Of a stretch of DNA of 64,000 nt, positions 1 to 64,000 are shown piece after piece. A program made the translations under genes and the position numbers. Numbering within the stretch: position 1 is the first letter of the stretch; each line of letters starts with the position of its first letter. Under the pieces are notes generated by a model. That model worked only from the letters and a program-made list of their open reading frames with translations, was not told the origin of the DNA and ran no database searches. The stretch spans positions 34,561-98,560 of the forward strand of contig CAVOIK010000011.1 of assembly GCA_963695895.1 (NCBI GenBank). The letters are read 5' to 3'. Source of the stretch: an uncultured delta proteobacterium (GTDB taxonomy: Bacteria; Desulfobacterota; BSN033; UBA1163).

Positions 1-85
1 AATTCGAGGCACAAAATTCGTTCTTAAGATAGTGTCACGAATCCTTTGAATCGTGGGACTCGAAGAAGTTTGCCAAGGAGGAAGA

Positions 86-964
86 ATGAATTTCCAGGAG
101 TTGATCTTTGCGCTGGAACAGTTTTGGGCTGATCAGGGGTGCGTCATTCAACAGCCCTATGACCTGGAGGTGGGCGCCGGAACCTTTCATCCTGCAACCT
201 CTCTCAGGGTCCTCGGCCCTGAGCCTTGGAATGTGGCTTATGTCCAGCCTTCACGACGGCCCAAAGATGGACGCTACGGAGAGAACCCAAACCGGTTACA
301 ACATTATTATCAGTACCAGGTCATCATGAAGCCTTCGCCGATTGATATTCAGGAAATCTACCTCAACAGTCTGAAGTCTTTCGGAATCAATCCCCTGGAT
401 CACGACATCCGTTTCGTCGAAGACGACTGGGAATCTCCCACGCTGGGAGCCTGGGGCTTAGGCTGGGAAGTGTGGCTGGATGGAATGGAGATCACCCAGT
501 TCACCTATTTCCAGCAGACAGGCGGAATTGACCTGAATCCTATTCCCGTGGAGATCACTTATGGGATCGAGCGAATCGCCATGTACTTGCAGGACGTCGG
601 CAACGTGTATGATCTGACGTGGACCAAAGGCGTGAAATACGGAGACGTGCACCATCGGGGAGAGGTGGAATTTTCACGATACAACTTCGAAGAAGCCGAC
701 GTGGCCATGCTTTTTCGGCTTTTCGACATGTACGAGAAGGAGTCCAAGAGCTTAGCGGAGAAAGGACTGGTTTTTCCGGCCTATGATTACTGTCTGAAGA
801 CCTCCCATGCCTTTAATCTTCTTGACGCGAGGGGTGCCATCAGCGTGACCGAACGGATGGGTTACATCTTGCGGGTTAGGGCGCTCGCCAAGCTCTGTGC
901 CGAGGGATATGTCAAACAACGGGAAGAAATGGGATTCCCGCTGTTGAAGAAACGTGAGGAGTAA
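86..964 (+). CDS. glyQ: Glycine--tRNA ligase alpha subunit
   Basis: The translation [19 protein letters not shown]...[25 protein letters not shown] is a typical GlyQ. An aaggagg RBS lies 5 nt upstream of the ATG at 86. The track ORF begins earlier, at a GTG at 53. Confidence 0.95.
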
Positions 965-998
965 GGAGTGAGGCGAGGGTAAGGAGCAAGGGCAAGGC
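961..998. repeat. Short-period (7-nt) degenerate tandem repeat, G-rich orientation (gtaagga gtgaggc gagggta aggagca agggcaagg)
   Basis: It is the reverse complement of the ccttgctccttgcgcctcactccttac blocks found at 52-61 kb and 10.64 kb. Confidence 0.7.
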
Positions 999-1081
999 AT
1001 TGTAAGAAACAAAAACATTACGAGACGGACAGACTAACGCTTTGCGCTATGCGATTTTGTGGTTAAGGAGACTTGTCATCA

Positions 1082-3146
1082 ATGAAAGAATTTCTTCTTG
1101 AGATTGGAACTGAAGAGATCCCCGCTGGGTTTGTTCCACAAGCGCTGAGTGATCTGGAGAAGCTTGTCAAAAAGGATCTGGAAGCGCAACGGATCGATTT
1201 TCAAGGGATGAAGACTCTGGGCACGCCGAGACGGCTCGTCCTCGCCATTGAATCGCTCGCTGAACGACAGAAGAGTGTGGAGCTGAGAAAGATCGGACCC
1301 TCAAAGCAGGCAGCCTTCGACGCCAAAGGGAACCCAACCAAAGCTGCCATTGGCTTTGCGAAGAGTCAATCCATTCCTGTGGAGTCCCTGCAGTTGGTTC
1401 CGACGGAGAAAGGAGAGTATGTCTGCGCCATTAAGGAAGAAGCAGGGAAGCCGACTCACGAGATTCTTCCCACCCTTCTCCCCGGATGGATCCTTTCGAT
1501 CCCCTTCCAGAAGTCGATGCGGTGGGCAGACGTTTCCATTCGGTTTGCGCGGCCGATCCACTGGATCTTGGCTCTTTTTGGAGGAGAGGTCATTCCTTTT
1601 GAGGTAGGAAATGTGAGAAGTGGAGACGTGACATACGGCCACCGCTTTATGCACGCGGGCCCGATCCGAGTGAACAACTTGAGCTCTTATCTTCAGAAGA
1701 CCCAAGAAGCTTTTGCGATGGTAGATCCGGCAGAGCGAAAAAAGAAGATTGAAGAAGAGATGGTGAAACAGGCGGCAGAGGTTACGGGAAAAATTCTGAG
1801 GGACGAAGAACTCCTCGATGAAGTGGCGTTTCTGGTTGAATATCCTGTCGCCATGCGTGGAAGCTTCGACCCCAAGTTTCTTTCTCTTCCCCAAGATGTC
1901 CTCGTCCACTCCATGAAGGAACATCAGAGATATTTTCCGGTGGTGGATGAAGATGGGAAACTTCTTCCCCATTTCGTCTGTATCAGCAACATCATGCCGA
2001 AGGATCGAAACGTCGTCATTAAAGGGAATGAGAAGGTCCTTAAAGCCAGGCTTTCTGATGCGGAATACTTTTTCCACGATGACCTGAAGGTTCCTTTGGA
2101 AAAGAGAGTCGAGGAACTGAAGAAAGTTGTCTTCCAGGCAAAACTGGGGACGTCCTATGAGAAGATGTCGCGGTTCAGGCAACTGGCCCTCTTTATGATT
2201 GAACGCATTGATCCAAAGCTTCGTTCTCTTGTGGATCGGGTCGCCTCTCTCTGCAAGGCTGATCTTGTGACCGGAATGGTTGGGGAGTTCCCAAAGCTTC
2301 AGGGGATTGTGGGCAGAGAGTATGCGCGAATTCAGGGAGAAAAACCCGAGGTGGCGGAAGCCATCTACGAGCATTACCTTCCGGGTTTCGCCGGCGATCG
2401 GTTGCCCGGGAGCCCGATCGGAGATGTCGTCAGCATGGCTGACCGGCTCGACACGATCGTAGGCTGTTTTGGCGTTGGTCTGGTCCCCACGGGGACGGCA
2501 GATCCTTTTGGACTGAGACGCCATGCCTTGGCCATTATCAGGATCATCCTGGAGAAGAAATACGCCCTTGCCCTGACCGAGTTGATTGAAGAAAGCGGAA
2601 AACTGCTAAGGGAAAAGATGGAGCGACCCTTCGCGGATGTGAAGAAAGAAGTCCTGGATTTTTTCAGAGTCCGATTCCAATACTTTCTCCTCGATAAGGG
2701 ATATCCATTTGACGTGATTGAGGCCGCCTTTTCAGCTTCTTTCGATGAGCTTTTGGACGTGCAGGGTCGTGTGGATGCACTCGTGGAAGCCAAGAAACTG
2801 AAGGATTTCGAATCCATCGTTATCGGATCGAAACGGGCGATCAACATCTTGAAGGGTTTGACTTCGGTCGGAAAAGTTGACCCTTCTCTCTTCCAAGAGG
2901 CCGCTGAAAAGAGGCTTTACGAGTCTTTTGTCGGTCATGAAGGACAAAGTGGAATCTCATCTCAATCGCCGGGACTACAGAGCAGCCTTGCTTGTCCTCA
3001 TCCAGTTGAAGAAACCCATTGATGATTTCTTTGACAAGGTCATGGTGATGGTTGAGGACAAGAAGATACGGGACAACCGCCTTGCACTTCTCAGTCAGAT
3101 CAGTCAGCTTTTCCTACGCATCGCCGACTTCTCGAAACTCAGTTAG
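1082..3146 (+). CDS. glyS: Glycine--tRNA ligase beta subunit, split by a 1-nt indel near 2927
   Basis: MKEFLLEIGTEEIPAGF marks the N-terminus. The C-terminus (DYRAALLVLIQLKKPIDDFFDKVMVMVEDKKIRDNRLALL) continues in the frame of ORF 2877..3146. One extra T in the T4 run at about 2927 restores ...YESFLSVMKDKVESHL. Confidence 0.9.
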
Positions 3147-3341
3147 AAATCCTCTGTCTGCAAATTGTTACGAATACTCGGTGAATGGGTTTTCTCCGCC
3201 GGAGGATAACCCTGTCAACAGAGTATGTAAAGGCCAAAATCCAGGTTGGATGAGGGAAGCTTGCGGGATGCATATGTTATGATTAGTTACAATGAGACGT
3301 CGTGTGTTAATTAGAGTTTTCGTCGAAAATGAGGAGCCACA

Positions 3342-4559
3342 ATGAAAATAGCCTATTTTGATTGTTTTTCCGGAGCAAGCGGAGACATGATTCTTGGAGC
3401 GTTGATCGATGCCGGGCTCAGCCCCCGCGGGCTCAGGGAGGAGCTGAAAAAACTTCATCTTCCTGCGATTACCGTGAAGGCCAAAAAGGTTCTTAAGGGA
3501 GGGATCTCTGCGACGCGTGTCACCGTCGAGGGGAAAGATGAAGAGCGACCTCACCGGGATTTGAAAGAGATGTTGAAAATCGTGGACCGAAGTGATTTGG
3601 ATAAGGATGTGAAAACGAAAAGCCGGGAGATCTTCGAGAGGATTGCCTCCACAGAGGCAGAGATTCATCGGTCTGTGAAGGAAAAGATCCATTTCCATGA
3701 GTTAGGAGGTCTCGATTCGGTTGTGGATATCTGCGGGGCCGTATGGGGTTTGCGTCAGATCGGAATAGATCAAATTCACGTATCGAAGGTCAACGTAGGA
3801 GCAGGCTTTGTCAGGTGTGAGCATGGTCTCTTACCCGTTCCGGCACCGGCTTCTTTGTCCCTCATGAAAGGAAAACCTATTTATTCCTCCGGCGTGGATA
3901 AGGAACTCCTGACGCCCACAGGAGCAGCGATCCTGACGACCCTGGGGTCGTCCTTCGGAAATCTGCCTCCCATGAAGGTGGAAAGGATTGGGTACGGTGC
4001 AGGTCGAGACGATCTTCCTCATCCGAATGTCCTCAGGCTGATGATCGGAACGTCGGAAACGGCTGCTCGTGAAGAGAGGGTGATGGTGGTCGAAACAAAC
4101 ATTGACGATATGAATCCTCAATTCTACGACTACATCATGGAACAAATGCTTAAGATGGGGGTCAAGGAGGTTTTTCTCACCCCTGTTTTCATGAAGAAGA
4201 ATCGGCCCGCGACCCTTCTTACGGCCATCTGCTCTCTTGGACAGATGCCCGTGGTAACGGAATTCCTTTTCCGAGAGACGACAACAATCGGCCTCCGGTG
4301 GCGTGAAGAGAGGAGGGCACTGGCCGATCGGGAGATCCGTTTCTTCGACACAAAATACGGGAAGATTCGTTTCAAAGTGGCTCGGTGGGAAGGAGCAGTA
4401 ATTAATGTTTCTCCGGAATATGAAGACTGCAAGCGGTTAGCGCTCGAAAGAAAGATCCCTCTGAAGGAAGTGTTCGAGGAAGCCAGAAGACTGGCGGTAA
4501 CGATCAGTAAGGATAGTGAAGTGAAGCTCCACGCCCTCAAGGGCGGGGCTTCCCGGTAA
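3342..4559 (+). CDS. larC: LarC-family nickel insertion protein (DUF111)
   Basis: MKIAYFDCFSGASGDMILGALIDAG matches the LarC/DUF111 N-terminus and the length is 405 aa. The last ~14 codons run into a repeat element. Confidence 0.8.
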   Translation: MKIAYFDCFSGASGDMILGALIDAGLSPRGLREELKKLHLPAITVKAKKVLKGGISATRVTVEGKDEERPHRDLKEMLKIVDRSDLDKDVKTKSREIFERIASTEAEIHRSVKEKIHFHELGGLDSVVDICGAVWGLRQIGIDQIHVSKVNVGAGFVRCEHGLLPVPAPASLSLMKGKPIYSSGVDKELLTPTGAAILTTLGSSFGNLPPMKVERIGYGAGRDDLPHPNVLRLMIGTSETAAREERVMVVETNIDDMNPQFYDYIMEQMLKMGVKEVFLTPVFMKKNRPATLLTAICSLGQMPVVTEFLFRETTTIGLRWREERRALADREIRFFDTKYGKIRFKVARWEGAVINVSPEYEDCKRLALERKIPLKEVFEEARRLAVTISKDSEVKLHALKGGASR

Positions 4560-4624
4560 GGTACTTTCCTTTTATATTGTGCCCCTTGACCCCGCCCTCA
4601 AGGGTGGGGCTTACGGGGCACTTG
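4518..4624 (-). repeat. MITE-like dispersed repeat, family A, copy 1 (inverted relative to copies 2 and 4)
   Basis: It is the reverse complement of the 7320-7446 element. Shared core: ggggcacaatataaaaggaaagtaccttaccgggaagcc, plus two GC hairpins of the form ccccgccctcaagggcgggg. Confidence 0.85.
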
Positions 4625-4712
4625 CCGGTCGCGGGCATCTTGAAAACAAGGCAATGAGATACTATATTGAAAGTGAAAGTTGAACGGAGATATTGGAAAA
4701 GGAGGTCTTAAC

Positions 4713-5289
4713 ATGCGCAAAATCATTCTTCTATTTCCATTATTGCTGGTTTCCCTTTGGCTCATGGGTTGTACGGGTACGATGACAGGTTCTACGATGG
4801 CAACTGCTATGATGGCAGCTCCAACCGCTGACTCGAAACCGCCTGTTATTACAAGCTTTTATGGTCCTGAACTGGCAAGATATGGCGATCCGATTGGATT
4901 CTATATTGCGGCAGAGGACCCCAATAATGACATGCTCCGGGTGGCAGTGGTCATCAGTCAGGTGGGTTATGGTAGCTACGAGACAGATTGGCTATATTTA
5001 AAGGGAGATCGCGAAGGTCGTTTTAAGGGGTACCTTCAGTGGAACACCTTTAGCAAGCACGGCCCTATCCCCGAATGGACTCGAGTTTCCGTAGAACATT
5101 TCGGTTTTTGACAAGACGGGGCTTGAGAGTAATGAGGTCGTAGTTCCGTTGATGTTTGTATCAAACGCGGTAAGTTATGCACCACCGCCTGCGCCCTTTG
5201 ATCAAAGGGATGTTCCGCGATTAGGATACATTCATATTGATCTCTTCAACCCATTCAGAGATGGCGGCCGTATCTGGGAACCGGATTGA
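4713..5289 (+). CDS. Hypothetical lipoprotein, probably extended past a T5-run indel at ~5107
   Basis: MRKIILLFPLLLVSLWLMGC carries a signal peptide and lipobox, with an aaaggagg RBS upstream. After the stop at 5111 the +1 frame stays open for 59 more codons to 5289. A hairpin with a T-tract follows at ~5325-5360. Confidence 0.5.
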
Positions 5290-5421
5290 TTGGAGCTTTA
5301 CTATTTGGACTATGAGCGGTGGAACGAACGGGGCCTGTTTAATACGGGCCCTTTTATTTTTCTTGCTTTTCTGGTTACAGGATGGTAAGAATTCAATAAA
5401 TCGTAACCAAGGGGGAACATT

Positions 5422-5886
5422 ATGCAACGCAGGATGATTCAACAAAATTACTGGATTGCCCTTTTGATGGTACTTCTGCTCGGTTCGATCTGGATGGGGT
5501 GTAGTTCCAACGTAAAAGAGACGCGGGGAGAAACAGCAGAAGGGTCCAATATGGGAGTGGGTAAATATTATTTTTTTGATGATATCCTCATTCCACAAGA
5601 ACTCAGCTACGATCAAGACGAATCCTTTGTTTATGAGGCACCTCAATTCAAGACGGGGATCATGGTCTTTACGAAGTGGCGACTTGATCCGAATTCTCTG
5701 GTTGATTTCTTCTCGCATTACATGGAAAAGGATAATTGGAAGCTGATGAACAGTTTCCGAGGAAAAGAATCCACCCTCAATTTTTCGAAAGCGGATAGGG
5801 GCTGTACCATCAAGATCTCTGAAAAATGGTATGGGACGACGGTGGTAGAGGTTCGTGTGGGTCCGGTGGGGATGAAAAAGATGTAA
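5422..5886 (+). CDS. Hypothetical lipoprotein
   Basis: The N-terminal hydrophobic segment ends in the lipobox-like IWMGCSS. I recognise no family. Confidence 0.5.
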   Translation: MQRRMIQQNYWIALLMVLLLGSIWMGCSSNVKETRGETAEGSNMGVGKYYFFDDILIPQELSYDQDESFVYEAPQFKTGIMVFTKWRLDPNSLVDFFSHYMEKDNWKLMNSFRGKESTLNFSKADRGCTIKISEKWYGTTVVEVRVGPVGMKKM

Positions 5887-7346
5887 ATGTCAGAGACATT
5901 GCTTCAGCAAGTTGCAGAGGCCATTGAACGCCATCAGTTGTTGAACAAGGGGGACCGGGTTGTTGTTGGAGTTTCCGGAGGAATGGATTCAATGGTCCTC
6001 CTCCACGTGCTTCATGCCTTCCGTGAAAGCCTTCGACTCGAATTGATCGTCGCCCACGTTAACCACGGGTTGCGTCCTGCCGAATCCGAAAAAGAAGCCG
6101 AGCTGGTTGAACGAGAGAGTCGACGGCTCGGCTACCCTGTTCGAGTATGGGCAATTCGATGTGAGAGAGTTTCAGAAAGAGTCCGGTTATTCCCCTCAGG
6201 ACGCTGCCCGTAAAATTCGGTTTCATTTCTTCAATCATCTGATCACCAAGCACAAAGCACAGAAGTTGGCTCTGGGCCACAATGCAGATGATCAGGTGGA
6301 GACCATCCTCCTTCGGTTGATCAGAGGGTCTGGATTGAGAGGCCTCAAGGGGATGCTCCCGATTCGGGAGGGACGGGTGGTTCGTCCTCTTCTCGACGTG
6401 TGGAGGGAGAGAGATCGAATCTTTCACTCGGGAGAGAGGAATCCCCTATCTTGTCGACTCCTCAAACCTGAAAGAGAAGTATCTTCGTAATCGGATTCGA
6501 CTGAAACTCATTCCTTCGATCGAAAAAGAGTACCAGCCCAACTTCAGAGAAGTGGTCCTGAGAAACTCGGCGATTCTTCGGGCTGAGGATGACTATCTGA
6601 GCCAGAAGACAGAAGAGACCTACCAGACGATGATCCAAGAGGGAGAAAATACCCTAGTCTTTTCATATCCTTCGTACCAATCTCTTCCGGAAGCCATTCG
6701 ATGGCGAATCCTGGAAAAACTTCTTGGAAAGTTGCAGGACGGCGAAGCAGGCTCGGAAGAAGGAGAATGGGTTGACGTCTTCCCGGTCTTTCAGAGGTTG
6801 AATTCCAGGGCTCCAAGTTTTCTTATGGAATTACCTCGAGGGTTAACCCTTGAGAAGAGGTATGACCAAGTAGTTTTGGGAAAAGGGAAGGTGACTACTG
6901 TCCCACCATTTGAAGTCGAGCTTCTCACGGCCGGCCGCACCTTGATTCAAGACATTCAAAAAGAAGTCATGATGGATGATATGTCCTGGAAGGGCAACGC
7001 AAAAGCTCGGGGATCTCCCACTGTGGCTCTCGTTGACTATCAGGCGCTCCAGTTTCCACTCAAGATGCGGAATTTCAGGCCGGGTGACCGATTTCAGCCG
7101 CTCGGGAGTCAAGGAACTCAAAAGTTGAAGGAATTTTTTATCGATCACAAAGTTCCGAGGTTCGAAAGACCGAAGATTCCTTTACTCATCTCTGGAGAAA
7201 CGATTGCCTGGGTTGTGGGTCATCGCATCAGTGAAAGAGTGAAGGTGAAGGAGACAACGAAGAGGGTTCTGCGGATTGAAGTAAGAGAAGTTATCTGGAT
7301 GATTGAAACGAATGACCGACAAGTGCCCCGTAAGCCCGGCTCTTGA
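5887..7346 (+). CDS. tilS: tRNA(Ile)-lysidine synthase, split into three frames (indels near 6137 and 6410)
   Basis: PP-loop VGVSGGMDSMVLLH, then ALGHNADDQVETILLRLIRGSGLRGLKGM, then SSNLKEKYLRNRIRLKLIP. The C-terminal domain ends TIAWVVGHRISERVKV. Confidence 0.88.
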
Positions 7347-7446
7347 GGGCGGGGCCCCTGCCACCCGGCAGGCAGGAAGGGGCACAATATAAAAGGAAAG
7401 TACCTTACCGGGAAGCCACACCCTTTAGGGCGTGGAGCTTCACTTG
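7320..7446 (+). repeat. MITE-like dispersed repeat, family A, copy 2
   Basis: It runs from caagtgccccgtaagcc to ggagcttcacttg, with terminal caagtg/cacttg inverted ends. It overlaps the last 9 codons of tilS. Confidence 0.85.
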
Positions 7447-7469
7447 ATAGGGTTTGAAGAGGACGACAT

Positions 7470-8534
7470 ATGGCCAGAGTGACCAAAGGACGATCGAAGA
7501 AAGCAGGGTTGCCTCCCGGAACACTGATTCACATCGGAGCCCGAAAGGTTCAGGAACCCAAAATCACGATTCTTGATTATGATGAGAACCAGTTTCACGA
7601 AAGAGAAGTAAAGGCCATCGAAGAATGTTTTATCTTTAAGGACAAGCCGACGGTCACCTGGATCAACATTGATGGACTCCATCAGACGGAAATCCTGGAA
7701 AAATTGGGAGAATGTTACGGATTGCATCCTCTGGTCTTGGAGGACATTCTCAATACAGAGCAGCGGCCCAAAATGGAAGACTACGCAGAGTATCTCTATG
7801 TGGTCGTGAAAATGCTTCATGACAAGGGCAAGAAGGGCCAGGTAGAAGCGGAGCAGGTGAGCCTCATCGTGGGGCCGAATTTTGTCTTTTCTTTTCAGGA
7901 GAGCGGAGGTGATGTCTTCGAGCCCATCCGTGAAAGGATTCGAAATGGGAAAGGTCGGGTCCGAAAAATGGGAGCTGATTATCTAATGTATAGCCTCCTC
8001 GATGCCATTGTGGATTACTATTTTGTTATCTTGGAAAAACTGGGGGAGAGGGTCGAGTTTCTGGAAGAGGAGCTCGTCACGAATCCGAAGACCCAGACTC
8101 TTCAGGAAATCCACCACCTCAAGAGCGAGATGATATTCCTTCGGAAGGCGGTTTGGCCTTTGCGAGAGGTCATCGGAGCCCTGGAAAGAGGAGAGTCTCC
8201 ACTGATTCAGAAGACGACGAGCGTGTATCTCAGGGATGTCTATGATCACACCATCCAAGCCATTGATACTGTGGAAACGTTCAGAGACATGGTTTCAGGT
8301 ATGCTGGATATTTATCTTTCGAGTGTCAGCAATCGGCTAAATGCTGTGATGAAGGTACTGACGATCATCGCCACTGTTTTCATGCCGCTGACATTCCTGG
8401 CTGGGGTTTACGGCATGAATTTCAAGTACATGCCAGAACTGGAATGGCGGTGGGGATATCCTTTGATTTGGGCAGTGATGATCGGAATCGGTGTCGTCAT
8501 GCTGATTTACTTCAAGAAAAAGAAATGGCTGTAA
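7470..8534 (+). CDS. corA: Magnesium/cobalt transporter CorA
   Basis: 354 aa with a C-terminal YGMNF motif (AGVYGMNFKYMPEL) and two transmembrane segments. Confidence 0.9.
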   Translation: MARVTKGRSKKAGLPPGTLIHIGARKVQEPKITILDYDENQFHEREVKAIEECFIFKDKPTVTWINIDGLHQTEILEKLGECYGLHPLVLEDILNTEQRPKMEDYAEYLYVVVKMLHDKGKKGQVEAEQVSLIVGPNFVFSFQESGGDVFEPIRERIRNGKGRVRKMGADYLMYSLLDAIVDYYFVILEKLGERVEFLEEELVTNPKTQTLQEIHHLKSEMIFLRKAVWPLREVIGALERGESPLIQKTTSVYLRDVYDHTIQAIDTVETFRDMVSGMLDIYLSSVSNRLNAVMKVLTIIATVFMPLTFLAGVYGMNFKYMPELEWRWGYPLIWAVMIGIGVVMLIYFKKKKWL

Positions 8535-8544
8535 AGAGAGAGGG

Positions 8545-8655
8545 TCCCAGGGTTCAAGGGTTCTAGGGTTCAAGGTCTGGCAGGAAGCGCTTTTCATGAA
8601 TCGTGGAAGTCAGTTTTGCCTCGTACGCTCTCCCTCGAAGCCTTGAAGCCTTGGG
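8545..8655. repeat. Imperfect inverted repeat made of 8-nt tandem words (gggttcaa... / ...ccttgaagcc) between convergent genes
   Basis: The arms lie at 8545-8575 and 8632-8655. It may act as a bidirectional terminator. Confidence 0.55.
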
Positions 8656-8658
8656 CCT

Positions 8659-9408
8659 TTAAGGTTTCTGTATCCGTTGATAGACCTTCTTCCAACTCTC
8701 CGTCTCGAGAAAACTTCCGGAAACATTTTTCAGAAGCTTTAAGAATACAGAGTAGGGCATGGCCAGAGTGAGAATGTCTTTTTCCACCATGGGCCTCGCA
8801 GAGACATCGAACATTCCCAGGATGACGTGAGGCCTTTCCTTGTCAGCTTCCTTCAACGGGTAGGCGAGAATGGCACTGCATCCAGAACCGAAGGGCGTGT
8901 GGACAGCCTCTAGGCTTTCCAAGGAGTAGTTCGCCAAGGTAAAAAGTCCCGACAGAATATCGGGAGACGCAAAGAAAACAACCACTTCGGGTTGCTCTCT
9001 TCCCTGGAATTGGTTGATAGGTTTGAACACGCAGTACTTCGCGGGGGCCCGTTTTGGTATTCGACTTGCGATAAAGATCTTGGCAAGCTCTGGAGTCTTG
9101 ACATATCGCTCTCCCTCCATCTCACCCGGAATTCCGCAGGAGAGGAAATATTCAAGTTTTGGCCTCGGTGATTCGAAGAATCCCATGTAGTACGCACCGC
9201 CGGGACATCCGAAATGCTCTTTATCAAAATAAACAGTCTCACCGTCTTGCCTGGCCTTTTTCAGAAGTCCGATCATGCACATATGGATATTCGGTTGGGG
9301 GGTCACCCCTTCCGGTTTATCGTTTGTGTAATAGACGCCCAGGGGATGCTCTCTCAACCCAAGTATTTCCTGGAACTGCTTCCACAGCCTTTCAGAGTTT
9401 ACCATCAT
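8659..9408 (-). CDS. DUF169 domain protein
   Basis: The overall sequence looks like DUF169. The start was chosen at the ATG at 9408, which follows an aaggagg RBS. Confidence 0.6.
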   Translation of the reverse strand: MMVNSERLWKQFQEILGLREHPLGVYYTNDKPEGVTPQPNIHMCMIGLLKKARQDGETVYFDKEHFGCPGGAYYMGFFESPRPKLEYFLSCGIPGEMEGERYVKTPELAKIFIASRIPKRAPAKYCVFKPINQFQGREQPEVVVFFASPDILSGLFTLANYSLESLEAVHTPFGSGCSAILAYPLKEADKERPHVILGMFDVSARPMVEKDILTLAMPYSVFLKLLKNVSGSFLETESWKKVYQRIQKP

Positions 9409-9427
9409 CCTCTCCTCCTTCGGCCTA

Positions 9428-9920
9428 TCATTCTTGGCCACATTCTGACGGGTCTCCCTTTAACTTGGACAAGGCATGGGGCAGGGCGGGTAGAATTACA
9501 GCAAGATTTTCTTTTACACCTTTGGGGCTTCCAGGTAAGTTGACAATCAGACAGGAGCCCCTGATGCCAACGACTGCTCTCGAAATCATGGCATGGGGTG
9601 TCTTCTTGAGGCTCTCAGCCCTCATGGCCTCTGAAAAACCAGGGACTTCTTTTTCGATGACTTTCAGCGTCGCATCGGGTGTGACGTCTCGTGGACTGAG
9701 ACCAGTCCCTCCTGTGGTGAGGACCAAGTCTGCTCGCATCTGGTCTGAACACTTCTTCAGGGCTTCGATGATCACGTCTGTTTCATCAGGAATGATCTCA
9801 GTAGTGGATGACTTTACCGGGAAGATCCTTGATCATCTCTCGAATCAGGGGACCACTCGCGTCCTCACGCTCGCCCTTTGAGCCTTTATCGCTTATCGTT
9901 AATATTGCAACCTTGAACAT
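9428..9920 (-). CDS. mog: MogA/MoaB-family molybdopterin adenylyltransferase, indel near 9800
   Basis: The N-terminus MFKVAILTISDKGSKGEREDASGP starts at 9920. The C-terminal part is LVLTTGGTGLSPRDVTPDAT...NLPGSPKG. Confidence 0.8.
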
Positions 9921-9963
9921 ATTTACCTCATCATTCAGATATCAAAGCTCAAATTTCAGGGGA

Positions 9964-10033
9964 AAGGTTGAGGTTAAGGTTGAGGTTAAGATTGAAAAAA
10001 ATGAAGTCCTAACCCTCAGCCTAAACCTAAGCC
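9964..10033. repeat. Long imperfect hairpin of 6-nt tandem words (ggttga/ggttaa vs cctaac/cctaag)
   Basis: The arms lie at 9964-9990 and 10008-10033. The right arm overlaps the MOSC stop codon. Confidence 0.6.
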
Positions 10034-10482
10034 TGCTCTTGGATGACTATTTCATCGCCCGCCGCTACTTTGCCGTCATTGATGACTTCGGCAAAGATTC
10101 CTTCTTTGGGCATCACACAGTCACCCGCCTGGTAATAGATTGCACACCGTTCATGGCACTCCTTGCCAATCTGGGTTACTCGAAGGACGACTTGTTTCCC
10201 AATGCGAATAATTGTTCCGATAGGTAAGTGGACAAGATCAATTCCCTCGGTTGTTATGTTCTCAGCAAAATCGCCATAGCCCACGTTGAGGCCCAGAGCC
10301 GTCATTTTCTGAATAGACTCATTGGCCAGTAGGCTGATCTGCCTGTGCCATGGCCCACCATGGGCATCATCTTTCAGTCCAAAGTCCTTGAGGACATGAC
10401 ATGAATTGACGTTCGTCTTCCGCGTCCCCTTTTTCTCGCTGATGTTGACGGCCAGGACTCTTCCTCTGTTCGGTTCTGTCAT
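10027..10482 (-). CDS. MOSC domain protein
   Basis: 151 aa. The pattern GLKDDAHGGPWHRQISLL...GDFAENITTEGIDL is typical of MOSC. Confidence 0.8.
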   Translation of the reverse strand: MTEPNRGRVLAVNISEKKGTRKTNVNSCHVLKDFGLKDDAHGGPWHRQISLLANESIQKMTALGLNVGYGDFAENITTEGIDLVHLPIGTIIRIGKQVVLRVTQIGKECHERCAIYYQAGDCVMPKEGIFAEVINDGKVAAGDEIVIQEQA

Positions 10483-10659
10483 TCACTGTTCTCCTCTGCC
10501 ATTGTGGAAAGGGTTCAAGGATTAGCGCAAAGGCGATTCGGAGGTAGTTCTGTAGGGCAGCATGCGGTCAATTGAGGGTCAATTAAAACATTGCAGATCT
10601 CACTTGACCCCTAGGACCACCTCGGACCCTTCTGTTCTATTGTCCGAACCCCTAACTCC

Positions 10660-11145
10660 TTACTCCTTGCGCCTAACGGCGTACATCCCGCTCTTCCCAC
10701 CCTTCTTCATGACCAAGTGGATGTTCGAAAGAGTCATTCCGCGATCGATCGCCTTGCACATATCATAGATCGTCATTCCCGCTACAGAGACAGCGACAAG
10801 CGCTTCCATCTCCACGCCTGTCTGAGCTTTGATCCTGACACGAGATTCGATGTCGATTCGGCTCTCCTTTTCCACCGGAGAGAAATTGATCTCAATATGA
10901 GCAAGATTGAGAGGATGGCACATCGGAATGATTTCTGCCGTCTTCTTGGCTGCCATGATGCCTGCCACTCTCGCAACGGCAAAAACATCGCCCTTTTCGA
11001 TTTTACCGGAGATGATTTTTTTAAAGGTCTGAGGTTTCATGAAGATGGATCCCCGAACCACGGCTTCCCTGAAGGTCTCCTTCTTCTTGCTGACATCCAC
11101 CATTCTTGCCCGACCCTGCTTATCAAAGTGAGTCAGTTTCGCCAT
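10660..11145 (-). CDS. moaC: Cyclic pyranopterin monophosphate synthase MoaC
   Basis: MAKLTHFDKQGRARMVDVSKK...IIPMCHPL...TGVEMEALVAVSVAGMTIYDMCKA. The internal ATG at 11145 was chosen as the start. Confidence 0.9.
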   Translation of the reverse strand: MAKLTHFDKQGRARMVDVSKKKETFREAVVRGSIFMKPQTFKKIISGKIEKGDVFAVARVAGIMAAKKTAEIIPMCHPLNLAHIEINFSPVEKESRIDIESRVRIKAQTGVEMEALVAVSVAGMTIYDMCKAIDRGMTLSNIHLVMKKGGKSGMYAVRRKE

Positions 11146-11306
11146 TGAACCTCCAAGGAATGAGCGTTTCACTGTAGGATCGCTTCTGCAGGGCTTGAGG
11201 AGCGCTTCGCTTGAGGACCGTATGCTTGAGGTAAAGTCAATGGCTAGCCTCGGTCCTCTCCCCTCGAGGCCAAAGGCCGCTCCTCGAGTGCAAACGGTCA
11301 TTTTGA

Positions 11307-12321
11307 TTATCCTCCAATCGCAGACATGTTGCGTTGGCACTTTTTGAACTGGGTTGTGTTTAGGTGGTGCCTTTCTGGTTTTGCGCGGAGCGCCTCGAGG
11401 AGACGCTCTTTGAGATCCTGATCGCTCCCGCCTTTTCGGAGAAGCTCCCTGAGATCAATCTCCTCATCGGAGAACAGGCAAGCCCTAATCTTTCCATCCG
11501 ATGTTAATCGAAGTCGGTTACATTCCCTACAGAAATGGCTGCTCACCGGGCCGATCAAGCCGATCTCGCCGGTCGCCCCTTCAAATCGGAATCTCAGAGC
11601 TGGTCCATCCCGCTGATCCGAGGGCAGGTCAATCAAGTGCCCGATCTTTTCAAGACGAGTTCTTATTTCCGGGATGGTTAGGATATCAGTTTCCCTCCAT
11701 GCGTCGCCATTGCCTGCGGGCATATATTCGATGTATCGAACGACCAAAGGAAGGTGAAGGGTCAGCCGCGCAAAATCTTCAATCTCATCGTCGTTCAATC
11801 CCTTAATGGCAACCATGTTGATTTTGATGGGGGAGAGGCCGACATTCAGAGACTCGAGAATTCCTTCCCAGACTCTTTCATATTCGTCCTTTCGAGTAAT
11901 CTGGCAGAACCGATCTCTCCGGAGAGAATCGAGACTGATGTTCACCCGTTTCAGACCGGCCCGTCTCAGATCCCGCGCAAACTCTTTAAGGAGAATGCCG
12001 TTGGTGGTGAGGCTGAGATCGTTGATTCCCGGGACCTGGGAGAGAAGGGAAACGAAGCTCAATCACCCCTTTCCTGACGAGAGGTTCTCCTCCGGTGAGC
12101 CTCACCTTTGAAATCCCTTCCGCTGCGAACACACGCACAATCCTCAGGATTTCTTCATAAGTGAGGATGTGCTCGTGAGGGATGAGAGGAATTCCTTCCT
12201 CAGGCATGCAGTAGCAGCACCGGAGGTTGCACCGATCTGTCACCGAAATCCGCAGGTAATTGATTCGCCTTTTGTAAGGATCGAGCAGCATGCCTTTTGT
12301 GTCCAATTGCCAATGACTCAA
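11307..12321 (-). CDS. moaA: GTP 3',8-cyclase MoaA (radical SAM), indel near 12060
   Basis: It contains the radical-SAM motif CNLRCCYCMP. The sequence continues in the second frame with LSLTTNGILL and the C-terminal cluster motif SHFCRECNRLRLTSDGKIRAC. Confidence 0.88.
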
Positions 12322-14303
12322 TGACCCAATGACTTGTCTATCAATTCTTCTCCTGTTCTTGAGACATCATAGCCTCCCATGCGCAGGACCATGTCCTTGA
12401 AGTCTCTGGAACGGATGGTCTCAAGGATCTTCTGGACCTCTTTGCTCTGGAAATAGACAGAGGGAATGACGAGGTCATAACGCTCTGTGCCAATCGGAAT
12501 GAAGTCGAGATGGAGGGCGCGAGCCGCGGACAGGATTCCAAGCCCGGTGTCCACCATCCCGCTGGCCACACTCGAAGCAACGGCCATGTGGGTGAATTCT
12601 TCCCTTTCGTATCCACGAATGTGACGTGGGTTGAGCGAAAGGGTTTTGAGGAGATGATCGAGAAGAATTCTCGTTCCAGATCCTTTCTGACGATTGATGA
12701 AACTGACGTCCTCTCTCTCGAGGTCCTTCAGCCCTTCGATCTTCTTCGAATTCCCCTTCGGCACGATCAATCCTTGTTCTCTGTTGACGAGGTGAATGAC
12801 TCTTACCGGCGTCCCTTTGAGATATTGGCGGATGTAAGGAAAGTTGTATTCTCCGGTGTCTGGATCAAGAAGATGGGAACCTGCCAGGTGACAGATTCCG
12901 TTCTTGATAGCCAGGAGTCCTCCCAAGCTTCCAACGTTCTGCGACGACAGAAAGAGAGGGGGATAGGATCTTCCCAAGAGACTGGCCAGGAGATCGAGGG
13001 TTAGATCGTGGCTTCCAACCATGACCACCGTGTTGCGGATCTCATCCAGAGGTCTGAGGAGTTCGGCCTCTGTTTCTTTATCTTCATCCAAGCCCTCGGA
13101 GAGGGCAGGAATGCGGAGGATCCCGTCTGCCCGGGTCAGAGAGGTGATCAGCCCGGAACCTCTCGGGAGAGGGGTGGCCAAAAACCTTTCCCCGATCTTG
13201 CCAATGGTTACCCTTAAGAATTCTTCCGTCCCTAACTTAGAAGGGATTTTTCTTGTAGGAAAAACCTTGATCCTCTGTCTTTCGGGTTTCATAAGTTGGA
13301 GCGATCGGTAAAGGATGGGCCTTACCAGCTCCTCGTAGGCGATGACGGCAGAGACAGGATACCCTGGGATTCCAACAATCGGACGCTCCATGAACTTCCC
13401 GATCAGGGTGGGCTTCCCGGGCATGATGGAAATCCCGTGTGCCAAGACTTCCCCTGACTCTTCGATGATGGATCGGGTATAGTCTTCCGAGCCAGCAGAA
13501 GAGCCAGCAATCATGAGGATCAGGTCGACCTCTTGACCGTGAGAAAGAAGCGCTTCCTTAATTCTCTTAGGATTGTCTTCAACTATCGGGTGACGCACAG
13601 GCTCTGCTCCGTCCTCTATCAGCAGTCCGGTGAGAACGTAGGAATTCGATTCAATGATGCCTGAGGGAGGACCCGGCAAGCTGGAACGGGATTGCTCCGG
13701 GTCTAACAACTCTGACCCCGTTGGAACGACGAGCACTGTGGGTTTCTTCTTCACAGGAACATCACGGTAACCGCTCGCGAGCAGGGCACCCACATCATAG
13801 GAAGTGATCTTGTGATTTTCAGGAAAAACCATCTCGGTGGCGATCAGATCCTCACCCACGGATCGAACATGTTGCCAGGGATGGGCTCCTTCTCTGATTT
13901 CAGCTGTTTCGGAATCAAGAAGGTGGACATCCTCAATCATGACGACCGCATCCATCTCCTTGGGGATGGAATTTCCCGTGTTAACGAAAAAGGCCTCTTT
14001 GCCAATCTTTAAGCTCTTGGGGGATTCCTCGGTGGCCCCATACGTTGCTGAAGCTTTAACCGCGATTCCATCCATGGCCGCGCAGTGGAAGGGTGGGGAT
14101 GAGATCTTAGCGAAGAGGGGTTCCGCGATCACCCGCCCCAGCGACTGAATCACAGGAATGGTCTCGGTTCCGAGATGGATAAGTTCAGCAACCTCTAATG
14201 CGATCGCTTTGGCTTCTTCGAGGGTCTTTTTCTTGAGATAGATGTTTCTTTTCATATCTACTGAGCCATGAAAATCGGTTTTATTTTTTCGTGGTGATGC
14301 CAT
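12318..14303 (-). CDS. MoeA-like molybdopterin molybdotransferase fused to a C-terminal periplasmic-binding-protein-like domain
   Basis: 661 aa. The MoeA core (AAMDGIAVKA...MIAGSSAGSEDY...GIPGYPVSA) is followed by a ~230-aa PBP-like domain. The start may be the internal ATG at 14255. Confidence 0.75.
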   Translation of the reverse strand: MASPRKNKTDFHGSVDMKRNIYLKKKTLEEAKAIALEVAELIHLGTETIPVIQSLGRVIAEPLFAKISSPPFHCAAMDGIAVKASATYGATEESPKSLKIGKEAFFVNTGNSIPKEMDAVVMIEDVHLLDSETAEIREGAHPWQHVRSVGEDLIATEMVFPENHKITSYDVGALLASGYRDVPVKKKPTVLVVPTGSELLDPEQSRSSLPGPPSGIIESNSYVLTGLLIEDGAEPVRHPIVEDNPKRIKEALLSHGQEVDLILMIAGSSAGSEDYTRSIIEESGEVLAHGISIMPGKPTLIGKFMERPIVGIPGYPVSAVIAYEELVRPILYRSLQLMKPERQRIKVFPTRKIPSKLGTEEFLRVTIGKIGERFLATPLPRGSGLITSLTRADGILRIPALSEGLDEDKETEAELLRPLDEIRNTVVMVGSHDLTLDLLASLLGRSYPPLFLSSQNVGSLGGLLAIKNGICHLAGSHLLDPDTGEYNFPYIRQYLKGTPVRVIHLVNREQGLIVPKGNSKKIEGLKDLEREDVSFINRQKGSGTRILLDHLLKTLSLNPRHIRGYEREEFTHMAVASSVASGMVDTGLGILSAARALHLDFIPIGTERYDLVIPSVYFQSKEVQKILETIRSRDFKDMVLRMGGYDVSRTGEELIDKSLGH

Positions 14304-14308
14304 GCTGC

Positions 14309-15542
14309 TCAGATCAGGATGACGTCCACTTCCTCGCCTGCCTCCAGGCCTTCTTCATTGATGTCGATCCGTATCAAACCATTGGCCTGGGCCAGATGGC
14401 GAATGGCTCCAGACTTTCCAAACACAGGATCAGCCAACAGAACTCCGTCCTTCTCTTCCAATTTGACTCTCACATAATCCTCTCTGCCGGGAACGGATGG
14501 GATGTTGCGAGTCGTTTTGGCCTTCACCTTGATCTGATGCCAGATCCCTTCCCTGGAAAAACCGGACAGAATTCTTCAAGATCGGTTTGCCAAAAAAGTG
14601 GAAGATCACGATGGCAGAGACAGGATGGCCGGGCAATCCGAGAAAGGGTTTTCCGCCAATATCTGCAAGCAACGTTGGTTTTCCGGGCCGGATGGATATG
14701 CCGTGTCCGAGAATCTCTGTCGCGGGAAATACCTGGAGAACCTCACCCGTGAGGTCCAGGGTTCCAACAGAGCTTCCTCCTGTGAAAACGACCATGTCCG
14801 CCTGACGGAGGCCCAGCTCAATCTTTTCCTTGAGGTCATCAAATCGATCCTTCGCAATGCCAAGAAAGGTCGGGATGCCACCGCTTTCCTTGACCATAGA
14901 GAAAACAGTGTACCGGTTAACGTCCCTGACCTGCCCTGGGCTTGGAGAGGTTTCTACTGGAACGATTTCATCTCCCGAGGAGATGATGGCGACCCTGGGC
15001 CGACGATAGACGAAAAGATCCGTCTTTCCAATGGCCGCCATGAGGCCAACATCCTGAGGTCGAATCCAGTGGCCCTGACGGAGGACAATCTCTCCCGCCT
15101 TGATGTCTTCTGCTATTTGCATGACATTCTCTAAGGGTGAGAGAACCTTAAACACGTGGATGGCGTGTGGGTCTACTGACTCAGTGTACTCCACCATCTC
15201 CACCGCATTGGCGCCTTTGGGCACCATGCCCCCAGTGGCAACCTTGATGGCCTCTCCATCCCTCAGCTCCATGTCTGAGACCTGCCCCATCGGGATTTCT
15301 CCCACGACTCGAAGAAGGGCAGGATTCTTTTCCGAGGTTCCATAAGTGTCCTCGGCCCTAACGGCAAAACCATCCACCGTGGATCGGGGAAATTCAGGAA
15401 CATTGCTGGGCGAGAGTATGTCTTCGTAGAGGACTCTGTGGAGAGAATCTTCGAGGCTGATCTTCTCGAAGGAGAGGGCCTTGAAACGATCCATTTTCTT
15501 GTAAAGTTGGTCCGGCGTCTGAACCTTGAAGAACTCTTTCAT
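14309..15542 (-). CDS. moeA: Molybdopterin molybdotransferase MoeA, indel in a T5 run near 14558
   Basis: STVDGFAVRAEDT...VFTGGSSVGTLD...GLPGHPVSA. The C-terminus (KAKTTRNIPSVPGREDYVRVKL) lies in the frame of ORF 14309..14527. Confidence 0.88.
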
Positions 15543-15558
15543 TCGTTGATCCTGTGAC

Positions 15559-15594
15559 AAAAAAATAGCCGATACCCGTGTTTGAGGTATCGGC
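15559..15594 (-). terminator. Intrinsic terminator forming the expression platform of the Moco riboswitch
   Basis: On the minus strand: gccgatacc-tcaaacacg-ggtatcggc followed by tattttttt. It lies 17 nt upstream of the moeA ATG. Confidence 0.75.
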
Positions 15595-15609
15595 CTTGAT
15601 TTCCTGTCC

Positions 15610-15715
15610 GTCTCCTTTCCAAACACGGGAGGTGTGGCCGTTTCCAACCACGCCCTGACGGCCATTTCCCATATCTGGATGATTGTCAGACTTAGGCAAA
15701 TGGCTCGGAGATCAT
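15610..15715 (-). promoter_or_regulatory. Moco (molybdenum cofactor) riboswitch aptamer
   Basis: The minus-strand RNA is cuCCGAGCC...cAGGGCG-[hairpin]-CCUCCCGUguuUGGAAAGGag. From memory this matches the E. coli moaA leader (cAGGGCG...GCCUCCCGUaucUGGAAAGG). It sits directly upstream of the Moco biosynthesis genes. Confidence 0.75.
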
Positions 15716-15795
15716 ATAAAATAATAATTCATCTCAACCCAAAAATCAATTAATAAAAGGGCACTTAAGCCCTCTTTCCCTAGCAGGGATTAGGG

Positions 15796-15824
15796 TTGAC
15801 ATCCCTCGAATTAGTATATATGAT
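15796..15824 (+). promoter_or_regulatory. Sigma70-like promoter for the ABC transporter operon
   Basis: TTGACA, a 17-nt spacer, then TATGAT. It lies about 110 nt upstream of the ATG at 15934. Confidence 0.45.
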
Positions 15825-15933
15825 CGAGAATAAATCACAAAAATGTCTAAAGGGGGTGGTTCATAGTACAGAAACGAGAAGCTCATCTTATTGGGGAATC
15901 TTTGAATAATTCAAAAACGGAGGAGGAGTCCAA

Positions 15934-17057
15934 ATGAAACGAATGATCTTGATGCTAACAGTATTGTTGATGGGTTTTCTTTGTTTTGGAGGGCTGTCCT
16001 TTGGCCAGCCTATTGAGGATGAGTTTTATCTCATTACGCCCGTGTCCAAGGATGTGCACGACCCCGCGCTGAAGGCTTTTGCCGAGCCTATGTCAAGAAA
16101 AAATACAACGTTAATCTCAAGACAAGTGCCATGCCCCAGGGAACGCCAGTGGCTTACGGCCAAATTGTTGAGTGGAAGGGCAACCCCCGAGCCGATGTTT
16201 TCTGGGGTGGGGAGGGGACCCTTTTTGATAGGCTGGCGGAACAGGGTCTCTTGGACCAAATTCAGGTGCCTCAGAAAATGTGGGATGAAATTCCTCCCAC
16301 CATTGGGAAGCCGATTCCGCTTCCCATCAAGGATCCGAAGAAATTTTGGGTCGGAACAACCTTGGAGCCCTATGGTTTGATCTATCAACCCAAGTTACTC
16401 CAGCGCCTCGGCGTTACGATCAAGGACTGGGATGATCTTCTCAACCCAAAATTGAAAGGCCAGATTGCCCAGTGTACGCCCGATCGGTCGAGCTCCAGCC
16501 ACGCCAGCTATGAAGTCATTCTCGCCATGTACGGGTGGGAGAAAGGATGGGATTGGCTGACGAAACTGGCAGCCAACACTGGAATTTTTACTGCTCGTTC
16601 TCGTGACGTTCCCAGTGTGGTGGCCAAAGGGGAGTTCGCTATTGGGTTCGCCGTGCCGAGCTATATGGCCTTCGCTGAAGTTTTGGGGGGGTATGATGTC
16701 ATGTACGTTTATCCTAAGAACGCCTACGTCACACCGGAACCGATGGCTGTTCTCAAGGGTGCCCCTCACCCCAAAGCAGGTCATGCCTTCATCGAGTTTC
16801 TGTTGACAGAAGAAGGCCAGAAGATTTTCATGGATAGAGGGCTTTTCCCGATCACTCCGAAACTGAAGGTTCAGGGCGCGCCAGGTTCCGATGCGGAGAA
16901 GGCGGTTCAGTTTACGGCGGGTATTCGCTCCTTCTACGATATCCAGGTTGGCAACGTCTATGATGAAAAGATTGCTGGCGAAAAGAAGAGGATGGAAGAC
17001 GTAAATGCCTATTTCCGTAAAGAGATTGCAGAGAAGCATAAGGAGATCGTGAAGTAG
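15934..17057 (+). CDS. ABC transporter substrate-binding protein (family 1, Fe3+-type), indel near 16087
   Basis: A signal peptide MKRMILMLTVLLMGFLCF is present. The body continues in the frame of ORF 16131..17057, and the join reads ...ALKAFAE/YVKKKYNVNLK. Confidence 0.75.
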
Positions 17058-17185
17058 GAAGTGAGTCTGCGTTACGTGACCTGCTCAAGTAAATCAGGGA
17101 AACTCCTCGGGAGATATCTTCCCGAGGAGTTTCCCTGTGTGAGGATTGTTAAGCTCAAAACCCCATTGATCACTGGAAAGACTCT

Positions 17186-18265
17186 ATGAATATTCAGTTA
17201 CAAGACATCGTAAAAAAGTTCGGCACCTTGGAAGCGGTGAGCCACGTTTCCTTGGAGATCCGAGACGGAGAACTCTTTACCCTCCTCGGTCCGTCGGGAT
17301 GTGGCAAAACCACCATCCTTCGCTTGATCGGAGGATTTTACAGGCCTGATCATGGCGATATCCGCTTTGATGGAAAGAGCGTGACTCCTATCCCGCCCTA
17401 CGAGCGAAATATCGGAATGGTTTTCCAGAACTACGCGCTTTGGCCCCACATGACGATCGTGGACAACATCACGTACGGCCTCAAGCTGAAAAAAATACCT
17501 AGGCCTGAAATTTCAGAGAAGGTCTCGCGTGTTTTGAAGCTGGTCAACCTCGTGGGATTGGAAAAGCGCTATCCCGGACAACTCTCGGGGGGACAGCAGC
17601 AGCGCGTGGCGCTTGCTCGGGCACTTGTTCTCAACCCCGACGTCCTTCTTCTGGATGAACCTCTCAGCAATCTCGATGCAAAAATCCGCATCCAGGTCCG
17701 GGCAGAGATCCGGAAGCTTCAGAAAGAGCTGGCCATTACAACGATTTATGTCACCCACGACCAGGAAGAAGCGCTCACCCTCTCAGACCGGATTGCTGTC
17801 GTTGATCACGGGAAACTGCAACAGCTCGGCACGCCGAGAGATCTCTATGAGAGACCGGAGAATCCTTTTGTGGCGGATTTTATTGGGATCAACAATCTGA
17901 TCGCCGGCGAGGTCCGGGAGATCGAGAGTGTCGGACGATCCATGAAGGTAGAGACCAAAGCAGGACCTTTACTGTGTTTCTGCTACAAACAATTCAAACC
18001 AGGAGACCGATGCATCATCAGCGTCCGTCCGGAGACGGCGACCATCAGCCCATCGAACACGCCCCTGGAGGGATGGAATGGGATCAGCGGAAACGTGAGC
18101 TTTGTGTATTATATTGGGAATGCGATTCGTTACGATGTGGAGATGGGCGATGGCGCACTGTTCAGGGTGGACATCCAAAACCCTTGGGAGCACCAGCCCC
18201 TAGCCATTGGAAGCAAGGCGTATGTGAGCTTTCCTTTCAAGACGACTTTAGCGATCCCTGTTTAA
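17186..18265 (+). CDS. ABC transporter ATP-binding protein (PotA/FbpC-like with TOBE-type C-terminus)
   Basis: Walker A GPSGCGKTT, signature LSGGQQQRVALARAL, Walker B LLLDEPLS. Confidence 0.9.
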   Translation: MNIQLQDIVKKFGTLEAVSHVSLEIRDGELFTLLGPSGCGKTTILRLIGGFYRPDHGDIRFDGKSVTPIPPYERNIGMVFQNYALWPHMTIVDNITYGLKLKKIPRPEISEKVSRVLKLVNLVGLEKRYPGQLSGGQQQRVALARALVLNPDVLLLDEPLSNLDAKIRIQVRAEIRKLQKELAITTIYVTHDQEEALTLSDRIAVVDHGKLQQLGTPRDLYERPENPFVADFIGINNLIAGEVREIESVGRSMKVETKAGPLLCFCYKQFKPGDRCIISVRPETATISPSNTPLEGWNGISGNVSFVYYIGNAIRYDVEMGDGALFRVDIQNPWEHQPLAIGSKAYVSFPFKTTLAIPV

Positions 18266-18278
18266 AGAAGAGACCTCT

Positions 18279-20000
18279 ATGAAGAGTTCACAAACGAATT
18301 CAGCTGTCGCCGTCTCTCAGCCTCGCCTCTGGCCTCAAGCGAGAATCGGTGGCATCTTGGGCTATGCAGCGATCTGGGCCTTCTTTGGCGTCTTTCTGAT
18401 CTATCCCCTCATCCGTCTGTTCTATGATGCCTTCACAACCGATCAGGGCCAGTTTACCCTGATGAATTTTTATGATTTCTTCACGGATTCTTATTACCTG
18501 AAAGCCACGATGAATTCTCTCCTCCTTGGCGTCGGCACTGTCATGACCACCTCGATTCTCGGCATCGCCATCGCCTATCTTCTGTTGCGCTACGAATTTC
18601 GTGGAAGGGAGCTTTTTTCCTATCTCACGATTATTCCCATGATCATGCCTCCCCTCGTGGGTGTCATGGGGTTTGTCTTCATCATGGGCCGGGCAGGAAC
18701 GGTCAACATTTTATTGATGGATTACTTGGGATTTACCAAACCCGTAAACTTCATGTACGGGATTCACGGCGTATTGCTTGTCGAGACGCTTCATCTTTTC
18801 CCACTGATGACCCTGAGTATTGTGGATGCTTTAGGAAAGATTGACCCCTCCCTCGATGAAGCTGCAGAGAGCATCGGGTCGCGGGGCCTCCGGAAGTTCT
18901 GGGATATTACCTTCCCTCTCACGACGCCAGGGTACGTGTCTGGCGCGCTTCTGGTCTTCATCTGGACGTTTGCAGATTTTGCCACTCCCCTCGTGGTAGG
19001 CATCGGTGATCTGCTCGCCTCTCAGGCCTATCTCAACATCGTCCAATTTGTGGACCGAAGGCTCTTCAAGATGGGGATCGTGATTTCGGCCATCATGATT
19101 ATTTTGGCGATCCTCTTTCTTATCGTCGCCAAACAGTACGTGGCGATCAAAGACTATAGTTCGCTTTCGTATTCAAAGATTGAGAGGAAAAAGCTATCCC
19201 GTCTTGGCTCCCTTGCAGCGATTGCATTTCTGACGATTATCCTTATTTTTGCCTTCATTCCTTATTTAGGCATTGCTCTCGATTCTTTTGGCAGAGGCTG
19301 GGCGCTGACGCCCCTTCCGGTGAAATACACGTTACAGTATTTCAAGCGGGTTTCGGTTGAAACGCCTAAGTTCATCATCAACAGCCTGCTTTACTCAGGC
19401 ATCTCCGTTTTGATTTGCATCGCGGTGGGTGTCCCGGTGGCCTGGATTATGGCGAGGACAAAGGTTCCAGGGAGAGAGATCCTGGATTCCTTAACCACTC
19501 TCATTCTTGCCCTCCCTGGGACAGGGGTGGGTATCGCTTACATGCGGGCCTTCAGAGACCCCTTGCCGTTTATGAACATGTCCTTGATCGCGATGTGGAT
19601 TGTGATTCCTATTGTTCTTGGCGTGCGGCGACTCCCCTATACCGTCCGCGGAACATTCGCCTCACTCCTGATCGTTCACAAGTCGTTTGAAGAGGCAGCC
19701 GAAAGCGTCGGGGCCAAGAAAGTAACCACTTTTAAGGACGTGACGCTTCCGCTCATCTGGAAAGGGGTTCTCGTCGGTTCGCTCTATTCTTTTATTCTTG
19801 CCCTCCAAGAGGCATCCGCCACGTTGCTCCTCGTCGTTCCTGGACACGAAATGATGACCGTGGGAATCTTCAACTTTTACATCGGAGGTTCCGTGAACGA
19901 AGCAGCGGCCTTGGGCTTTATCCTGATCATCCTCGGAGCAGTCTGCCTTTTCGTCATCAGCAAAGTTGCTGGAACCAAAATGGGTGGCGTGTTCGGGTAG
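18279..20000 (+). CDS. ABC transporter permease, duplicated two-module type (FbpB/ThiP-like)
   Basis: 573 aa and highly hydrophobic, with two permease modules. Confidence 0.8.
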   Translation: MKSSQTNSAVAVSQPRLWPQARIGGILGYAAIWAFFGVFLIYPLIRLFYDAFTTDQGQFTLMNFYDFFTDSYYLKATMNSLLLGVGTVMTTSILGIAIAYLLLRYEFRGRELFSYLTIIPMIMPPLVGVMGFVFIMGRAGTVNILLMDYLGFTKPVNFMYGIHGVLLVETLHLFPLMTLSIVDALGKIDPSLDEAAESIGSRGLRKFWDITFPLTTPGYVSGALLVFIWTFADFATPLVVGIGDLLASQAYLNIVQFVDRRLFKMGIVISAIMIILAILFLIVAKQYVAIKDYSSLSYSKIERKKLSRLGSLAAIAFLTIILIFAFIPYLGIALDSFGRGWALTPLPVKYTLQYFKRVSVETPKFIINSLLYSGISVLICIAVGVPVAWIMARTKVPGREILDSLTTLILALPGTGVGIAYMRAFRDPLPFMNMSLIAMWIVIPIVLGVRRLPYTVRGTFASLLIVHKSFEEAAESVGAKKVTTFKDVTLPLIWKGVLVGSLYSFILALQEASATLLLVVPGHEMMTVGIFNFYIGGSVNEAAALGFILIILGAVCLFVISKVAGTKMGGVFG

Positions 20001-20076
20001 CCTTCAAGGATCTCTCGCCCCACAGGACTCGCAAGTCCAGCCTTATGCCTGCCTGCTGCGGACAGGGTGAGGAGCT

Positions 20077-20571
20077 TCACCTGAAAGACACGTCTGTGCT
20101 CTTGGTGTACTCATCGTAGACGGCCGAGGCCGCTCCGTCAGGGAGTACAGCGATGGCAACCACCACTTTGATCCCCGCAAGGGTTCCGTAAGTGAGGTGG
20201 CCGCCAAGGGTCGTGACCGTATCTCCCACGACAGTCGAGGCCGAAAAGTGGCAGTGAATTTCCGGAGTCCCGTCCTGCTTGCTTGCGACCCAGCCTCCCA
20301 GGGAAACCAATTCGAGAGGAGCTTCCACATTCAGGTAGAGACGGTTGTCGTCCTTGACAGGATACTCCTTGGGAAAATGGATTAGATTTCTAAAGACCCC
20401 TTTGCTCAAAGCTCCCAGTCCGGAGACGAAGACCCCTGACTTGATCTTTTCTCTTCTGACCGCCTCTTCAATCGCTTTTAAAAGATCAGCCCCCACTTCT
20501 ACGTGAAATTGCACGATTCTCTGAATGGACTGCGAACCCATACTCGACAGGAGTGATGTTTCCTTTGTCAT
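20077..20571 (-). CDS. PPC (DUF296) domain protein
   Basis: About 160 aa. The pattern GLGALSKGVF...LELVSLGGWVA...HCHFSAS is typical of DUF296. Confidence 0.55.
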   Translation of the reverse strand: MTKETSLLSSMGSQSIQRIVQFHVEVGADLLKAIEEAVRREKIKSGVFVSGLGALSKGVFRNLIHFPKEYPVKDDNRLYLNVEAPLELVSLGGWVASKQDGTPEIHCHFSASTVVGDTVTTLGGHLTYGTLAGIKVVVAIAVLPDGAASAVYDEYTKSTDVSFR

Positions 20572-20825
20572 TCCAATCCTCCCTCATGATTCTGGACGTT
20601 TGTTCTGAGACATCCTATCCTCTACAACTGCAACAGGTTCAGTGCAAGATAGCTTGACGGGGTTTGGTTTGTCAAGAAGAAGAGAGATCGTGTCTCGTTT
20701 GACAAGCTTCGGACAAGCTGATATAAAATTTCTACACCAATTTCGAAACATGTGGAAGGTTTCGTCTGTTCGGGAATTAAGAATCGTTTGTGACTAATAC
20801 AAATGCAAAAAGTCCTTTTGCATTG

Positions 20826-20996
20826 TGAACCGTTGTCCTGGAGCGAAACTGGCCGGGAGCAGTGGGGTCACCCACTCTGGTGAGCAGGAAGGGGAAAGCC
20901 AGCCCTTTAGAGGCTGGAAGGGGTGAGAGATTTTCCCCGCCTGCGAACCTGAGAAGGGTCACTGCGGAGGCTGTGAAGCGACAGGGCATGGTTCAC
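20826..20996. repeat. Hairpin-rich structured element closed by gtgaacc...ggttcac, related to repeat family A hairpins
   Basis: It contains ccagccctttagaggctgg, agtggggtcacccact, and nested gcagg/cctgc and gggg/cccc pairings. It shares ggagcgaaa...ggccggg with 30600 and 49650. Confidence 0.5.
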
Positions 20997-21057
20997 AAGA
21001 ATCGAGATGTATCAGTTTATTTGATACGTTTGCATTAGAAACCGGAAAGGAGCTTTC

Positions 21058-21834
21058 ATGTTTGGAGGATTTATCTTTGATCTCGATGGGACGGTTTACC
21101 TGAGTGATCGTCTCATCCCGGGGGCAGACAAAGTCATCGGGCTACTCCGTGAAAAGAAGAAAAAGGTTGTTTTTCTTTCTAACAAACCGATTCAAACGCG
21201 GGAAGACTATGCAACCAAACTGACGCGACTCGGGATTCCCACAGCCCCTTCTGAAGTGGTCAATTCCACTCTGGTCATGATCAACTACCTCAAGAAACAT
21301 GCACCCAGGGCAAAGGTCTTTGTCGTGGGCGAAACGCCCTTCGTGGAAGAAGTAAAAAAGGCCGGATTTTCGATCACAGAGGAGCCCAAAGAGATTGACT
21401 ACGTGGTGGTGGCCTTCGATCGGACGTTTGACTACAAAAAGCTCAATATCTCGTACCAGGCGATCAAACTTGGAGCTCACTTTGTTGCGACGAACCCTGA
21501 CCGGACGTGCCCGGTGGAGGGAGGGGAGATCCCGGACTGCGCGGGGATGATTGCAGCCATTGAGGCCGTCACGCAGAAGAAGGTGGAGGTGATTGTTGGA
21601 AAACCTTCGCCCATCATCATCCAAACCGCCCTGGAGACCATGGGATTGAAACCCAAAGACTGCATCCTCATCGGAGACCGATTGGAGACCGACATCAAAA
21701 TGGGCAAAGATTCAGGGATCGCGACAGGCCTTGTCCTCACAGGCGTGACCCGGGAAGAGACTCTTAAAGAATCACCCATCCAGCCTGATTTTGTGTTTGG
21801 GAGCATTGCGGAGGTGAAGAACCTAGTTGTTTAA
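21058..21834 (+). CDS. HAD-IIA family phosphatase (NagD-like)
   Basis: FIFDLDGTVY motif I, SNK motif, and GDRLETDIKMG motif IV. Confidence 0.8.
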   Translation: MFGGFIFDLDGTVYLSDRLIPGADKVIGLLREKKKKVVFLSNKPIQTREDYATKLTRLGIPTAPSEVVNSTLVMINYLKKHAPRAKVFVVGETPFVEEVKKAGFSITEEPKEIDYVVVAFDRTFDYKKLNISYQAIKLGAHFVATNPDRTCPVEGGEIPDCAGMIAAIEAVTQKKVEVIVGKPSPIIIQTALETMGLKPKDCILIGDRLETDIKMGKDSGIATGLVLTGVTREETLKESPIQPDFVFGSIAEVKNLVV

Positions 21835-21852
21835 GACTGACAAAAGATGTTT

Positions 21853-22467
21853 CACCGCAGAGGCGCAGAGGACGCAGAGACGAGACTTTATCATTTGCCG
21901 GAGAGATACCGGCAAATGATAAGTTCACCCCTTTTGGGACAATCAGAATAGGACATTTTTTGCGAGAGTAGGATGGATAAGGATGAGCCTGAACGAGATT
22001 ACTGCAAGAGTCATCGGTGCCGCCATAGAGGTTCACATAGCCTTGGGACCAGGATTACTTGAATCGGCCTATGAAGAATGCCTCTCCCAAGAGTTGCAGC
22101 TAAGGGGTATCTCTTTTGAACGCCAGAAACCGCTTCCTGTCAAATACAAAGGTACTCGATTAGACTGTGGATATCGGCTCGATATGGTTGTAGAGGACAG
22201 GGTCATTTTGGAACTCAAGGCTTGTGATAGTATTGAAGAGATTCACAAAGCTCAGTTATTGACCTATTTGAGATTATCTGGTTTAAAACTGGGTCTAATT
22301 TTGAATTTCAATGTCCCGGTTATGAAGGAAGGTATCGTAAGGGTGGTCAATAATCTGGATGAGTGAACATGCGATTACCGAACTGTGGAAGCCTGTTTCG
22401 ATTTGGCGATATCTCCCGCCAAATCGAAAACAATTATCCCTCTGCGCTCTCGGCGCCTCTGCGGTGA
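21853..22467. mobile_element. IR-bounded 'caccgcagag' element carrying a GxxExxY gene
   Basis: Outer inverted repeats are caccgcagaggcgc (21853) and gcgcctctgcggtg (22454-22467). Each end is followed by an inner perfect hairpin, at about 21887-21922 and 22396-22430. Confidence 0.65.
21983..22366 (+). CDS. GxxExxY protein (PD-(D/E)XK-like family often found in 23S rRNA intervening sequences)
   Basis: LGPGLLESAYEECL contains the GxxExxY motif. The rest reads ...DMVVEDRVILELKA...AQLLTYLRLSGLKLGLILNF. Confidence 0.85.
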   Translation: MSLNEITARVIGAAIEVHIALGPGLLESAYEECLSQELQLRGISFERQKPLPVKYKGTRLDCGYRLDMVVEDRVILELKACDSIEEIHKAQLLTYLRLSGLKLGLILNFNVPVMKEGIVRVVNNLDE

Positions 22468-22478
22468 GAGACGTGTTG

Positions 22479-23687
22479 TCACCGTCGATCCAGGGCATCT
22501 CTTAGGATCTGAATCGGGTGCAACACTTCTAACCCTGTGAGATGGCGAATCTGCATCCGGCAGCCTTCGCAGTCGGAGAGGACGATCTCGGGTTTCAAGC
22601 GGGCGACAGCTTCTGCCAGATCCTTCCCAATCTCCTCAGAGATGTCATACTTCTCTTTCTTGAATCCGAACATCCCGCCAAGGCCACAGCAGTCCGCGTC
22701 AATGAAGTCAATCTCAAGCCCTGGGATGAGCCGGAGGAGCTCGAAAGCCGGGAATCCAATTCCGAGAGACCGGAGATGGCAGGGAGCAAAGTATGCGAGC
22801 TTTTTCGGGATCGACTTGAAATGGGTATTCAACGCTCCAGACCCATTCAAATTTCTGAGGAATTCGAAAAGATCGAACGTGTGTTGAGCGAGCTCCTCAG
22901 CTCCCGGAATGTGAAGGAGATGGCTGTACTCATGTTTGATCATGTTGCCGCAACTCGTTGAGGAAAAAACGATGTCCAGCCCCGAATTCACAGTTTTTGA
23001 AAGGGAAGGGACATTCCAGAGCCCCATTCTTCTGGCTTCTTTGAAGTCTCCGTTCCCGAGCATGGGAATTCCACAACACTTCTGAGGAGGAAGCACAACC
23101 TCAAAGCCGTTGGCCTCAAGAACCTGGACCGTGGCTTTTCCCACGTCCACCTCGTTCGTGTTGGCATAGCAGCCGTAGAAATAGGCGACCTTTTTTTCGC
23201 TTTTGAAACGGTGACCTCTGAACCACTGTCGAAAGGTGGGAGATTGGTATCCGGGAAGCTGCATTCTCTTGTCGATTCTGAAGAAGACGTCTAGAATCCA
23301 TTTCACCACGGAGTTTTGAAGCAGCGGATTGAGAATGGGCGAGAGAAAGGATGCAAGCCTGCCAAAGAGATAGATGTGCGTGAGAAGCCAGTCTCGGAGG
23401 GGTCTTCCCTTTTCATCCAGGTATTTGGCCTTGGCGATGAGGTTGAGCTCGGAGATATTGACTCCGGAGGAACAGACCATATCGCAGAGATGACATCCAA
23501 TGCAGAGGTCGATCCAACGATCAACAGAGGGTTCGTCTGATTTCCGGAATCGCTCCGCTCCAGGGCCTGCCTGCTTGGGCCCGGGAAAGAGAGGCGTGAC
23601 CCGCGCGACAGGGCAAATGGCCATGCAGGTTGCGCATCGCGTGCAGACATCCAGATTTCTTTTTGGCCACGTGGCTTCTTTTTTCAT
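22479..23687 (-). CDS. glpC: Anaerobic glycerol-3-phosphate dehydrogenase subunit C
   Basis: Two 4Fe-4S motifs (CTRCATCMAICP, CIGCHLCDMVC) and two CCG domains (CCG..., DCEGC). Confidence 0.85.
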   Translation of the reverse strand: MKKEATWPKRNLDVCTRCATCMAICPVARVTPLFPGPKQAGPGAERFRKSDEPSVDRWIDLCIGCHLCDMVCSSGVNISELNLIAKAKYLDEKGRPLRDWLLTHIYLFGRLASFLSPILNPLLQNSVVKWILDVFFRIDKRMQLPGYQSPTFRQWFRGHRFKSEKKVAYFYGCYANTNEVDVGKATVQVLEANGFEVVLPPQKCCGIPMLGNGDFKEARRMGLWNVPSLSKTVNSGLDIVFSSTSCGNMIKHEYSHLLHIPGAEELAQHTFDLFEFLRNLNGSGALNTHFKSIPKKLAYFAPCHLRSLGIGFPAFELLRLIPGLEIDFIDADCCGLGGMFGFKKEKYDISEEIGKDLAEAVARLKPEIVLSDCEGCRMQIRHLTGLEVLHPIQILRDALDRR

Positions 23688-23700
23688 AGTTTAAATCTTT

Positions 23701-23916
23701 CACCACAGAGACACAGAGAAAAGATCTTCGAACGCATTATTGACCTGGCGGGAGGTGCCGCCAGATCAATACTTTCAACCTTCGTGCAGAGGGAAGACCT
23801 TACATTCTTATTCTCTGTTGGAGCGTGGGTTTTTCATCCAGTCAGTGCCACCCGACGGGATGAAAGAAACCATCCATTCAATGGGTGTCCTCTGTGACCT
23901 CAGTGCCTCTGTGGTG
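23701..23916. repeat. IR-bounded 'caccacagag' element without a recognisable gene
   Basis: caccacagagacacagag at 23701 pairs with cctctgtgacctcagtgcctctgtggtg, which ends at 23916. It lies between glpC and glpB. Confidence 0.6.
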
Positions 23917-23923
23917 AGACGAT

Positions 23924-25144
23924 TTATGGGCTCTCCAATGCCTGCTTGGCAGCCATGTAACCCGTGCTGATCTCGATTCCTTCCCGGGACTTTTCCTTGA
24001 TCAGGTGGTGATGGCTCAACATGGAGCCGGCAATCCAGACGTTTTCCAAGATCCTCTCCCCTCTTTCGTCAACAGGTCGAAGGGATGAATCCGTGACAAC
24101 CCCTGCGTAATGGATGGGATGATCGTCGAAAAATGACCTTCCGAACCAATCGAGACGCGATGAGGGTTGTGACACGGGCAGGCTGAAAAGGGGTTCGTGA
24201 ATCCTCATCTCATCGGCCACGAGCCCGCCGCCGAGGAAACGACCCGTTGCAAGGATGAAGCGGTCGGCCGTGTGAACATTGGCTACGGGAGGATGGGATA
24301 CATGAATTCCTTCGCATCGTTTCCCCTTGAGAACAACCTTCGAGACAGGATAACCCATGAGAAATGATACGCCTTTTCTCAGTAGCCAATCTCTGAACGT
24401 GCTAAAAATCCTCTTCCCCGGTATAGATGGAGGAAGGGTGGGGATCTCGAAGACCTCAGTGCCGATGAGGTTTTCAAGGTCTCCTTTGATTGCCAATGGG
24501 TCATTCAATCCCAGAAGTGCCGGGAACCCGACGCGCACCTCTCCTCTCAGTTGTCTTTTTACTTCTTCCCCAATTCTCTTCCTAATGGAGTCCTTTTCAA
24601 GAAGTCTTGCGATCGCAGTCGCCGTCAATTCTCCGTGAGACGATCCCGAGAGGGAGAGGGTGATGGCACGACAATTCAAGGGATGTGCCAGATAATTGGC
24701 GTAGAAATCTTTGAACCCCTTGAAGCCGACGAAAAGGATTTCTCCCTGCCTCAATGAGTTCCCTGAGAGCATTGTATTGGGAACAAGGTAAGTGGAGCGG
24801 AATGTTCCTGTCGCTGTGAGGATGTCAGAGTTCTCGTCACCTTGAGACACGAAGGCGTAAGGACGAGTGAACAGCGATGAAAAAGAAATGAGAGCTCCGA
24901 GGATGTGTTCCACCCCCACTTTCCGATAAGGATGTTCGGGATGATCCTGCACCCATCGGGACAGACCCTCAGCCAGCTTCGTCCTTGCGGGTAAGGTCCC
25001 GAGGACATCAATCGTATTCGAGAAAAGGGCAAGGGCTCCCATCCCTTTTCCCACAAGGAGGACCTTCTTCCCCGCATCAACAGCTGTCTTTGCAGCCATG
25101 AGCCCAGAGAGTCCCGTCCCGATGATAATGAGGTCGTAATGCAT
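23924..25144 (-). CDS. glpB: Anaerobic glycerol-3-phosphate dehydrogenase subunit B
   Basis: N-terminal FAD fold YDLIIIGTGLSGLMAA, with GlpB-like length and gene context. Confidence 0.8.
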   Translation of the reverse strand: MHYDLIIIGTGLSGLMAAKTAVDAGKKVLLVGKGMGALALFSNTIDVLGTLPARTKLAEGLSRWVQDHPEHPYRKVGVEHILGALISFSSLFTRPYAFVSQGDENSDILTATGTFRSTYLVPNTMLSGNSLRQGEILFVGFKGFKDFYANYLAHPLNCRAITLSLSGSSHGELTATAIARLLEKDSIRKRIGEEVKRQLRGEVRVGFPALLGLNDPLAIKGDLENLIGTEVFEIPTLPPSIPGKRIFSTFRDWLLRKGVSFLMGYPVSKVVLKGKRCEGIHVSHPPVANVHTADRFILATGRFLGGGLVADEMRIHEPLFSLPVSQPSSRLDWFGRSFFDDHPIHYAGVVTDSSLRPVDERGERILENVWIAGSMLSHHHLIKEKSREGIEISTGYMAAKQALESP

Positions 25145-25162
25145 AGAATTAACGTGAAAAGG

Positions 25163-25292
25163 TTATTAAGTCATTGGTCATTAAGTCATTAAAACCATGA
25201 CCCACTCAAACCTCGCAATTCGGAACTGAATGACCCAATAACTCAATGACTCAATACCTAATGACCCAATGACCAATAACTCAATGACTACG
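25163..25292. repeat. Long imperfect hairpin of 7-8-nt tandem words (gtcattR / aatgacYc)
   Basis: The left arm is gtcattggtcattaagtcatt. The right arm is aatgacccaataactcaatgactcaat..., with aat recurring every 7-8 nt. It lies between glpB and glpA. Confidence 0.65.
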
Positions 25293-25317
25293 CAGATGGT
25301 CATTCTTAAGCAATCTG

Positions 25318-26832
25318 CTAAAGGTTAAACATCCCCTTATAGATAGACTCGAGAAGCTCCTCTTCTCTTATGGACGTGCCCCAGAGTATGGGGCGTCTTC
25401 CGCGCCATCTTTCCTCGAGAAACTTTTTCAGAACGTCAGTGGAGTCGCCTTCCGCGATGCCCAATTCGTGAAGGACGCCGAGTAAGCGAAAAACACAAAA
25501 ACCACCCTGACAGGTACCTTTCCCGAGGCGAGTCCGGTGAAGAATATCCTGGAGGTCTTTCATCTTCCCTTCGCTGAGAAAATCGTCCACCTCTTTCCTT
25601 TGGACCATTTCACAGTCGCAGAGGATTTCTCCTCGATCTTGGAAGAATTTTCGGAAGCGTTCTCTCAACCCCCTTGATTCATGGGCTCCCGGAAGAGGTT
25701 TGAGATGGGTGCTGCAGGGGACTTCGACTCCCATCTTGTTGCAAATGAGATCCACAGTTCTTTCAGCCATCAAGCGGTAGGTGACAAACTTGCCGCCGGT
25801 GATCGTGATCAAATGATGCAAGCCATCTTTCTGTCCGTGGTCAATCAGCGTGAACCCGCGGCTGATGGCGCGATCGTCTCCTTTTCCCGCGGATTGGACT
25901 AAAGGCCTGATCCCGGCATACGCCCGAATGAATCGGGTCTTGCTGATATCAGGGATCATTCTTTTTGTCTCTTGGATCAGCAACGAGACTTCGGCAGGGG
26001 TCACTTCAAAGTTCTCCACCTGATCGGCTTGGACCGAAGTGGTGCCTAGAATCGAGACCGTATCATTGGGAACGATGATGTCGCCATCTGAAGGTTTTCG
26101 ACACCGATTGATCACTCGTTGGCTCAATCTCTGGTTCGTAATTAACATCGATCCCTTGGATAAAGCCATCTCCAGACGGAGATTCACGAGACCGAGAACG
26201 GTGTTGACCCAGGCGCCGGTGGCATTGATGACGTAGGAAGGATAAATGGAATACTCCTCCCCAGAGGTCATTTCTTTTGCGAGGACCTTCTCTATTCTGT
26301 TCCCATGGGTCACAAAGGATGTGACGGCGGTATGAGGCAGGAATCTTACACCATGGGTTTCTGCATCTCGGATATTCTCCAGGATGAGGGTGAAGGGATC
26401 GATCGACCCGTCTGGAACCCTTACGGCTCCAAGAAGGTCGGGGTTAAGGCTGGGTTCCAATCCCAGGACTTCATCTCGGCTGAGTCGGGCTGATTCGATT
26501 CCTGCTTGTTCGCAGCCGCTGAGAAATCGGTCCTGAAAATCAAGACCATCTTCGGGAAGAGAGATAAAGAGACCCCCCGTTTCCTCCAAGCAATGAGGGG
26601 CGATTCGTTTGAGGACTCTATTTTCTTGAATACACTCGCGAGCCGCTTCGGGGTCCGTGACGACATATCTTCCTCCGCTATGGAGGAGACCATGGTTCCT
26701 TCCAGAGGCTCCGGAGGCAAAGTCCCCTTTCTCCAGCAGGAGGCAAGCAATTCCTCTCAGGGCCAAGTCCCTTGCAATTCCAGCTCCTGTTGCTCCACCT
26801 CCGATGACCAATACTTCAGTCCGTAGTTCCAT
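25318..26832 (-). CDS. glpA: Anaerobic glycerol-3-phosphate dehydrogenase subunit A
   Basis: VLVIGGGATGAGIARDLALRG FAD motif and GRNHGLLHSGGRY. The C-terminus is BFD-like 2Fe-2S (CDCEMV...CQGGFC). Confidence 0.88.
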   Translation of the reverse strand: MELRTEVLVIGGGATGAGIARDLALRGIACLLLEKGDFASGASGRNHGLLHSGGRYVVTDPEAARECIQENRVLKRIAPHCLEETGGLFISLPEDGLDFQDRFLSGCEQAGIESARLSRDEVLGLEPSLNPDLLGAVRVPDGSIDPFTLILENIRDAETHGVRFLPHTAVTSFVTHGNRIEKVLAKEMTSGEEYSIYPSYVINATGAWVNTVLGLVNLRLEMALSKGSMLITNQRLSQRVINRCRKPSDGDIIVPNDTVSILGTTSVQADQVENFEVTPAEVSLLIQETKRMIPDISKTRFIRAYAGIRPLVQSAGKGDDRAISRGFTLIDHGQKDGLHHLITITGGKFVTYRLMAERTVDLICNKMGVEVPCSTHLKPLPGAHESRGLRERFRKFFQDRGEILCDCEMVQRKEVDDFLSEGKMKDLQDILHRTRLGKGTCQGGFCVFRLLGVLHELGIAEGDSTDVLKKFLEERWRGRRPILWGTSIREEELLESIYKGMFNL

Positions 26833-26938
26833 TCAGGATTCCAGTCTGATTGAGTCCGAAGTATGGAAATTGAGTCTTGGCCCAACTTTTAGTGTCAAAT
26901 GCCAATGCCCAAATGTCAAATCTTCAAAATAGAATTTG

Positions 26939-27035
26939 CACCGCAGAGACGCCAAGGACGCAGAGAAGATCTATCCATCAGTCTATTCCTCTGCAATCTC
27001 CCTGCCTGCCGGCAGGCAGGAGCGTCTCTGCGGTG
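26939..27035. repeat. IR-bounded 'caccgcagag' mini-element enclosing the perfect 20-bp palindrome
   Basis: caccgcagagacgc...gcgtctctgcggtg, with cctgcctgccggcaggcagg at 27001-27020. Confidence 0.7.
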
Positions 27036-27077
27036 AACCGGGTTTGAATAGGATAAATGTTATTGGATTTGTGAAGA

Positions 27078-27710
27078 TCAGGTGGCCTTCATGATGATGT
27101 TGCAGATGATGTTGGCGGCATGGTCCCCTCGATCGGCGGCATTGCTGAGGTGTCTGTAGATCTCCCTCATCTTCAGCATGACGACAGTGTCCGTCTTCTT
27201 AAAAAGGTCGGCAAGAGCAGAGTGATAAGCTTTTTCCATGGCGTTTTCATAAAACTTCGCCTGGACGGCGTGTTCCCTGGCGATGCGGGGATAGTCTTTA
27301 ATGATTTTAATCGCGTCCTCGATTTCACGGGCGGCTTTCCTCAGAATATCGACCATCTCCCGGAGGTGATCATCGGGCGAGACTTCATAAATCTCCATTT
27401 CATCTACCGTCGTGTCGGCATAATCCACAATGTCATCGACCGCTCTCGACAGAGCGAAAATATCCTCGCGATCCATAGGGGGCGCAAAGCTCTGATGCAA
27501 TTTTTCAATCAAAGATCTTCGATGTTCGTCTGCTTCCTCTTCAATCTCCTTCACCCGTTTGGCATTCGTTGGTGAAGGTTCGATAACAAATTTCTGAAGC
27601 GCCTCAATCCCTTCGCGGGCCTTTGAGGCCTGATCGTGGAGTATTTTGTAAAAGTCTTCGTCCTTCTTCAGGAACTCTTCCAGCCCTGTTTTCTTCCCAA
27701 GCCAGCTCAT
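27078..27710 (-). CDS. DUF47 / PhoU-like phosphate-transport-regulator family protein
   Basis: 210 aa and helical. The DREDIFALSRAVDDIVD motif is typical of DUF47. Confidence 0.7.
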   Translation of the reverse strand: MSWLGKKTGLEEFLKKDEDFYKILHDQASKAREGIEALQKFVIEPSPTNAKRVKEIEEEADEHRRSLIEKLHQSFAPPMDREDIFALSRAVDDIVDYADTTVDEMEIYEVSPDDHLREMVDILRKAAREIEDAIKIIKDYPRIAREHAVQAKFYENAMEKAYHSALADLFKKTDTVVMLKMREIYRHLSNAADRGDHAANIICNIIMKAT

Positions 27711-27734
27711 GTTGCTTCTTCCCTTGTGGCCGGA

Positions 27735-27848
27735 GCGTGCCCCGCAGGTCCCGCCCTGGACGGCAGGGGCGCAATATCAACAATAAATCATTGCCGGGAA
27801 GCCCCGCGCTGTGCCTGCCTGCGGTAGGCAGGCGCCGGGAGCTTCAGT
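27735..27848 (+). repeat. Divergent variant of repeat family A
   Basis: gcgtgccccgcagg...aggggcgcaatatcaac...ccgggaagcccc...gcctgcctgcggtaggcaggc...gggagcttcag. Confidence 0.5.
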
Positions 27849-28041
27849 TTGCCTCTCTTGTAACGAGATTCCAGGACTTTGTCAAGCAGAAGGGACAACA
27901 GGCTACCCCCCCGGAGCCTTTCGTCTGAAACAAAAATTCCATACTTAAGAGTCTTGACATTTTGAGTGTGTTTCTTACAATGGGGTAACTTCTATCATCA
28001 GAGTTGACCGAAGATTCTGTGCCTGTTAGGAGGGAAAAGGA

Positions 28042-29181
28042 ATGGAAATGGATACTGCGCAGCCCCAGACCATTGAGAAATCCAGAAGTCTCCTCGATAC
28101 GATTCAGGTCGCGTTTCTGCTCACCGATTCCCACGCAAAGATTCTCCATGCCAATCACCATGCGGAATCTCTGTTCGGATACAAGACAGCAGAAATGCTG
28201 GGGCAACGGCTCCGAGTCCTTTTCCTGGAGGACGATCTGATTTATTTCCTCCCCAACATCATCTACCTGACCCTTTACAAGGATGGGTTTGACGGAGAGG
28301 CTCTTCTCAGACGAAAGGATGGGTCGAGGCTTTTTGTTCGTCTCTTCAGTACTTCGTTCAAAGAAGAGGGCGAAACATTCCTTACGTTTTCCATTCAGGA
28401 GATTCAGAGGCTTAAGAAACTGGAGAGAGAGAGATTGGAGTCGGAGCGATGGGAGAGTCTCGGAAGAATGGTTGAAGAAATTGCCCATCAGGTTCGCAAT
28501 CCTGTTGTCTCGATTGGGGGATACACGAAGCGTCTTCAAAAGGTCTTTCCATCCTCTCCCAAAGGCCAATCTTACCTTGAGCAGATCGTTCACGAGACGA
28601 ATAGACTTGAGACCATGATTCGACGTCTGGAAGAATATGTCCATATTCCGAAACCCATCTATGGAAGAGAGAACATGCACGAGGTTGTCGAAACGGCGCT
28701 TCAATTCTATTTCAAAGAAGCAACAGAACATGGGATTTCCATGACAGTTGAAACAAAGGGTGTTCGCGAGAATGGGTACCTGTTCATTGACAGAGACCTG
28801 GTCACACGGGCTTTTTCGCAAGTCATCAAGAACAGTCTCGAGGCAGTGATTCTGGGGTCCGTCGGAAAGCAGAGACGGGTGATTAACGTTGCCGTCTTTG
28901 GCGACTCAGAACACCTCGGGATCGCTGTGGTCGATAAGGGGCAAGGGATTTCCAAAAAGAATGTTGGCTTTGTATGTGAGCCGTTCTTCTCAACCCGGCC
29001 TGATCATGTGGGGTTGGGATTAACCCTCGTACGAAGGGTCATGGGAGAACATGGTGGAATCGTTCAGGTTGAAAGCAAATTGAAACAGTCGACCACAGTC
29101 ACCCTCCTATTTCCAAGAGATCGTCGTCGTAAGATCCGCCGAGAGCTCCTTTCCCCGGAAGCCGCGTCGACGCGGGATTGA
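28042..29181 (+). CDS. PAS-domain sensor histidine kinase
   Basis: A PAS-like N-terminus is followed by the HisKA H-box EEIAHQVRNPV and HATPase motifs (DKGQGIS, GLGLTLV). No response regulator gene lies next to it. Confidence 0.85.
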   Translation: MEMDTAQPQTIEKSRSLLDTIQVAFLLTDSHAKILHANHHAESLFGYKTAEMLGQRLRVLFLEDDLIYFLPNIIYLTLYKDGFDGEALLRRKDGSRLFVRLFSTSFKEEGETFLTFSIQEIQRLKKLERERLESERWESLGRMVEEIAHQVRNPVVSIGGYTKRLQKVFPSSPKGQSYLEQIVHETNRLETMIRRLEEYVHIPKPIYGRENMHEVVETALQFYFKEATEHGISMTVETKGVRENGYLFIDRDLVTRAFSQVIKNSLEAVILGSVGKQRRVINVAVFGDSEHLGIAVVDKGQGISKKNVGFVCEPFFSTRPDHVGLGLTLVRRVMGEHGGIVQVESKLKQSTTVTLLFPRDRRRKIRRELLSPEAASTRD

Positions 29182-29215
29182 TCGAGATTCGCCCGTTGAA
29201 TTCTCGATTGACCGG

Positions 29216-29369
29216 CAAGTGCCCCGTAAGCCCCGCCCTTGAGGGCCTGCCCTTAAAGGCCTGCCCTTAAAGGCAGGTCCCTGCCTACCGGCAGGCAGGA
29301 AGGGGCACAATATAAAAGGAAAGTACCTTACCGGGAAGTCACGCCCTTTAGGGCGTGGAGCTTCACTTG
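29216..29369 (+). repeat. MITE-like dispersed repeat, family A, copy 4 (with an internal duplication)
   Basis: Same ends and core as 7320-7446, plus the duplicated gcctgcccttaaaggcctgcccttaaaggcagg. Confidence 0.85.
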
Positions 29370-29505
29370 GGGTCCTTTTTCGTAAGAAAAGTTTCTGGAT
29401 CAGCAGAGGCCACTCAGAGTTGACATCCCGGGCACACGGGTTACAATATTCGGAGGGTTTTAGTCTTGGGGGAAGTGCGAAGGAGAGTCATTGAAAGGGT
29501 ATCCA

Positions 29506-30006
29506 ATGGAGAATGGATTGATTGAAGTGCAAGTGAAGGGTATCGTATTGGACCCCAAGGCCAATAACCCTGTGGTTGTTTTGGTCGACCTTGCCGGTGA
29601 GAGAGCGCTTCCCATTTGGATCGGGGTTTTTGAGGCCGAAGCCATCACAAGAGGTCTTGAGGACGTCGTCACCCTTCGGCCCATGACCCATGATCTCTTG
29701 AAACAAATTCTCGATACCTTTCAAGTTTCTCTAATCCGGGTCGTCATCCACGAGATTAAAGGAAACACGTACTACGCTAACCTCTATCTCAACATCGACG
29801 GAGAGGAGGTCGTCGTGGACAGCCGCCCGAGCGATGCCATTGCCCTCGCCGTGAGAATCAAAGCTCCCATCTATGTGGCAGAGTCTGTTATCTCGTCAAC
29901 AAAACAGATGGGAGTTTTGGCATCGGGCCTCTTGGAAGACGATGATGAGCTGAAATCCCTGATCTCAGACATGAACCCAGAGGATTTTGGAAAGTACAAG
30001 ATGTAA
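29506..30006 (+). CDS. Bifunctional nuclease family protein (DUF151/BFN domain)
   Basis: VVLVDLAGERALPIWIGVFEAEAI...RPMTHDLL...SRPSDAIALAVR is typical of DUF151. Confidence 0.8.
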   Translation: MENGLIEVQVKGIVLDPKANNPVVVLVDLAGERALPIWIGVFEAEAITRGLEDVVTLRPMTHDLLKQILDTFQVSLIRVVIHEIKGNTYYANLYLNIDGEEVVVDSRPSDAIALAVRIKAPIYVAESVISSTKQMGVLASGLLEDDDELKSLISDMNPEDFGKYKM

Positions 30007-30334
30007 ATTGAAACCCATCCCACACGAAGACTTCGCCTGAAGAAGTTCCAAGATCGTTTTCCTCTCCAAGTCACCCTGCTCTGTTGTATTTCTCTTCCGC
30101 GACCTTATTCAAAGCTAAGATTGAAAAGTTTGTCACAACGGTCGAAGCAGAAATTGGGCCTGCATCTTCGAGACATTCTCGCGCTATCACCCCCCGGTCA
30201 CCCCTTCGTCTGGAGATCCGCCGTACAGGGGTGCGGAGAAGACCACACTGGTCGGATCGCCACCTTTCACTGAAAGATTAAAGAAAATGAAATCTTTCAC
30301 TTGACAAATACTTTCGGACGGGATATGTATATTC

Positions 30335-30534
30335 CGTTTATACATTCTAGGTAAGAGTTAGTTTCAAGCAGTTACATGCCAATAAGTCTAGTGGTATAGA
30401 AAACTCGAGCCGGGAAGCTCCTTGTAATCCGGGGCTACCCTGGTTACGCAAATCTTGTAGCCCTATATATCCTCTGACTCCCACCATCCAAACCCCACCC
30501 AACTGGAAGAGGATATATAGGGCGTTTTTCTTTG
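30335..30534 (+). ncRNA. Candidate small RNA or long 3'UTR ending in a 16-bp stem with a 32-nt C-rich loop and a U-tract
   Basis: A possible promoter is TTGACA at 30301, 17 nt, then TATGTA, which is a weak -10. The stem gccctatatatcctct (30460-30475) pairs with agaggatatatagggc (30508-30523), followed by gtttttcttt. Confidence 0.3.
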
Positions 30535-30721
30535 TGGACCTGTTCCCCGGTCGTTGACCCGTTCGGCTGTGCCCACGGACGAAGCCCAATCATTGAAAAC
30601 GGAGCGAAAGAGCGCGGCTCAGGGTCAACCCTGAGCAAAATCTCCGGTCATGAAAAGGAGAGAGTCGAAGGGTTGACTTTTAGATCTATTTCGAAGAAAA
30701 TGCCTATTAAAGGGGTGTTCA

Positions 30722-31465
30722 GTGAAACGGTTAAACGATAGGGGCCTGCAAAGCTTGCGGCCGGTGAAGATCACACGCCATTACATGAAGCATGCCGAGG
30801 GATCGGTGCTCATTGAGATGGGAGACACGAAGGTGATCTGCTCGGCCAGTATCGAAGAGAGGGTCCCTCCCTTTTTGCGAAATACGGGAAAAGGGTGGGT
30901 GACAGCGGAATACTCCATGCTGCCGCGGTCCACACATACTCGAACCTCTCGCGACGCGATGACCGGGCGTGGGAATGGTCGCGCCTTTGAGATCCAAAGG
31001 CTGATTGGTCGGTCACTCCGATCCGTCACGGATCTCAGTGCTCTTGGAGAGAGGACAATTTGGATCGACTGCGACGTCGTTCAGGCCGATGGGGGTACGC
31101 GGACCGCTTCCATCACAGGAGCCTACGTGGCACTTGTCGATGCCTTTCGGAAGTTGGTGAAAGATGGAGTCATCGAGCAGGTTCCGGTCATGGATAGTGT
31201 GGCTGCCGTGAGTGTGGGGAAAGTGGGCGGACACATTCTCTTGGATTTGAACTATGAAGAAGACTCAAAGGCCCAGGTGGATATGAATGTAGTGATGACG
31301 GGGAGTGGAAAATTTGTCGAGGTTCAAGGAACAGCGGAAGAATCCGCCTTCACAAGACAGGAGCTCGATGAGCTGACAAGAGTTGCCCAGAAAGGAATCA
31401 GAAAGCTGATAAGAATTCAGAGAAAAGGCACTGGAGGGAAAAGGATAGATAAGAAGATACGGAGA
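30722..31465 (+). CDS. rph: Ribonuclease PH (reads through in frame into the RdgB-like region)
   Basis: [32 protein letters not shown]...[23 protein letters not shown]. No stop codon occurs before the RdgB homology begins. Confidence 0.88.
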
Positions 31466-32055
31466 GACATTCTCATCGCAACTCGAAACAAAGGAAAGCT
31501 TCGAGAATTTCGAGGGGCGCTGAGGGGCCTGGGATTTCAGGTACGTTCATTGATCGATTACCCGGATGCTCCGGGGTCAAGGAGGACGGGAAGAGCTTCT
31601 CTGAGAATGCCCTTAAGAAAGCTCGTTTCTACTCAGGATTCTTCAAGACGTTGACCATCGCCGATGATTCTGGGTTGGAAGTTGATGCGCTCAACGGACG
31701 ACCTGGAATCTACTCGGCCAGGTATGCTGGTAAGGGAGCCACGGATCGTAAGAACAAACAAAGACTCCTTGAGGAGATGAAAGGGATTCCGGCATCAAAG
31801 AGGGGCGCTCAGTTTGTTTGTTCCCTGGCTGTTGTTTCCGCTGAGGGGAAGGAAGCCGGTGTTGAAGGGATGTGCAGAGGTCGAATTGGGTTCAAGGAAG
31901 TGGGAAAGAAGGGGTTTGGATACGATGCGCTTTTTGTTCTCCCTCGATTTGGGAAGACCATGGCTCAGCTTGGGCTTGCGGAGAAGGATAGAATCAGTCA
32001 CAGAGGGAAGGCCCTCAGGAAAATGCGGAAAGTCATAAAGGACTTCAAGAGTTAG
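31466..32055 (+). CDS. rdgB: dITP/XTP pyrophosphatase RdgB-like region, indel in a G4 run near 31575
   Basis: [14 protein letters not shown]..., then after the frame correction [51 protein letters not shown] found no independent start codon. Confidence 0.8.
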
Positions 32056-32115
32056 CGGTTTGTCTGCGATTGTCTTTGATCTGAGAATGTGTTAATTTCT
32101 TAAGTTGTTAACCGT

Positions 32116-32160
32116 CGGGGCGTAGCCAGGCAGTGAAGCGCGCGTGCCTTGGGGTTCCGG
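32116..32160 (+). pseudogene. Degenerate copy of the 5' half of tRNA-Pro (unit A)
   Basis: cggggcgtagccaggcagtgaagcgcgcgtgccttgggg compared with the intact tRNA-Pro 5' half. Confidence 0.6.
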
Positions 32161-32305
32161 TACATGAAGGAATCGAGCGTTCTTGGCCCCCGAGACGGGA
32201 GCCGTACGGCGGGTTCAAACAATAAGAGAGAGCTCTGTCGAGTTTTGAAAAGCGAGCGTTGTACGAGTTAGACTTTTTTGAATTGAGGCAGTTTTGAAAT
32301 CAAGT

Positions 32306-32352
32306 CGGGGCGTAGCGCAGCCTGGTTTAGCGCGCCTGCCTTGGGGCAGGAG
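32306..32352 (+). pseudogene. Near-identical copy of the 5' two-thirds of tRNA-Pro (unit B), with 1 nt missing from the anticodon loop and no T-arm or acceptor 3' strand
   Basis: cggggcgtagcgcagcctggtttagcgcgcctgccttggggcaggagg is identical to 32513-32560 except for the loop deletion. Confidence 0.75.
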
Positions 32353-32512
32353 GGTGGCGTCGCGACGAATAAGGAGCGACTCTTGGCACGCCGCCGAGTG
32401 GTGAGCCGGCCGGACCGGCGTTCAAATAAGGAGGAACTCTTGCCACCCCGAGAGGTGAGGGGCCGGAGGCGTTCAACGATAAAGGCACTGGCACTTCGCA
32501 GACGATCAAGGT

Positions 32513-32591
32513 CGGGGCGTAGCGCAGCCTGGTTTAGCGCGCCTGCCTTGGGAGCAGGAGGTCGGCAGTTCAAATCTGCTCGCCCCGACCA
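32513..32591 (+). tRNA. tRNA-Pro (anticodon TGG), CCA encoded
   Basis: Manual cloverleaf: acceptor cggggcg/cgccccg, anticodon stem cctgc/gcagg, loop cttggga, T-loop ttcaaat. Confidence 0.85.
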
Positions 32592-32661
32592 TCCTTAAAG
32601 TGGCGAGAGCTGATCAGACGGACCTTGGTTTTAGACTTTGCACTTGAACGATTTTGACATT

Positions 32662-32738
<77 letters not shown>

Positions 32739-32805
32739 GATTGGAATTGGCTTAACGAGTCATAAAGGCCATAGATGGTGTTGATCAATGGTGATGGTGA
32801 GTGTA

Positions 32806-32883
32806 GCTCAGTTGGATAGAGCACTGGGTTGTGGCCCCAGTGGTCGGGGGTTCGAGTCCCCTCACTCACCCCATGCGCCCGTA
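32806..32883 (+). tRNA. tRNA-His (anticodon GTG) with G-1, CCA encoded
   Basis: An extra 5' G precedes the acceptor gtgagtg/cactcac. The anticodon loop is ttgtggc and the discriminator is C. Confidence 0.9.
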
Positions 32884-32884
32884 G

Positions 32885-32961
32885 CTCAGTTGGATAGAGC
32901 GTCGGACTTCGAATCCGCAGGCCGTCCGTTCGAGTCGGACCGGGCGCGCCACAAACCATGT
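32885..32961 (+). tRNA. tRNA-Arg (anticodon TCG), CCA encoded
   Basis: Acceptor gcgcccg/cgggcgc, anticodon loop cttcgaa, T-arm gtccg-ttcgagt-cggac. One T-C mismatch sits at the top of the anticodon stem. Confidence 0.8.
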
Positions 32962-33051
32962 GAGGTTTATGGCAGCCCTGAATTTTACGTAGTTCAGGGA
33001 GCCATGGACTCTGTCGCGGATAGCGAATAGATTCAGTAGCCGGTTAAAGGT

Positions 33052-33127
33052 GAGCCGTTAGCTCAACAGGTAGAGCAACTGACTCTTAATCAGTAGGTCG
33101 CAGGTTCGATTCCAGCACGGCTCACCA
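33052..33127 (+). tRNA. tRNA-Lys (anticodon CTT), CCA encoded, with an A-A mismatch in the T-stem
   Basis: Acceptor gagccgt/acggctc, anticodon loop ctcttaa, T-arm gcagg-ttcgatt-ccagc. Confidence 0.85.
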
Positions 33128-33287
33128 GATTTACCAAGTTCCGGGAACCAAGCTTCAAGGGAATTTCAAGTTAAAAACGGGCTCCAAGACCAATTGGAGA
33201 AACCACTCAGACTTCTTTTCCCCTCTGCCTTAGCTAAAAAGCTCAAGACGTCAGTCTGCTGATGCTGACACCCTCAAGTCATAAGAA

Positions 33288-33872
33288 ATGAGATCTGGCA
33301 ATACAGTAAGCCATAAGATCTACATGGGTTATGGAGATGAGACCGCAAAGGCGTATACGGCAACAAGTGCCAAGGTGCAGGTAGGTTACGGGATCTTGCT
33401 TGTAGAACATACTGAGATTGCCGAAGTCGAAAATGTTTTGGCCCAGCTTAAGAAACAATTCAATTTTGCCGATAAAGAGTTGCACGCCTCTAAAATATTC
33501 CATCCAAAGATGAGAATTAGAACGTATGGTTCATAGGTTGCTGAAACTGGGGTCTTTTCATTTATGAGCCAAATCATAAATGCAGTGGAGAACGTCTCTC
33601 ATATGGTATTTTGCACAGGAATGGTTAGAAAAGGAGAGCACAAGAGAACCACGACATATATGGAGCATATTTCTGGAAATGGAGATCAGAGAATACCGAT
33701 AGTCCTTCCCTCTTTTAACATAGAACACCATTCCAGGTTCTGCTTAGGCGGCTGTTCAGATATGATTCTTAGGCACGTCAAACAGGGCGTAAAAGAGATC
33801 ATATTGGACCCGGAAACAACGAAGGTTGAAAATATTATTGTTAATAACCGAGGCAGAAAGAACATTCCCTGA
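33288..33872 (+). pseudogene. Hypothetical protein (weakly DUF3800-like) interrupted by an in-frame TAG at 33537
   Basis: ORFs 33288..33536 and 33564..33872 are in the same frame and are separated only by one TAG. The motifs GYGDET and ELHASKIF faintly resemble DUF3800. Confidence 0.35.
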
Positions 33873-34560
33873 AACAATTAGGGGAACAATACACAGAGCA
33901 TGAGGGGATTGCGAAAAAGCCAAATCTGAAGACCATTAAGAGAGAAGACGTTAATCTTTATCCATTGCTTCAGTTGAGACTTATTTACTTATGTGTGCAT
34001 TCAGTTTCATACGGATGAGCGAACCACATTCAGAAGAATGTTCATACCCCTGTACGAAAAGATACAGCTAAGGGCTACTCGGCCAAACGGAGGATGCCGC
34101 CACCGAGAGGAAGGCCTTTCACCCTGAATCCCCTTTCCACTGAAAATCGTTATGCCCACCCAGTTCTCCCTGATCAAGCAGGTCATAGAGTGACCGCCTG
34201 AACATGCTCAACATCTTGTTCTCCGTCGGCTGAATCCTTTTTCAATCAGATTCATTTTTTAAAGGGATCTTTAATAAATGGTAATTTTTCGATCTCTGGT
34301 CTTAATGATTTTAAAGATTTAGGCCCTCGGATTTTCCAGGGTTTAATAAATGGTCCCGATCCCGCTGTAAAAAGAAGGATTTGAGATCAAATGCAGCCGT
34401 CCTCCTCATACTCTTGAGCATCTCATCTAAAGGTTTATTCTTGGCGCGTGGAGCACTTCCTGTAGTCGTGATTTGTGAAAATCCCATCTCCATGTAACAC
34501 TTCAACCGATAATAAGTAGAACGAATCCGGGGGTTGATTTGATTATCAAATCATACTATC

Positions 34561-35625
34561 ATGGGATCAAAAAACATTAAACACCGTGAGTTAGGAATGA
34601 GCGGAGTATTGTTATTCTTGATGATATTTCTTACAAGCTGTATGAAGAATGATACTGTCGCGTCTGATGGTAATACAGACAAAATCTTAGTTGAAGAAAG
34701 AAACGTAAATGGAATCTTTGCCCATATAACAACCAATGATTCCGTCCACCACATCGTGAATCATCCATCATTTAAAGGCTTTGGTCAGTTTATTCTGCCG
34801 TTGGACCGTGGTACATACGACGGGAATATGCAACTTAGTCGTGTGGGGTCTCTTTTGCCGTATCACAGCCAGGTAGAACCAGAGGCTGTAGTGAAGACAA
34901 TCAATTACATGATTGACCAAGTAGCCGAAGGAAAAACCATATTCTACAACTTCTACACCGAGCGGCAAAAGCTGGAAAAACCAGCTAAACAGAATACGGG
35001 CCTTTTCTTTTTCAAGGGTAAGCCGGGAGCCCCATTTGCCATCGTCTGCCCTGGCGGTGGCTTTTCCTATGTCGGTTCTGTTCATGAAGGTTTCCCTCAC
35101 GCTATAGAACTGAGCAAAAAAGGATATAATGCTTTCGTCCTGCAATACCGCGTGGGAGGTGAGCAGAGAGCCTGCGAAGATTTAGCGGCAGCTATATCTT
35201 ATATTTTTCAGCATGCTGAATCATTGGGCGTAAGCACGAAAGATTACTCGGTGTGGGGTAGCTCAGCGGGGGCAAGAATGGCCGCACAAATCGGTTCATA
35301 CGGCCCTGCCGGATACGGTGATTATGATCTTCCGAGACCTGGCGTTGTAGTCATGGCATATACCGGTCATTCGTCCTTCACCAAAAATGATCCACCGACT
35401 TTTGTGGTTCAAGGCGAAAATGACGGAATCGTTAATGTATCCACTGTTGACAGGCGTGTAGATGCCATGCGAAAGGCCGGAATAGAAGTCGAGTATCGTA
35501 AGTATCGGAATGTAGGCCATGGTTTTGGACTCGGCATCGGTACGAATGCCGAAGGATGGATAGAATACGCCGTTAAATTTTGGGAAAAGCACATATCTGA
35601 GAGCGTCCTGAGGGACGCCCATTAA
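34561..35625 (+). CDS. Alpha/beta hydrolase (esterase/lipase-like), probably a lipoprotein
   Basis: Oxyanion region CPGGGF, nucleophile elbow GSSAG, and catalytic His in NVGHGF. The N-terminus has LFLMIFLTSC. Confidence 0.8.
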   Translation: MGSKNIKHRELGMSGVLLFLMIFLTSCMKNDTVASDGNTDKILVEERNVNGIFAHITTNDSVHHIVNHPSFKGFGQFILPLDRGTYDGNMQLSRVGSLLPYHSQVEPEAVVKTINYMIDQVAEGKTIFYNFYTERQKLEKPAKQNTGLFFFKGKPGAPFAIVCPGGGFSYVGSVHEGFPHAIELSKKGYNAFVLQYRVGGEQRACEDLAAAISYIFQHAESLGVSTKDYSVWGSSAGARMAAQIGSYGPAGYGDYDLPRPGVVVMAYTGHSSFTKNDPPTFVVQGENDGIVNVSTVDRRVDAMRKAGIEVEYRKYRNVGHGFGLGIGTNAEGWIEYAVKFWEKHISESVLRDAH

Positions 35626-35626
35626 A

Positions 35627-35922
35627 TTATTGATTTGTTCCGGCCAACATCTCTGTAAAATGCGTATCATTAAACTTCTCGTAAACCTTCCGGGATAAGT
35701 TCAATACCTGCTGCCTCACTCTCTCCGAAATCCGATTCGGAGGAGGACGGCCTACGTTGCCGTGAATCAACCCTCTTGCTCCTTTCTGCTTCACAGCTCT
35801 CCAAATCCGTTTGGCCTGCCGGTAGGACACACCTATCTTCTCCGCCTGCCTCCCTTCAAGGTGATCTTTCCTCCCTCCACCAAACCCATCAGGTGCCACC
35901 TCTGTAACTGCCTCTGACTCAT
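35627..35922 (-). pseudogene. N-terminal fragment of an ISNCY-like transposase (HTH part only, frameshifted, catalytic domain missing)
   Basis: MSQRQLQRWHLMGLVEGGKITLK.../...GVSYRQAKRIWRAVKQKGARGLIHGNVGRPPPNRI...FNDTHFTE. Confidence 0.6.
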
Positions 35923-36134
35923 CAGAATCTTGTCCCCTTCCATAGGGGACATTTTACCTTGGCAGTTAGAGGGGACGCTTTCCCTTTGCTAACACAACGA
36001 AACAATTTTGCCGCAATTTTGCCTTGACAAAGAATATCATCTGTGATAATAAAGGATGCGTTATTTCTACCGGTTTATCTAAACAAGAAAACTACCAAAG
36101 AAGGTTGTACATTCAACATTAGAAAGGAGGGCTC

Positions 36135-37214
36135 ATGATGGCAAAACAAATTAGCCGGCGAAGTTTCCTAGAAAAATCCATAATGGCGGGGGTAGGAGTT
36201 TTGGGAGGTTCCCTATCTCTTAACAAAAAGGCTTATGCAGCAGCTAAACCGGAGATAATTATTGGATTTGATGGAGGAAGTTGGCAAGAGTTCCTTGATC
36301 AAATTTTTAGCCAGCCATTTGCCAAACAGTATAATTGTGAAATCTCTTATGATATAGGAACAGAGCTGGATAGGATAACCAAGCTCATTGCAGAAAAAAG
36401 CCAGCCTAGGGTTTGTTGCTCCAAGTTAGATACCACAGATATAGACAAATGTATTGATCTGGGGATCGTAGGAAAAATGGACCCTAAAAATGTACCAAAT
36501 CTGAAAGACATAGCTGGTGCGTTTAAGAATGAGTATTGGGCAGCAAATATAGTTGCGACTTTTGGGTTGGTTTACAATACAGAAAAAATCAAGGAAGGAA
36601 TAACAAGTTGGTGGGACCTTTGGAATCCAAAATACAAGGGTAAGGTGGGTATCCCTGTTTATGAATGGATGGGAGAAGCATTCTTGCCAATAATCAACTT
36701 TTTGGCAGGCGGTACTCCCAAAAATCTTGATCCTGGAGTGAAAAAATTGAGGGAGTACGTCAAAGAGATGAACCCAATTTTTATTTCCAATACGGATCAT
36801 GGAATTCAGCTTTTTACTCGGGGGGAGTTGTGGGCCGCGCCATTCTGGGACGGAAGAACTAGGAATCTGCAGGATAACAAGGTGCCAGTTAAGTTCGTTT
36901 TCCCTAAAGAAGGGGCTGCACCTCTTGGATATGGTCTTGCTTTGAACAAAGTGGCTAAAGCTGAAGTTAGGGAACTAACTGAGAAATACATTAATTATAC
37001 TTTGGATCCTGAGAAATTGATTCCATACTGTAGATTGACCAAATACCCTCCTACAAACTTAAAAGCTATGGAAAAACTTCCGCCTGATTTAGAAAGAATT
37101 AAGATCCCTAGGGAGGCGATGGATAATATGCTGCGGGTTGACTACTATGGCTATTCAAAAGTTACGGATAATGCCCTCGAAAGATGGAATAAGGAAATTG
37201 CAACTGCTGGTTGA
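36135..37214 (+). CDS. ABC transporter substrate-binding protein (PotD/family-1 type) with a Tat-like signal
   Basis: SRRSFLEKSIMAGVGVLGG resembles a twin-arginine signal. The fold length is SBP-like, and the ABC genes are adjacent. Confidence 0.75.
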   Translation: MMAKQISRRSFLEKSIMAGVGVLGGSLSLNKKAYAAAKPEIIIGFDGGSWQEFLDQIFSQPFAKQYNCEISYDIGTELDRITKLIAEKSQPRVCCSKLDTTDIDKCIDLGIVGKMDPKNVPNLKDIAGAFKNEYWAANIVATFGLVYNTEKIKEGITSWWDLWNPKYKGKVGIPVYEWMGEAFLPIINFLAGGTPKNLDPGVKKLREYVKEMNPIFISNTDHGIQLFTRGELWAAPFWDGRTRNLQDNKVPVKFVFPKEGAAPLGYGLALNKVAKAEVRELTEKYINYTLDPEKLIPYCRLTKYPPTNLKAMEKLPPDLERIKIPREAMDNMLRVDYYGYSKVTDNALERWNKEIATAG

Positions 37215-37236
37215 TTTATCACTTTAAAATAGTATT

Positions 37237-37279
37237 CGGGGAATGTCAGGACCGCTCCTTGCATTCCCCGACCTTTTTG
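37237..37279 (+). terminator. Intrinsic terminator after the SBP gene
   Basis: cggggaatg...cattccccg followed by acctttttg. Confidence 0.6.
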
Positions 37280-37393
37280 TATTCCTTGGGCAACCGAGGA
37301 GTATCTTTTGCCATGATCACTTCCAACCGATAATTCGTAAATATTTTCCGCTGCTCGCGTTTTTACCCAGCACTTTACATAAGGGTTAGGTCC

Positions 37394-38551
37394 ATGTACA
37401 ATTTGCTAAATTACGATCGATATGAAAAAGGTTTCTCGGAGAAAACTTATAACACGGATACGAACTATGTTTATTTAGAAAAAATCTCAAAACACTTTGG
37501 CTCAGTAAATGCGGTTGATAATATTAATTTGGAGATTAAGAAGGGCGAATTTCTTTTTCTCCTTGGACCCAGCGGATGCGGTAAAACAACTACACTCCGG
37601 ATCATTGCTGGCTTTGTCAAGCCTGACACTGGGAATGTATTTATCAATAATCAACTCATGAATCCCGTTCCAGTAAGCAAAAGGAACTTAGGGATGGTTT
37701 TCCAAAATTATGCCTTATTCCCGCACCTGACCGTTTTCGAAAATATCATCTTTGGATTAAGATTACGAAAAGCTAAAAAGGATGCCGTAGATTCAAAATT
37801 CAAAGACATGGTTCGACTTGCTAGACTCGATGAAACATTTAAGGATCGATACCCAACGCAACTGAGCGGGGGTCAACAACAGCGAGTAGCATTGGCCAGG
37901 GCTTTAAGTTGTTCCCCTGACGTATTGCTTTTAGATGAACCGTTTGGCGCACTCGACCGCAAATTGCGCAAAGAAATGCAAGTAGAGCTAAGGGAACTCC
38001 AAAAAACATTAGGCATCACAACGATATTTGTGACTCACGACCAGGAAGAAGCTCTCACCATGAGCGATCGCATTGCTGTGATGGAGTTCGGGAAAATTAT
38101 ACAAATCGATACACCCGAAGGTATTTACGAGAAGCCTAGAACAAAGTTCATAGCCGATTTCATCGGGGAAACAAATGTTTTCAAGGGAAAGGTTTCAGAA
38201 ATTTCTCAAGGCATCCTCAAAATTGAGATACGCGATAAAATGACCATTCATGCGGTTGCCCATCGATACAACTACGAGAAGGGCAAAGAAGTTTATGTCG
38301 CGATAAGGCCAGAAAAAGTGGCGTTTCAGTATGATAGACCTCTTACCTCAGTTAATTTATTTGAGGGAACTATTACGAACGTTTTGTATCTTGGTGACAA
38401 GACCCATTACTACATTAGGCTAACAACCGGTGAGAATATTGTAGCTTGCAGGCAAAATACTGAAATCAACCTCTCGAAAGATCATTATATTACTGGCAAA
38501 AAGATATTTGTTTGTTGGAATATTGAAAATACTCTTGTCCTTGAAGGTTAG
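37394..38551 (+). CDS. ABC transporter ATP-binding protein (PotA-like)
   Basis: GPSGCGKTT, LSGGQQQRVALARAL and LLLDEPFGALD, with a TOBE-like C-terminus. Confidence 0.9.
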   Translation: MYNLLNYDRYEKGFSEKTYNTDTNYVYLEKISKHFGSVNAVDNINLEIKKGEFLFLLGPSGCGKTTTLRIIAGFVKPDTGNVFINNQLMNPVPVSKRNLGMVFQNYALFPHLTVFENIIFGLRLRKAKKDAVDSKFKDMVRLARLDETFKDRYPTQLSGGQQQRVALARALSCSPDVLLLDEPFGALDRKLRKEMQVELRELQKTLGITTIFVTHDQEEALTMSDRIAVMEFGKIIQIDTPEGIYEKPRTKFIADFIGETNVFKGKVSEISQGILKIEIRDKMTIHAVAHRYNYEKGKEVYVAIRPEKVAFQYDRPLTSVNLFEGTITNVLYLGDKTHYYIRLTTGENIVACRQNTEINLSKDHYITGKKIFVCWNIENTLVLEG

Positions 38552-38592
38552 AATTCCCAAAAGTTACTTACTCTCTCACCAACTGTTTTAAA

Positions 38593-39402
38593 TCAACCCA
38601 ATTGCATTGTCTTTCCAAGACCTAGAACTCTATCTATAATTAATGCCGCTACGAATACAAATATGATCTGAATTGCAGATATCGATGCGATGACAGGACT
38701 ACTTGACCATTGAAGATATGAGAATAGCTGTATAGGTAGAGTCACCGTCTTCGGACCTGTAACGAATATTGAAGCGTCCAATTCCCCAAAGGAGGTTACA
38801 AATACGAACAGTAATCCCGCAATCACTCCAGAAGCCATTAAGGGCAAAGTAATTTTGGTGAAGATCTGAAACCGACTCGCACCCAATATTTCAGCCGCCT
38901 CCTCTATTGCTACATCTACTCCAGAAAGGCTGGCAATAACCGTCCGCATTATATAAGGCGTTGTCAGAATAACATGACATATCAAGATTGACAAAAAGGT
39001 TCCCCTCAGCTTAAGGCTTACAAAAAAATGTAACATTGACATGCCAATTATTATTGATGGAATTAGAATCGGTGAGAGCAGGAAAGTCTCCACGGCGTTC
39101 TTATACCTAAAGTTGAACCTAACCACTGCATAGGCGCTTGGGATTCCAACGATAGGCGTCAGGATCGATGCTACAAGAGCCAGTTGAAGAGAAAATCTCA
39201 AGGCTTTCACAAAGCCGGATATTTTGAAAAACTCATAGTACCACTTCAGCGAAAAGTGACTTGTTGGAATTACGAGTGAGTCAGTTGGATTGAAAGAAAC
39301 AAGTACTATAATAATGACCGGCGCAAGAAGATATGCATAAATAATGAACAAAACACAGCCAAATACGAAATAATTCAGTTTCTCAGCAGTGTCAGTTCTC
39401 AA
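38593..39402 (-). CDS. ABC transporter permease (PotC-like)
   Basis: 269 aa with six predicted transmembrane segments and an EAA-loop-like EEAAEILGASRFQIFTKITLP. Confidence 0.85.
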   Translation of the reverse strand: MRTDTAEKLNYFVFGCVLFIIYAYLLAPVIIIVLVSFNPTDSLVIPTSHFSLKWYYEFFKISGFVKALRFSLQLALVASILTPIVGIPSAYAVVRFNFRYKNAVETFLLSPILIPSIIIGMSMLHFFVSLKLRGTFLSILICHVILTTPYIMRTVIASLSGVDVAIEEAAEILGASRFQIFTKITLPLMASGVIAGLLFVFVTSFGELDASIFVTGPKTVTLPIQLFSYLQWSSSPVIASISAIQIIFVFVAALIIDRVLGLGKTMQLG

Positions 39403-39406
39403 CCCA

Positions 39407-40288
39407 TCACCCTCTTGTTGTTTTTCCTCTGACCGCCTTAAGATAGAACATTATTATTGCGCTAGTTACCACCATTAGAATAATGGCCATTGTCGAACCA
39501 AATGGCCAATTCCGGACCGTTAACATTTGCTGCCAAATTAATACTGCAATCATTATGTTCTTGGGCCCGCCCAAGAATAAAGGCGTTGATAAGGCACTAA
39601 TCGACAATGTAAGGACTAAAAGGGATCCAGAAATCATTCCTGGAACGCTTAAAGGCAAAATTACTTTGTAAAACGTTGTGATCCGAGTAGCTCCCAGTAC
39701 TCTTGCAGCTTCCTCCTGTGAAATATCAATCTTTTGAATGGAAGACATCAAGGGTAAAACCATGAATGGTAGTAAGATTTCCACAATTCCAATGATGACA
39801 GCCCCCTCTGTATAAAGAATTCTAACTGGCGAATCAATGATACCGATTCCTAGAAGAAATTTGTTTACAATTCCTTCACTTCCAAGAAGAATTATCCACC
39901 CATACGTCCGGACAACAACTCCCACCATAAGTGGCATTATAACAAGAAACAGATATAAGCCTTTCTTGTTTGATTTCGTTCTCGCTAAGAAATAGGCGAC
40001 AGGATAACCGAGAATAAGGCATAACAAAGTTGACATAACGCCGATTTTAAAACTGTTCAAGAGTATCCTTAGATAAAAAGAATCAAATAGAAACCTGGCA
40101 TAGTTATGCAGGGTGAACTCTTGAATATAAATCTTGCTACTATCAAATTTATAAAAACTAGTGGCTAAGGTAGAAAACATGGGAATCATCAGAAATAAGA
40201 GCACAAGCAGAATCCCCGGTGCCAAAAGGAACAAATGATTTTTACCGTGGATTAATCGCGGGATTTTCATTGGAATTTGTATACCCAA
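39407..40288 (-). CDS. ABC transporter permease (PotB-like)
   Basis: 293 aa with EAA loop QEEAARVLGATRITTFYKVILP. Confidence 0.85.
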   Translation of the reverse strand: MGIQIPMKIPRLIHGKNHLFLLAPGILLVLLFLMIPMFSTLATSFYKFDSSKIYIQEFTLHNYARFLFDSFYLRILLNSFKIGVMSTLLCLILGYPVAYFLARTKSNKKGLYLFLVIMPLMVGVVVRTYGWIILLGSEGIVNKFLLGIGIIDSPVRILYTEGAVIIGIVEILLPFMVLPLMSSIQKIDISQEEAARVLGATRITTFYKVILPLSVPGMISGSLLVLTLSISALSTPLFLGGPKNIMIAVLIWQQMLTVRNWPFGSTMAIILMVVTSAIIMFYLKAVRGKTTRG

Positions 40289-40427
40289 AATTCTTTCAAT
40301 AAATTTTCTTTTGTCGTCTTTTCAAGCTCTACCTTTCTTATAGCAGCCTTTCATAGCGAATGAATCTTCCCTTTACAATTCTAACAGGAGAAAGACATCC
40401 GCCGCGTATATCCTGAAAATCCAAGCG

Positions 40428-41228
40428 CTAAAAGATTGTGCTCCATCCTTCGGTATAATCTCTTAAATCAATCGCCTTCAATTTCTCAATCTCACCAACT
40501 AGACCTTTTATTTCATTTTCGAAAAGCCTTCTCCCTTTGTCTAGCCTCGCAAGCAAAGCATTTCCAAAAATACCGGACTTGGTCACAGATTTTGTTCTAG
40601 GTAATCCATAGAAAGTCATCTGTCTAAACAGTTGGTCTTCCTGGAAGACGAACAGGCCAGAACTTGATTCGGGGATTTCCTCCCTAGCCCGCTCCATCCT
40701 GACTAAATTCGGCGCGGATACCAACACTCTTGATGTTTCACCTTCGTCTGCATGGTAGCGAATCTTGTCTTCCAAGAAATCTTCTTTTTCATCTGGCAAT
40801 GAAGTGATATATGCCTGGCCAATTATTGTATCTTTTAGTCTATTCTTCAATTTGACTATGGCAACATCTAGTGTTGCGTTGTTTCCTCCATGTCCGTTCA
40901 GCAGCAAAATCTTCTTGAATCCATGATGTGAGCAACAAATGCACACGTCGAAAATTAAATGGATTAGGGACTCAGGGGTCAGACTTAATGTTCCTGGAAA
41001 ATCGATGTGATTTTGTGAAATGCCATATTTTATGATAGGTGCAACCAGGACCTCACATTTCTGGGCTGCCTTTCGAGCCAAATATTGGACATTGATAGAA
41101 TCAGTCGCCAATGGAAGATGCGGTCCGTGTTGTTCAATTGATCCGATAGGGACTATTATTAAGTTTTCCCTTTTTAAATAATCCTCGACGTCTTTCCAGG
41201 TCATCTCCTCGAGTAAAACAGTGCTCAT
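40428..41228 (-). CDS. Creatininase-family amidohydrolase
   Basis: VPIGSIEQHGPHLPLATD and GHGGN motifs are typical of the creatinine amidohydrolase family. Confidence 0.75.
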   Translation of the reverse strand: MSTVLLEEMTWKDVEDYLKRENLIIVPIGSIEQHGPHLPLATDSINVQYLARKAAQKCEVLVAPIIKYGISQNHIDFPGTLSLTPESLIHLIFDVCICCSHHGFKKILLLNGHGGNNATLDVAIVKLKNRLKDTIIGQAYITSLPDEKEDFLEDKIRYHADEGETSRVLVSAPNLVRMERAREEIPESSSGLFVFQEDQLFRQMTFYGLPRTKSVTKSGIFGNALLARLDKGRRLFENEIKGLVGEIEKLKAIDLRDYTEGWSTIF

Positions 41229-41316
41229 CCGAATCTCCTCCTTTCCGGGTTTAATAGTGAGAAATGTTCAGAGTTTCCCTCTAAATGATCAAAGGGCCTT
41301 TTGGAGACGCTAAAAA

Positions 41317-42471
41317 TCAGATGTCTATTATTTTGCCCCTTTTGGCCACGAATTTGACTCGATCTATAGATGTCATGTCTTCAATGGGATTTCCTGCCAC
41401 TGCGATACAGTCAGCCCATTTACCCTCTTCTAACGTACCAATCTGGCGTTCCAATCCGCAAAGCTCGGCCGCAAATTTGGTTGCTGATTGAATTGCCTCG
41501 ATAGGGGTGAACCCTATGTTCACAAGTTCCGTCATCTCATTTGCCAACTGGCCGTGAAGTTCGTCACAGCCCACCACAACCTTGACACCTATTTCTCGTG
41601 CTCTTCTAATTGTATCAGCGTAAACTGATCTTGCTTCATTACACTTTTCGCGGAAAAAAACTGGAACTTTTGGATCAGTAGCCCCTGCTCTAATTACACC
41701 AGTGGTTACTACAAGGAATACACCCTTTATCGCCATTAATGCTAGATCTTTTTCCTTGAGATAAATCCCATGTTCAATAGAGTCTATTCCTGCTTCAATG
41801 GCCCACTCTGCTCCTTCTCCTCCATGGATATGAGCTGCTATTTTTCTTCCGCTCCTATGGGCTTCCTCCACAGCTACTTCGATCTCCTCCCGTGTGTAAT
41901 CCGTTGAAATAGGGGAGGATCCCTCCGTTGAAATACCCCCACTAATCATAATTTTGATTAAATCCGCTCCCACTTTGACTTGCTCGCGAACTGCTTTTCG
42001 CACTTCATATGGTCCATCTGCTTCCCTTCCCTCAAACCATACGTGTCCACCTGTTCTCGTGATAAACCGGCCACTGACTAACAAGCGAGGGCCTGAAATG
42101 ATCCCCTCCTCTATTGCTCTCTTTAGATGGATATCGATAAAATTCTTTTCACCCATGTCTCTCAGAGTTGTAATGCCTTTTCTGAGGATTTCTCGGGCAT
42201 TCTTCACTCCTCTTAAAGCTGTATAGACATCAGCCTCCCTCGACTGAGCCTCTTCATCACCCAAATCCGTGCCTAAGTGATCATGACTGTCAATTAAGCC
42301 AGGCAAAACTGTATACGACTCCAAATTGATCGTCTGAATTGTTCCATCAACAGCGATATTATCTCTTTTGCCCAACTTAGCAATGCTTCCATCTTTTATT
42401 AAGACAACTGCATTGATTATGGGAGCGGAACCCGTTCCGTCAATGATGCGACCGCAATTCAGAGCTATCAT
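41317..42471 (-). CDS. Metal-dependent amidohydrolase (PF01979-type)
   Basis: The metal motif in PGLIDSHDHLG, the AAHIHG motif, and a C-terminal GTLEEGKWAD. Confidence 0.8.
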   Translation of the reverse strand: MIALNCGRIIDGTGSAPIINAVVLIKDGSIAKLGKRDNIAVDGTIQTINLESYTVLPGLIDSHDHLGTDLGDEEAQSREADVYTALRGVKNAREILRKGITTLRDMGEKNFIDIHLKRAIEEGIISGPRLLVSGRFITRTGGHVWFEGREADGPYEVRKAVREQVKVGADLIKIMISGGISTEGSSPISTDYTREEIEVAVEEAHRSGRKIAAHIHGGEGAEWAIEAGIDSIEHGIYLKEKDLALMAIKGVFLVVTTGVIRAGATDPKVPVFFREKCNEARSVYADTIRRAREIGVKVVVGCDELHGQLANEMTELVNIGFTPIEAIQSATKFAAELCGLERQIGTLEEGKWADCIAVAGNPIEDMTSIDRVKFVAKRGKIIDI

Positions 42472-42633
42472 TTGATCACTCCCAGTGGCAGAGGAAAAAC
42501 AACGAGCGATGTGGCTTCCTCTTGGCCTAATTTGGTATTTTCCATTTCTGGCAATTCAAAACAGCTAACGAGAAACTGACCCCGTAAATTCTTCCGACAG
42601 TTACCACCACTTAAAGGCCAAAAGTTGGATTAT

Positions 42634-43608
42634 TTATGGTTTTCCAATTTGAAAAATCGAATCTCCGGCTGTCACAAAAGGCTCTTTGGACACTGTTAAA
42701 ATTATTCCTTCCATCGGAGCTTTCACCGATTCTAACTTCTCGCCAAAAATCGTATATAATTTGGCTATAACATCGCCTTTCTTCACTCTTTCCTGAATTT
42801 TCACCGTCGGGACAAATTGTCCACCGTGAGGAGCCATCATCCACACCCAATGTTTTAGCATAATATAGTTGTCTTTAAAAGCAAAAGGCCCATCTAGCAT
42901 CTTCAGGAACTTCATTACATTTGTAATTCCATCAATTACGGCTGACACCGCTTCAGAATTTGCCAAAGCTCCACTTCCACCAGCTTCCACAATGATCCCA
43001 GGTTTTCCTTTTCGATTTGCCTGAACGCAAAAAGCATTTTTCAAAATGTCTGACTTACACGGATAAATGAGTTCAAATCCAAACGCCCGTGCCAACGCAT
43101 TAGATTTCTTGGCTGTCCTAGAAGCGTCTTCGCTATAGATTGTCCAAAACGTGTCAGGGTTGTGGCCGGTATGGAAATCTATCAGATAATCCGCATTCTT
43201 GATAAATGTCCGGAATAGATTATACGCCATGATCTCTGTGAAATTGCCATCTTCTTTTCCCGGAAAAACGCGATTCAGATCCGGAACACCGTATTTGCTG
43301 TGAGGTGAAAACCGCCTCCCATCCCGAAAGGCGGATATATTAAGAGCTGGGAAACAAATTAATGTTCCCATCATTTCCTTAGGATCCAATTTTTTGGACA
43401 CTTCCAACATTCCTAAAGAGCCACAATATTCGTTACCGTGAATACAACATTGTACCCAAAGGCGAGGCCCAGGCTTACGACCAACTAGCACGATTAATGG
43501 GGTATAAACTGGAGTCCCGTCGTTATAGGAGCCGATAGAGAGGATAGCCCTTTCCTCGTCGCCCAGGTTTAGCAACCACGGAACCAAGAGTTAACTTTTC
43601 CATCATAC
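42634..43608 (-). CDS. Succinylglutamate desuccinylase/aspartoacylase (AstE/AspA) family deacylase, indel near 43560
   Basis: QCCIHGNEYCG zinc-binding motif. The N-terminus MMEKLTLGSVVAKPG starts at 43608 behind a ggaggtgg RBS and lies in another frame. Confidence 0.7.
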
Positions 43609-44068
43609 CACCTCCAACGTGAAATATTCTTGGTAACGCCCTTCTTCGCTTTTTTCGATTAGCATAAAGGGGAGTCTTTGTCAACGAATTTTAGAGGAAT
43701 TTTAGAGGCCCTCAGAGATTCCGCATGCTGGGGTCGGAAGGGGGATAAGACCGGCGATAAGGCATGGGTTTTAAATGGGTACCAGGGTAGAAGGGAGTCA
43801 AGAGCCAAGAGAAGAGCGTTTTCGTGGTGACTTTTTGAGGTAGGGATCGAAAGAGTGGTGCAAGAAGGCAGAGTTGTCCCTCTGATTCTTGGAGAGGGTT
43901 TGCAGGAAATTCCAGCGAGACAACCAGTAAGGGAAGGGTTATCCCCCTCCTTTGAGCCATGGAGCGAGAGTGTCCATGGTGGCAAAGCCAATAGCGAGAT
44001 CCACTGCAACGCTGATGAGTGTGAGATGGGCACGGCGTTGGGGTTTGAGGCTTCCAAGTCCGTGTGTC

Positions 44069-44262
44069 TCCATCAGTAGTAGGTCTGCTCCGTGACTCCG
44101 AGCTTGCGGCTCACTTCACCCGCTGTGCTCCCCTAGCTTAGAAGAACTTCTGCTTCTCTCAGCTTCCCGATGATTTGCTCTGCGGTAAACCCCTTCTTCT
44201 TCCTGATCCCCTATACCTATTCTCAGCCCATATTCTAACTCTTCCTCTGGACCGATTTTCGG
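44069..44262 (-). mobile_element. IS3-family left-end relic A (degenerate orfA HTH fragment)
   Basis: About 194 bp are homologous to 46569-46765. It encodes the degraded sequence KKGFTAEQIIGKLREAEVLL. Confidence 0.65.
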
Positions 44263-44376
44263 ATTGAAACCGTCCGCAGATTACTTGAGGACCCATTGCG
44301 GGACTGCCGAGAATGTGCTATACATTGCCAAGATGTGACACAATGACACAAAGCGTCACGAAGAGGAGTGAAGAGC

Positions 44377-44606
44377 ATGAAGAAACTGACCATTCGTGGA
44401 AACACGGCAGGCGCTTGTCGCACCTGGACCGTCTTCTGTCTGGGGAGGGAGAGGTCACCATCACACGTCGCGGTGAGGCGATTGCTCGTTTGGCACCAAT
44501 CTGCAAGAAAAGGTCCATACCCTCCCACGGAGATCTTCGGGAAAGCATGCCGAGGATGCGGAAGGGAAGCGAGAAGCTTATCCGTAAGGATCGTGATGCC
44601 CGATGA
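44377..44606 (+). CDS. Type II antitoxin (Phd/YefM- or VapB-like), indel near 44410
   Basis: MKKLTIRGNT..., then in the other frame LSGEGEVTITRRGEAIARLAP. It overlaps the vapC start by 4 nt. Confidence 0.55.
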
Positions 44607-45048
44607 GCGAAGTGACTTATTTTGATACGAGCGCGCTGGCCAAATGGTATCTCAATGAAGAGAGATCCCAGGATGTCGAACGATATATCCAAGAACATGG
44701 GCCGGTTGCGATCAGCGACTTAACGGTGGTAGAAATGCGTTGTCTTCTGGCTAGACGACGGAAAAGAGAAGGCCATATCGATCTAAAGATGGAGTCACGG
44801 GCTTTCGCAACGTTCCAGGAGATATTCGCCAGAATTTCCTGACATGCCATCCATTTCCGGAAGGTCTCGCTGCAGGGACTGTCAACCTTGTCTCTGCGCA
44901 TCCGGATATACCCCTCCGGACACTTGATGCATTCCACCTGGTGATTGCGAAAACGATCCAGGCGGACAAGCTTGCAACAGCAGACCGAACCATGGCGGCG
45001 GCTGGCAAGGCGATGGGTCTATCTGTTGTTCGGTTTGGTGGTCGATAG
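44603..45048 (+). CDS. vapC: PIN-domain toxin VapC, indel near 44825
   Basis: The YFDTSALAKWYLNEE N-terminus carries the PIN acidic residue. The C-terminal part (LRTLDALHLVIAKTIQADKLATADRTMAAAGKAMG) is in a second frame. Confidence 0.7.
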
Positions 45049-45063
45049 AACCTCACAGGATCC

Positions 45064-45107
45064 CTTAACCAAGTAGGTCGCAGGTTCGATTCCTGCACGG
45101 CTGACCA
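45064..45107 (+). repeat. 44-nt copy of the 3' part of tRNA-Lys (anticodon loop to CCA), a putative att-site repeat
   Basis: cttaaccaagtaggtcgcaggttcgattcctgcacggctgacca compared with 33085-33127 cttaatcagtaggtcgcaggttcgattccagcacggctcacca. Confidence 0.75.
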
Positions 45108-45721
45108 TTTATTTTCAAGCACTTGCCTGCTATGACGCATTATCCACTAGAAATGGACTTCCAACGTGGCAGGAATTGTCACGTTGGCTTCAGGATGGCA
45201 AGTTCATCGTGCTCCCCATAGGTTTGATTCCGTGCCCTTCTTTAGCTGAAACAACCGTCTATCCTCACGCCTAGATGCCGAGAAAAGTCACTCAAAAACG
45301 ACCAAATGAGCGGAAACTTACCATTTGAATCTCTCGAAAAAAAAGTAAGTCATAACAAACCTTATAATTCCAAGTGCTTAAGCTAATGAGCAACGGTCAA
45401 GTATCTGGCATCTGAATTGCAGTTGACTTGGACCTTTGTGGGATGAACCCAATTAAGAGTTCGAATTGACAAGACGAAAAAGAAGCAGGGATTCGTAAGT
45501 AAGTAAATAGCTTTGGCTGAGTTTCGGTGGGAACGTGCTTAAGTTAGTCAATCAATAACGAACTTAGTGTCAGGAATAACTAATGTTCCATTGTTTCGAT
45601 TCATTGAAATTGCTCAGCCAAAAAGCATCTATGAAAGGGGGTGGTCACGGACGAGAGTGTTATATCGGTCGCAGAGGTGCACGAGTTGTTTATCAAACTA
45701 AATCGCTAAAGGAGGAACGCT

Positions 45722-46057
45722 ATGGAGGAAAGAAGAAAAGGTCTTGTTAAGGGTTTTTACATGATGATTGCTGTTATGGTCATGTTTCTTATGGGTGCCG
45801 TAGATAAGGCTGATGCAGCTTCAGCTAGCATTCTGATTCCCGTTGCTGAGTTCACAAACGATGGCTTTGTCAACACTGTCCCTGGTTCCTACTTTAAATC
45901 TTTTAGTGGAGGGTATCTCGAGGGGATTGCCAACGACCCATGCCTTGTTGCACCGGTGAAAATTCCAGGCACTGCCACAAAAATAAACAAAGTAATAGTT
46001 TACTTGACAGACGATGGGACCGGTTCACTTCCCTTTTTTCCAGCTTACTGCTATTGA
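45722..46057 (+). CDS. Hypothetical secreted protein (possibly extended by a frameshift near 46050)
   Basis: It has a signal-peptide-like N-terminus and an aaaggagg RBS. I recognise no family. Confidence 0.4.
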   Translation: MEERRKGLVKGFYMMIAVMVMFLMGAVDKADAASASILIPVAEFTNDGFVNTVPGSYFKSFSGGYLEGIANDPCLVAPVKIPGTATKINKVIVYLTDDGTGSLPFFPAYCY

Positions 46058-46439
46058 CATGGCAACAGCGTTCGCTGAGGACTATGTATTTGCTAGACGT
46101 CACAACCGGGACCCCTACCATACAGGCGAATAGAATTGCCTCTTATTAAGAAGACTTTGGTGAAAGGACGGGTTTATCAGCTCGGGACATGTCTTGATGC
46201 CGGCCAATTTCTATACGGGGCAAAGGTAGTTTACACGGTGCCGTAACACCAATTTACAGGCCATTGTGAACGAAGGCCCAGGGGCTGGATCATAGGTCCG
46301 TCCCCTGGGCTAGGTATCATCTCCGTTTCCCTCTTTGAACCCCCTCCCCATTGTCAAGACAAAAAAGCGGGGTGTATTTGGTGCATTGCTTGAGAAGCCC
46401 GTCCTGGGTTTAGGGGGATCGGTTGGTTGAAATAGACCT

Positions 46440-46776
46440 CATAAGGAGTTCGATTTCCTAAATTATTTCCTATTTGCTGCATCCTGCTGCACTGCAGAAT
46501 GAACTACCAGTCTTTTTAGGCCAACTTGATATGCCCTTTTGTTCGCTGCCACGTCCGTGCTCCCGCCCCCCATCGGTAGTAGGTCTGCTCCGTAATCCCG
46601 AGCTTGCGGCTCACTTCGCCCACTGTGCTCCCCTGACCCAGAAGAACCTCTGCTTCTCTCAGCTTCCCGATGATTTGCTCTGCAGTAAACCCCTTCTTCT
46701 TCATCCTGACCTCCCCTTACTTATTCTCAGTCCTATTCTAACTCATCCCCTGGACCGGTTTTCGGGGGGCAGGTCA
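46440..46776 (-). mobile_element. IS3-family left-end relic B with a truncated orfA
   Basis: ORF 46516..46704 encodes MKKKGFTAEQIIGKLREAEVLLGQGSTVGEVSRKLGITEQTYYRW, a typical IS3 OrfA HTH. There is no orfB. Confidence 0.75.
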
Positions 46777-46839
46777 GCTAAAGAAAATACTACAACGTAT
46801 ATTTATCCAACCCTATTGCGGCGGTCGCGGTCTATTTGT

Positions 46840-48021
46840 TTATTCTGATGACCATATTGGTTTCATCTCGGTCTTGAAGACTTCTGACATCAGCATAGAA
46901 CTTAATGGAGGACAGCCACCGACATATCGACCTCTATTCTTGTAGCGTTCAGTGCATACACCCACCAAAATCATCTTCTCTTTGGCTATTGGAGGCAGTT
47001 CATCGTGTTCACCTAATGTAAAAGTGAGATCTCTAATTTGGTCCAGTTTCTTTTGATCGTCCAAAACTTTTAAGAAGTAGAACATCATGCCTCTGCAACC
47101 CGTACACATTTTGTCACTCGATAGAAGTTTAAAATCCTGAAAACCTAACATCTTCTGGAAAGCCTCTGCAGAACTCTCAAATCTCCTCATCACATTCTCT
47201 ATGGTTTCTCCGACAACTTCGATATGGTCCATGCTCATCGTGCCAATCCCATGCTCTTCGGCCAATACCGCATCCTTCTGTTGTTTAGGGTCGATACCCA
47301 TTACCAATAAAGTTACTGTATCAACTGCGACCGGGTCCCTGCCCGCAAGGATCAGATCCATCTCAACTTCTTTGGAATAGGGATACCCCACCCCCTCTCG
47401 ACAAAATATCCCATCAACGATTGTCAGGTTGGGTTTCACGACAAGATTCAAATCGGCAATTCCCTGGAAAAGTCCATACTGACTATGAAACCTCTTCTTC
47501 TCTTGATCGGGTAACAAGCCTTTCATGTTTTTTAGACTCAAGGTCGCCGGCTCGTGATCATGGGTCTTAACGACAGGCAAACTGATGATGACATCGACTT
47601 CTTTGGCTAACTTAAATACCCTTACCTTCTTTAGAACCTTCGCTTCAGGATTATTGAGAATCATCGTTTTTGTCTTTTTCAGATTAACCACATCATATCC
47701 TTGATCACGAAGATCATAATACCCTGAAGCCCTAAATGCCGCTTCCCCGTTCACCCCTGGTGCTGAAGATTCTCCTATGATTGGCTTCGCGCCCATCTCG
47801 ACAACCAGATCGTAAACTGCCTTTGCCACCTTCGGATCTGAGACCTCTGTCTCTCCTGGTTTCAATTCATATGCAATATTAGGTTTGATAAGGACTCGAT
47901 CTCCTCTCGAAATAGTATCGCCTATACCCCCTATCAGACCAACGGCACGCTCAACCATCTCTCGGATCTCTTTTGCTTGAGGGTTCTTCGAGCCTTTGAC
48001 AATGGATACTTTGGTTTTCAT
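46840..48021 (-). CDS. DUF362 domain protein
   Basis: KVSIVKGSKN...RVLIKPNI...LPVVKTHDH...TIVDGIFCREG is typical of DUF362. The start was chosen at the ATG at 48021. Confidence 0.75.
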   Translation of the reverse strand: MKTKVSIVKGSKNPQAKEIREMVERAVGLIGGIGDTISRGDRVLIKPNIAYELKPGETEVSDPKVAKAVYDLVVEMGAKPIIGESSAPGVNGEAAFRASGYYDLRDQGYDVVNLKKTKTMILNNPEAKVLKKVRVFKLAKEVDVIISLPVVKTHDHEPATLSLKNMKGLLPDQEKKRFHSQYGLFQGIADLNLVVKPNLTIVDGIFCREGVGYPYSKEVEMDLILAGRDPVAVDTVTLLVMGIDPKQQKDAVLAEEHGIGTMSMDHIEVVGETIENVMRRFESSAEAFQKMLGFQDFKLLSSDKMCTGCRGMMFYFLKVLDDQKKLDQIRDLTFTLGEHDELPPIAKEKMILVGVCTERYKNRGRYVGGCPPLSSMLMSEVFKTEMKPIWSSE

Positions 48022-48244
48022 AAAAATGTTCTCCACATTTAAGATTACTCTACTATTCCGTCGGTCGTGAAAAAAATACAAGAGTGGTCATATTCCTGAA
48101 AATGTTTTTCCTCTAGCTTCATGAGAAAAGATCTGGCCACCTCGAATACACCGGTTCCTGTGTCATGGAGCAACATATCCGAGTGCCAGAAAACGTCTAG
48201 AGATCATTGCTCCTGTTGGAGTGGACACGGCGTACTCCTTTCCG

Positions 48245-49508
48245 TTAAGAAATGGCCACTTTTTTGGAACACACTTCGAGAAATTTCGCAGGAGCTCCCA
48301 TGCCGGCCATCCTCTTTAAGAATTTGACCGGATCCAGACACTCCGCAGCGATCACGCCTCTTGCAGCATTGCCCTCCACACACATCTTTGCTCCCAACGA
48401 CGGCCGGCAGGGAAACATAGATGTTTGAGGCACCGAATTTTCTATACATCTCCAGTTTTTCCTCTACCGTTTCAAAAAGGCTGAGAGGCAGAACGAGTTT
48501 GTATTCGATATCCTCTGCTCCCTTGCCTCCTTTCACCTCTATGGCAATACGGCCAATTATTTTCGGAGGAAGCTTAGCGGTGTTTTCGTCTTCGCTCAGA
48601 AAACTATCCACCGGAGGACGGACGATCTTCATCAATACGTCAATGGGCGCAACCTGCACACCCTTGACATCCACAGGGACAGAACTCGCGAATCCCGTCT
48701 TGATCAACGTGCCTGCTCTCGTATCGACGGTGTACTTGAAATCGCAGTACCGGATACCTTTGCCGATAAAATGTGGCAGGGTAATCGGTTCCTGGTGCTG
48801 ATGATATACAAGGGGAATCATTCCCACCGGCTCCGGAAAGTAATATTCTTCATAGCCGCTGAAGATGGGATACTTCTTGTACTGCCCACCCTCAAATATC
48901 GTAGGTTCCACCGCATAGCCCCAGAGTGCCCTGAAAGGAGACCATGTCGGTTCCCATGCGCTGACCACCTCAGTCGATGGGACCAGGTTCTTGCGACCCA
49001 ATCGAATGCGGATCTCATCAACACGGTCCAATTTGTCACAAACATATTTCGCCAGGATATTAACGATTCCCGGGGAAGCACCGGAACCCACCAAGGCAGT
49101 CAATCCGGCCCCTTTGAACTCACGATCAAGTCCCAGAGGTTTTTTCTCGATGATCTGGCCCAAAATGTTATCTCTCGCGCGTATGTCCATCAGACTGGGC
49201 TCGCCAAAGGAGGTGTCCACATAGTGAGCACCCACTTTCAGAGCCGTCTTCATGATATTGACGTCGAATGCGGTCAACGTCAGATTGATAATAACATCTA
49301 CGCCTTTGGCAGCTTTTTCAATATCCGCCATATCGCCGGCATCTACCTTGACGGCGGTGATTTTGTCACTGTGCAGCTTTTCTTTGACTTTATTTGCTAA
49401 GCCTAAGTCGATATCACTCAAAATAATTTTGGAAACCGCCTTGTCTCTGCTTAGAATCGAGGCACAAGGGCCGCCCTGTGCTCCAGCTCCAACGATCAAC
49501 ACTTTCAT
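48245..49508 (-). CDS. Saccharopine dehydrogenase-like NAD(P)-binding protein, indel near 48393
   Basis: MKVLIVGAGAQGGPCA Rossmann motif. The C-terminus continues in the frame of ORF 48245..48433. Confidence 0.7.
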
Positions 49509-49603
49509 TGTAGTTTCCTCCTTTAATCTATTTCTTAAATGTAATCGATTTGTCCCTTTTATCCATTCTATTTTTCAACATCGATGAGATCGAGCGAAAG
49601 TTC

Positions 49604-49712
49604 ACCTATTCGACCGTGCGAAGCCCCACCTTTCAAGGTGGGGGAGGGGAGCACGGCTCAGGGTAAACCTCGAGGAAGCCCCGGCCTTTAGGCCGGGGAG
49701 TCGAGAGGTTCA
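49604..49712. repeat. Twin GC-hairpin repeat related to family A
   Basis: It contains gaagccccacctttcaaggtggggg and gaagccccggcctttaggccgggg, flanked by gttcac...ggttcac. Confidence 0.6.
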
Positions 49713-49787
49713 CTCATGCTTTTACAACGTTGCTCGTCAGCCTTGGTATCAATGATTGTCTCGTTCAAGGACTGATCCCTGAGCCTC

Positions 49788-50693
49788 CTATCGAATAAGT
49801 TTCCCCGCAATTCTCACGGGAACGATCATCAAGAAGAAAGGTAATATGTAGACTGCAGCGAGTGTGGGAGCGAGAGGCCCGAAGAACTGTGATGAAAAGA
49901 CGATAATCAAGATATTGTTCATGCACGCGAACGAAACAGCCCCGGCCAAGCGGTCCTCTTTCCTTTTGCTCAAGGTCACGACGAATCCAATGACGTGCAG
50001 GATGGCAGATAGAACGAAAGCAACGACGATAGCTCCTATAATCGCCGCAGGTCTTTCCGTGAAATAGGAGGAGTATTTCGGAAAAACCCCCAGGTTGACG
50101 CAGGCGAAGATGACCAGTGAGACCGGGAATTGTATGGTCTCCAGTCTTCTTAGAAAGGAAGGGACCCATTGACGAAGCAAGGTGGCGAAGAACGCAGGCA
50201 CAAAGATCACCATGATGAGGACTCTCACCATCGACAAGAACGAAATCTCGATGGTCGTGCCGAGGAGGAGTTTGACAAGGGCAGGGAGTGATAAAGGAGC
50301 CAAGAGAGAGCTGATGACAACCATCATCAAGGCCAACAGTGTAGAGGCATTCAGAAGGCCTGAGATAAAGGGGGCGAGCACGCCAGTCGAAATTCCGGAC
50401 ATGAGAAGTATGGGAAGGGCGTATTCGGGCAAAAGGGCCTGGGCAATGAAAAAGAGAACGACTGGGACGATCAGTAGTTTACACATACACAAGATCAAAA
50501 GCGTGGAAGCCGTCTCGCCTGCATGGTGGATCACCTCAGAAAACTCGATCTTTAGGAAATTGAAAAAGAGCAGAATCATGAGCATGTAGAAAGGATAAGG
50601 AGAAAAGATTTTGCCCACGGCTGGGAATCCAATACCGGCTCCCATCGAGGCGAAGATGACCAGCAGGAGCATGAGGTCATTTTTTCTGAACAC
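49788..50693 (-). CDS. Bile acid:sodium symporter (BASS) family transporter
   Basis: 301 aa with about 9-10 transmembrane segments and a general BASS-like pattern. Confidence 0.6.
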   Translation of the reverse strand: MFRKNDLMLLLVIFASMGAGIGFPAVGKIFSPYPFYMLMILLFFNFLKIEFSEVIHHAGETASTLLILCMCKLLIVPVVLFFIAQALLPEYALPILLMSGISTGVLAPFISGLLNASTLLALMMVVISSLLAPLSLPALVKLLLGTTIEISFLSMVRVLIMVIFVPAFFATLLRQWVPSFLRRLETIQFPVSLVIFACVNLGVFPKYSSYFTERPAAIIGAIVVAFVLSAILHVIGFVVTLSKRKEDRLAGAVSFACMNNILIIVFSSQFFGPLAPTLAAVYILPFFLMIVPVRIAGKLIR

Positions 50694-50867
50694 GATGAAT
50701 TCACCTCGGAAAGATGTCGAAACAAGGGATAGAATAGTTCATTACTTTTGAATCCTTCGCTTCAGTCTGGTTCCATAGTTCTGGTCACGAACAACGGACC
50801 CGCTCCTGCTTATGAACTTAAGGACAATAAAAGCTTTAGCAAAACTCATATTCCGAGTGTTTCTCCT

Positions 50868-51257
50868 TCACGGGCACAGAATGCTGTGAAGAGGCTCCGG
50901 AACCGTTTTTTGAAAGATGCCTAACCAGTTTGGGTTATCGTAATAGTCATCACGGGTCTTGATACGATCGGCTTCCTCATATTCAACGACATCCAAAACC
51001 CGATAATTTTTTTCCTTGCAATCGATTTCTATTAAACTGGTTTCGCGCTTGGTTGCGTTGTTAATCCACACCCTGAAAAAGTCCTTCGATGGGGAGGTAA
51101 CACTTTCCTTGTCGTAGTAGAAGATCCCTGTACTCGCCTCGGCAAATTCTCTCCAATCTGCGCCCCATGCTTTCGCACAACAGACTGTAAGTCCGATAAC
51201 TATAAAGACCATTCCCAGCTTAGATAATGAAAGTCTCATTTGATTTAACCTCCTCAT
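50868..51257 (-). CDS. Secreted hypothetical protein (surface-adhesin-E-like pattern)
   Basis: It has a signal peptide. The WREFAE...IFYYDKESV...FRVWIN pattern resembles the adhesin-E/DUF family. Confidence 0.4.
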   Translation of the reverse strand: MRRLNQMRLSLSKLGMVFIVIGLTVCCAKAWGADWREFAEASTGIFYYDKESVTSPSKDFFRVWINNATKRETSLIEIDCKEKNYRVLDVVEYEEADRIKTRDDYYDNPNWLGIFQKTVPEPLHSILCP

Positions 51258-51288
51258 TTAGTTCTGTCTTGACCGGGACAGCTTGGAT

Positions 51289-51633
51289 CTAACGGATCTT
51301 TAGGCTTGGAGAACCATGGTCCTGGCATCCCAAGAAATTTAGCAGAGCGGTAATATAGTTTCCCCAAGTCGGGACCAACTTCTCGATCTCATTTGGCAAA
51401 AGGGCAATTTGTCCTTTCTGGATTTTTTCATGCACCTTTTGTAATCTTTGGAAGCTCAACGGCCATGATATTTTTCCTGTCTGCACACAAATCAGATATA
51501 TGGTTTTTGTTTTGCCATCGTAATCCAAAATCCTTAGCTTTCGGGTGCCATCTGCCGTCCAGAACTCGACTTGCTCTTCTTTCATTTTCACCAATTGTTC
51601 CCAGCTGAATAAACAAGACACAGACATTTCCAT
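51289..51633 (-). CDS. Hypothetical protein
   Basis: An open frame of 114 aa with no family I recognise. Confidence 0.35.
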   Translation of the reverse strand: MEMSVSCLFSWEQLVKMKEEQVEFWTADGTRKLRILDYDGKTKTIYLICVQTGKISWPLSFQRLQKVHEKIQKGQIALLPNEIEKLVPTWGNYITALLNFLGCQDHGSPSLKIR

Positions 51634-51862
51634 TCCTTCCGATCAGGGTAGGTTGTTAAAGAATACTCTGTCCAGAGGCAGATTTCAATTAAATCGGAGC
51701 CAATAAAACGATGGCTTCCAGGGTTGCGCATCCAAAAAGCTGACGGGCAGGTTGGCTTGATCCTCGTCCTTAGACGGAGAGAAATGCCGACCCAGTAATG
51801 ATACCCACATTACCCGGGAGCCCTCGCCAGAGATATGAACAGGAAAGAGAGGAGAGTTTACC

Positions 51863-52140
51863 GTGAGGAAATTGAGAAAGCTGCCAAAATTCAAGAACGA
51901 GAAGGAAGAATTTAAGTTCTGGTCAACCCATGACTCCACAGGATATGTGGATTATTCGAAGGCCAAAAGGGTGGTGTTAGCGAACCTGAAGCCTTCGACC
52001 AGGGCGATCTCCATCAGGCTACCGGAGTCCCTTATCACGCATAAAAAGTGTTGGCCAATAAGCGAGATATTCCCTATCAGTCTCTGTTGAAAATGTATTT
52101 GATAGAGAAGGTAGAAGAAGAGTTCCGCGAGGCGAGATAA
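51863..52140 (+). CDS. brnA: BrnA-like antitoxin (CopG/RHH C-terminus), indel in an A5 run near 52037
   Basis: KFKNEKEEFKFWSTHDSTGYVDYSKAKRVVLANLKPSTRAISIRLPESL, then in the other frame KVLANKRDIPYQSLLKMYLIEKVEEE. Confidence 0.65.
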
Positions 52141-52150
52141 ATTAGCAAGT

Positions 52151-52240
52151 CAAAGGCCTATCTTCCCCATTATTCATATTATTGGATTGCCAGGATCTGG
52201 AAAGACTACTTTGGCTGGGCAACTGTCTCTTTGCGGTTTG
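52151..52240 (+). pseudogene. P-loop NTPase gene fragment truncated by the junction repeats
   Basis: It encodes PIIHIIGLPGSGKTTLAGQLS (Walker A) and then runs straight into heptamer repeats. No ATG start is present. Confidence 0.5.
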
Positions 52241-52463
52241 TTAATTCTCGTGCGTTTTTTGGGCTTTGCCCTATGCTCTGCGCGCCATGCTCTATGCCTG
52301 CCTGCCGGTAGGCAGGCGCTCTGCGACTTTCAGTTTTTGGGGTTTACTCTATGCCCTATGCGCCATGCTCCGTGCTCTATGCGGTTTATTGGTTGACCCC
52401 CCTTGCGACTTACGACTCGCGCCTTGCGGTTTTTATACCCTTGCGCCTGACGCCTTACGGAAT

Positions 52464-52510
52464 TTGACGGGCGGTTCATATTGATGTATTATTTACAACA
52501 TATGATGTAA
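52464..52510 (+). promoter_or_regulatory. Promoter plus near-palindromic operator upstream of the wHTH-nucleotidyltransferase gene
   Basis: TTGACG, 17 nt, then TATTAT (52487-52492). Immediately after comes ttacaacatatgatgtaa, palindromic at 16 of 18 positions, at 52493-52510. Confidence 0.5.
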
Positions 52511-52536
52511 AATACACAACAAATAGGTCCCCGCAC

Positions 52537-53100
52537 ATGTCCATGATCCTAAATACAAGATTGAGAAGAAAGTTGCTAACCTATTCCTTCACACACCCTG
52601 ATGAAGACTACTATGTGAGGGAGCTTTCCAGTCTTATCGATGAGGACGCGGGCAATCTTTCAAGAGAATTGCGCAAGTTAGAAGAAGAGGGGCTCTTCGC
52701 CTCCTTTATAAGAGGGCGGGCGAAGTTCTATTCCCTTAATAAACAGTATCCGCTGTTTAAAGAGATCAAGAAGATCGTGTTTAAAACAGAAGGGGTGGAA
52801 GGCAGCCTGAAGGAGGTTATGGCTAAATATAGAGGAATTTCTTTTGCAGTCATCTATGGTTCATACGCTAAAAACAAGGAGACCAAGACTTCCGACATTG
52901 ATGTCCTCGCAGTCGGCGAGTTCCCAGTGAATGCGTTTACCCGGGATATCCGAAACCTGGAATCGAAATTAAGCAGAGAAATAAATTTTACCTCTTACAC
53001 TCGTGAGGAGTTTGAAAAAGAAAGAATGAAGGAGGGAGGATTCCTCAACCAGGTCCTTAAAGAGAAAGTCCACGTACTGAAGGGGAAATTGGGTGTTTGA
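52537..53100 (+). CDS. Winged-HTH fused to a minimal nucleotidyltransferase (MNT-type antitoxin-like)
   Basis: An ArsR-like N-terminus (YVRELSSLIDEDAGNLSRELRKLEEEGL) is followed by the NTase motif IYGSYAKNKETKTSDIDVLAV. Confidence 0.75.
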   Translation: MSMILNTRLRRKLLTYSFTHPDEDYYVRELSSLIDEDAGNLSRELRKLEEEGLFASFIRGRAKFYSLNKQYPLFKEIKKIVFKTEGVEGSLKEVMAKYRGISFAVIYGSYAKNKETKTSDIDVLAVGEFPVNAFTRDIRNLESKLSREINFTSYTREEFEKERMKEGGFLNQVLKEKVHVLKGKLGV

Positions 53101-53569
53101 GAAGCTGACAAAGAGATTTGAAAGAGAAGGAAAAATCAAAAAACAAAAGGCAGGGCTGGTGCAGGTGGAGGCTTTGCTGAAAGAAGCCGTCCTGGATCTT
53201 GAAGAAGCTAAACGAATTTCATCTGTCGCCGAAAGGGCAACCTATCTGCTGGCATACAACGGGATGCTCAAGGCAGGAAGGGCCCTCCTTCTTCTAAAGG
53301 GGTATGTTCCGGATGACGGGGCGCAACACAAAACCGTAGTGGAGATGACTGCTGCGATATTGGGAGCGAAATACAGGAGCCTAACCGAGCAATTTGAGAC
53401 GATGCGCAGGAAGCGAAATGATTTGACTTATGAAGCCGGGACGCTTCTCTCAAAATCCGAGGCCCAGAGGGCTTTCTTGGATTCAATTGAGTTGGTCAAA
53501 AGGATACTGACTGAGGTTAAGGCCCAGAATCCGCAGCTGGACTTGAAACTCGATTTGAAGGAAAGGTAG
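53093..53569 (+). CDS. HEPN domain protein (partner of the nucleotidyltransferase)
   Basis: 158 aa and helical, with a RRKRNDLTY region. It overlaps the upstream gene by 8 nt. Confidence 0.7.
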   Translation: MFEKLTKRFEREGKIKKQKAGLVQVEALLKEAVLDLEEAKRISSVAERATYLLAYNGMLKAGRALLLLKGYVPDDGAQHKTVVEMTAAILGAKYRSLTEQFETMRRKRNDLTYEAGTLLSKSEAQRAFLDSIELVKRILTEVKAQNPQLDLKLDLKER

Positions 53570-53946
53570 AACGCCTCGTCGACGGTTACCGATTGTGGGA
53601 TTTACTCTATGCCCTGTGCGCCATGCGCCATGCGCTTCGTAAGGGAGGGGAGTGACAGGGTTTTTGAAGGAGTCAAACATGAGAAGAATGACATAAGAAG
53701 ATTTGACCCCGGCTGTATACACTTGAGGTTCCATTTTGGCACCTCAAGCTGGATTCCTGAGCACATTGAAATTTCGGTTTGCATGACAGAGATTTCATGG
53801 TGCGTGACTTTTGTGATGAAGAGAATAACTGATTTCGATGACTATGGACCCCTTACTCCTTGCGCCTAACGCCTAACAGATGTGAGGGTGACCCAACGAA
53901 AGCAATAATGTCATGAACGTACCCAAGACCTTCGGAGGATGCGATT

Positions 53947-55230
53947 ATGGAGCAAGGAACAATTACCTGCCCGAAGTGTGGGCATCAGTTTGAAATCTCG
54001 GACGCCCTGACTAGACAGATCCGGGAACACCTCAAGAGCGAACTGCAGCAAGAGATAATCGGCCGAGAGAAGGACCTGAAAAAGAAACTCGATGCTTTCA
54101 AGGCCGAGAAGGAAGCCCTCAACAAAGATAGGGAGGCAATGGAGGAGGAGGTCGAGAGAAAGTTGAAGCAAAAGCTGGAGGAGGCGGAGGCCAAGGTTGC
54201 GAAAAAGGTGGAAGGCAAGTTCGCCGACCAGCTGAAGGAGCTTCAGGAGGCGCTCAATGAGCGCGAGATTTCGATAAAGACCTTCCGCGAAAATGAATTA
54301 GAGCTTCGCAAGAAGCAACGGGAATTAGAGAAGGCGAAGGAAGATGCCGAACTGGAGATCGTCCGAAAACTTGACGAGGAACGCGCAAAAATCCGTCTTG
54401 ATGCAGAGAATAAAGTTTTCGAGCAACACCGGCTGAAAGACTTGGAGAAAGAAAAGGTCATCAGCGACCTGAAGTCGGCGCTGGATGATATGAGGCGTAA
54501 GGCTGAACAGGGCTCCATGGAAACACAAGGAGAGGTGCTGGAGCAGGATTTCGAGGCACAGTTAAAACGATTCTTCCCACACGATGAAATTCAGCCGGTG
54601 CCCAAGGGGATTCGCGGAGCTGATCTGATCCAGGGCGTCCGGACTCCTTTTGGCGCGAAATGTGGGGTCATGCTCTGGGAAACCAAGAACACCAAGGCCT
54701 GGAGTACCGGGTGGATCCCCAAGTTAAAGGACGATATGATCGCGACGAGGGCATCAATTGCGATCATGGTCTCGGTGGCATTACCCGACGAAGTGAGTCG
54801 CTTCGGGATGGTTGACGGGGTGTGGGTCTCCGACCCATTGTCGGCCATACCTTTGGCTGCTGCCCTGCGACAGCAGTTGATCGCCCTCGATTGCGAACGC
54901 CAGGCTTCAGTCGGCAAGAATGAAAAAATGGAGCTACTATACCAGTACCTCTCCGGCACGGATTTCAAACAGAAGATAGAGGGTATCGTTGAGGCCTTCA
55001 CAGCCATGCAGGACCAGGTCAACAGAGAGCGCCGTGCGATGGAAAAGCAATGGAAAGAAAGGGAAAAACAAATCGAGCGAGTCGTTAAGAACACGGTCGG
55101 TCTCTATGGCGATATGCAGGGCATCATCGGCGGACAAATTCCACACATTCCAATGCTGGAACTGGATGGCCACGCGGTCAGAGCATTGCCTGCAGGCTCA
55201 GAGGCTGAATCTGCTGAGGAGGAGGTTTAA
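53947..55230 (+). CDS. DUF2130 protein (N-terminal zinc ribbon, long coiled coil, C-terminal nuclease-like domain)
   Basis: ITCPKCGHQF zinc ribbon, about 170 aa of E/K-rich coiled coil, then GEVLEQDFE...GADLIQ...MLWETKNTK. Confidence 0.75.
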   Translation: MEQGTITCPKCGHQFEISDALTRQIREHLKSELQQEIIGREKDLKKKLDAFKAEKEALNKDREAMEEEVERKLKQKLEEAEAKVAKKVEGKFADQLKELQEALNEREISIKTFRENELELRKKQRELEKAKEDAELEIVRKLDEERAKIRLDAENKVFEQHRLKDLEKEKVISDLKSALDDMRRKAEQGSMETQGEVLEQDFEAQLKRFFPHDEIQPVPKGIRGADLIQGVRTPFGAKCGVMLWETKNTKAWSTGWIPKLKDDMIATRASIAIMVSVALPDEVSRFGMVDGVWVSDPLSAIPLAAALRQQLIALDCERQASVGKNEKMELLYQYLSGTDFKQKIEGIVEAFTAMQDQVNRERRAMEKQWKEREKQIERVVKNTVGLYGDMQGIIGGQIPHIPMLELDGHAVRALPAGSEAESAEEEV

Positions 55231-55358
55231 CCTTGCTCCTTGCGCCTCACTCCTTACGAAGGGATAGGTGACCCGACGAAAGTAATAATGTCATGAACGT
55301 ACCAAAGACTACTTTCCCTTGGCATCCCTAGAGTGCAGGGTTTATGAAGAAATAAGCC

Positions 55359-55419
55359 TTGACAAAAGGATACACCCTATATAAGGTGTAAAGCATAAAT
55401 ACACCCTATTTTAGGTGTA
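55359..55419 (+). promoter_or_regulatory. Promoter with two copies of the TACACC-N8-GGTGTA palindrome upstream of satD
   Basis: TTGACA at 55359. The palindromes are tacaccctatataaggtgta (55371-55390) and tacaccctattttaggtgta (55400-55419). Confidence 0.55.
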
Positions 55420-55440
55420 ACTAATGGAGGCAGGAATACG

Positions 55441-56149
55441 ATGGGAAAAATCGTGGCAGCTGTGACATGCGACATCGTGAGATCGCAGAGATATTCAACG
55501 GAACTGAGGAAGAGAATTGACACCCTCCTGAAGAAAGAATTCGCCAAAGTGTACAAAGCCTACCCAAACGCTATTCACACGCCTACCTCTTTTAATATTA
55601 CTGTAGGTGACGAATTCCAGTTCGTCTTGTCGAAAGTTGAGAAGGCCTATGAGTTAACGATTTTCTACCGTGCGCTGGTTGCCCTCGCCGATATTACTCC
55701 GATGATCAGCTTCCGTTCGTCGATTGGGATCGGTGAGATCGCTGTCGAAAACAAGAAGGATTCCTATTCCCAGGATGGTAAGGCATTCCATCGTTCTAGA
55801 GAGGGCATCAATTTCTTCCGGAATCAGAAATATCAGAGGGAGGAGACGTACCAAAATCGTAACCGGAGACAGGGCCCTCGACGAGACCTTGGATCTCATT
55901 CTCATGTACCAGGATCTCCTGGAAGAAAAGTGGACTCGTGCGCAATGGGAGGCCATTCGCTGGCGACTGATGTTACCGACCTATGAGGAGATCGCCCGCA
56001 AGTTAGGGGTTGCTTATCAAAACGTCCAGAAACGACTGAAGGCAGCCAACTGGGATGAGTTTAGCAAGGGGATTGAATTTATTGAGAAGGTTTTGACGTC
56101 ACACCTTCAAAAGGGTGTAAGCGGCAATCTCACCCCTAAAAGGGTGTAA
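55441..56149 (+). CDS. SatD-family protein with a C-terminal HTH, indel near 55840
   Basis: AAVTCDIVRSQRY...ITVGDEFQF...SIGIGEI. In the second frame: WTRAQWEAIRWRLMLPTYEEIARKLGVAYQNVQKRL. Confidence 0.65.
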
Positions 56150-56163
56150 GGGGGATTGAGACA

Positions 56164-56886
56164 ATGATCTTTTGGAAAATTCTCCTTGCCCATGCGCTAA
56201 CCGATTTTGTCTTCCAGCCTGACTCTTTGGCCGAAAACAAAGGCAAAATAACGGTACTTTTAGTTCACACGCTTATCTTTTTTCTCCTTTCTGTTGTCAT
56301 CCTTTTGCCGAACCTTTCTTATCAGACGGTAACCGCTCTTGTATGCCTTGCACTCTTTCATGGGTTCATTGACTATCTTAAAAATCTGATCCAAAAAGGC
56401 ACTGCAAGAAGTCATTGGCTCTATTTTCTCGGGGATCAGGCACTTCATGTGTTGGGAATTGGAGTCGTCGTATTCTTTCTGGATAGGGAACGCTTTCATG
56501 CATGGATCAATCTCTTGTCGACTTATTGGTCAAAACCTTCTCTATTTCTATTTGTCTCCCTCTTTGTCGTGATTGTATTTGGAGGGGGTTTTTTTACCGG
56601 GGTCCTCTGTAGAGGGTTCCTGGGACGATTGAACTCGGAGAAGAGACCAGGGATTGAAAGGGCAGGGAGGTATATTGGAATCCTGGAAAGAAGTCTGGTT
56701 CTGACAGCTGTGCTCTTTGGCAAGATGGAATTTATCGGATATATCTTTGCGGCCAAATCGATTGCTCGTTATCCGGAGATGAAAGAAGGGACTCATTTCG
56801 CAGAATATTATTTGATCGGAACCTTAACCAGCATCTCCATCGCTTTTTTCGGAGGTCTACTCTTGAAGTATCTATTAGGATGGTAA
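56164..56886 (+). CDS. DUF3307 membrane protein (usual partner of SatD)
   Basis: LLAHALTDFVFQPD N-terminus with multiple transmembrane segments. Confidence 0.7.
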   Translation: MIFWKILLAHALTDFVFQPDSLAENKGKITVLLVHTLIFFLLSVVILLPNLSYQTVTALVCLALFHGFIDYLKNLIQKGTARSHWLYFLGDQALHVLGIGVVVFFLDRERFHAWINLLSTYWSKPSLFLFVSLFVVIVFGGGFFTGVLCRGFLGRLNSEKRPGIERAGRYIGILERSLVLTAVLFGKMEFIGYIFAAKSIARYPEMKEGTHFAEYYLIGTLTSISIAFFGGLLLKYLLGW

Positions 56887-57173
56887 TGGGCTTTTTGTTT
56901 TGGCGCCTGACGACTTACGTTTTACTCCTTGCGCCTCGCGCCTTGCGATTTCAACTTTTGGGGTTCACTCTATGTCCTATGCCTGCCCGCCGTAGGCGGG
57001 CGCTACCTGCCTGCTTGCAGGTCCGAAGCAGAGGAAACTGCGTAGGAGGATGCGCTGTGCGATTTCAGTTTTTGGGGTTCACTCTATGCCCTATGCGCTA
57101 TGCTCTTTGCGTCTTTTGCTTGTGCCCCTTGCGACTTACGACTCGCGCCTAACGGTACTTGTTGGAGGTGGCC

Positions 57174-57353
57174 ATGCCAGCAATTGCATCTCTTGAAGAC
57201 CTAAAAGCTGCGCAGAAAGATCTCTTGGAAGCGAAGGATCTGGATGAGTTGAAAGGTGCGTTCAAAAAATGCCGTCGAATCGGCTGGAAAAATGTGTGTA
57301 AGTTGTGGCTGGAAGAGCGTACACCAGAGCAATTGAAGGGTGAAAGCGGATAA
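57174..57353 (+). CDS. 59-aa repeated ORF, copy 1 (family unknown)
   Basis: MPAIASLEDLKAAQKDLLEAKDLDELKGAFKKCRRIGWKNVCKLWLEERTPEQLKGESG, with a ggaggtg RBS 4 nt upstream. Confidence 0.6.
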   Translation: MPAIASLEDLKAAQKDLLEAKDLDELKGAFKKCRRIGWKNVCKLWLEERTPEQLKGESG

Positions 57354-57508
57354 TTATTTATTGCTTTGCGGGGTAGGGTATGTGTGTTTTTTGGTTTCAA
57401 CTCCTTACTCCTTACACCTCACTCCTTACGTCTTTTGAAGGGGAGGGCGAGTAAATAGTGTAGGCCTGACACCCTAGTCACTATTCAACTAAACAGGAGG
57501 TAAGAAAT

Positions 57509-57853
57509 ATGAAGAGAGAGATTAAGGTCGAAAAACTTGATACAACTAAGGAGAAGGTTCTTTATGATAATTGTGTGATTAGCAAGAGAATTATTACTAA
57601 AGCAAGAAGTGGTTCAGAAAAGATGTCGTTTCATCATACCTTTATCAAGAAGGGTTGGGAACACCCGGTTTCATATCCTGAGATGGACGAAATTATCTAT
57701 TTCTTAGATGGCAGAGCAAAGATCTCATATGATGGGAAAGAAGTTGAAGTATCATCAGGGTTCTGCGTGTATATTCCTGCAGGTTGTGAATACAACTACC
57801 GGGCTCTTGACGATGCAACGATGGTTTGCGTTTTTTCACCGCCGGCAGAGTAA
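57509..57853 (+). CDS. Cupin domain protein
   Basis: 114 aa. The HHTF...EIIYFLDGRAKISYDGKEVEVSSGFCVYIPAGCEYNY pattern is cupin-like, and an aggagg RBS is present. Confidence 0.7.
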   Translation: MKREIKVEKLDTTKEKVLYDNCVISKRIITKARSGSEKMSFHHTFIKKGWEHPVSYPEMDEIIYFLDGRAKISYDGKEVEVSSGFCVYIPAGCEYNYRALDDATMVCVFSPPAE

Positions 57854-57980
57854 AGAAAAGAAGCAATGGGGGTCGGCTCTTGGGAAGGGACACATGGGGT
57901 AGGAGGATGCTCTTTGCGTTTTTTGCTTGCGCCCCTTGCGACTTACGACTCGCGCCTAACGGTACTTGTTGGAGGTGGCC

Positions 57981-58160
57981 ATGCCAGCAATTGCATCTCT
58001 TGAAGACCTAAAGACAGCACAGAAAGATCTCTTGGAAGCGAAGGATCTGGATGAGTTGAAGGGTGCGTTCAAGAAATGGCGTCGAATCGGCTGGAAAAAT
58101 GTGTGTAAATTGTGGCTCCAAGAGCGTACCCCAGAACAATTGAAGGGGGAAGGAGGGTAA
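57981..58160 (+). CDS. 59-aa repeated ORF, copy 2
   Basis: It differs from copy 1 at 4 of 59 residues and has an identical RBS and leader. Confidence 0.6.
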   Translation: MPAIASLEDLKTAQKDLLEAKDLDELKGAFKKWRRIGWKNVCKLWLQERTPEQLKGEGG

Positions 58161-58260
58161 AGTGGGCACGTTGGTCGCAATGATCCTAATTCACGGTTCA
58201 GGCCCCGACCCCCTTGCGTCCTTCAAGTTATAATTTCATGAACGTCCCAGAGGCCTACTA

Positions 58261-58296
58261 TTGACAAAGGAAACAATTTAGTTATAAATTGTTTCC
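58261..58296 (+). promoter_or_regulatory. Promoter overlapped by a perfect 11-bp inverted repeat, upstream of the ATPase gene
   Basis: TTGACA, 16 nt, then TATAAA. The inverted repeat is ggaaacaattt (58269-58279) and aaattgtttcc (58286-58296). Confidence 0.55.
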
Positions 58297-58309
58297 TGAG
58301 GTAAACACC

Positions 58310-59614
58310 ATGCCCGTCGATCCGTTGCTTCAGATCGTTGCAGAGTGGATCGAAGAAGTAACGCTTCCAAAACTGATCCCACGAAGCATCGCTCCCATCA
58401 ACCTTGAGCGACTCCGGGACATCCTTGCCATCGTGGGACCACGACGAGCGGGTAAGACGTTTCTCATGTATCAACTCATGGGGTCGCTGCTCCAAACGCA
58501 TCGGTGGACGAAACAGGATATCCTCTTTGTTGACTTCGAAGATTACCGATTGAAGGGGTTCCGGACGGAGGACGTGGAACCGCTCTTTGTCGCTTTTAAT
58601 CAGCTCGCAGGACGATATCCGACCTTTCTCTTCTTTGATGAAGTCCAGTATCTCCCAGATTGGAACCGGGTGCTCCGCACGCTCCACAATCGAGGGAGAT
58701 TTCATATTGTCATCTCCGGCAGCAACTCCAAACTTCTTAAGGGCGAAGTGGCAACGGAACTCCGGGGGCGTTATACGGATGTCCTCCTCCTGCCGTTCTC
58801 TTTTCGAGAATTTCTCGCTTTCCGGCGGGTCACCTACACCCCGGCCCTTCTTCACACAGCGGCCCGAGGTCGCATCCTGCGAGCGTTTGACGACTACTTG
58901 AAAGAAGGAGGGTTTCCGGAGGTGTTGATCCGTGAAGCAACGACGGAAAAAAGGAAGCTTCTCCAGACGTACTATAACACGATCTTCTACCGCGATATTC
59001 TGGAACGGTTTAACATCAAGGCAAAAACCATCCTCGACGGGATGATGACCTACGTCGTGAATACACCCTCAGAACTGTTTTCCATTTCTGCCTTCGAAAA
59101 ACAGCTCCGGTCGAAACAGATCCCCGGAAGCAAGCGAACCATTGCCAATTATCTTCGCTACCTGCAGGAGGCTTTCTTCGTGATCGCGAACGAGAAGTTC
59201 TCCTATTCCCCGCGGCATCGCCTGATGAATCCCAAAAAAGTCTATCTGACGGACACGGGATTTCTGATGTTAGCCACCCCATTCTCGGAAAACCGGGGCA
59301 AAGTGCTGGAAAATCTCGTCGCCATTGAGTTTTTCAGGCGAGAGCAGGAGATGTTTTACTTCAAGGGTAGACACGAATGTGATTTCATCGTCAAAGAGGG
59401 GACTCAACCTCGGGAAGCAATCCAGGTCTGCTGGGAGCTTCAGCCGCAGAACGAGAAGCGGGAGCTCCAGGGATTGTTGGAGGCCATGATCACCCTGAAA
59501 CTACGAAAGGGCAGGGTTTTGACCTACGCCCAGGAAGAGACGAGAAAGATCGAAGGCCGAACGGTCTCCGTCTCCCCAGTATGGAAATGGTTGTTAAACA
59601 GTGAGGTCCAGTGA
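58310..59614 (+). CDS. AAA-type ATPase with a DUF4143 C-terminal domain
   Basis: Walker A GPRRAGKT and Walker B FLFFDEVQ. The C-terminal DUF4143-like region is typical of this family. Confidence 0.75.
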   Translation: MPVDPLLQIVAEWIEEVTLPKLIPRSIAPINLERLRDILAIVGPRRAGKTFLMYQLMGSLLQTHRWTKQDILFVDFEDYRLKGFRTEDVEPLFVAFNQLAGRYPTFLFFDEVQYLPDWNRVLRTLHNRGRFHIVISGSNSKLLKGEVATELRGRYTDVLLLPFSFREFLAFRRVTYTPALLHTAARGRILRAFDDYLKEGGFPEVLIREATTEKRKLLQTYYNTIFYRDILERFNIKAKTILDGMMTYVVNTPSELFSISAFEKQLRSKQIPGSKRTIANYLRYLQEAFFVIANEKFSYSPRHRLMNPKKVYLTDTGFLMLATPFSENRGKVLENLVAIEFFRREQEMFYFKGRHECDFIVKEGTQPREAIQVCWELQPQNEKRELQGLLEAMITLKLRKGRVLTYAQEETRKIEGRTVSVSPVWKWLLNSEVQ

Positions 59615-59827
59615 CAAGGCCAAGTAGGCATTGTGCCTGCCTGCCGGTAGGCAGGCGCTATGCCTGCTTGCAGGTCCGAAGCAGAGCAGGCTGCGTAGGA
59701 GGATGCGCTGTGCGACTTTCAATTTTTGGGGTTCACTCTATGCCCTATGCGCTATGCTCTTTGCGTTTTTTGCTTGCACCCCTTACTCCTTGCGCCTCGC
59801 GCCTAACGGTATCTCTTGGAGGTGCTT

Positions 59828-60007
59828 ATGCCAGCAATTGCATCTCTTGAAGACCTAAAATCTGCGCAGAAAGATCTTCTGGAAGCGAAGGATCTGGATG
59901 AGTTGAAGGGAGTGTTCAAGAAGTGGCGAAGAATTGGATGGAAAAATGTGTGCAAGCTGTGGCTGGAAGAGAGAACCCCGGAACAATTGAAAGGTGAAGG
60001 CGAATAA
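59828..60007 (+). CDS. 59-aa repeated ORF, copy 3
   Basis: MPAIASLEDLKSAQKDLLEAKDLDELKGVFKKWRRIGWKNVCKLWLEERTPEQLKGEGE. Confidence 0.6.
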   Translation: MPAIASLEDLKSAQKDLLEAKDLDELKGVFKKWRRIGWKNVCKLWLEERTPEQLKGEGE

Positions 60008-60227
60008 ACCTCATTTTGGTGAGTTAGAGATGCCGTGTACGTTCTTAGTTTTGTCCCCTTGCGACTTACGACTCGCGACTTGCAGCTTTTTTATACCCCT
60101 TACTCCTTTCGCCTTGCACCTTACGGTATTTTATGGTCACCAGAGCAGTTGAAGGGGGAGGGCGAGTGAATAGTGTAGACCTGACACACCAAAACGACAA
60201 AACATATACAATCTCTTACATGGAGCC

Positions 60228-60794
60228 ATGAGAATGGGCAAAGACGTGGAATTGGTTTCTCCAGAGCACATCGAACAATCGATCCTGTTGATTCGTCACC
60301 AAAAAGTGATGCTTGACTCTAACTTGGCGGAACTTTACGGAGTGAGCACGAAAAGGTTAAATGAGCAGGTTAAACGAAATCGTGCACGTTTTCCGGGGGA
60401 TTTTATGTTTCAATTGACAGTATCAGAGACCGACATTTTGAGGTCGCAATTTGCGACCTCAAAAAAGGGAGGCGGGGGGCGTCGGTACCTTCCATATGCT
60501 TTCACAGAGCAAGGGGTAGCCATGCTATCCAGCGTGCTCAACAGTGAAAGAGCAATTCAGGTTAACATCGAGATCATGCGTGCTTTTGTCCGATTGCGGC
60601 GAATTCTCGCCTCTCATGCTGCTTTGGCTCGAAAGCTTGACGCTCTCGAAAAGAAATATGATGCCCAGTTCAAGGTTGTCTTTGATGCCATACGTGAATT
60701 GATGAAACCCCCTGAATCCAAAAAGCGCCCAATCGGGTTTCTTGTTGAGGAGCCTAAGGTTCCTTATCTCACAAGAAGGAAAAGGAAAAGTTAG
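60228..60794 (+). CDS. ORF6N domain DNA-binding protein
   Basis: [43 protein letters not shown]...[19 protein letters not shown] is typical of ORF6N. Confidence 0.75.
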
Positions 60795-60986
60795 GTGTTG
60801 GGGAAGAGGTTCAGATGTGGCAATTCATGATATGTGTTTTGCGTCGCCCTTGCGACTTACGACTCGCAACTTGCGACTTTCAGTTTTTTGGGGGGTTACC
60901 CTATGCTCTATGCGCCATGCGCTATGCTTTTCTTGTGCCCCTAACTCCTTGCACCTCACGCCTAACGGTATCTTTTGGAGGTGCTT

Positions 60987-61160
60987 ATGCCAGCAATTGC
61001 ATCTCTTGAAGACTTAAAAGCTGCCCAAAAGCCTTTACGCGTGATGCTCTCTGCGCTATGCTCTATGCTTTAGGAAAATGGCGGCGTATGGCTGGGAAAA
61101 TGTGTGTAAGTTATGGCTGGAAGAGAGAACCCCGGAACAATTGAAAGGTGAAGGCGAATA
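60987..61160 (+). pseudogene. 59-aa repeated ORF, copy 4, with its central part replaced by heptamer repeats
   Basis: The 5' 45 nt and 3' ~85 nt match copies 1-3. Positions 61032-61074 read cctttacgcgtgatgctctctgcgctatgctctatgctttagg instead of the coding sequence. Confidence 0.75.
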
Positions 61161-61447
61161 AACGTGATTTTGGTGAGTTAGAGGTGCTGTGTGCGGTCTT
61201 ACTTTCGATCCCTCGCTCCTTGCGCCTCACTCCTTACTGAGTTGAGAGGAGTGGGTGTCTGGATCGAAAAACTGAAAGAAATGAGCAACGTCCCAACCCA
61301 ACGCACTGCAAACCCAGCGCAAAATTGGCTATTCTGATTATCCCGGACAGTGATTCCGATTTGATGCCGGACGCCTGTTCCGAAGGATGGCGGACACCCT
61401 GGTCGGAGCGAAGCGACGCTGGGGTTTTAGGATATCTTACCGATGAA

Positions 61448-62188
61448 TCATGGGACGTCAAGTTTTTGTTTCTTTCTCATGGATCCTCCTTTCAATTGAA
61501 TGCGGTGAGCATTGTGAATCAGTCGATCCAGGATGGCATCGGCGATCGTTGGATCCCCGATATGGTCGTGCCAGTTTTCCACAGGGAGCTGGCTCGTGAT
61601 AAGGGTAGAGGTATTGCCGTGGCGGTCTTCGATGACTTCCAGAAGATCTCTTCGCTCGGTGTCGGTCAGAGGGGCTAAGCCCAAATCGTCAAGGACGAGG
61701 AGATGGGTTTTGGAGAACTTTTTGATGAGACTTCCATAACTGCCATCGGCCCGGGCGAGAGCGATCTGATAGAAGAACTGAGGGCAACGGAGGTAAAGGG
61801 TTCGGAATCCTTCGCGGCAGGCTTTCTGAGCCAGGGCACAGGCGAGGAAGGTTTTTCCGACACCCGTGGGACCGGAGATCAGAAGATTCTGATGGTTTCG
61901 GATCCAGTTACAGGAGGCAAGATTCAGGAGGACCGATTTTTCGATGCCCCGGGATGTTTTGAAGTCGATATCTTCGACGCAGGCCTGGAGTTTAAGTTTG
62001 GCCTCTTTGAGAAGTCGTTTGAGGCGAGTGTTTTCCTTCCAGGTCCATTGACGATCGACGAGGATACCAAAGCGGTCATCGAAAGAGAGATCCTGGAAGG
62101 AAGGCTGCTGGGACTGTTCTTTAAAGGCCTCAGCCATGCCGAGAAGTTTCATGCCATAGAGTTTGTCAAAGGTCTGTTCGTTGAGCAT
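61448..62188 (-). CDS. istB: IS21 helper ATPase IstB
   Basis: Walker A GPTGVGKTF, Walker B LLVLDDLG, 246 aa. Confidence 0.9.
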   Translation of the reverse strand: MLNEQTFDKLYGMKLLGMAEAFKEQSQQPSFQDLSFDDRFGILVDRQWTWKENTRLKRLLKEAKLKLQACVEDIDFKTSRGIEKSVLLNLASCNWIRNHQNLLISGPTGVGKTFLACALAQKACREGFRTLYLRCPQFFYQIALARADGSYGSLIKKFSKTHLLVLDDLGLAPLTDTERRDLLEVIEDRHGNTSTLITSQLPVENWHDHIGDPTIADAILDRLIHNAHRIQLKGGSMRKKQKLDVP

Positions 62189-62205
62189 GGGGTTTCATCA
62201 TCCTT

Positions 62206-63754
62206 TCACTGATAGTATTGTCTTCCTCTGAGGTTTGAATGTTCAAGCAGAGGCGGAGGGGTTTGAGAAGAAGCGACGGTAAGGGGCTGCCGATCCAATC
62301 CATTTTTGAGGATGGACTCCACGTTCTTATAGGAATAGGCTTTCATTCTGAGCGCTCTGGCGCAGGCAGATTCGAGACGCTCGGGAGTGTAACGTTTTCC
62401 TAACCGAAGCAGGCCCAGACACGAGCGGTACCCCTGCTCCGGGTGAGGACGGTTCTCCAGGATGCAGGCGACCAGTTTCTGAGTGGAAGGGCCGATCTTC
62501 GCTGCCCATCCGATGAGCCGAGAAGGAGTCCATTCGAGATATTTCTGATGGGACTTGGGCATGTGCTCGGAGACGGTGGTGGGTTTCCCGGGGCGATAGC
62601 TCCGGAGATGGGAGGCGACTCTTCGGCCCTTGAAGAAGATCTCGACGGTGGTCTCGGTGAATCGCACCTCCACCTTCTGGTGAATCAGCTGATAGGGAAC
62701 GCTGTAGTAATGGCGATCCACCTCGATATGGTAATCGATATTGACCTTGGCGCTTTTCCATTCGGCAAAGACGAACCGTTGAGAGGGGAGAGGCTTCAAG
62801 GCGGGTTTTTCCAGAGTCTCGAAGAGGATCTTGCGAGAGGTAGGGAGTTTCTCAAAGGGGCGATGGTTTAAGATCTCCAGTTGGACCCGGAGGGCTTGAT
62901 TGAGTTCCGTGAGACTGAAGAAGGTTCGGTGTCTTAGGGGAGCCAGACCCCAGCGTTCAATCTGCAGGACCGCGGACTCTCCCTTGGCCTTATCCCGGGG
63001 CTTACCGACACGAGCAGGAATGATGACGGTGCCGTAGTGCTCAGCCATTTCCCGGTAGGTGGCATTGAGGTCGGGTTCATAGCGGCAGGAGCGGGTGACA
63101 GCCGAGCGGAGGTTATCGGGGACCAGGATCTCGGCAACACCACCAAAGAATTCAAAGGCATGGATATGGGACTCGATCCAGGAAGGAAGCTCTTGGGAGA
63201 GGGAGGCTTCGGCAAAGGTGTAGTTACTGGCCCCTAGGGTGGCCACAAAGATCTGGGCTTCGGTGATGAGTCCCGTTACGGGATCAACGATCGGCATGGT
63301 CTGGCCGGCATAGTCGACGAAGAGCTTTTCTCCGGCTCGGTACTCTTGGCGAAGACAGGGGTCGAGCTTCTCAGCCCATTGGTGGTAGAGGCGACAGAAC
63401 TGACTATACTGGTACCCGTCGGGAGTTCCCTTGCTTGTACTCATCCCATAGGAGCTGAAGCGTCACCCCCTTCTTCTTGAGTTCCTGGTTCAGGTACTCC
63501 ATGGGAGGCATTTGGCGCTTCTCTGAGGGGATAGGGACCCTGGTAGGAAAGAGACGATGCTCCAGGGAGGCTTCATCCAGATCAGGAGGAAGGGGCCAGC
63601 CAAATCCGGCCTTCTGAGCACGATCCAGATAGTCATGAACCGTGCTTCGACCGATCCCCAGGCTTTGAGCGATTTCTCGGGTGGAGAGATTCTTTTCGTG
63701 GTAGAGACGCAGTACTTCTTTAACCTTACGCATGGATAATCTCCTTGTGGCCAT
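62206..63754 (-). CDS. istA: IS21 transposase IstA, indel near 63425
   Basis: The N-terminal HTH (STREIAQSLGIGRSTVHDYL) lies in ORF 63404..63754. The DDE core (VDYAGQT...) lies in ORF 62206..63444. Confidence 0.88.
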
Positions 63755-63875
63755 CTATGCCTCCTCAGAACGTTTCTCTGAGGACAGTAATGGCTCGATG
63801 GTCGATTATCCAGCGTCACTTCTCCAAAGACTTACAAGGTGTCCGGCATCAATCGGAATGACTGTCCGGGATGGA

Positions 63876-64000
63876 TCGTGGTAAAGACGCAGGACTTCTT
63901 TAACTTTACGCATGGATAATCTCCTTGTGGCCATCTATACCTCCTCAGAAGGTTTCTCTGAGGACAGTAATGGCTCGATGGTTGATTATCCAGCGTCACT
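63876..64000 (-). mobile_element. Second IS21 copy: left end plus the first ~12 codons of istA, interrupted by the complete copy and continuing beyond the window edge
   Basis: 63887-64000 duplicates 63705-63820 at about 95% identity. The junction falls right after ...LRLYH (taccac|gatccat). Confidence 0.75.

Follow-up and report, generated by a model that had tools for sequence, protein, structure and literature searches.

Partial tRNA-Pro copies enclosing a covarying two-hairpin repeat upstream of the tRNA-Pro gene of an uncultured Syntrophales bacterium

The window analysed here is a 64,000-nt stretch of DNA from an uncultured delta proteobacterium, in which an intact tRNA-Pro gene is preceded by partial copies of its own 5' part. 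Each partial copy is followed by a repeated, hairpin-forming motif. How this stack arose, and whether it is debris or a set of structured RNAs, is the question that the locus raises. The original prediction offered three explanations: scars of serial recombination at this tRNA, tRNA-derived structured RNAs co-transcribed with the tRNA operon, or decayed tandem duplications. The stack, the promoter-like sites beside it and the tRNA-Pro gene are on the forward strand, and relatives are given our own labels where they need to be told apart.

The stack lies between an rdgB-like gene (Ham1 domain), which ends at 32055, and a cluster of five tRNA genes in the order Pro(UGG), Arg, His, Arg and Lys, as called by ARAGORN and the Rfam tRNA model. 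tRNA-Pro(UGG), the first gene of the cluster, is intact at 32513-32591 with an encoded CCA (64.2 bits with the Rfam tRNA model). In 32116-32512, no tRNA is detected by ARAGORN or the Rfam tRNA model, even at E values up to 10, and the Rfam models return no match over 31950-32700 apart from the real tRNAs.

The copy closest to the live gene, unit B (32306-32353), corresponds to tRNA-Pro positions 1-48 and is composed of the acceptor 5' strand, the D arm, an anticodon arm with a 6-nt loop, and AGG. Positions 32304-32345 repeat 32511-32552 exactly over 42 nt, that is, two leader bases and tRNA-Pro positions 1-40. The anticodon loop is then one base short (CTTGGG vs CTTGGGA), after which the match resumes with GCAGGAGG. 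Unit B is a copy of the front of tRNA-Pro minus one anticodon-loop base, as the original prediction had it. Exactly at the position of the tRNA variable loop stands R2 (32350-32414), a full-length copy of a two-hairpin element that scores 81.6 bits (E 3e-16) with the covariance model of that element. It is followed at 32415-32427 by a relic of the T-stem 5' strand and T loop, CCGGCGTTCAAAT, which matches CGGCAGTTCAAAT of tRNA-Pro. A second, truncated copy of the element, R3, extends from AATAAGGAG on (32425-32467), scores 13.5 bits (E 0.38) over 32416-32467 with the covariance model and belongs to repeat family D2, with 74% identity at a 57-nt offset. Its hairpin 2 has shrunk to CCCC/GGGG. A second T-loop relic, GGCGTTCAAC, lies at 32468-32477 (repeat family D5).

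The same tRNA-Pro 5' part recurs in decayed form as unit A (32116-32160), recognised through repeat families D3 and D4 and through its alignment to unit B. In the repeat search of the window it shares GTCGGGGCGTAGC exactly and AGCGCGCGTGCCTTGGGG at 94% identity, in keeping with its earlier description as the more diverged copy. The strongly decayed element R1 (about 32166-32204), which scores worse than E = 10 with the covariance model, is recognisable solely through the alignment of units A and B, and it is followed by a relic of the T-stem 5' strand and T loop, TACGGCGGGTTCAAAC, at 32205-32220. Over its whole length, 32106-32303 aligns with 32296-32510, matching unit A and its motif to unit B and its motifs, and the start-to-start spacings in the stack are 190 and 207 nt. 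This alignment shows unit A with its motif to be an older copy of unit B with its motifs.

The stretch 32116-32512 is two tandem decaying copies of one unit of about 200 nt, followed by the live gene. This unit, termed 5'-type, contains the tRNA-Pro leader, tRNA positions 1-48, a 67-nt element, and the T-stem 5' strand with the T loop. Units A and B have neither the T-stem 3' strand nor the acceptor 3' strand. The resemblance to a T loop noticed earlier is real, as GGCGTTCAAAT is the retained T-stem 5' strand and T loop of tRNA-Pro, and this piece is present in every 5'-type unit of the relatives. The motif had also been described as a three-fold sub-repeat. Three copies do exist, one full, one truncated and one decayed, but their limits and their hairpin had been mis-parsed. 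The hairpin as first drawn, with a CCGAGA loop and stems of ccc/ggg and cacc/ggtg, was out of register, and the homologous hairpin is GCCGCC-GAGNNGGUGA-GGCGGC.

The element was found by comparing 32100-32512 with its own assembly, which gave 72-nt matches of 82-89% identity on six other contigs. The same search in relatives gave matches of 85-93% identity, as many as 17 in one genome. The core reads GAGG-GUGGC-GUCGC-GACGAAUAAGGA-GCGAC-UCUU-GCCAC, then GCCGCC-GAGNNGGUGA-GGCGGC-CGGA, and the element is composed of two adjacent hairpins with GAGG and CCGGA as edges. In a seed alignment of 17 copies picked by hand before any model was built, 96.7% of cells are paired and 5 pairs have double changes. 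The copies collected with the model (93 matches, 83 distinct) have 98.4% of cells paired and double changes in 11 of 16 pairs; the 83-copy alignment is fitted to the covariance model, and the seed figures are the more conservative. When the 83 distinct copies were shuffled, none of 500 shuffles was as good. RNAalifold returns the same fold with an additional C-G pair closing a GAAUAA hexaloop. The consensus sequence folds to the consensus structure with an ensemble frequency of 68%.

Loops are generally conserved and stems covary; loop 2, GAGNNGGUGA, is kept while its stem changes. Some variant copies have G-C in place of C-G as the pair that closes loop 1, and in others the flanking G-A/A-G positions have become Watson-Crick pairs. 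Variants of the conserved AAGGAG are AACGAG or AAGUCA, in which pairing and the tandem G-A pairs are kept. The conserved AAGGAG therefore looks structural. These same variants weaken the proposal that the two loops mimic extended Shine-Dalgarno halves, since the closing pair and tandem G-A remain. G-U pairs outnumber A-C mismatches across the element by 14 to 6, a ratio biased by the collecting model. Selection clearly acts on the structure of the element family, and an RNA form and a single-stranded DNA form are both possible.

The hint of selection on RNA structure in the original prediction is borne out for the element family by this covariation, but is not visible in the copies in the window, which have broken pairs and have lost the consensus fold. 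R2 has 2 of 16 pairs broken, and its minimum-energy fold differs from the consensus. Folding of the other two copies gives z-scores of -1.2 for R1 and +0.74 for R3.

The original prediction had treated the motif as a local derivative of the tRNA. It is instead a dispersed, family-wide element. With the covariance model, the element is detected in 32 of the 55 genomes of the Syntrophales family to which the window belongs, at 0-43 copies per genome, and the other 23 genomes have no detectable copy. The genome of the window itself has 8 matches. About 290 genomes from other families of the phylum contain none by the same model, and a collection of viral contigs gives no match either, leaving a phage origin unsupported. 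An exact-pattern scan of 185,579 species genomes gave matches confined to metagenome-assembled genomes (MAGs) from soil, peat and lakes, labelled Syntrophaceae, Syntrophales, Thermodesulfobacteriota or delta proteobacterium, with the exception of one contig labelled Alphaproteobacteria. One family of uncultured Syntrophales bacteria is thus the range of the element, and its copies at other places in these genomes are strongly conserved. Where a genome has a single copy, that copy is at tRNA-Pro in 7 of 10 cases, as counted in MAGs, which tend to lose repeats. Rfam 15 has no match to the element in the window at E values up to 10, none at 11 related loci at E values up to 0.1, and none at 8 further loci at the gathering score. 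The element is a previously undescribed family of small structured bacterial repeat, of a kind known in general.

The repeats might be neither real nor biological, arising from chance resemblance or from assembly. The source genome is a 74%-complete MAG, in which collapsed or chimeric repeats are conceivable. Against this stand the 42-nt exact repeat, the model match of R2, and the same architecture in independent assemblies from soils, peat and lakes, and an artefact is scarcely credible.

In the relatives, the tRNA-Pro locus carries two kinds of unit. The 3'-type unit lies downstream of the intact tRNA-Pro and is composed of a spacer, an anticodon-arm-like hairpin, GAGG, the element, GGAC, the T arm, the acceptor 3' strand and CCA. 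It starts in the anticodon stem-loop, with a sharp left edge of conservation at GCCGA, and runs to CCA. 3'-type units are sometimes tandem, as in G013, where three 143-nt units follow tRNA-Pro, and their T loop is sometimes split by another insert of about 85 nt. Syntenic copies in different genera are intact and differ by compensatory pairs: GTGGC/GCCAC, GTGCC/GGCAC or GTGAC/GTCAC, and GCCGCC, GCCCGC or GCCACC, each with its matching partner. An acceptor-like helix closing the 3'-type unit is not supported, as RNAalifold gives just 2-3 invariant pairs for it.

The 5'-type layout runs from the tRNA 5' part through GAGG, the element, GGAC, CGGCCGTTCAAAT and a spacer of 50-90 nt to the intact tRNA-Pro. 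It is found in G016, G046, G053, L072, L075 and L079, from five genera or more. Among these relatives there is partial homology between spacers and between leaders, and the 5' leader is duplicated too. The unit is old, being common to so many genera with such spacers and a duplicated leader. The explanation by decayed tandem duplication gains from this co-duplicated leader and from the full-length alignment of units A and B. Decay is also seen in the relatives, and the anticodon arms are scrambled in L051, L079 and G016. The 5' duplication had been thought odd for a tRNA gene, where integration normally duplicates the 3' part. That oddity is lessened by a metagenome scan for the junction of GCAGGAGG and the element, in which about 56 of 74 instances are 3'-type and about 9 are 5'-type. 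None of the 74 has both the 5' half and a complete 3' end, and a pattern search of the 55 family genomes found no full-length chimera of tRNA-Pro and element. Neither search thus turned up a complete tRNA-Pro in which the element would form a giant variable arm. The link of the element to tRNA-Pro fragments is unusual and conserved.

The tRNA-Pro locus is a recombination hotspot in this Syntrophales family. In G016, tRNA-Pro and a 3'-type unit are separated by a 6-kb toxin-antitoxin island that includes AbiEi/AbiEii and HicA genes. A 20-nt repeat of the tRNA 3' end closes a toxin-antitoxin islet in L051, and L047, L135 and L155 each have a Phage_integrase fragment about 355 nt past the 3'-type unit. 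The 3' fragments, islets and integrase remnants in these relatives agree with the earlier suggestion of recombination scars at this tRNA. Direct repeats of tRNA 3' ends are reportedly left by integrase islands, which are said to fall into sublocation classes within tRNA genes. The family resembles this system in that its tRNA-Pro is flanked by 3' fragments starting in the anticodon arm or T loop, with toxin-antitoxin islets and integrase remnants alongside in relatives. The window differs in having 5' fragments, with no integrase in it and no island near its units, and in that the fragments are interrupted by a structured element at the variable-loop position.

The partial copies could accordingly be imagined as attachment-site remnants of tyrosine-integrase elements that target tRNA-Pro. 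The two-hairpin element would then belong to the island end, and the 5'-type unit would be the remainder after an incoming element had taken the place of the 5' side or had disrupted a pseudo-tRNA at its T loop. All 5'-type units do break off directly after GTTCAAAT in the T loop, and the 3'-type units run from the anticodon stem-loop to CCA like classic attR repeats. An attachment site would be marked by a tRNA 3'-end repeat bounding an island and by an integrase. Such a feature is found at the same locus in G016, L051 and L047; in the window it is the 5' part that is repeated, and only 50-90 nt separate 5'-type units from the gene. The Phage_integrase of the relatives is present at only 4 of about 60 loci with enough flank. 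Co-duplication of the 5' leader favours tandem duplication over site-specific exchange, and compensatory changes in hairpins are unexpected for protein-binding arms that are double-stranded. The lack of the element in the viral contig collection counts against an integrative origin as well. This explanation of the units in the window is very unlikely.

The dispersed copies have other settings. The element is found in MITE-like carriers of 125-250 nt with ends CAGnnTGCTGAAAAA ... TTTTTCAGCAnnCTG and terminal inverted repeats of about 16 nt. These carriers are composed of hairpin modules and have the features of MITEs: terminal inverted repeats, small size, non-coding sequence and many copies. 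The 67-nt element lacks terminal inverted repeats of its own, and it also occurs outside any carrier. In the genome of the window there are about 30 carriers, about 7 of them with the element. The same carrier is found with and without it, and the element is always preceded by GAGG. No consistent target-site duplication can be read in the carrier flanks. No parent insertion sequence was found in the genome of the window, where matching ends 0.7-4 kb apart enclose ordinary genes, and counts of Y1 transposases across genomes do not track the copy number of the element. Tandem arrays with a period of 57-62 nt occur in L015, L036, L040 and L052. The element spreads mainly on MITE-like carriers and in such arrays.

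Other copies are intergenic and recur upstream of the same gene, as with a PAS-domain sensor (L015, L040) and an AAA ATPase (L060, L092). Some of these have an extra 100-nt module nested between the two hairpins, and the long stem of this module was seen by eye to contain two G-U pairs (L060, L066, L015). The gene downstream of a copy is in the same orientation in 40 cases and the opposite in 40, and many copies lie between convergent genes. A riboswitch or 5'-UTR regulator was rejected on this lack of orientation bias. A few copies do lie with an intergenic region upstream of them and the start of a gene on their other side. The promoter-like sequences at these copies show either a spacer of 19 nt or a weak -10, and the promoter scan flags none of them.

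Two further candidates for the element were rejected. A small protein was suggested by AAGGAG followed 6 nt later by TTG and by periods that are multiples of 3, but indels between copies break the frame, and the substitutions are paired, non-synonymous and helix-preserving. A CsrA sponge of the CsrB/RsmZ type was also considered, but CsrA (PF02599) is encoded in 9 of the 55 family genomes and is missing from most of those with the element, among them the copy-rich G066, G020 and G012 and the genome of the window.

A probable native promoter of the tRNA operon, TTGTCT, 17 nt, TGT-TAATTT, precedes unit A at 32070-32098. It was recognised by aligning this region by eye with that directly upstream of the intact tRNA-Pro in L047 and L075 (TTGTCT-17-TGTTAAATA) and is not flagged by the promoter scan. 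A weaker promoter-like site, TTGAAA-18-TAGACT, lies at 32245-32274, 30 nt upstream of unit B, and is known from its consensus match alone (9/12). The stack sits between the probable operon promoter and tRNA-Pro and is therefore probably transcribed as a 5' leader.

The reading preferred here, to which we assign a probability of roughly 0.58, is that the stack is made of decaying relics that tandem duplication or recombination left at a tRNA integration hotspot and that are probably transcribed as leader and nothing more. The unit, which several genera share, would have been born by one of these events at the tRNA-Pro of an ancestor of the Syntrophales family. The inserted element is a member of the family-specific structured repeat. 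Unit B and the live gene share a window-specific extra T in the D loop, the unit of L083 shares a C-to-A change with its own tRNA-Pro, and the first 26-40 tRNA positions of the 5'-type unit follow the live gene in each lineage. Because the units track their own live genes in this way, gene conversion probably keeps the tRNA-like 5' part similar to the live gene. The anticodon arm and the inserted element would drift. Transcription would place the stack in a long 5' leader that RNase P removes and that is then lost, presumably without a function of its own.

Several observations weigh against treating the stack as relics. The element family as a whole is clearly selected for structure, and the genomes with one copy mostly keep it at tRNA-Pro. 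Syntenic copies vary by compensatory changes, as a resident functional RNA would, and two 5'-type copies (L075 and L083) are structurally intact. tRNA positions 1-26 are perfect in every 5'-type unit, for which selection could take the place of gene conversion.

These observations bear on a rival in which the copy at the tRNA-Pro locus is a resident, selected gene for a structured small RNA, the two hairpins, transcribed together with tRNA-Pro. The attached piece of tRNA (its 5' part in the window, and the T arm with the CCA end in most relatives) would act as a processing or stabilising handle, the MITE-borne copies would be secondary spread, and the units of the window would be leader-borne versions. 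The family-wide fold argues for it, with its high pairing, its double changes, its failure to be matched by shuffles and the independent agreement of RNAalifold, as do the conserved loops on covarying stems. The prevalence of single copies at tRNA-Pro, the intact syntenic 3'-type copies with their differing compensatory pairs and the sharp edge at GCCGA also favour a resident gene, and the intact, compensatorily varying 3'-type units keep a tRNA-linked, rtT-like small RNA alive as a candidate. The two G-U pairs of the nested-module stem and the element-wide excess of G-U over A-C point weakly to RNA; that excess is itself favoured by the model that collected the copies. The copies in the window, however, are degraded and without the consensus fold, and 5'-type copies carry more mismatches than other classes, with mismatches in 4 of 8 compared with 7 of 51 MITE-borne copies. 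The lack of any full-length chimera in the 55 genomes and 74 metagenomic cases, the family genomes without a copy and the unbiased orientation relative to genes count against it too. A tRNA-linked small RNA is possible but, on this evidence, doubtful.

In a bolder form of the same idea, the element itself would be a new structured small RNA, with a home gene next to tRNA-Pro that is joined to fragments of that tRNA. The tRNA piece would then provide tRNA-type processing and a stable end, a natural tRNA scaffold like E. coli rtT, and the tandem G-A motifs in both hairpins could be the docking site of an unnamed protein. MITE copies and tandem arrays would again be secondary spread, and the window units weakened, leader-borne versions. 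This proposal is unlikely.

Decaying duplication, the reading favoured above, can be set beside known tRNA-linked repeats. The tyrT operon of E. coli reportedly has 178-bp repeats and gives an rtT RNA, the rtT family of Rfam. As in that operon, tandem non-coding repeats stand directly beside a tRNA gene, each with a fragment of that tRNA, and co-transcription with the tRNA is probable. The 3'-type arrays of relatives, such as the three units of G013, have a very similar layout. Unlike the tyrT repeats, the window units hold tRNA 5' parts, stand upstream of their gene and enclose a separately dispersed, covarying element, and they have no sequence or Rfam match to rtT.

Modular small repeats are represented in other bacteria by BOX of Streptococcus pneumoniae and by REP/BIME, Correia and ERIC elements. 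In Porphyromonas gingivalis, a MITE that encloses a minisatellite has been described (PMC4596501). The element shares with these repeats short non-coding hairpin modules, many intergenic copies without orientation bias, and a variable number of tandem internal modules within inverted-repeat carriers. It differs in that its sequence family is new and limited to a single Syntrophales family, in having an internal module that also occurs outside carriers, notably in tRNA-Pro fragments, and in that no parent transposase was found. Eukaryotic tRNA-derived SINEs and tRNA-scaffolded RNAs are similarly composite and multicopy, joining a tRNA-like part to an unrelated structured part. Unlike SINEs, the dispersed copies of the element have no tRNA part, the chimeras occur only at the tRNA-Pro locus and none is a complete cloverleaf, and there is no sign of retroposition.

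The odd 5' tRNA fragments of the window would thus be decaying duplicates at a recombination-prone tRNA gene and not a new kind of tRNA. The element that they enclose is a candidate for a new family of RNA or single-stranded DNA motifs. In many species it sits within tRNA-Pro fragments, in place of the variable loop, and in others it has multiplied on MITE-like carriers, which provides a traceable case of a small structured module moving among a tRNA locus, mobile carriers and intergenic DNA upstream of genes. Should the copies linked to tRNA-Pro be expressed as stable RNAs, they would be a second, independent example of a tRNA-operon by-product of the rtT type.

The carrier of the 67-nt two-hairpin element is a modular, MITE-like unit of 125-250 nt. 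About 30 copies are found across the contigs of G000, the genome to which the window belongs, for example at C16:20265-20414, C6:69472-69621, and C9:20571-20721. In this genome, the carrier ends are CAGnnTGCTGAAAAA and TTTTTCAGCAnnCTG, and the unit contains the hairpin GGCGTAC...GTACGCC. The stop codon of a convergent gene (CTA, which is TAG on the other strand) often lies within the carrier's right end or directly beside it. A parent transposase for the G000 carrier was looked for, and none was found.

One carrier, at locus L036, holds four element copies in tandem. The contig is binned as an uncultured Alphaproteobacteria (MFD10007.bin.2.2). Because this contig and a copy-rich delta-proteobacterial genome originate from the same sample, the occurrence of the element under this label reflects either mis-binning or transfer.

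The element can itself be interrupted. At three loci from relatives (L060, 6293-6520; L066, 345-560; and L015), a structured module of ~100 nt lies between hairpin 1 and hairpin 2. An 11-bp stem, GCCUGCGUGCC/GGCGUGCAGGC, closes the module; two of the stem's pairs are G-U, and CACGCC is repeated on the flanks of the module.

Elsewhere in the window, a molybdenum cofactor riboswitch is located at 15596-15722 on the minus strand (79 bits). Upstream of the stacked tRNA copies, at 30722-32055, the RNase PH ORF is 310 aa long, and its open frame continues into the first ~35 residues of the Ham1/RdgB domain. Profile positions 62-185, the remainder of rdgB, lie in a different frame, starting from 31651. 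The rph-rdgB junction is either frameshifted or fused, or else it is an assembly error.

The element is also found next to tRNA genes. In the genome G044, one copy lies directly against the 5' end of a tRNA-Leu gene and shares a few bases with it (L056/L101; GGCCGGGGTGGCG). Many 3'-type units, in which a tRNA-Pro 3' fragment is joined to the element, have a T loop split by an insert of ~85 nt with two hairpins (the L046-type loci L048, L072, L081, L092, and L100). At L051, the tRNA-Pro locus of a relative, sequence matching the right-hand part of the insert adjoins the repeat of the tRNA 3' end that closes a toxin-antitoxin islet. The T-loop insert probably represents what is left of an integrated islet that has collapsed.

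Follow-up and report, generated by a model that had tools for sequence, protein, structure and literature searches.

A probable degraded genomic island integrated into the tRNA-Lys(CTT) gene of an uncultured delta proteobacterium

In the window, a 64,000-nucleotide stretch of DNA from an uncultured delta proteobacterium, about 12 kb separate a tRNA-Lys(CTT) gene from a second copy of the 3' part of that gene, which raises the question of how the duplication arose and whether the enclosed DNA arrived with it. This interval is foreign DNA that was acquired horizontally. It is probably a degraded, immobilized island, formed by an integrase acting on the 3' end of tRNA-Lys(CTT), and islands of this kind are ordinary and well known in bacteria. 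The features of the locus are listed in Table 1.

Table 1. Features of the tRNA-Lys locus and its surroundings (positions in the window)
Feature	Position	Strand	Evidence
tRNA-Lys(CTT)	33052-33127	+	ARAGORN; Rfam tRNA 68.7 bits; cloverleaf fold
Putative attL, 3' part of resident tRNA-Lys	33085/33092-33127	+	Repeat match
Pseudogene, rare 279-aa family with DUF3800-like motifs	33291-34085	+	Homologue alignment, direct reading
Alpha/beta-hydrolase (esterase-like) lipoprotein gene, intact	34561-35625	+	Pfam BD-FAE, Abhydrolase_3, Peptidase_S9
ISNCY-family transposase, N-terminal fragment	35627-35953	-	NF033594, E = 8e-16, model positions 15-84 of 368
PotD-like solute-binding protein gene	36135-37214	+	Pfam, NCBIfam; 66% aa identity to L090
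PotA-like ABC ATPase gene	37394-38551	+	Pfam, NCBIfam; 60% aa identity to L090
PotC-like and PotB-like permeases, creatininase-family hydrolase, amidohydrolase, AstE/AspA/DoeB-like deacylase	38593-43587	-	Pfam, NCBIfam
IS3-family left-end and orfA HTH relic, copy A	44070-44262	-	HTH_Tnp_1, E = 1.7e-7; direct repeats D3, D8, 91%
vapB (Phd/YefM-like) and vapC (PIN) pair	44313-45051	+	Pfam, tblastn
Putative attR, displaced tRNA-Lys 3' copy	45064-45107; 36-nt core 45072-45107	+	Direct repeat D7, 94%
Non-ancestral DNA right of attR	45108-64000	.	Missing ancestral block, GC, Pfam
IS3 relic, copy B, outside the island	46570-46778		Direct repeats D3, D8
IS21 istAB, adjoining the contig end	61448-63754		Pfam

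The tRNA-Lys(CTT) gene is the sole gene of this kind found in the genome, a metagenome-assembled genome (MAG) of 74% completeness. Its last 43 nucleotides (33085-33127) recur in the same orientation as a 44-nt copy with three substitutions and one 1-nt indel, and the ungapped core (33092-33127) shows 34 of 36 identical positions. An earlier note on this DNA had recognized the repeat, and its count of about five differences including the indel is corrected here. For a 21-nt core with up to three mismatches, the chance expectation is 0.00 occurrences in the window. Both the displaced copy and the resident tRNA carry the lineage-specific C of 'GGTCGCAGG'. The T stem, in which the note had seen a contrast, indeed reads GCAGG/CCAGC in the resident gene, with an A51-A63 mismatch, and GCAGG/CCTGC in the displaced copy; the cloverleaf fold reaches -23.6 kcal/mol with the mismatch compared to -28.7 kcal/mol with T at that position. 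Sequence comparison marks the A-A mismatch as derived and peculiar to this genome, since the T stem is perfectly paired, via compensatory changes, in all 11 related tRNA-Lys genes, leaving this genome as the only exception among 12. It is plausible that the 3' half of the resident tRNA-Lys was supplied by the incoming element, and a unique mismatch is as expected if the 3' arm derived from an unselected attP copy.

The interval also stands out in composition. The earlier by-eye impression that the interval is AT-richer than its flanks holds when computed: the island, 11.9 kb between the repeats, shows a GC content of 43.4% compared to 51.1% for the genome (standard deviation of 1.8 for 12-kb windows across the whole assembly), the lowest of 1192 such windows (z = -4.2), and its tetranucleotide distance reaches z = +5.0. 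The cargo genes have GC3 values of 0.38 to 0.45, compared to 0.54 to 0.63 in native-looking neighbors. The drop starts exactly at the 3' end of tRNA-Lys and is followed by a block of 40 to 43% GC over 33.1-43.6 kb, which stops at ∼43.6 kb. The last 1.5 kb before attR, comprising the IS3 relic and vapBC, shows host-like GC, about 51 to 53% for the vapBC pair.

An integrase that could have carried out the insertion is missing, as the note had already stated. A PF00589 profile search of the whole contig gave nothing at E <= 1, tblastn with nine integrases of the same genome found no match, and a six-frame Pfam scan of 33128-34560 revealed no integrase remnant. No recombination-directionality gene remains in the island either. 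Because both kinds of genes are gone, site-specific integration is inferred from its scars alone; the loss of every integrase trace agrees with the view that the island is immobilized. According to a Pfam scan of every open reading frame of at least 60 aa in 33128-45063, the interval holds just transport genes, hydrolases, IS fragments, and one toxin-antitoxin (TA) pair. An integrative conjugative or mobilizable element was rejected, as relaxase, coupling protein, type IV secretion system, and oriT modules are lacking, and a prophage or phage satellite was rejected as well, with no Pfam match to phage structural, packaging, or replication genes. A composite transposon does not fit the arrangement of the IS remains: the ISNCY fragment is single, and the two IS3 relics enclose vapBC with the tRNA fragment and leave the operon outside.

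Other features named in the note, i.e., an ISNCY-like and an IS3 fragment, a nonsense-interrupted gene, and vapBC at the distal end, are all recovered by profile searches or alignment. The tRNA-proximal pseudogene is interrupted by two frameshifts and by a TAG codon (33534-33536) in place of a Lys that is conserved in relatives. Its 279-aa family comprises eight homologue clusters with 65 to 72% identity, all from metagenomes; at the DNA level, the pseudogene matches its homologues at 72 to 73% over 750 nt. On three metagenome contigs (L110-L112), members of the family adjoin genes for integrase, Prim-Pol, DUF3987, resolvase, and ArdC, which places the family on mobile elements. A single phage profile of unknown function, phrog_12603, is matched (E = 2e-4), and no member occurs in IMG/VR. 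The pseudogene occupies the place where an integrase would be expected. The ISNCY fragment has a 149-nt copy with 84% identity on another contig (C33), and further copies of the IS3 relic lie on three others (C19, C3, and C21). IS3 relics A and B have the same orientation and an identical truncation point, and a transposase is missing from both. A PIN domain gene and a Phd/YefM-like partner are present at the distal end, and both are split by one frameshift each, with tblastn placing the pieces in different frames, so the pair as assembled is not an intact VapBC type II TA system. After bridging of the frameshift, the PIN domain covers model positions 2 to 118 of 120. Intact orthologues of vapB and vapC are proteins of 75 aa and 145 to 148 aa, and intact 148-aa VapC orthologues with 65 to 78% identity occur in 9 of 55 genomes of the family. 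Some of the pseudogene calls, such as the frameshifts in vapBC, could be assembly errors because, elsewhere in this incomplete MAG, at least one gene carries two frameshifts.

The intact cargo consists of the esterase-like lipoprotein gene, whose product matches NCBIfam esterase families with scores below the cutoffs, and the transport/hydrolase cluster that had been noted from the sequence, now mapped to 36135-43587 with all seven genes intact. Here, too, all NCBIfam equivalog scores are below the cutoffs. The amidohydrolase is Xaa-Pro-dipeptidase-like, and its nearest homologue among 5.8 billion proteins is 55% identical. A metagenome contig of 39% GC, L090, shares all seven genes for the PotABCD-type importer, the creatininase-family hydrolase, the amidohydrolase, and the AstE/DoeB-like enzyme, with 53 to 71% amino acid identity. 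On L090, the genes form a single operon on one strand, in contrast to the island, in which the five distal genes run opposite to the genes for the binding protein and the ATPase. The cargo is presumably still in use.

Related genomes show what the site looks like elsewhere. The array of the family reads Pro-Arg-His-Arg-Lys-Leu(TAG)-tig-clpP-clpX, and in 9 of 11 comparison loci, which come from other genera of the family or from metagenomes, tRNA-Leu(TAG) lies within 8 to 184 nt of tRNA-Lys. All related loci examined lack the island genes at the tRNA-Lys site. Two relatives carry comparable insertions in the same tRNA array. In G015 (contig C73), tRNA-Lys(CTT) is accompanied by a C-terminal PF00589 relic and, at a distance of 1.9 kb, by a 46-nt repeat. 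In G013 (contig C7), tRNA-Arg(TCG) is accompanied by an intact integrase of 383 aa and, at a distance of 6.2 kb, by a 47-nt repeat. Both resemble the present locus in that the duplicated 3' part runs from the anticodon loop as far as CCA, and both have the integrase, or what is left of it, immediately downstream of the tRNA. In contrast to the present island, they are smaller, have kept integrase sequence, and have no cargo in common with the window. The signature of attL and attR proposed in the note for a tRNA-integrated element holds up in each part, with the direct orientation of the 3' tDNA fragment, the composition break, the mobile-element debris, the missing integrase, and relatives (other genera or metagenomes) without island DNA at the site.

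The tRNA-Leu(TAG)/tig/clpP/clpX block is not found in the assembly of this 74%-complete MAG. The DNA from 45108 onward is non-ancestral, and with the block absent, the 12 kb are one module, the one next to the tRNA, in a composite region that spans at least 31 kb and extends to the IS21 element at the contig end. The right-hand DNA has a GC content of 46 to 49% and holds a 75-nt repeat, IS3 relic B, genes for DUF362, saccharopine-dehydrogenase-like, and SBF transporter proteins, and a TA/defense array. Because this sequence is non-ancestral, a junction of attR with original chromosomal DNA cannot be demonstrated.

Two observations speak against a single integrated island: the low-GC block ends ∼1.5 kb short of attR, and attR lies between two IS3 relics (starting at 44070 and 46570) that could have moved it. 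Both would suit a mosaic of unrelated events in which 33128-45063 never was one mobile unit, the tRNA-Lys fragment and vapBC having come from an older or different element and been placed by recombination between the two IS3 left-end relics, and the operon having arrived separately, e.g., with ISNCY. The host-like GC of 43.6-45.06 kb compared to the block to its left, the shared orientation and cut point of the IS3 relics around the repeat, the position of the ISNCY fragment between the esterase gene and the operon, and the many contexts of vapBC orthologues in relatives, never adjoining a tRNA or an integrase, agree with such a mosaic. It is nevertheless unlikely: the GC drop coincides exactly with the tRNA 3' end, as insertion at an att site predicts, and a second, decayed tRNA-Lys fragment turns up neither near 43.6 kb nor elsewhere in the interval. 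At least one integration into tRNA-Lys is still needed for the duplicated 3' part, and therefore the mosaic differs from the preferred reading just in the number and order of events.

An assembly chimera, with the contig (C11) joined at the conserved tRNA gene to a low-GC stretch from another organism, is very improbable. The composition switch precisely at this gene, the state of the MAG (74% completeness and 3.8% contamination), and the lack of a close relative confirming the join would fit a chimera, but a single misjoin cannot yield a second tRNA 3' copy 12 kb downstream that has the lineage-specific base in common with the resident gene. Furthermore, GC returns toward the host value beyond 43.6 kb, and the ISNCY fragment, the IS3 relics, and the 75-nt repeat have copies with 80 to 93% identity on other contigs of the bin. 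There is equally little to be said for the view that the 44-mer has no connection with the enclosed DNA and is either a dispersed tRNA-derived repeat or what remains of a tandem tRNA-Lys duplication. The genome does contain two more tRNA-Lys 3' fragments (C16:89958-90003 and C10:239484-239521), but there are just three copies, each resembling a different tRNA-Lys allele of the family, and all begin at the anticodon loop, like att sites of tDNA islands. Each has mobile-element surroundings, with the C-terminal relic of an integrase on C16 and with RelE/Phd plus Fic on C10; the two additional fragments are therefore read as further att scars. None of the relatives examined has tandem tRNA-Lys genes.

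Integration into tRNA-Lys would have proceeded as follows. A tyrosine integrase carried by a mobile element would have recombined the element's attP, which duplicated the final 36 to 45 nt of tRNA-Lys, with the chromosomal tRNA-Lys(CTT) gene at its 3' end; the exchange probably took place at some point from the variable loop to the 3' arm of the T stem. The gene would thereby have been rebuilt with an element-supplied 3' end (attL, 33092-33127), and its former 3' end would have been displaced 12 kb downstream (attR, 45072-45107). The element, or DNA added later, may have carried the low-GC seven-gene operon for a PotABCD-type importer and three amide/peptide hydrolases, together with the esterase-like lipoprotein gene. 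Later, the integrase and any transfer genes would have been deleted, the tRNA-proximal gene, vapB, and vapC would have decayed, and IS elements would have been inserted and then truncated. The module, its cargo intact, would now be fixed in place next to the tRNA, within at least 31 kb of accreted accessory DNA that separate tRNA-Lys from the displaced tRNA-Leu-tig-clpPX block.

The closest known systems are the tDNA-integrated genomic islands cataloged in Islander (Hudson, Lau & Williams 2015, PMC4383910). The present island shares with them an intact, regenerated tRNA gene at one end, a cognate displaced 3' tDNA fragment in direct orientation at the other, and ∼12 kb of cargo with host-unlike composition. 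It differs in the tyrosine-recombinase integrase gene, which Islander requires inside an island (PMC4383910) and which is absent here; for this reason, the island would count as "damaged" and non-autonomous and be filtered out. Islander also lists 125 tandem or composite arrays of at least two islands at a single tDNA (PMC4383910). The composite region resembles these in having at least 19 kb of accessory DNA past an internal tDNA fragment and a displaced tRNA-Leu-tig-clpPX block. Contrary to such arrays, the contig shows no separate integrase in the second and later modules and no additional tDNA fragment belonging to them, and a true tandem array is therefore not demonstrable.

The understanding of how genomic islands work is unchanged by this island, and its main value lies in annotation, with the caution that integrase-based island finders would miss it. 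It is possible, if doubtful, that the locus records a lasting change of a host tRNA, with an element-donated 3' half and an A51-A63 mismatch that no relative tolerates, and that the tRNA-Lys/tRNA-Leu junction is a hotspot of stepwise accretion, amounting to at least 31 kb including the TA/defense array. For the organism, the most compositionally deviant stretch of the genome is explained as horizontally acquired DNA with a precise left boundary, and the seven-gene importer/hydrolase operon is flagged as an acquired metabolic trait. For the family, the rph-rdgB tRNA array emerges as a recurrent landing pad for integrative elements, used at tRNA-Lys and tRNA-Arg in three genera.

The tRNA-Lys(CTT) gene belongs to a five-gene array in the window, Pro(TGG), Arg(TCT), His, Arg(TCG), and Lys(CTT), and its 3' part from the anticodon loop to CCA (33085-33127) is repeated at 45064-45107 in the same orientation. 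Three substitutions and one 1-nt indel separate the copies, where the earlier note, which described this recurrence, counted about five differences. The ungapped 36-nt core (33092-33127 versus 45072-45107) shows 94% identity, and the chance expectation is zero for a 21-nt core with three mismatches allowed. Local alignment detects no further decayed tRNA-Lys fragments within the island, including its GC boundary at ~43.6 kb, or rightward, where scores equal those of shuffled sequence. An exact 42-nt duplicate of the 5' part of tRNA-Pro is found 207 nt upstream of that gene (32304-32345 and 32511-32552), and tDNA fragments therefore flank the array on both sides.

The composition of the interval is foreign to the genome, a 2.8-Mb assembly of 38 contigs and 74% completeness in which the window is G000:C11:34561-98560. 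GC content is 43.4% over the 11.9 kb enclosed by the repeats, the lowest of 1192 genome-wide 12-kb windows (mean, 51.1%; standard deviation, 1.8; z = -4.2), and the tetranucleotide distance of this stretch to the genome reaches z = +5.0. The AT richness first judged by eye is thus borne out by calculation. GC content drops at the 3' end of the tRNA and recovers at ~43.6 kb; over the final 1.5 kb ahead of the repeat, 200-nt windows range from 47 to 57%. The cargo genes have GC3 values of 0.38 to 0.45, compared to 0.54 to 0.63 in the rph, histidine kinase, saccharopine-dehydrogenase-like, and SBF transporter genes.

Features of the island and its surroundings (window coordinates)
Feature	Position	Strand	Remarks
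tRNA-Lys(CTT)	33052-33127		Rfam 68.7 bits
Pseudogene of rare 279-aa family	~33291-34085
Esterase-like lipoprotein gene	34561-35625
ISNCY transposase, N-terminal fragment	35627-35953	-	NF033594, E = 8e-16
Seven intact importer/hydrolase genes	36135-43587
PotD-like binding protein, PotA-like ATPase	within 36135-43587	+
PotC-like and PotB-like permeases	within 36135-43587	-
Creatininase-family enzyme, amidohydrolase, AstE/DoeB-like deacylase	within 36135-43587	-
IS3 left-end and orfA relic	44070-44262
vapBC pair	44313-45051		each gene frameshifted relative to intact orthologues
75-nt repeat	45131-45217		just past the displaced tRNA fragment
Second IS3 left-end relic	46570-46778
IS21	61448-63754		istB intact, istA apparently split; ~350 nt from end of contig C11

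The IS fragments, interrupted gene, distal vapBC pair, and transport/hydrolase cluster of the earlier note are all present, with the addition that both vapBC genes are frameshifted. Intact vapBC orthologues occur in 9 of 55 family genomes. The pair was rejected as backbone of a tRNA-Lys element, since no tRNA, tRNA fragment, or integrase lies within 6 kb of it at any of eight orthologous loci and the neighbors differ at each. The importer/hydrolase module is conserved, as the same seven genes (binding protein, ATPase, AstE-like, amidohydrolase, creatininase-like, and two permeases) form a one-strand operon at positions 548-7656 of L090, a metagenome contig of 39% GC, with 53 to 71% amino acid identity. 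Among 5.8 billion proteins, none comes closer to the amidohydrolase than 55% identity, and named homologues are mostly from Firmicutes.

No Pfam domain is found in any frame of 33128-34560. The 279-aa family of the pseudogene comprises eight clusters, known from metagenomes only, with 65 to 72% identity. On contigs L110-L112, it adjoins a 414-aa integrase, Prim-Pol, DUF3987, a resolvase, ArdC, and a DDE transposase, which indicates that the family travels on mobile DNA. The copy in the island carries two frameshifts and a single in-frame TAG (33534-33536), which aligns with an invariant lysine encoded by AAG in relatives. A tRNA-Pyl(CTA) is encoded in the same genome at C18:9251-9322, and TAG may not always be a terminator in this organism. 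The two frameshifts further downstream argue that the gene is dead however this codon is read. Searches of genome contigs for a source of cargo or backbone gave no match for the amidohydrolase or the 279-aa family, nor did a scan of IMG/VR, and neither PADLOC nor PHROGs assigned any of the unknown ORFs to a defense system.

As the earlier note had it, no integrase remains: a PF00589 HMM search of the whole genome and tblastn with nine integrases from the same genome reveal no trace on contig C11, and six-frame Pfam scans around the junctions find no remnant. The Islander catalogue of tDNA-integrated genomic islands includes a tyrosine integrase gene inside the island among its criteria; the present island lacks one and is thus best described as a degraded, non-autonomous member of this class. 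An integrative and conjugative or mobilizable element (ICE or IME), a prophage, and a composite transposon were ruled out, the relevant genes having been sought without success.

The T stem bears on the origin of the 3' half of the tRNA. The arms of the resident gene, GCAGG/CCAGC, leave an A51-A63 mismatch, while those of the displaced copy read GCAGG/CCTGC. The resident tRNA-Lys folds into a normal cloverleaf with this internal mismatch at -23.6 kcal/mol, compared to -28.7 kcal/mol with T in its place. In all 11 related tRNA-Lys genes, the T stem is fully paired through compensatory changes (GCAGG/CCTGC, ACAGG/CCTGT, GCCGG/CCGGC, ACTGG/CCAGT, GTAGG/CCTAC, and TGGGG/CCCCG), so that the mismatch is confined to this genome. 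It would fit a crossover 5' of position 63 and a 3' arm derived from an attP on which no selection for pairing acted; alternatively, A63 may be a sequencing error. The displaced copy retains the paired T arm and has a G at position 72, which is unable to pair with G1, as expected of an unselected relic. A C in 'GGTCGCAGG' is common to both copies, and every relative has T there. This suggests that the attP of the element was probably already adapted to the lineage or that the crossover lay 3' of this base. Of the proposal that the element supplied the resident 3' part, the unique mismatch stands as observed, and the donor is inferred.

The comparison covers other genera of the family and related metagenome contigs. 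In these relatives, the order from Lys(CTT) onward is Leu(TAG)-tig-clpP-clpX-Val/Asp, with Leu(TAG) 8 to 184 nt after Lys at 9 of 11 loci. The downstream block is inverted at one locus, and at another (G011) 14.6 kb intervene; this spacer was rejected as a second island because it has native GC, no repeat, and ordinary RND-efflux genes. None of the 11 loci contains island genes. Exact-protein look-ups for close strains or an empty site returned no identical copies of flank or cargo proteins, and a metagenome scan with RNase PH gave 78% identity at best, without right-flank synteny. The assembly (74% complete) lacks tRNA-Leu(TAG), tRNA-Val(TAC), tRNA-Asp(GTC), tig, clpP, and clpX altogether, and the IS21 is probably the reason that it stops ahead of the expected block. 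Together, this indicates that the sequence beyond 45107 is likewise not the ancestral neighbor. It contains the 75-nt repeat, the second IS3 relic, a DUF362 gene with a single close orthologue (66% identical, in one relative), and a toxin-antitoxin/defense array. The 12-kb interval is thus one module, the one nearest the tRNA, in a composite stretch of accessory DNA that spans at least 31 kb.

The two IS3 relics, 88 to 91% identical and in the same orientation, share the IS407-like end 'TGACCTGCCCCC' and stop at the same orfA codon (after YYRW); between them lie vapBC, the tRNA fragment, and a small secreted-protein gene. Further copies are found on C19, C3, and C21. The 75-nt sequence has two copies on C3 (29118-29183 and 24807-24881), one directly abutting an IS3 left-end relic, and was rejected as right inverted repeat of the IS3 relic in the window for want of any inverted-repeat relationship. 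That the relics bracket the repeat, that GC is host-like over 43.6 to 45.06 kb, and that vapBC contexts are promiscuous in relatives would all suit a mosaic of several events rather than one unit. Such a history, which requires integration at tRNA-Lys all the same, seems rather unlikely. An assembly chimera is highly improbable, leaving unexplained both the second tDNA copy and the repeats that recur on other contigs of the bin. A caveat on the pseudogene calls comes from a DUF362 paralogue (C6:63294-64148) with ~55 codons in a shifted frame between two compensating frameshifts. This copy is a pseudogene or else reflects a local error of assembly, and some indels in this MAG may thus be artefacts. 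Four relatives checked by tblastn have the paralogue intact, leaving the C6 copy as the only disrupted one; in-frame stops reported for DUF362 paralogues of many relatives were rejected, none appearing within the aligned region of these four.

Integration at the tRNA gene is the preferred reading, and the genome has two further tRNA-Lys 3' fragments. On C16, a phosphoketolase gene and an aconitase-like gene enclose both a 46-nt fragment of the ACAGG/CCTGT allele type (C16:89958-90003; 89% identical) and, 174 nt from it, the 68-aa C-terminal relic of a tyrosine integrase; this region (C16:89635-90003) has the appearance of an integrative element that is almost erased. The other fragment, of 38 nt (C10:239484-239521; 92% identical), has no tRNA gene nearby; a RelE/Phd toxin-antitoxin pair and then a gene with a Fic domain come after it (to 241814). 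Both resemble tRNA-Lys alleles of the family, each a different one, which, with their mobile contexts, marks them as att scars of separate elements instead of the dispersed repeat considered as a refutation.

Relatives show the same array as a target. On G015:C73, an 81-aa PF00589 C-terminal relic (64 bits) lies ~40 to 115 nt downstream of tRNA-Lys(CTT) and points towards it, and the tRNA 3' part recurs as a 46-nt copy 1.9 kb away. On G013:C7 (L094, 6912-13267), a 6.2-kb element with a Rep ORF2/G2P replication protein occupies tRNA-Arg(TCG), the preceding gene of the array, which is not succeeded by tRNA-Lys on this contig; its intact 383-aa integrase is convergent on the tRNA, stopping 100 nt short of it, and the direct repeat, of 47 nt, is found 6.2 kb away. 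Judged from these gene and repeat arrangements, the tRNA-Lys/array site is one used by integrases in the family.

Follow-up and report, generated by a model that had tools for sequence, protein, structure and literature searches.

The window analysed here, a stretch of 64,000 nucleotides from a Thermodesulfobacteriota-like, sulfate-reducer-like bacterium, carries at 52.2-61.3 kb a same-strand row of gene modules that we read, on balance, as a chromosomal defence and toxin-antitoxin (TA) hotspot in which portable junction blocks give the homology for module exchange. The modules are separated by recurring spacers, close strains hold other modules at the same site, the linkage of cargo to a conserved 59-aa gene recurs in other genomes, and attC sites and an integrase are absent. 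The first-pass annotation of this DNA, which had proposed an undescribed cassette-accumulating or cassette-shuffling locus, is thereby confirmed in its observation and partly supported in its interpretation: the modules do vary between strains, but nothing shows a dedicated cassette-capturing mechanism, and such a mechanism is unproven.

Gene modules of the row

Open reading frame calling and Pfam agree with the earlier description of six unrelated kinds of module, all on the + strand, namely wHTH-nucleotidyltransferase (NTase)/HEPN, DUF2130, SatD/DUF3307, cupin, DUF4143 ATPase and ORF6N. Together with their flanks they are arranged as follows.

49788-51633, - strand: left flank (BASS transporter, adhesin-E-like lipoprotein, 114-aa gene), conserved, anchor for relatives
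51863-52140, + strand: CopG/BrnA-type antitoxin gene in two frames (Pfam PF12441, E=2.6e-19; second frame read from the sequence)
52150-52235, + strand: P-loop NTPase N-terminal fragment (…IIGLPGSGKTTLAGQLS; GLPGSGKTT), read from the sequence
52464-53569, + strand: wHTH-NTase/HEPN pair, MNT-HEPN type TA (NTase 52537-53100, HEPN 53093-53569; Pfam; PADLOC PDC-M05A/B)
53947-55230, + strand: DUF2130 protein with zinc ribbon, coiled coil and DUF2130 domain (Pfam E=1.6e-62)
55345-56886, + strand: SatD and DUF3307 membrane protein module (SatD divided between two frames, 55441-55986 and 55724-56149; DUF3307 at 56164-56886; Pfam)
57483-57855, + strand: cupin module, ORF 57509-57853 (Pfam)
58310-59614, + strand: AAA_14/DUF4143 ATPase (Pfam; PADLOC PDC-S01, E=5e-105)
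60228-60794, + strand: ORF6N-domain protein (Pfam E=8.5e-35; PADLOC PDC-S05, E=1e-59)
61448-63754, - strand: IS21-family element (IstB 61448-62188; IstA 62206-63754 in two frames; Pfam)

The suggestion that the cargo is of defence and TA type is supported by three modules matching PADLOC phage-defence candidates (PDC-M05A/B at E=1e-46 and 3e-15 for the NTase/HEPN pair, PDC-S01 and PDC-S05). The first element beyond the conserved left flank is the frameshifted CopG/BrnA antitoxin gene (97.6% identity in the relative L080), and it is followed by the P-loop gene, which, as had been noted, is truncated by the repeats, being broken off by junction 1 at 52236; L080 has the identical truncation. At the other end the IS21 insertion was likewise correctly recognised (IstB_IS21, E=2e-74; rve/Mu-transposase C-terminal domain; HTH), and it forms the right limit of the array within the window. 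The CopG/BrnA gene is split by a frameshift or a sequencing error, and the frameshifts in SatD, CopG and IstA may be long-read sequencing errors.

The modules appear to be self-contained and lie head to tail, most of them probably with their own promoter and operator. Candidate sites of this kind, already proposed for several modules, are found at NTase/HEPN (a predicted promoter-like site at 52464-52492 with a palindromic operator), at SatD (a predicted promoter with two TACACCCTAT…AGGTGTA operator palindromes upstream, seen in the sequence) and at DUF4143; in promoter and terminator scans, matches were no more numerous than in shuffled sequence. The borders of the cupin module are tight, from 26 nt 5' of the ATG to 2 nt 3' of the stop codon, and more distant cupin homologues lie in a metabolic operon.

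Junction vocabulary and the 59-aa gene

The spacers combine runs of two heptamer families, A (YRTGCNN) and B (TNRCGNN), with a hairpin rich in GC and with a 59-aa ORF. The claim that every junction is built from the same parts holds in general, but the spacers at 53600-53640 and 58200-58255 contain only fragments. In the following list, labels D1 to D13 denote repeat families.

52236-52470, + strand: junction 1, heptamer-A run, hairpin 52296-52317, TTTTGGGGTTTACTCTATGC then A run 52335-52384, B runs 52403-52461
53593-53640, + strand: junction 2, TTGTGGGATTTACTCTATGC then heptamer-A run
53848-53929, + strand: junction 3, heptamer-B run 53853-53877, then GGTGACCCAACGAAAGCAATAATGTCATGAACGTACC word (D9)
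55231-55309, + strand: junction 4, B run, then second copy of the GGTGACCC…ATAATGTCATGAACGTACC word (D9)
56887-57173, + strand: junction 5, starting with terminator-like GGGCTTTTTGTTTT, B run, A run and two hairpins, ending with GTAGGAGGATGC word, A run, B run and Shine-Dalgarno sequence (D1, D8, D10)
57174-57353, + strand: 59-aa ORF copy 1, intact
57354-57508, + strand: junction 6, B run 57399-57432, 59-aa ORF 3' remnant, then AATAGTGTAGGCCTGACAC (D12, D4)
57854-57980, + strand: junction 7, GTAGGAGGATGC word, A remnant, linker, B run, Shine-Dalgarno sequence (D1, D3)
57981-58160, + strand: 59-aa ORF copy 2, intact
58161-58309, + strand: junction 8, B remnant, ATAATTTCATGAACGTCCC word, predicted promoter TTGACA-18-TAAATT with palindromic operator
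59615-59827, + strand: junction 9, strong hairpins right after the stop codon, GTAGGAGGATGC word, TTTTTGGGGTTCACTCTATGC with A run, ending with B run and Shine-Dalgarno sequence (inverted-repeat entry I1; fold z=-3.8)
59828-60007, + strand: 59-aa ORF copy 3, intact
60008-60227, + strand: junction 10, two B runs, 59-aa ORF 3' remnant 60140-60169, then ATAGTGTAGACCTGACAC (D4, D12)
60795-60986, + strand: junction 11, B run, TTTGGGGGGTTACCCTATGC with A run, B run, Shine-Dalgarno sequence
60987-61162, + strand: 59-aa ORF copy 4, codons ~16-31 replaced by a heptamer-A run, frame broken (alignment A1)
61163-61240, + strand: junction 12, B run 61208-61240, array cut there by the IS (D2, D4)

This vocabulary occurs far above chance, as had been claimed. 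Across the families D1-D13 the junctions are copies of one another; in family D1, 290-nt junction blocks of the array share 84-87% identity, and stretches of several tens of bases match exactly. The word TTTTGGGGTTYACTCTATGC has seven matches with at most three mismatches, all on the + strand and all within 52257-60906, compared with 0 in 100 shuffles, and the palindrome has two exact copies, at 52296 and 59635, but none in shuffled sequence. Runs of at least two heptamers on the + strand are concentrated in the locus, which makes up 14% of the window (7/8 for YRTGC and 13/18 for TNRCG; binomial ~1e-12), and only two such runs lie on the - strand. A further word common to junctions, GGTGACCCRACGAAAGYAATAATGTCATGAACGTACC, occurs at 53886 and 55267 and partially at 58230. 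The hairpin folds strongly on the + strand, where its G-U pairs correspond to C-A mismatches on the other strand. Neither the hairpin word nor short tandem repeats as a class are confined to this locus, and relatives of the palindrome with 2-3 mismatches lie outside at 27000 and 29279. The repeats are in part a genome-wide vocabulary, much of which belongs to lineage-wide intergenic classes, namely REP-like hairpins, heptamer simple repeats and intrinsic terminators; these classes also occur beyond the array and in numerous other MAGs.

The 59-aa ORF had been reported in four places; three copies are intact, but the fourth is disrupted by a heptamer run, and two 3' remnants (~57440-57455 and 60140-60169) can be added. 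The architecture of copy 4, with a heptamer run inside the ORF, is also present in the related loci L042, L055, L059, L056 and L048. This junction ORF is a real protein gene under strong purifying selection (dN/dS ~0.06), not mere repeat DNA. The intact copies are 16-20% divergent in DNA, and the window copies differ by dS 0.36-0.94, from which it follows that they came in, or persisted, as separate genes and not as fresh duplicates. The family is unannotated and large (>2200 clusters), is found at 83-95% identity in several phyla, and is multi-copy in Thermodesulfobacteriota MAGs, where it lies 3' of diverse co-oriented defence/TA genes; most metagenomic contigs that carry it are short. Its immediate neighbours are diverse, the recurrent neighbour families are of defence/TA type and every one is co-oriented with it, and in 79 related loci the A and B runs lie on its strand by 45:4. 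The order of cargo, junction and 59-aa ORF is kept in other MAGs for ORF6N, DUF4143 and DUF3307. A B run ends ~22 nt 5' of each 59-aa ORF start, with the Shine-Dalgarno sequence in between.

Comparison with close relatives

Three contigs of close relatives (L080, L081 and L082) were compared, anchored by the left flank only, with the right side of the comparison ending in IS21 or contig ends. The alignment bears out the view of the row as an array of exchangeable modules: the flank (BASS transporter, adhesin-E-like gene, 114-aa gene) is 92-98% identical in all three, and the modules beyond it differ. The row is therefore reshuffled, because close strains bear different genes at one site, and since L080 and L082 come from one sample, the variants co-exist. 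In L080 (flank 97.6%), YCII and DinB_2 genes stand in place of window 52297-53886, that is, of the NTase/HEPN module; homology restarts at 53886 and the DUF2130 module is retained at 99.7% DNA identity. Modules of the relatives do not all lie on one strand: the YCII and DinB_2 genes of L080 are inverted. L082 (flank 94-96%) has other genes, a junction, a DUF4143 fragment, the cupin, a junction and the SatD leader, in that order; its cupin module is 98.7% identical over 373 bp in a different neighbourhood, and the junction-4 block (GGTGACCC…ATAATGTCATGAACGTACC word) comes after this module, not after DUF2130. In L081 (flank 93%) an RHH-PIN pair adjoins the flank. Window junction words reappear in the contigs of these relatives.

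The breakpoints at 52297 (junction 1 A run, against L080), ~53880 (53877/53886) and 55231 lie within heptamer runs or at most 10 nt from them, and the cupin borders at 57483 and 57855 lie outside the repeats. By our own arithmetic, heptamer runs with a 10-nt margin occupy roughly 45% of intergenic DNA, in which breakpoints must fall if modules are to stay intact; three of five breakpoints near runs is therefore not significant, and among these five, enrichment in heptamer runs was nil once intergenic placement was allowed for. Truncated genes adjoin heptamer runs at the P-loop gene (52236) and the 59-aa remnants (57440, 60140 and 60987-61162), and also in L048 and L050.

Proposed module exchange, its rivals and known systems

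The spacers are mosaic intergenic blocks that combine a terminator-like or REP-like GC hairpin with two degenerate heptamer-run families and, in many cases, a conserved 59-aa gene bearing a strong Shine-Dalgarno sequence. In the exchange reading that we favour, they would move together with their modules, cargo first, then junction, then 59-aa gene. Because copies of these blocks recur throughout the array as well as in the genome and its relatives, they supply directly oriented homology, through which modules may be gained, lost, duplicated or swapped by ordinary homologous or homology-facilitated illegitimate recombination. Recombination between direct repeats might release a circle, which could re-enter any other junction in the same orientation. 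The repeats would be the actual substrates and RecA the presumable agent, at an efficiency lowered by the 16-20% divergence of the intact 59-aa copies; the hairpins may terminate transcription and probably insulate the modules. Points against this model are the inversion of YCII and DinB_2 in L080, which simple direct-repeat exchange does not predict, the cupin borders outside the repeats, the divergence of the 59-aa copies, the non-significant share of breakpoints near runs and the comparison's scope of three relatives anchored on the left.

An integron was ruled out, in line with the earlier remark that attC hairpins and an integrase are missing: no attC-type inverted repeats were found at the junctions, no RYYYAAC…GTTRRRY pairs (≥6/7 complementary, 52-157 nt apart) on either strand of the window, and no integrase among scanned neighbours in the window or in the 79 related loci, and the modules have their own predicted promoters. 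An integrase-less cassette array (CALIN) with overlooked attC sites is thus hardly credible, even though integron arrays and CALIN share with this row the small, unrelated, co-oriented and often TA-type modules, the repeated element 3' of each at the junctions and a content that varies between strains; here attC, IntI and attI/Pc are absent, each junction is made up of direct repeats together with a gene, and one relative has inverted modules. It is also very improbable that the repeats created an assembly chimera. Short-read contigs can be joined wrongly at repeats of 100-300 nt, most metagenomic contigs with the 59-aa ORF are short and three genes are frameshifted, yet independent assemblies from other samples reproduce the adjacencies at 49.8-52.3 kb and 53.9-55.35 kb with 97.6-99.7% identity, the cupin-to-junction adjacency is reproduced in independent assemblies, and cargo-to-59-aa ORF adjacencies recur in unrelated MAGs, megabase-scale contigs included.

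There is a modest chance that the junction repeats are purely regulatory and take no part in gene movement, the strain differences being ordinary island turnover. They would then act at the RNA or DNA level, either as insulators or terminators or by offering a multimeric protein regularly spaced binding sites. Precedents are HutP, which binds UAG-N4 repeats, the omega repressor, which binds arrays of heptads, and the function suggested for the TAACTGA repeats that precede start codons. The co-orientation of runs with genes, the B run that ends ~22 nt 5' of each 59-aa start with the Shine-Dalgarno sequence between, the hairpins right after stop codons, stabilised by G-U pairs on the transcribed strand, and the equal unit number in the window and L080/L082 all fit this, as does the fact that runs at orthologous junctions in different MAGs hold the 7-nt period and the RCG or TGC core while other positions drift; Beggiatoaceae heptamer repeats also lie just upstream of start codons (PMC4679880). 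However, run length varies from 2 to >10 units across orthologous spacers, some homologous spacers lack a run, runs replace the interior of a coding gene and adjoin truncated genes, resembling recombination scars and not regulatory design, no candidate for the binding protein emerged, and the promoter and terminator scans did no better than shuffled sequence. Somewhat less probable still is a dedicated undescribed cassette system, integron-like in function with other sites, in which cargo carries a 3' recombination block (hairpin, heptamer A, heptamer B, 59-aa gene) served by a site-specific recombinase encoded elsewhere, the 59-aa protein possibly being an accessory or directionality factor. 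Such a system would account for the cargo-to-block linkage kept for three unrelated cargos in other genomes, the very tight cupin module in two contexts, the location of its distant homologues in a normal operon, suggestive of capture of the ORF, the strong orientation bias, and the diverse neighbours, multiple copies per genome and wide phyletic spread of the 59-aa ORF. Against it, no recombinase recurs among 59-aa ORF neighbours in the 79 related loci and none lies in the window apart from IS21, the breakpoints have no fixed core sequence, the modules carry their own predicted promoters, and the structure modelled for the 59-aa protein is a small bundle of helices without structural match; because the heptamer units vary by junction and genome while the protein hardly changes, specific recognition of the units by this protein is improbable.

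Two known kinds of intergenic mosaic repeat, the enterobacterial REP/BIME elements and the NIME/dRS3 arrays in Neisseria, are located after gene ends and consist of few short motifs, including a GC-rich imperfect palindrome, in varied order and with orientation tied to transcription; the Neisseria arrays adjoin gene cassettes that are variable or silent, and are believed to promote recombination. The repeats of this locus are comparable in their short intergenic motifs combined in varied order, their GC-rich hairpin and their tie to transcription, but those elements include neither tandem heptamer runs nor a protein-coding 59-aa gene. TAACTGA heptanucleotide repeats occur in Beggiatoaceae, Cyanobacteria and Bacteroidetes (PMC4679880), and simple sequence repeats 5-11 nt long were surveyed by Mrazek et al. 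(2007), as summarised in that paper. The cyanobacterial STRR are a further class of tandem repeat. As in those heptanucleotide repeats (PMC4679880), the present runs are short direct 7-nt repeats, intergenic, gene-oriented and often just upstream of genes, with period 7 dominant and a patchy phylogenetic distribution that suggests horizontal spread. Unlike them, they comprise different, degenerate units that fall into two families (core TGC or RCG), cluster in a defence island and not across all gene classes (within 64 kb), occur together with a hairpin and a conserved small gene, and lie at the ends of truncated genes. On the scale of islands, the core defence hotspots of Pseudomonas aeruginosa (PMC10250203) are chromosomal hotspots, and the Alteromonas additive flexible islands (PMC4898812) flexible genomic islands, bounded by core genes. 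The locus resembles described hotspots in its site fixed by conserved genes, its differing defence/TA sets in close strains and its lack of a resident integrase; exchange in those hotspots has been attributed to conserved flanks or mobile elements and not to internal junction blocks, whereas here the modules are separated by common repeats and a conserved small gene and are nearly all co-oriented. If exchange through portable junction blocks is true, the common strand, the truncated genes at heptamer runs and the differing module sets of co-existing strains would be explained without an integrase.

Same-strand modules and the integron question

All credible genes between 52.2 and 61.3 kb lie on the + strand according to the ORF list and Pfam, so the array of unrelated same-strand modules described by the first-pass annotation holds.

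Modules of the array, as assigned by Pfam
52537-53569, +, winged-helix nucleotidyltransferase with an overlapping HEPN partner
53947-55230, +, DUF2130
55441-56886, +, SatD (two frames) plus DUF3307
57509-57853, +, cupin
58310-59614, +, AAA_14/DUF4143 ATPase
60228-60794, +, ORF6N protein

PADLOC assigns phage-defence candidate (PDC) families to three of these modules, namely the NTase/HEPN pair (PDC-M05A/B, E=1e-46 and 3e-15), the DUF4143 ATPase (PDC-S01, E=5e-105) and ORF6N (PDC-S05, E=1e-59), and Pfam adds a CopG antitoxin, in agreement with the defence or toxin-antitoxin (TA) cargo proposed earlier; as in a defence hotspot, known and candidate defence and TA genes are clustered here. The claim that several modules carry their own promoter and operator also holds for three of them, in which consensus-like promoters and palindromic operators were found (52464-52492, 55345-55420, and 58261-58290), and the modules are therefore autonomous units rather than promoterless cassettes. 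Both flanks are likewise as first described: on the left, a CopG/BrnA antitoxin gene with a frameshift is joined by a P-loop fragment truncated at the first junction, and on the right there is IS21. Beyond the complete IS21 there is a second copy of the first ~19 istA codons (MATRRLSMRKVKEVLRLYH…, 63806-63934), and this points to nested or tandem insertion of IS21 at the end of the window. SatD (55441-56149), the CopG/BrnA antitoxin (51863-52140), and IS21 IstA (62206-63754) are each split over two reading frames; these could be pseudogenes, or the splits could come from homopolymer errors in long-read assembly, a kind of metagenome assembly that the relatives' contig names point to.

Despite its likeness to an integron array, the locus failed all integron criteria tested. 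Integron cassettes end 3′ in attC, an imperfect palindrome with R''-L''…L'-R' boxes and a GTTRRRY core, and integrons proper have the IntI tyrosine recombinase with attI and Pc beside the array. The only inverted repeats at 51.8-61.5 kb are the GC hairpin and palindromes inside genes, the whole window lacks any RYYYAAC…GTTRRRY pair that is spaced 52-157 nt and complementary at 6/7 positions or more, and no phage-integrase-family Pfam match was obtained among the array genes, the flanks, and the genes at 33-49 kb, IS21 being the sole transposase. Inverted-repeat, box, and Pfam scans thus uphold the earlier statement that neither an integrase nor attC hairpins are visible. Absence of IntI alone is not decisive, since CALINs lack it by definition. 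However, cassettes of integrons and CALINs are mostly promoterless and served by a common promoter, whereas three modules here have promoter-like sites of their own. As neither the search for inverted repeats nor a crude search for R''/R' boxes was positive, an integron is excluded for practical purposes.

Module content in close relatives

Three contigs of close relatives (L080, L081, and L082) were recovered with the BASS transporter gene (49788-50693) as anchor; the right-hand side of the site ends in IS21 or at contig ends, and the comparison rests on the left flank. Variation of module content beside a conserved flank, by which the first-pass annotation had proposed to judge the locus, was found in all three, as is characteristic of a hotspot where related strains hold different content at one site. 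In the following, A and B denote the heptamer families YRTGCNN and TNRCGNN, and a run is at least two heptamers. L080, whose flank is 97.6% identical, matches the window to 52297, within the first A run, continues with ~1.75 kb carrying YCII and DinB_2 on the opposite strand, and rejoins the window at 53886, nine bases past a B run, with DUF2130 at 99.7% identity. L082, from the same sample and with a flank 94-96% identical, has other genes, a B-A-B junction, an unknown gene and a DUF4143 fragment, a B run with an ATAAT…ACGT word, the cupin (98.7% identical to the window over exactly 57483-57855), a hairpin-A-B junction, and a SatD leader equal to window 55231-55343. In L081 (flank 93% identical) a RHH-PIN pair adjoins the flank. 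Three different arrangements hence occur within one species-level clade, two of them co-existing in one sample.

Independent assemblies reproduce several adjacencies of the window, which disfavours an assembly chimera. The flank gene has homologues of 67-69% identity in unrelated, non-syntenic contexts without the array, which points to a young hotspot. Exact-sequence look-ups of the window cupin, ORF6N, and flank protein returned no further contigs, and a metagenome scan with the cupin gave 5 loci only. More distant homologues of the cupin belong to a metabolic operon that has none of these repeats, so the array cupin looks like a captured ORF; the downstream gene of that operon begins like a DUF362 protein. 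A 3.2-kb segment with DUF362 and saccharopine-dehydrogenase-like genes (46565-49788) is present in the window and missing from L080 and L082, in which 46565 is joined directly to 49788.

Another difference from L080 lies next to a cluster of five tRNA genes (32513-33124), after which ~11 kb of low-GC DNA (0.40-0.45; 33127-45107) encodes an ABC transporter, a creatininase, an amidohydrolase, and a desuccinylase-type gene; in L080 this segment is missing, and 33127 is followed by ~0.8 kb of other sequence and then by 44262. The tRNA 3′ end (43 nt, 33085-33127) is repeated at 45064-45107. Judged from the sequence, 33127-45107 looks like a tRNA-targeted island, and no integrase was found in it by Pfam on the genes at 33-49 kb. 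Elsewhere, the gene at 14430-15665 has a molybdenum/tungsten cofactor riboswitch upstream of it (15596-15722, - strand; Rfam RF01055, 79 bits).

Junction blocks and the 59-aa gene

The spacers of the array are not ordinary intergenic DNA. The 20-mer TTTTGGGGTTYACTCTATGC has 7 matches at ≤3 mismatches, all on the + strand and all within the locus, compared with 0 in 100 shuffles, and the palindrome GCCTGCCTGCCGGTAGGCAGGC has two exact copies in the locus (52296 and 59635). A repeat finder groups the junctions by 13 repeat families (D1-D13), one of which is a 291-nt block in three copies (84-87% identity) that runs from an A run through a linker, a B run, and a Shine-Dalgarno sequence to a conserved ORF of 59 aa. 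Together with the heptamer runs, these repeats substantiate the common junction vocabulary noticed at first reading. A limited repertoire of motifs, one of them a GC-rich imperfect palindrome, is used in varying order, and in this the junctions resemble mosaic intergenic repeats such as REP/BIME and the NIME of Neisseria. REPs are typically dispersed in many copies over the genome and have a cognate RAYT transposase; the comparison made here covered 64 kb of this genome and pieces of ±6-10 kb from relatives.

The array makes up 14% of the window and holds 7 of 8 A runs and 13 of 18 B runs of the + strand (20 of 26 together); on the - strand there are just two runs in the window. When the window and 79 related loci are taken together, period 7 dominates, with 53 runs (no other period between 4 and 12 exceeds 10) and with 117 TRF rows, and A and B runs share the strand of the 59-aa ORF at a ratio of 45:4. 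The units are degenerate, fall into several families, and drift between genomes (CGCTATG, CTTACGC, TCACGAA, AATCCGC, ACGGAC…) with the period retained. As tandem direct 7-nt runs in intergenic DNA they have the feature of the heptanucleotide simple repeats and resemble that class in Beggiatoaceae and cyanobacteria (PMC4679880), 7-nt units being the commonest long simple repeats in bacteria as summarised there. Orthologous runs of the window and L080/L082 have equal unit numbers and differ by substitutions, and hence are not slippage-prone contingency repeats; phase variation by slippage was rejected on the grounds that the runs are imperfect and constant in unit number across these relatives.

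The hairpin of the junctions folds strongly (z=-3.8 at 59615-59700) directly 3′ of stop codons, and its G-U pairs on the + strand are C-A mismatches on the opposite strand. Related CCTGCC…GGCAGG copies occur outside the array at 27000 and 29279, upstream of the 59-aa ORF in four other loci (L008, L017, L037, and L039), and also in L082 and L083, and the hairpin resembles either a REP-type element or a terminator. The word (T)GCGTAGGAGGATGC forms the 5′ edge of many junction blocks (window 57036-57050, 57896-57908, and 59692-59706; L082; L083), often continues into the hairpin as GTAGGAGGGTGCCTGCC…GGCAGG, and flanks the cupin on both sides in L083; the GTAG head that it contains resembles enterobacterial REP elements. 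No Rfam family was found at E≤1 in 51.5-61.5 kb, and Rho-utilisation-like C-rich spacers were unconvincing, with a mild shift in C/G (1.00 in junctions vs. 0.78 in coding DNA). Short intergenic tandem repeats also exist outside the array (8536-8660, 9955-10040, 25161-25289, 26880-26960, and 29235-29300), mostly with units of 8 bases, or of 6/12 bases (AGGGTTCA, AAGGTTGAGGTT, ACTCAATG…); at two convergent gene ends a repeat array faces its reverse complement and forms a long hairpin (z=-3.8 and -5.1), and building hairpins from tandem units looks like a genome-wide habit of the organism.

A further word of ~38 nt, GGTGACCCRACGAAAGYAATAATGTCATGAACGTACC, stands between the B run and the starts of DUF2130 and SatD (53886-53923 and 55267-55303), is partly present before the DUF4143 ATPase (58230-58248) and, in L082, before the cupin, and has two copies each in L082 and L080. 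It is restricted to the window and its closest relatives, and two breakpoints coincide with its 5′ edge. Interpretation of the ATAATGTCATGAACGT word as a dif/Xer-type site was rejected, given that no dyad symmetry could be read directly and that the word is confined to the window and its closest relatives.

The 59-aa ORF is a real gene. Of the four copies first reported, three are intact (57174-57353, 57981-58160, and 59828-60007), and the fourth (60987-61162) has a centre made of an A run; two short 3′ remnants lie at ~57440 and ~60140. More than 1299 clusters (formed at 90% identity) of close relatives exist in public metagenomes and more than 2200 family clusters were reached by profile search, all members being 59-66 aa long and free of Pfam domains. 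DNA similarity to the relatives extends from the ribosome-binding site to the stop codon, and dN/dS is ~0.06 over 528 pairs. The three intact window copies differ by dS 0.36-0.94 and dN 0.02-0.03; this dS shows that they are not fresh duplicates and rules out recent tandem duplication. With one genome counted per species, the gene is found mainly in MAGs of Thermodesulfobacteriota/'Deltaproteobacteria', often in 3-6 copies per MAG, and at 83-95% identity also in MAGs labelled Aminicenantes, NC10, Omnitrophota, and Fischerbacteria, while a 61-66-aa branch with an invariant MPAIASLE start and a TPExLKG end is present in Spirochaetota and Planctomycetota (42-50% identity). No relative was found in IMG/VR, and phage origin was rejected on this basis. 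The protein has no match in Pfam, NCBIfam, and PADLOC, and nothing below E=0.007 among PDB sequences, where the designed TIM barrel at that value is spurious. Its AlphaFold model consists of four short helices (pLDDT 81), for which Foldseek found no structural neighbour in the PDB (best match E=3.7).

Synonymous variation is low at codons 4-9 (ATT GCA TCT CTT GAA GAT; e.g., window 57183-57200), with an entropy of 0.4-0.8 vs. 1.2-2.5 at later four-/six-fold codons in 38 copies, which could reflect ordinary start-region constraint or a signal at the nucleic-acid level. A variant in which a CTATGCN-type heptamer run (ATTCCGC units in L071) replaces the middle, and which keeps the N-terminal MPAIASLEDLKAAQK and the C-terminal WRRIGWKNVCKLW…TPEQLKGE, recurs in several unrelated MAGs.

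Heptamer-centred variants of the 59-aa ORF
Window 60987-61162, out of frame
L042:6001-6177, in frame
L055:6001-6183, out of frame
L059:3196-3377, out of frame
L056:2547-2666
L048:2727-2852, reduced to the heptamer-to-C-terminal join
L050:5990-6099, reduced to the heptamer-to-C-terminal join
L071:6001-6201, in frame

Its change of frame between L042 on the one hand and the window, L055, and L059 on the other is a possible exception to the constant-run pattern, and the variant could represent decay or a frame-switching isoform.

Across the 79 related loci, every recurrent neighbour family is co-oriented with the 59-aa ORF. These neighbours comprise ORF6N, wHTH-NTase/HEPN, DUF4143 ATPases, DUF1016/YhcG nuclease, DUF433 with DUF5615/PIN, Fic, XRE regulators, RadC, type I restriction-modification, BrnT/BrnA, AbiEii, GIY-YIG, and Gp49-like toxins, and are of defence/TA type. 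A fixed partner gene was rejected because the immediate neighbours are diverse, and no integrase or transposase recurs beside the ORF among the 79 loci. The order cargo, junction, 59-aa ORF is kept in other MAGs for three cargos, i.e., ORF6N (L001, L004, L044, and L074), DUF4143 (L048), and DUF3307 (L050), so the block appears to move with modules, on their 3′ side. On a 488-kb contig of a related organism (L001), a similar co-oriented array (PIN, DUF1016, ORF6N, 59-aa ORF, wHTH-NTase/HEPN, …, DUF4143, PhdYeFM, NTase/HEPN) comes right after a tRNA cluster (L001:5590-6310 and 6600-20000), without an integrase in 20 kb, and its spacer repeats are built from other units (TCACGAT, ATGACGCA, and ACGGAC).

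Readings of the locus and what they imply

The most likely and conservative explanation is a defence/TA hotspot in which modules would be equipped with portable junction blocks in direct orientation that would supply the homology for module gain, loss, and exchange, the hairpins probably also insulating the modules. In its workings such a locus would correspond to known chromosomal defence hotspots (PMC10250203) or additive flexible islands (PMC4898812). Homology exchange through the blocks would account for the common strand, the strain differences, the absence of a recombinase, and the position of truncated genes directly beside heptamer runs, as seen for the P-loop fragment and the 59-aa remnants and in L048 and L050. 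Its weak points are a module pair that is inverted in L080, cupin borders that fall outside the repeats, and a comparison of few relatives (three contigs) on the left flank only; closeness of breakpoints to heptamer runs is not statistically telling, since they can only fall in intergenic DNA in any case. That the repeats are purely regulatory appears unlikely; the hairpins behind stop codons and the run nearest a start codon (ending ~22 nt upstream of the 59-aa ORF) would fit such a role, and the module differences between strains would then be ordinary island turnover.

The first-pass annotation proposed a possible cassette-accumulating or cassette-shuffling locus, which is partly supported: strain-level module exchange is borne out, and a new mechanism would be hypothetical. 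In its full form this reading calls for a dedicated, previously unrecognised gene-cassette system in anaerobic bacteria, chiefly Thermodesulfobacteriota and also Aminicenantes, NC10, Omnitrophota, and Spirochaetota, in which defence/TA modules would each be joined at the 3′ end to a block of REP-like hairpin, heptamer runs, and a 59-66-aa gene (product N-terminus MPAIASLE, C-terminus TPExLKG) and would move in fixed orientation between junctions, within and between genomes, with the small protein or the heptamer runs belonging to the machinery of recombination or repair, e.g., through runs that are added or used where DNA is joined. Taken as a whole, we regard it as quite improbable. No description was found in the literature either of the 59-aa family or of heptamer runs, hairpin, and a conserved small gene as a block accompanying defence modules.

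Returning to the hotspot with exchange by homology, the locus offers a concrete and testable case for defence islands that gain and shuffle genes without visible mobile-element machinery, consisting of co-existing strains that differ by whole modules and of modules accompanied by portable junction blocks, which include a very large, strongly conserved, and unannotated small-protein family marking defence/TA neighbourhoods across several anaerobic phyla. Even on a conservative reading, variable defence islands of uncultured Thermodesulfobacteriota can conveniently be located by means of the 59-aa gene, and the heptamer and hairpin blocks explain why such regions are fragmented in short-read assemblies. 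The strain-level module exchange and the large small-protein family tied to defence islands are worth specialist attention, and if the blocks truly are recombination substrates or regulatory insulators, they would represent a new mechanism for defence-island biology.

Follow-up and report, generated by a model that had tools for sequence, protein, structure and literature searches.

We report a small gene of 59 codons that occurs four times within 4 kb of the window, a 64-kb (64,000-nucleotide) stretch of DNA from an uncultured delta proteobacterium, each time as part of a repeated module. We are highly confident that this is a real gene of a new family and that it belongs to an amplified, island-associated module. 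That the module works as a controller or front end is a tentative and, taken by itself, doubtful suggestion. As a whole, the combination of gene, module and controller-like front end is our best explanation, to which we give slightly less than an even chance.

The three intact copies lie on the forward strand at 57174-57353 (copy 1), 57981-58160 (copy 2) and 59828-60007 (copy 3). Each has 59 codons, and copy 1 carries Cys33 where the other copies have Trp. Copy 4 (60987-61161, same strand) is a pseudogene: behind codon 15, 43 nt of heptamer-type sequence (61032-61074) take the place of about 48 nt from the middle of the ORF, and one further base is missing, which places the two halves in different frames. 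The earlier note had recognized three intact copies and a disrupted one, with correct starts and correct extents of the intact copies; the stop codon of copy 4, however, ends at 61161 and not at 61160. As also stated there, the intact copies differ from one another at 4, 5 and 4 of 59 residues; at the DNA level they share 164, 157 and 154 of 180 positions. A tblastn search of the 64-kb window with copy 3 returns the other intact copies at 1e-32 to 1e-35, which excludes a chance origin of the likeness, and no matches beyond the known copies. The window copies are closer to each other (0.87-0.91) than to any outside copy (0.80-0.83), suggesting local duplication. Four copies within 4 kb are an unusually dense case for the family.

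The small ORF is a genuine protein-coding gene under selection. The check for synonymous bias that had been proposed gives dN/dS of 0.04-0.08 among the copies (copies 1 and 2, 0.08; copies 1 and 3, 0.06) and substitutions at 31-56% of the synonymous sites (pS 0.31-0.56). A comparison of 30 loci shows conservation within the ORF only, with sharp borders, three-base periodicity and third-position wobble, and the median identity for all pairs of intact copies is 0.78 over all positions versus 0.55 at third positions. The proteins are 74-95% identical to the window copy. The reading frame might be taken for an accident of a conserved non-coding repeat, as the repeat runs on into the non-coding leader and trailer and the 5' half is conserved at synonymous sites too (normalised synonymous entropy of 0.56 in codons 1-29 versus 0.85 in codons 30-58). 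We leave hardly any probability to this idea, which is refuted by the dN/dS values, by the three-base periodicity with the sharp ORF borders, and by the 45%-identical homologues, which have free synonymous sites and keep the same protein motifs.

Homologues are abundant (1277 protein clusters, with 192 family clusters among 50%-identity representatives), and none of the 1277 clusters carries a name. The small protein has no Pfam, NCBIfam, PADLOC, PDB or fold match. The family consists of undescribed, all-helical proteins of about 60 residues with the signature MPAIASLE(D/E)L ... R..G(W/Y)KN ... TPE.LKG. The helical character anticipated before agrees with the AlphaFold model, which has four short helices (pLDDT 78.6). 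The accompanying proposal that the W/R/K-rich segment binds nucleic acid gained no support, as sequence and structure searches found no helix-turn-helix or other known fold.

The family comprises two clades. The amplified, Trp-rich clade is multi-copy, with several loci per MAG, and is found mostly in Thermodesulfobacteriota-type MAGs; close copies occur in MAGs assigned to other phyla, an apparent spread that the binning of short contigs may inflate. Outside the window, 16 of 16 copies have their closest relative in another genome and not in their own, so that the paralogue lineages are old or transferred, each kept under selection. The distant clade, of 38 clusters at about 45% identity, has preserved MPAIASLE and G-Y-K-N. 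Its members are single-copy and free-standing, in Spirochaetota, Planctomycetota and Omnitrophota, with variable, housekeeping-like neighbours. This deep single-copy clade had escaped the first reading. Searches of viral and plasmid collections found no member of the family.

The ORF goes with the repeat, that is with leader and trailer, and not with the downstream gene; this view of the earlier note is borne out by the repeat families and by sequence comparison. In the repeat search a 103-nt family covers all four copies and a 291-nt family covers copies 1-3; the GGAGGTG ribosome-binding site (RBS) in the leader is confirmed. On the forward strand, the leader of copy 1 (56887-57173) has a T-rich tail behind the DUF3307 gene, heptamer arrays of the CCTTGCG and CTATGCC types, hairpins and the RBS. 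The leader of copy 2 (57898-57980) is a shorter version, which matches that of copy 1 at 72 of 74 bases and is thereby better conserved than the synonymous sites of the two ORFs. In copy 3 the leader (59621-59827) contains a hairpin (59621-59670) and a CTATGCC array (59738-59765), followed by CTTACTCCTTGCGCCTCGCGCCTAACGG and the RBS; over leader and ORF, copies 1 and 3 are 88% identical in a 376-nt match (56980-57353 versus 59634-60007). The leader of copy 4 (60840-60986), with CTTGCGA and CTATGCG arrays, matches that of copy 3 at 45 of 49 bases.

The trailers, on the same strand, carry conserved motifs that had been overlooked before. In copy 1 (57354-57476) an ACTCCTT heptamer array (57400-57429) is followed by a second, degenerate copy of the ORF 3' end and then by motif X, ATAGTGTAGGCCTGACAC (57453-57472). 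The trailer of copy 3 (60008-60189) contains heptamer arrays, a remnant of the ORF 3' end (60137-60166, reading PEQLKGEGE by tblastn, residues 50-59) and motif X (60167-60187). That of copy 4 (61162-61300) contains a heptamer array, a degenerate 3'-end remnant and a degenerate motif Y (about 61255-61300), assigned by eye and below the nhmmer threshold. No conserved RNA structure was detected in the ORF or in motif Y. One further junction module (52220-52470, forward strand) is devoid of the small ORF. It precedes an MNT/HEPN pair, has period-7 heptamer arrays (52347-52382), a hairpin GCCTGCCTGCC/GGTAGGCAGGC (52296-52317) and a CGACTTTCAGTTTTTGGGGTT box, and gives blastn matches to modules 1 and 3.

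The genes behind the copies are unrelated, and domain matches confirm each of them as named before. Copies 1-3 are followed on the forward strand, after gaps of 155, 149 and 220 nt, by a cupin protein of 114 aa (57509-57853; Cupin_2, 7.5e-11), an AAA_14/DUF4143 ATPase (58261-59614 including its promoter match; 6e-35 and 8e-16; PADLOC defence candidate PDC-S01, 5e-105) and an ORF6N-domain protein (60228-60794; 8.5e-35; PADLOC defence candidate PDC-S05, 1e-59). The array is closed by an IS21 element on the reverse strand (61448-63754), convergent to copy 4, with istB (IstB_IS21, 2e-74) and with istA split over two frames (rve, Mu-transpos_C_2; HTH). The separate promoter expected for at least one cargo gene is found as a TTGACA-18-TAAATT match before the DUF4143 gene (58261-58290), together with a 13-bp palindrome. 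No consensus sigma-70 promoter stands ahead of the window's ORF copies, while two island genes do have their own.

The heptamers are linked to the amplified clade, whose gene comes with a pyrimidine-rich leader composed of tandem heptamers; in its loci their density is ten times that in distant-clade loci (0.20 versus 0.02 per kb). Of the arrays, 48% are no further than 150 nt from an ORF piece, versus 19% of random intergenic positions; 31 are upstream and 10 downstream. In the window, 10 of 11 period-7 arrays fall in 52.3-61.1 kb. The types are heterogeneous (CTATGCG, CTTACGN, CATTCCG) and form direct repeats only, and wherever a promoter match is recognisable they sit in the transcribed leader. 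About a third of the intact copies have no upstream array and arrays occur without the ORF as well; hence, an obligate partnership of protein and heptamers is not supported.

Erosion has affected about half of all copies, at breakpoints that recur. Among 110 DNA matches there are 58 of full length, 44 intact ORFs and 50 internal fragments. The breakpoints cluster at nt 45-48, 84-93 and 120-129 of the ORF, and heptamer arrays invade it at a fixed position. This recurrence of breakpoints had also gone unremarked. In deletion variants the leader persists, as does the 3' end with X or Y, and the same deletion/replacement variant recurs in at least six MAGs.

In the related loci, which were chosen for containing the ORF, the downstream gene is co-oriented with it in 29 of 30 cases at a median gap of about 130 nt; upstream genes are co-oriented too (26 of 29). 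Recurrent co-oriented neighbours are ORF6N (15 loci), HTH-MNT, Fic and DUF4143 (8 each), HsdR (7), DUF1016, XRE and DUF5615 (6 each) and RadC (5). The amplified-clade ORF stands, co-oriented, in front of defence or toxin-antitoxin genes, including MNT/HEPN. In L010 an RBS and a DUF499 gene come 19 nt after the ORF, an operon-type junction; in several loci an extended -10 promoter match, judged by eye, is conserved ahead of the ORF. Downstream genes begin to differ at the end of the trailer, with its motif X or Y. L003 and L005 share 93% identity from the upstream region through the ORF to motif Y, and divergence starts 3 nt past Y. All motif Y matches (32 of 32) are co-oriented with the ORF. 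The idea of one copy per cassette is too strong: only 15 of 225 further intergenic gaps (7%) in related loci hold a copy, and the island L080 (14 kb, about 20 genes) has a single one. Given this low occupancy, the ORF could be merely one frequent island gene.

We suggest that leader, small gene and trailer may form a portable "front end", which would be repeatedly recombined ahead of island genes, with the downstream gene exchanged at the end of the trailer. The small protein might control both its own module and the gene behind it, with a function like that of the controller proteins of restriction-modification (RM) systems, and might act via binding of the heptamer leader. The repeated copies would then promote duplication and deletion and could also be targets for small invading repeats. 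We infer the controller function, the leader binding and the recombination route. A regulatory or nucleic-acid-binding role has no supporting homology or fold match, and few copies per genome would suffice for a regulator acting in trans, which counts against a controller. Two other roles had been put forward earlier. A recombination accessory is not supported, as neither the window nor any of 78 related loci encodes a recombinase, and an addiction component is not indicated because the downstream partner varies.

It is unlikely, in our view, that the small ORF is simply an additional island gene with an unrelated function (e.g. anti-defence, stress or antitoxin-like), which happens to be very frequent and was locally duplicated here, and whose place before other genes reflects only the general co-orientation of island genes. 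The duplicated unit leaves out the genes in between, homology between loci stops exactly at the trailer, heptamer arrays and trailer motifs go along with the ORF, and the independent loci L041, L021, L046 and L074 alternate ORF pieces with other genes. Nevertheless, the 15 of 225 occupied gaps, the lone copy among about 20 genes in L080, the co-oriented upstream genes (26 of 29), the free-standing distant clade and the mutual closeness of the window copies (0.87-0.91 versus 0.80-0.83 outside) all speak for such a gene. Miniature elements are non-autonomous derivatives of transposons. By analogy, the module could be a small mobile element, whose intact copies supply the 59-aa protein in trans, whose deleted copies are non-autonomous, and which is cut by a host recombinase. 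This would fit the many copies per genome and their birth-and-death pattern (44 intact, 50 fragments), the variant shared by at least six MAGs, the leader and trailer kept in deletion variants, the purifying selection on each intact copy despite apparent redundancy, and the orientation of every copy in a locus like that of its index copy. However, neither a target-site duplication nor terminal inverted repeats were defined and no empty site turned up; the left border varies, a helical protein of 59 aa makes an implausible transposase, and the family is missing from the viral and plasmid collections searched, which makes a mobile element rather improbable.

A third possibility, to which we give a low probability, is an integron-like cassette array, with the module as recombination site for a recombinase encoded elsewhere and the ORF 3'-end remnants as duplicated attachment cores. 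The model for such cores is the tRNA 3' ends that flank genomic islands, and L080 indeed begins at a tRNA cluster. Co-oriented small accessory genes are typical of chromosomal integrons, serial 3'-end remnants, each followed by X or Y, adjoin the downstream genes, and the junction falls at the end of Y. Against this, the 64-kb window and the 78 loci contain no tyrosine recombinase, attC-type R''/R' pairs and imperfect hairpins are absent, some inter-core segments (27-130 nt) are too short for elements, and a bare DNA site has no need of protein-level selection on the ORF. Finally, the ORF might be a cis-acting leader peptide whose translation, e.g. stalling at the Trp-rich stretch with its three Trp codons in 13 codons, controls the gene behind. 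One close, co-oriented copy ahead of each gene in the window and selection on every copy would suit a cis function. We hold it to be very improbable, since conservation covers all 59 residues and the N-terminus is invariant, the ORF of the distant clade is free-standing and in L047 points towards the adjacent gene in convergent orientation, no alternative RNA structures are found between ORF and downstream gene, and some downstream genes have promoter matches of their own.

These islands are similar to integron cassette arrays (sedentary chromosomal ones and integrase-less attC clusters). In both, a repeated junction element stands between co-oriented, short, unrelated accessory genes, often of toxin-antitoxin or defence type, and flanks that are otherwise identical enclose different genes. 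However, unlike in integrons, the junction is formed not by an attC hairpin but by a protein-coding gene of 180 nt, which is under purifying selection and has a heptamer leader. It occupies a minority of junctions in most loci, and no IntI-type recombinase or R''/R' sites were found. RM controller (C) proteins belong to the helix-turn-helix type and have palindromic C-boxes as binding sites. Like them, the small protein is encoded directly ahead of a defence gene that is potentially toxic and has the same orientation; the ORF precedes HsdR, HsdM and DUF499 in several loci. It differs in having no helix-turn-helix by sequence or model and partners beyond restriction-modification, and its regulatory action is presumed.

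Omega (ParB) of plasmid pSM19035 is a ribbon-helix-helix protein. Its dimers bind four or more contiguous 7-bp heptads and control partition and neighbouring genes (PMC9499535). The small protein is likewise encoded beside contiguous 7-bp repeat arrays, here clustered just upstream of the ORF; unlike omega, which it does not match, it is predicted to be all-helical, its heptamers are heterogeneous and direct only, and its binding to them is putative. TAACTGA heptanucleotide repeats are found in 5' leaders of Beggiatoaceae and cyanobacteria (PMC4679880). Like ours, those arrays are short, with two to six direct units close ahead of the start codon, and their phylogenetic spread is patchy; for both, the function may be post-transcriptional. 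The arrays here have other unit sequences, accompany a single repeated gene module and defence islands, and have in addition entered the ORF at a fixed point. Correia elements, REP/BIME elements and "promoter propagation" represent miniature repeats or mobile promoters, non-coding, ahead of unrelated genes. As there, the same intergenic module stands upstream of non-homologous genes, and many copies are decayed and are targets of other small elements. The module described here has no defined terminal repeats or target duplications and, unlike those elements, encodes a protein under strong selection.

The small ORF is a genuine protein-coding gene. Its three intact copies, of 59 codons each, occupy 57174-57353, 57981-58160 and 59828-60007, and a recount of their products agrees with the 4-5 residue differences reported in the earlier note. 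The disrupted fourth copy described there at 60987-61160 is present as well, but its true end is at 61161, one base further; after codon 15 of this copy 43 nt of heptamer-type DNA (61032-61074) are substituted and the frame is lost. No further copies were found elsewhere in the 64-kb window. The leader that had been assigned to each copy is shared in two pairs, with 72/74 matching bases for copies 1 and 2 and 45/49 for copies 3 and 4; a 103-nt repeat family covers all four copies and a 291-nt family spans copies 1-3. The downstream genes are indeed unrelated and encode a cupin, an AAA_14/DUF4143 ATPase and an ORF6N protein, followed by a convergent IS21. No consensus sigma-70 match was found before the window's copies.

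Substitutions among the window copies are biased towards synonymous sites, with a dN/dS of 0.04-0.08 and 31-56% of synonymous sites changed (Nei-Gojobori). When 30 copies from other genomes are aligned, conservation begins at the ATG and ends at the stop codon, third positions wobble and, according to per-codon counts, unchanged residues use many synonymous codons. The ORF is intact in 44/58 full-length copies, and the reading frame and protein motifs are retained in a distant clade. An accidental ORF of a non-coding repeat is thus excluded by the dN/dS values, the codon periodicity in 30 loci and the frame kept in homologues. Synonymous sites are more conserved in the 5′ half of the ORF, where the normalised entropy is 0.56 vs 0.85 in the 3′ half. 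This conservation at codons 1-29 spans all copies of the amplified clade, that is, the multi-copy form found mostly in Thermodesulfobacteriota-type MAGs (codons 5-7 are TCT in 93%, CTT in 89% and GCA in 94%), and it is absent from the 45%-identical distant clade. No supported RNA structure accounting for it was found; a DNA-level site and gene conversion are possibilities.

The family is large. A search of 5.8 billion proteins yields 1277 clusters at 90% identity, with 0 named and 0 carrying a Pfam domain; the best 120 of the 1277 are 85-97% identical to a window copy, and the exact 59-aa window products are absent from the collection searched. Among 50%-identity representatives there are 192 matches, mostly fragments or read-throughs. 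Members in MAGs assigned to several phyla share 74-95% protein identity. We collected 78 loci from species-representative genomes, selected by the presence of the small ORF. Most come from MAGs of Thermodesulfobacteriota, Syntrophaceae, Syntrophorhabdus or “Deltaproteobacteria”; close copies (81-95%) are also seen in MAGs with the labels Omnitrophota, Thermodesulfovibrionia, Fischerbacteria, Aminicenantes and NC10, and copies of 41-50% identity in Spirochaetota, Planctomycetota and Omnitrophota, these labels being subject to possible misassignment of short contigs by MAG binning.

The distant clade comprises 38 clusters of proteins of 61-66 residues, which keep the motifs MPAIASLE(D/E)L, R..GYKN and TPE.LKG. 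In the examined loci its gene is single-copy, adjoins ordinary metabolic genes that vary by locus, and is once convergent with its neighbour. A conserved partner gene was considered for this clade and dropped, as each examined locus has different neighbours. By eye, a LemA-like gene lies 1-2 genes downstream of the small ORF in one Aminicenantes and one Omnitrophota MAG (L031:5066-5626 and L051:4201-4788) and adjoins another membrane-protein gene; the other single-copy loci examined have no LemA-like neighbour. A natural head-to-tail fusion of two distant-clade copies (P0262, 125 aa) hints that the protein acts as a dimer; its structural model (pLDDT 50) was too poor to serve as a dimer proxy. 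In the unrelated protein P0296 (206 aa) the C-terminus reads ...RIGWKNVCKLWLEERSPEQLKGERDN, a fusion of the small ORF's 3′ half onto another gene. The 21 weak matches of the giant protein P0192 were judged a summed low-complexity artefact.

The helical character proposed earlier agrees with the AlphaFold model, which predicts four short helices (pLDDT 78.6). Foldseek with this model gives no match at E <1 in PDB and BFVD, and a profile search of PDB gives nothing at E <0.02. In curated families the best hit is DUF6455, obtained with a single copy only (E 0.014, 15.8 bits vs a cut-off of 23.7); NCBIfam, PADLOC and PHROGs give no match for the window's copies. No helix-turn-helix (HTH) or ribbon-helix-helix (RHH) fold or profile of C proteins, Xis/AlpA, omega or antitoxins was recognised in the small protein. 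Enzymes of the 4-oxalocrotonate tautomerase type have a beta-alpha-beta fold and a catalytic Pro1 exposed after Met removal; the near-invariant Met-Pro N-terminus of the small protein recalls them, but this assignment was rejected given the all-helical model and the lack of a Pfam Tautomerase match. A double-glycine RiPP leader (Nif11/NHLP type) was rejected likewise, with no Pfam/NCBIfam match and no core peptide, because the ORF stops at or beside GG. A structured RNA or riboswitch in leader, ORF or trailer was discarded on the Rfam and RNAalifold results: Rfam at E up to 5 finds nothing in 56.8-61.5 kb save a 17-bit chance match, and RNAalifold gives the ORF -5 kcal/mol and a single covarying pair, and motif Y, one of the trailers, no pairs or conserved secondary structure.

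Many copies have a pyrimidine-rich leader made of tandem heptamers, most commonly CTATGCG and CTATGCT, followed by CTTACGC and CATTCCG types. Period-7 arrays reach a density of 0.20 per kb in amplified-clade loci vs 0.02 per kb in distant-clade loci. Of these arrays, 48% have an ORF piece within 150 nt, compared with 19% of random intergenic positions; 31 are upstream of the piece and 10 downstream. In the window 10/11 such arrays fall within 52.3-61.1 kb, and CTATGC- and CTTACG-type heptamers occur in 52-61 kb only. L023, L025 and L027 show a strong promoter match, TTTACT-17-TGgTATAAA, and comparable ones are seen in L008, L010, L020 and L030; promoters, terminators and some motifs were called by visual inspection. 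In these loci the heptamers follow the match and so fall in the transcribed leader.

Behind the ORF two non-coding trailers recur as alternatives, motif X (ATAGTGTAGACCTGACAC) and motif Y (about 55 nt), the latter in the orientation of the small ORF in 32/32 hits. The loci L003 and L005 are 93% identical across the upstream region, ORF and Y, and unrelated from 3 nt past Y; hence the switch from one downstream gene to another falls at the trailer end. In the window the stop codon is followed by a heptamer-rich stretch, a degenerate second copy of the last 20-30 nt of the ORF, and then X or degenerate Y. A second small ORF within motif Y, with an ATGA overlap with the stop codon, was dismissed, as indels between loci break its frame. 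Motif Y stands directly before a RadC/UPF0758 gene in 4/5 such loci (L002:7710, L015:6770, L021:6006, L074:5735), and in L074 an HsdR fragment directly follows RadC.

Other repeats are scattered through the window. Outside the island intergenic tandem arrays lie at 8541-8575, 9964-10034, 12311-12334, 25161-25289 and 29235-29274, with units AGGGTTCA, CAATGACT, ACTCAATG x8 and a 14-mer and with periods that differ from the island's; short intergenic arrays seem to be abundant in the source genome as a whole. The perfect hairpin GCCTGCCTGCC/GGTAGGCAGGC, which looks like a REP-type dispersed repeat, is found at 27001-27020, 27810-27835, 29280-29299, 52295-52320 and 59634-59659, with a variant at about 56985-57003, and also in L033, L034 and L036. 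Within the island it marks the left edge of heptamer arrays or is nested inside them.

The left edge of the variable region is formed by a frameshift-broken gene for a CopG-type antitoxin (51860-52140; PF12441, 2e-19) and a short P-loop gene fragment (IIGLPGSGKTTLAGQL, 52185-52230). A SatD-family gene before a DUF3307 gene (55441-56149) matches profile positions 3-116 of 211 and is apparently frameshifted, a second frame continuing from 55724. Within the IS21 at 61448-64000, istA occupies two reading frames (62206-63444 and 63404-63754). The IS21 end and the beginning of the HTH region (63806-63934) recur in the window's last 200 nt, which places a second, partial IS21 copy behind the first. 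A molybdenum-cofactor riboswitch (15596-15722, minus strand, 79 bits) and five clustered tRNA genes (32513-33124, plus strand) are ordinary and unrelated to the small ORF.

In 29/30 cases the small ORF and the gene behind it are co-oriented, with a median separation of about 130 nt. Clustering of all 539 neighbouring proteins from the 78 loci gives recurrent families, essentially all co-oriented: ORF6N (15 loci), HTH-MNT, Fic and DUF4143 ATPase (8 each), HsdR (7), DUF1016, XRE and DUF5615 (6 each), RadC (5), HEPN and DUF433 (4 each). Window genes match the PADLOC defence candidates PDC-S01, PDC-S05 and PDC-M05A/B. Window-like alternation of ORF pieces with other genes is seen in L041, L021, L046, L074 and L064. 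Overall, though, ORF pieces occupy only 15/225 further intergenic gaps, and just one copy is present in a 14-kb island that adjoins a tRNA cluster; the window is therefore the dense extreme, not the rule.

We favour the reading that the small controller-like gene and its leader form a portable “front-end” module. The module would be recombined in front of island genes, and its repeats would then drive rearrangement; selection on every copy fits units exchanged singly between genomes. What needs explaining is the protein's 74-95% identity across sampled genomes, the free-standing form as the ancestral one, the many old paralogue lineages per genome under selection, the fixed orientation before defence-type genes, the travelling leader and trailer, the gene junction at the trailer end, and the rapid erosion of copies. 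Four rivals each explain a part of this. One is an ordinary island gene duplicated locally; the window copies are one another's closest relatives among sampled copies. Outside the window the best copy in another genome is closer than same-genome copies in 16/16 cases. Concerted evolution behind the high identity is rejected, because within-genome copies are less alike than between-genome ones. Another rival is a self-mobile miniature element with its deletion derivatives. The 110 pieces of ORF DNA found by nhmmer include 58 of full length (44 intact) and 50 internal fragments, with breakpoints clustered at nt 45-48, 84-93 and 120-129, and in deletion variants both the leader and the X- or Y-bearing 3′ end are retained. 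A recurrent variant in at least 6 MAGs, resembling window copy 4, has nt 46 to about 92 replaced by GAAGGNGTGAGTATTTA and a CTATGC array, then ...TGTATGAAG; the insert carries GA(A/T)GGNNTGAGTATTTA plus the array and is about as long as the lost piece (L039, where the frame is even kept, L041:2831, L046:1009, L055, L056, L074:5464, L076 and window 61032-61074). The likeness of GTGAGT ... CTAAC in the heptamer inserts to intron boundaries was treated as coincidence, since the inserts are simple repeats 43-130 nt long and the context is plainly bacterial. A REP-like miniature of about 86 nt (TGGAGCCCCCATGGGAAAGG ... GGGCGACATCCCGGCC ... TCTCTGCCGGG) is inserted at precisely nt 125/126 in several independent copies, namely in L041 (twice, 4127-4212 and 2998-3082), L064 (~3650-3737) and L074 (~4040-4129), and is listed too at L045:3937 onward; a related one follows nt 45 in L026 (3871-3935). 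The miniature apparently inserts in a site-specific way, with the repeated small ORF as its target. Viral or plasmid relatives of the ORF are absent from IMG/VR, PLSDB and the INPHARED phages, on which basis a phage or plasmid origin was rejected.

Of the remaining two rivals, a leader peptide would account for some of these facts, as would an integron-like site on which a distant recombinase acts. The integron reading was tried and rejected, with no integrase and no attC-like sites found: approximate IntI1 and XerD queries (blastp/tblastn) detect no tyrosine recombinase among the 539 proteins of the 78 loci or in the 64-kb window, the far end of the array lying beyond the window. A crude R′′/R′ screen of both strands of 51.6-61.5 kb (RYYYAAC and GTTRRRY, 50-150 nt apart, with paired L′′/L′ arms) gives no attC candidate, and an inverted-repeat scan returns perfect REP-like hairpins only. 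Returning to the portable module, we infer a controller function and heptamer binding for the small protein. It might bind the heptamer array in its DNA or leader RNA form, in the manner of omega on heptads or of HutP on repeats with a 7-nt spacing, and gate the gene behind the module, and the conserved ORF and trailer might provide the homology where genes are swapped. That protein and leader together make a new kind of portable module working in this way is, as a complete proposal, a long shot.

Repeat-punctuated mosaic islands are an already known general phenomenon, and defence and toxin-antitoxin islands are mosaic; to our knowledge, gene shuffling and control in them are poorly understood except in integrons and phage hotspots. 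Neither the protein family nor the module is described in the protein libraries and literature searched, and we found no relevant report of heptamer repeats in Syntrophus-type bacteria. Here a small-protein family of very high abundance shows a physical link to defence/toxin-antitoxin genes and to heptamer repeats, the function of which has long been a puzzle. If the protein is a controller or junction organiser, it would open a way to study how uncultured anaerobes exchange genes, and would be a candidate partner that binds bacterial heptamer arrays. Otherwise it still represents a new conserved family of small proteins, unnamed by current gene callers and databases.

In function the closest analogues of the small protein may be the controller proteins of restriction-modification systems and the omega protein, for which heptad arrays are the binding target (PMC9499535). 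Membership in the controller-protein or omega family is excluded, because the small protein has no HTH or RHH fold. Under the complete proposal above, the module would be a protein-coding counterpart of integron attC junctions.
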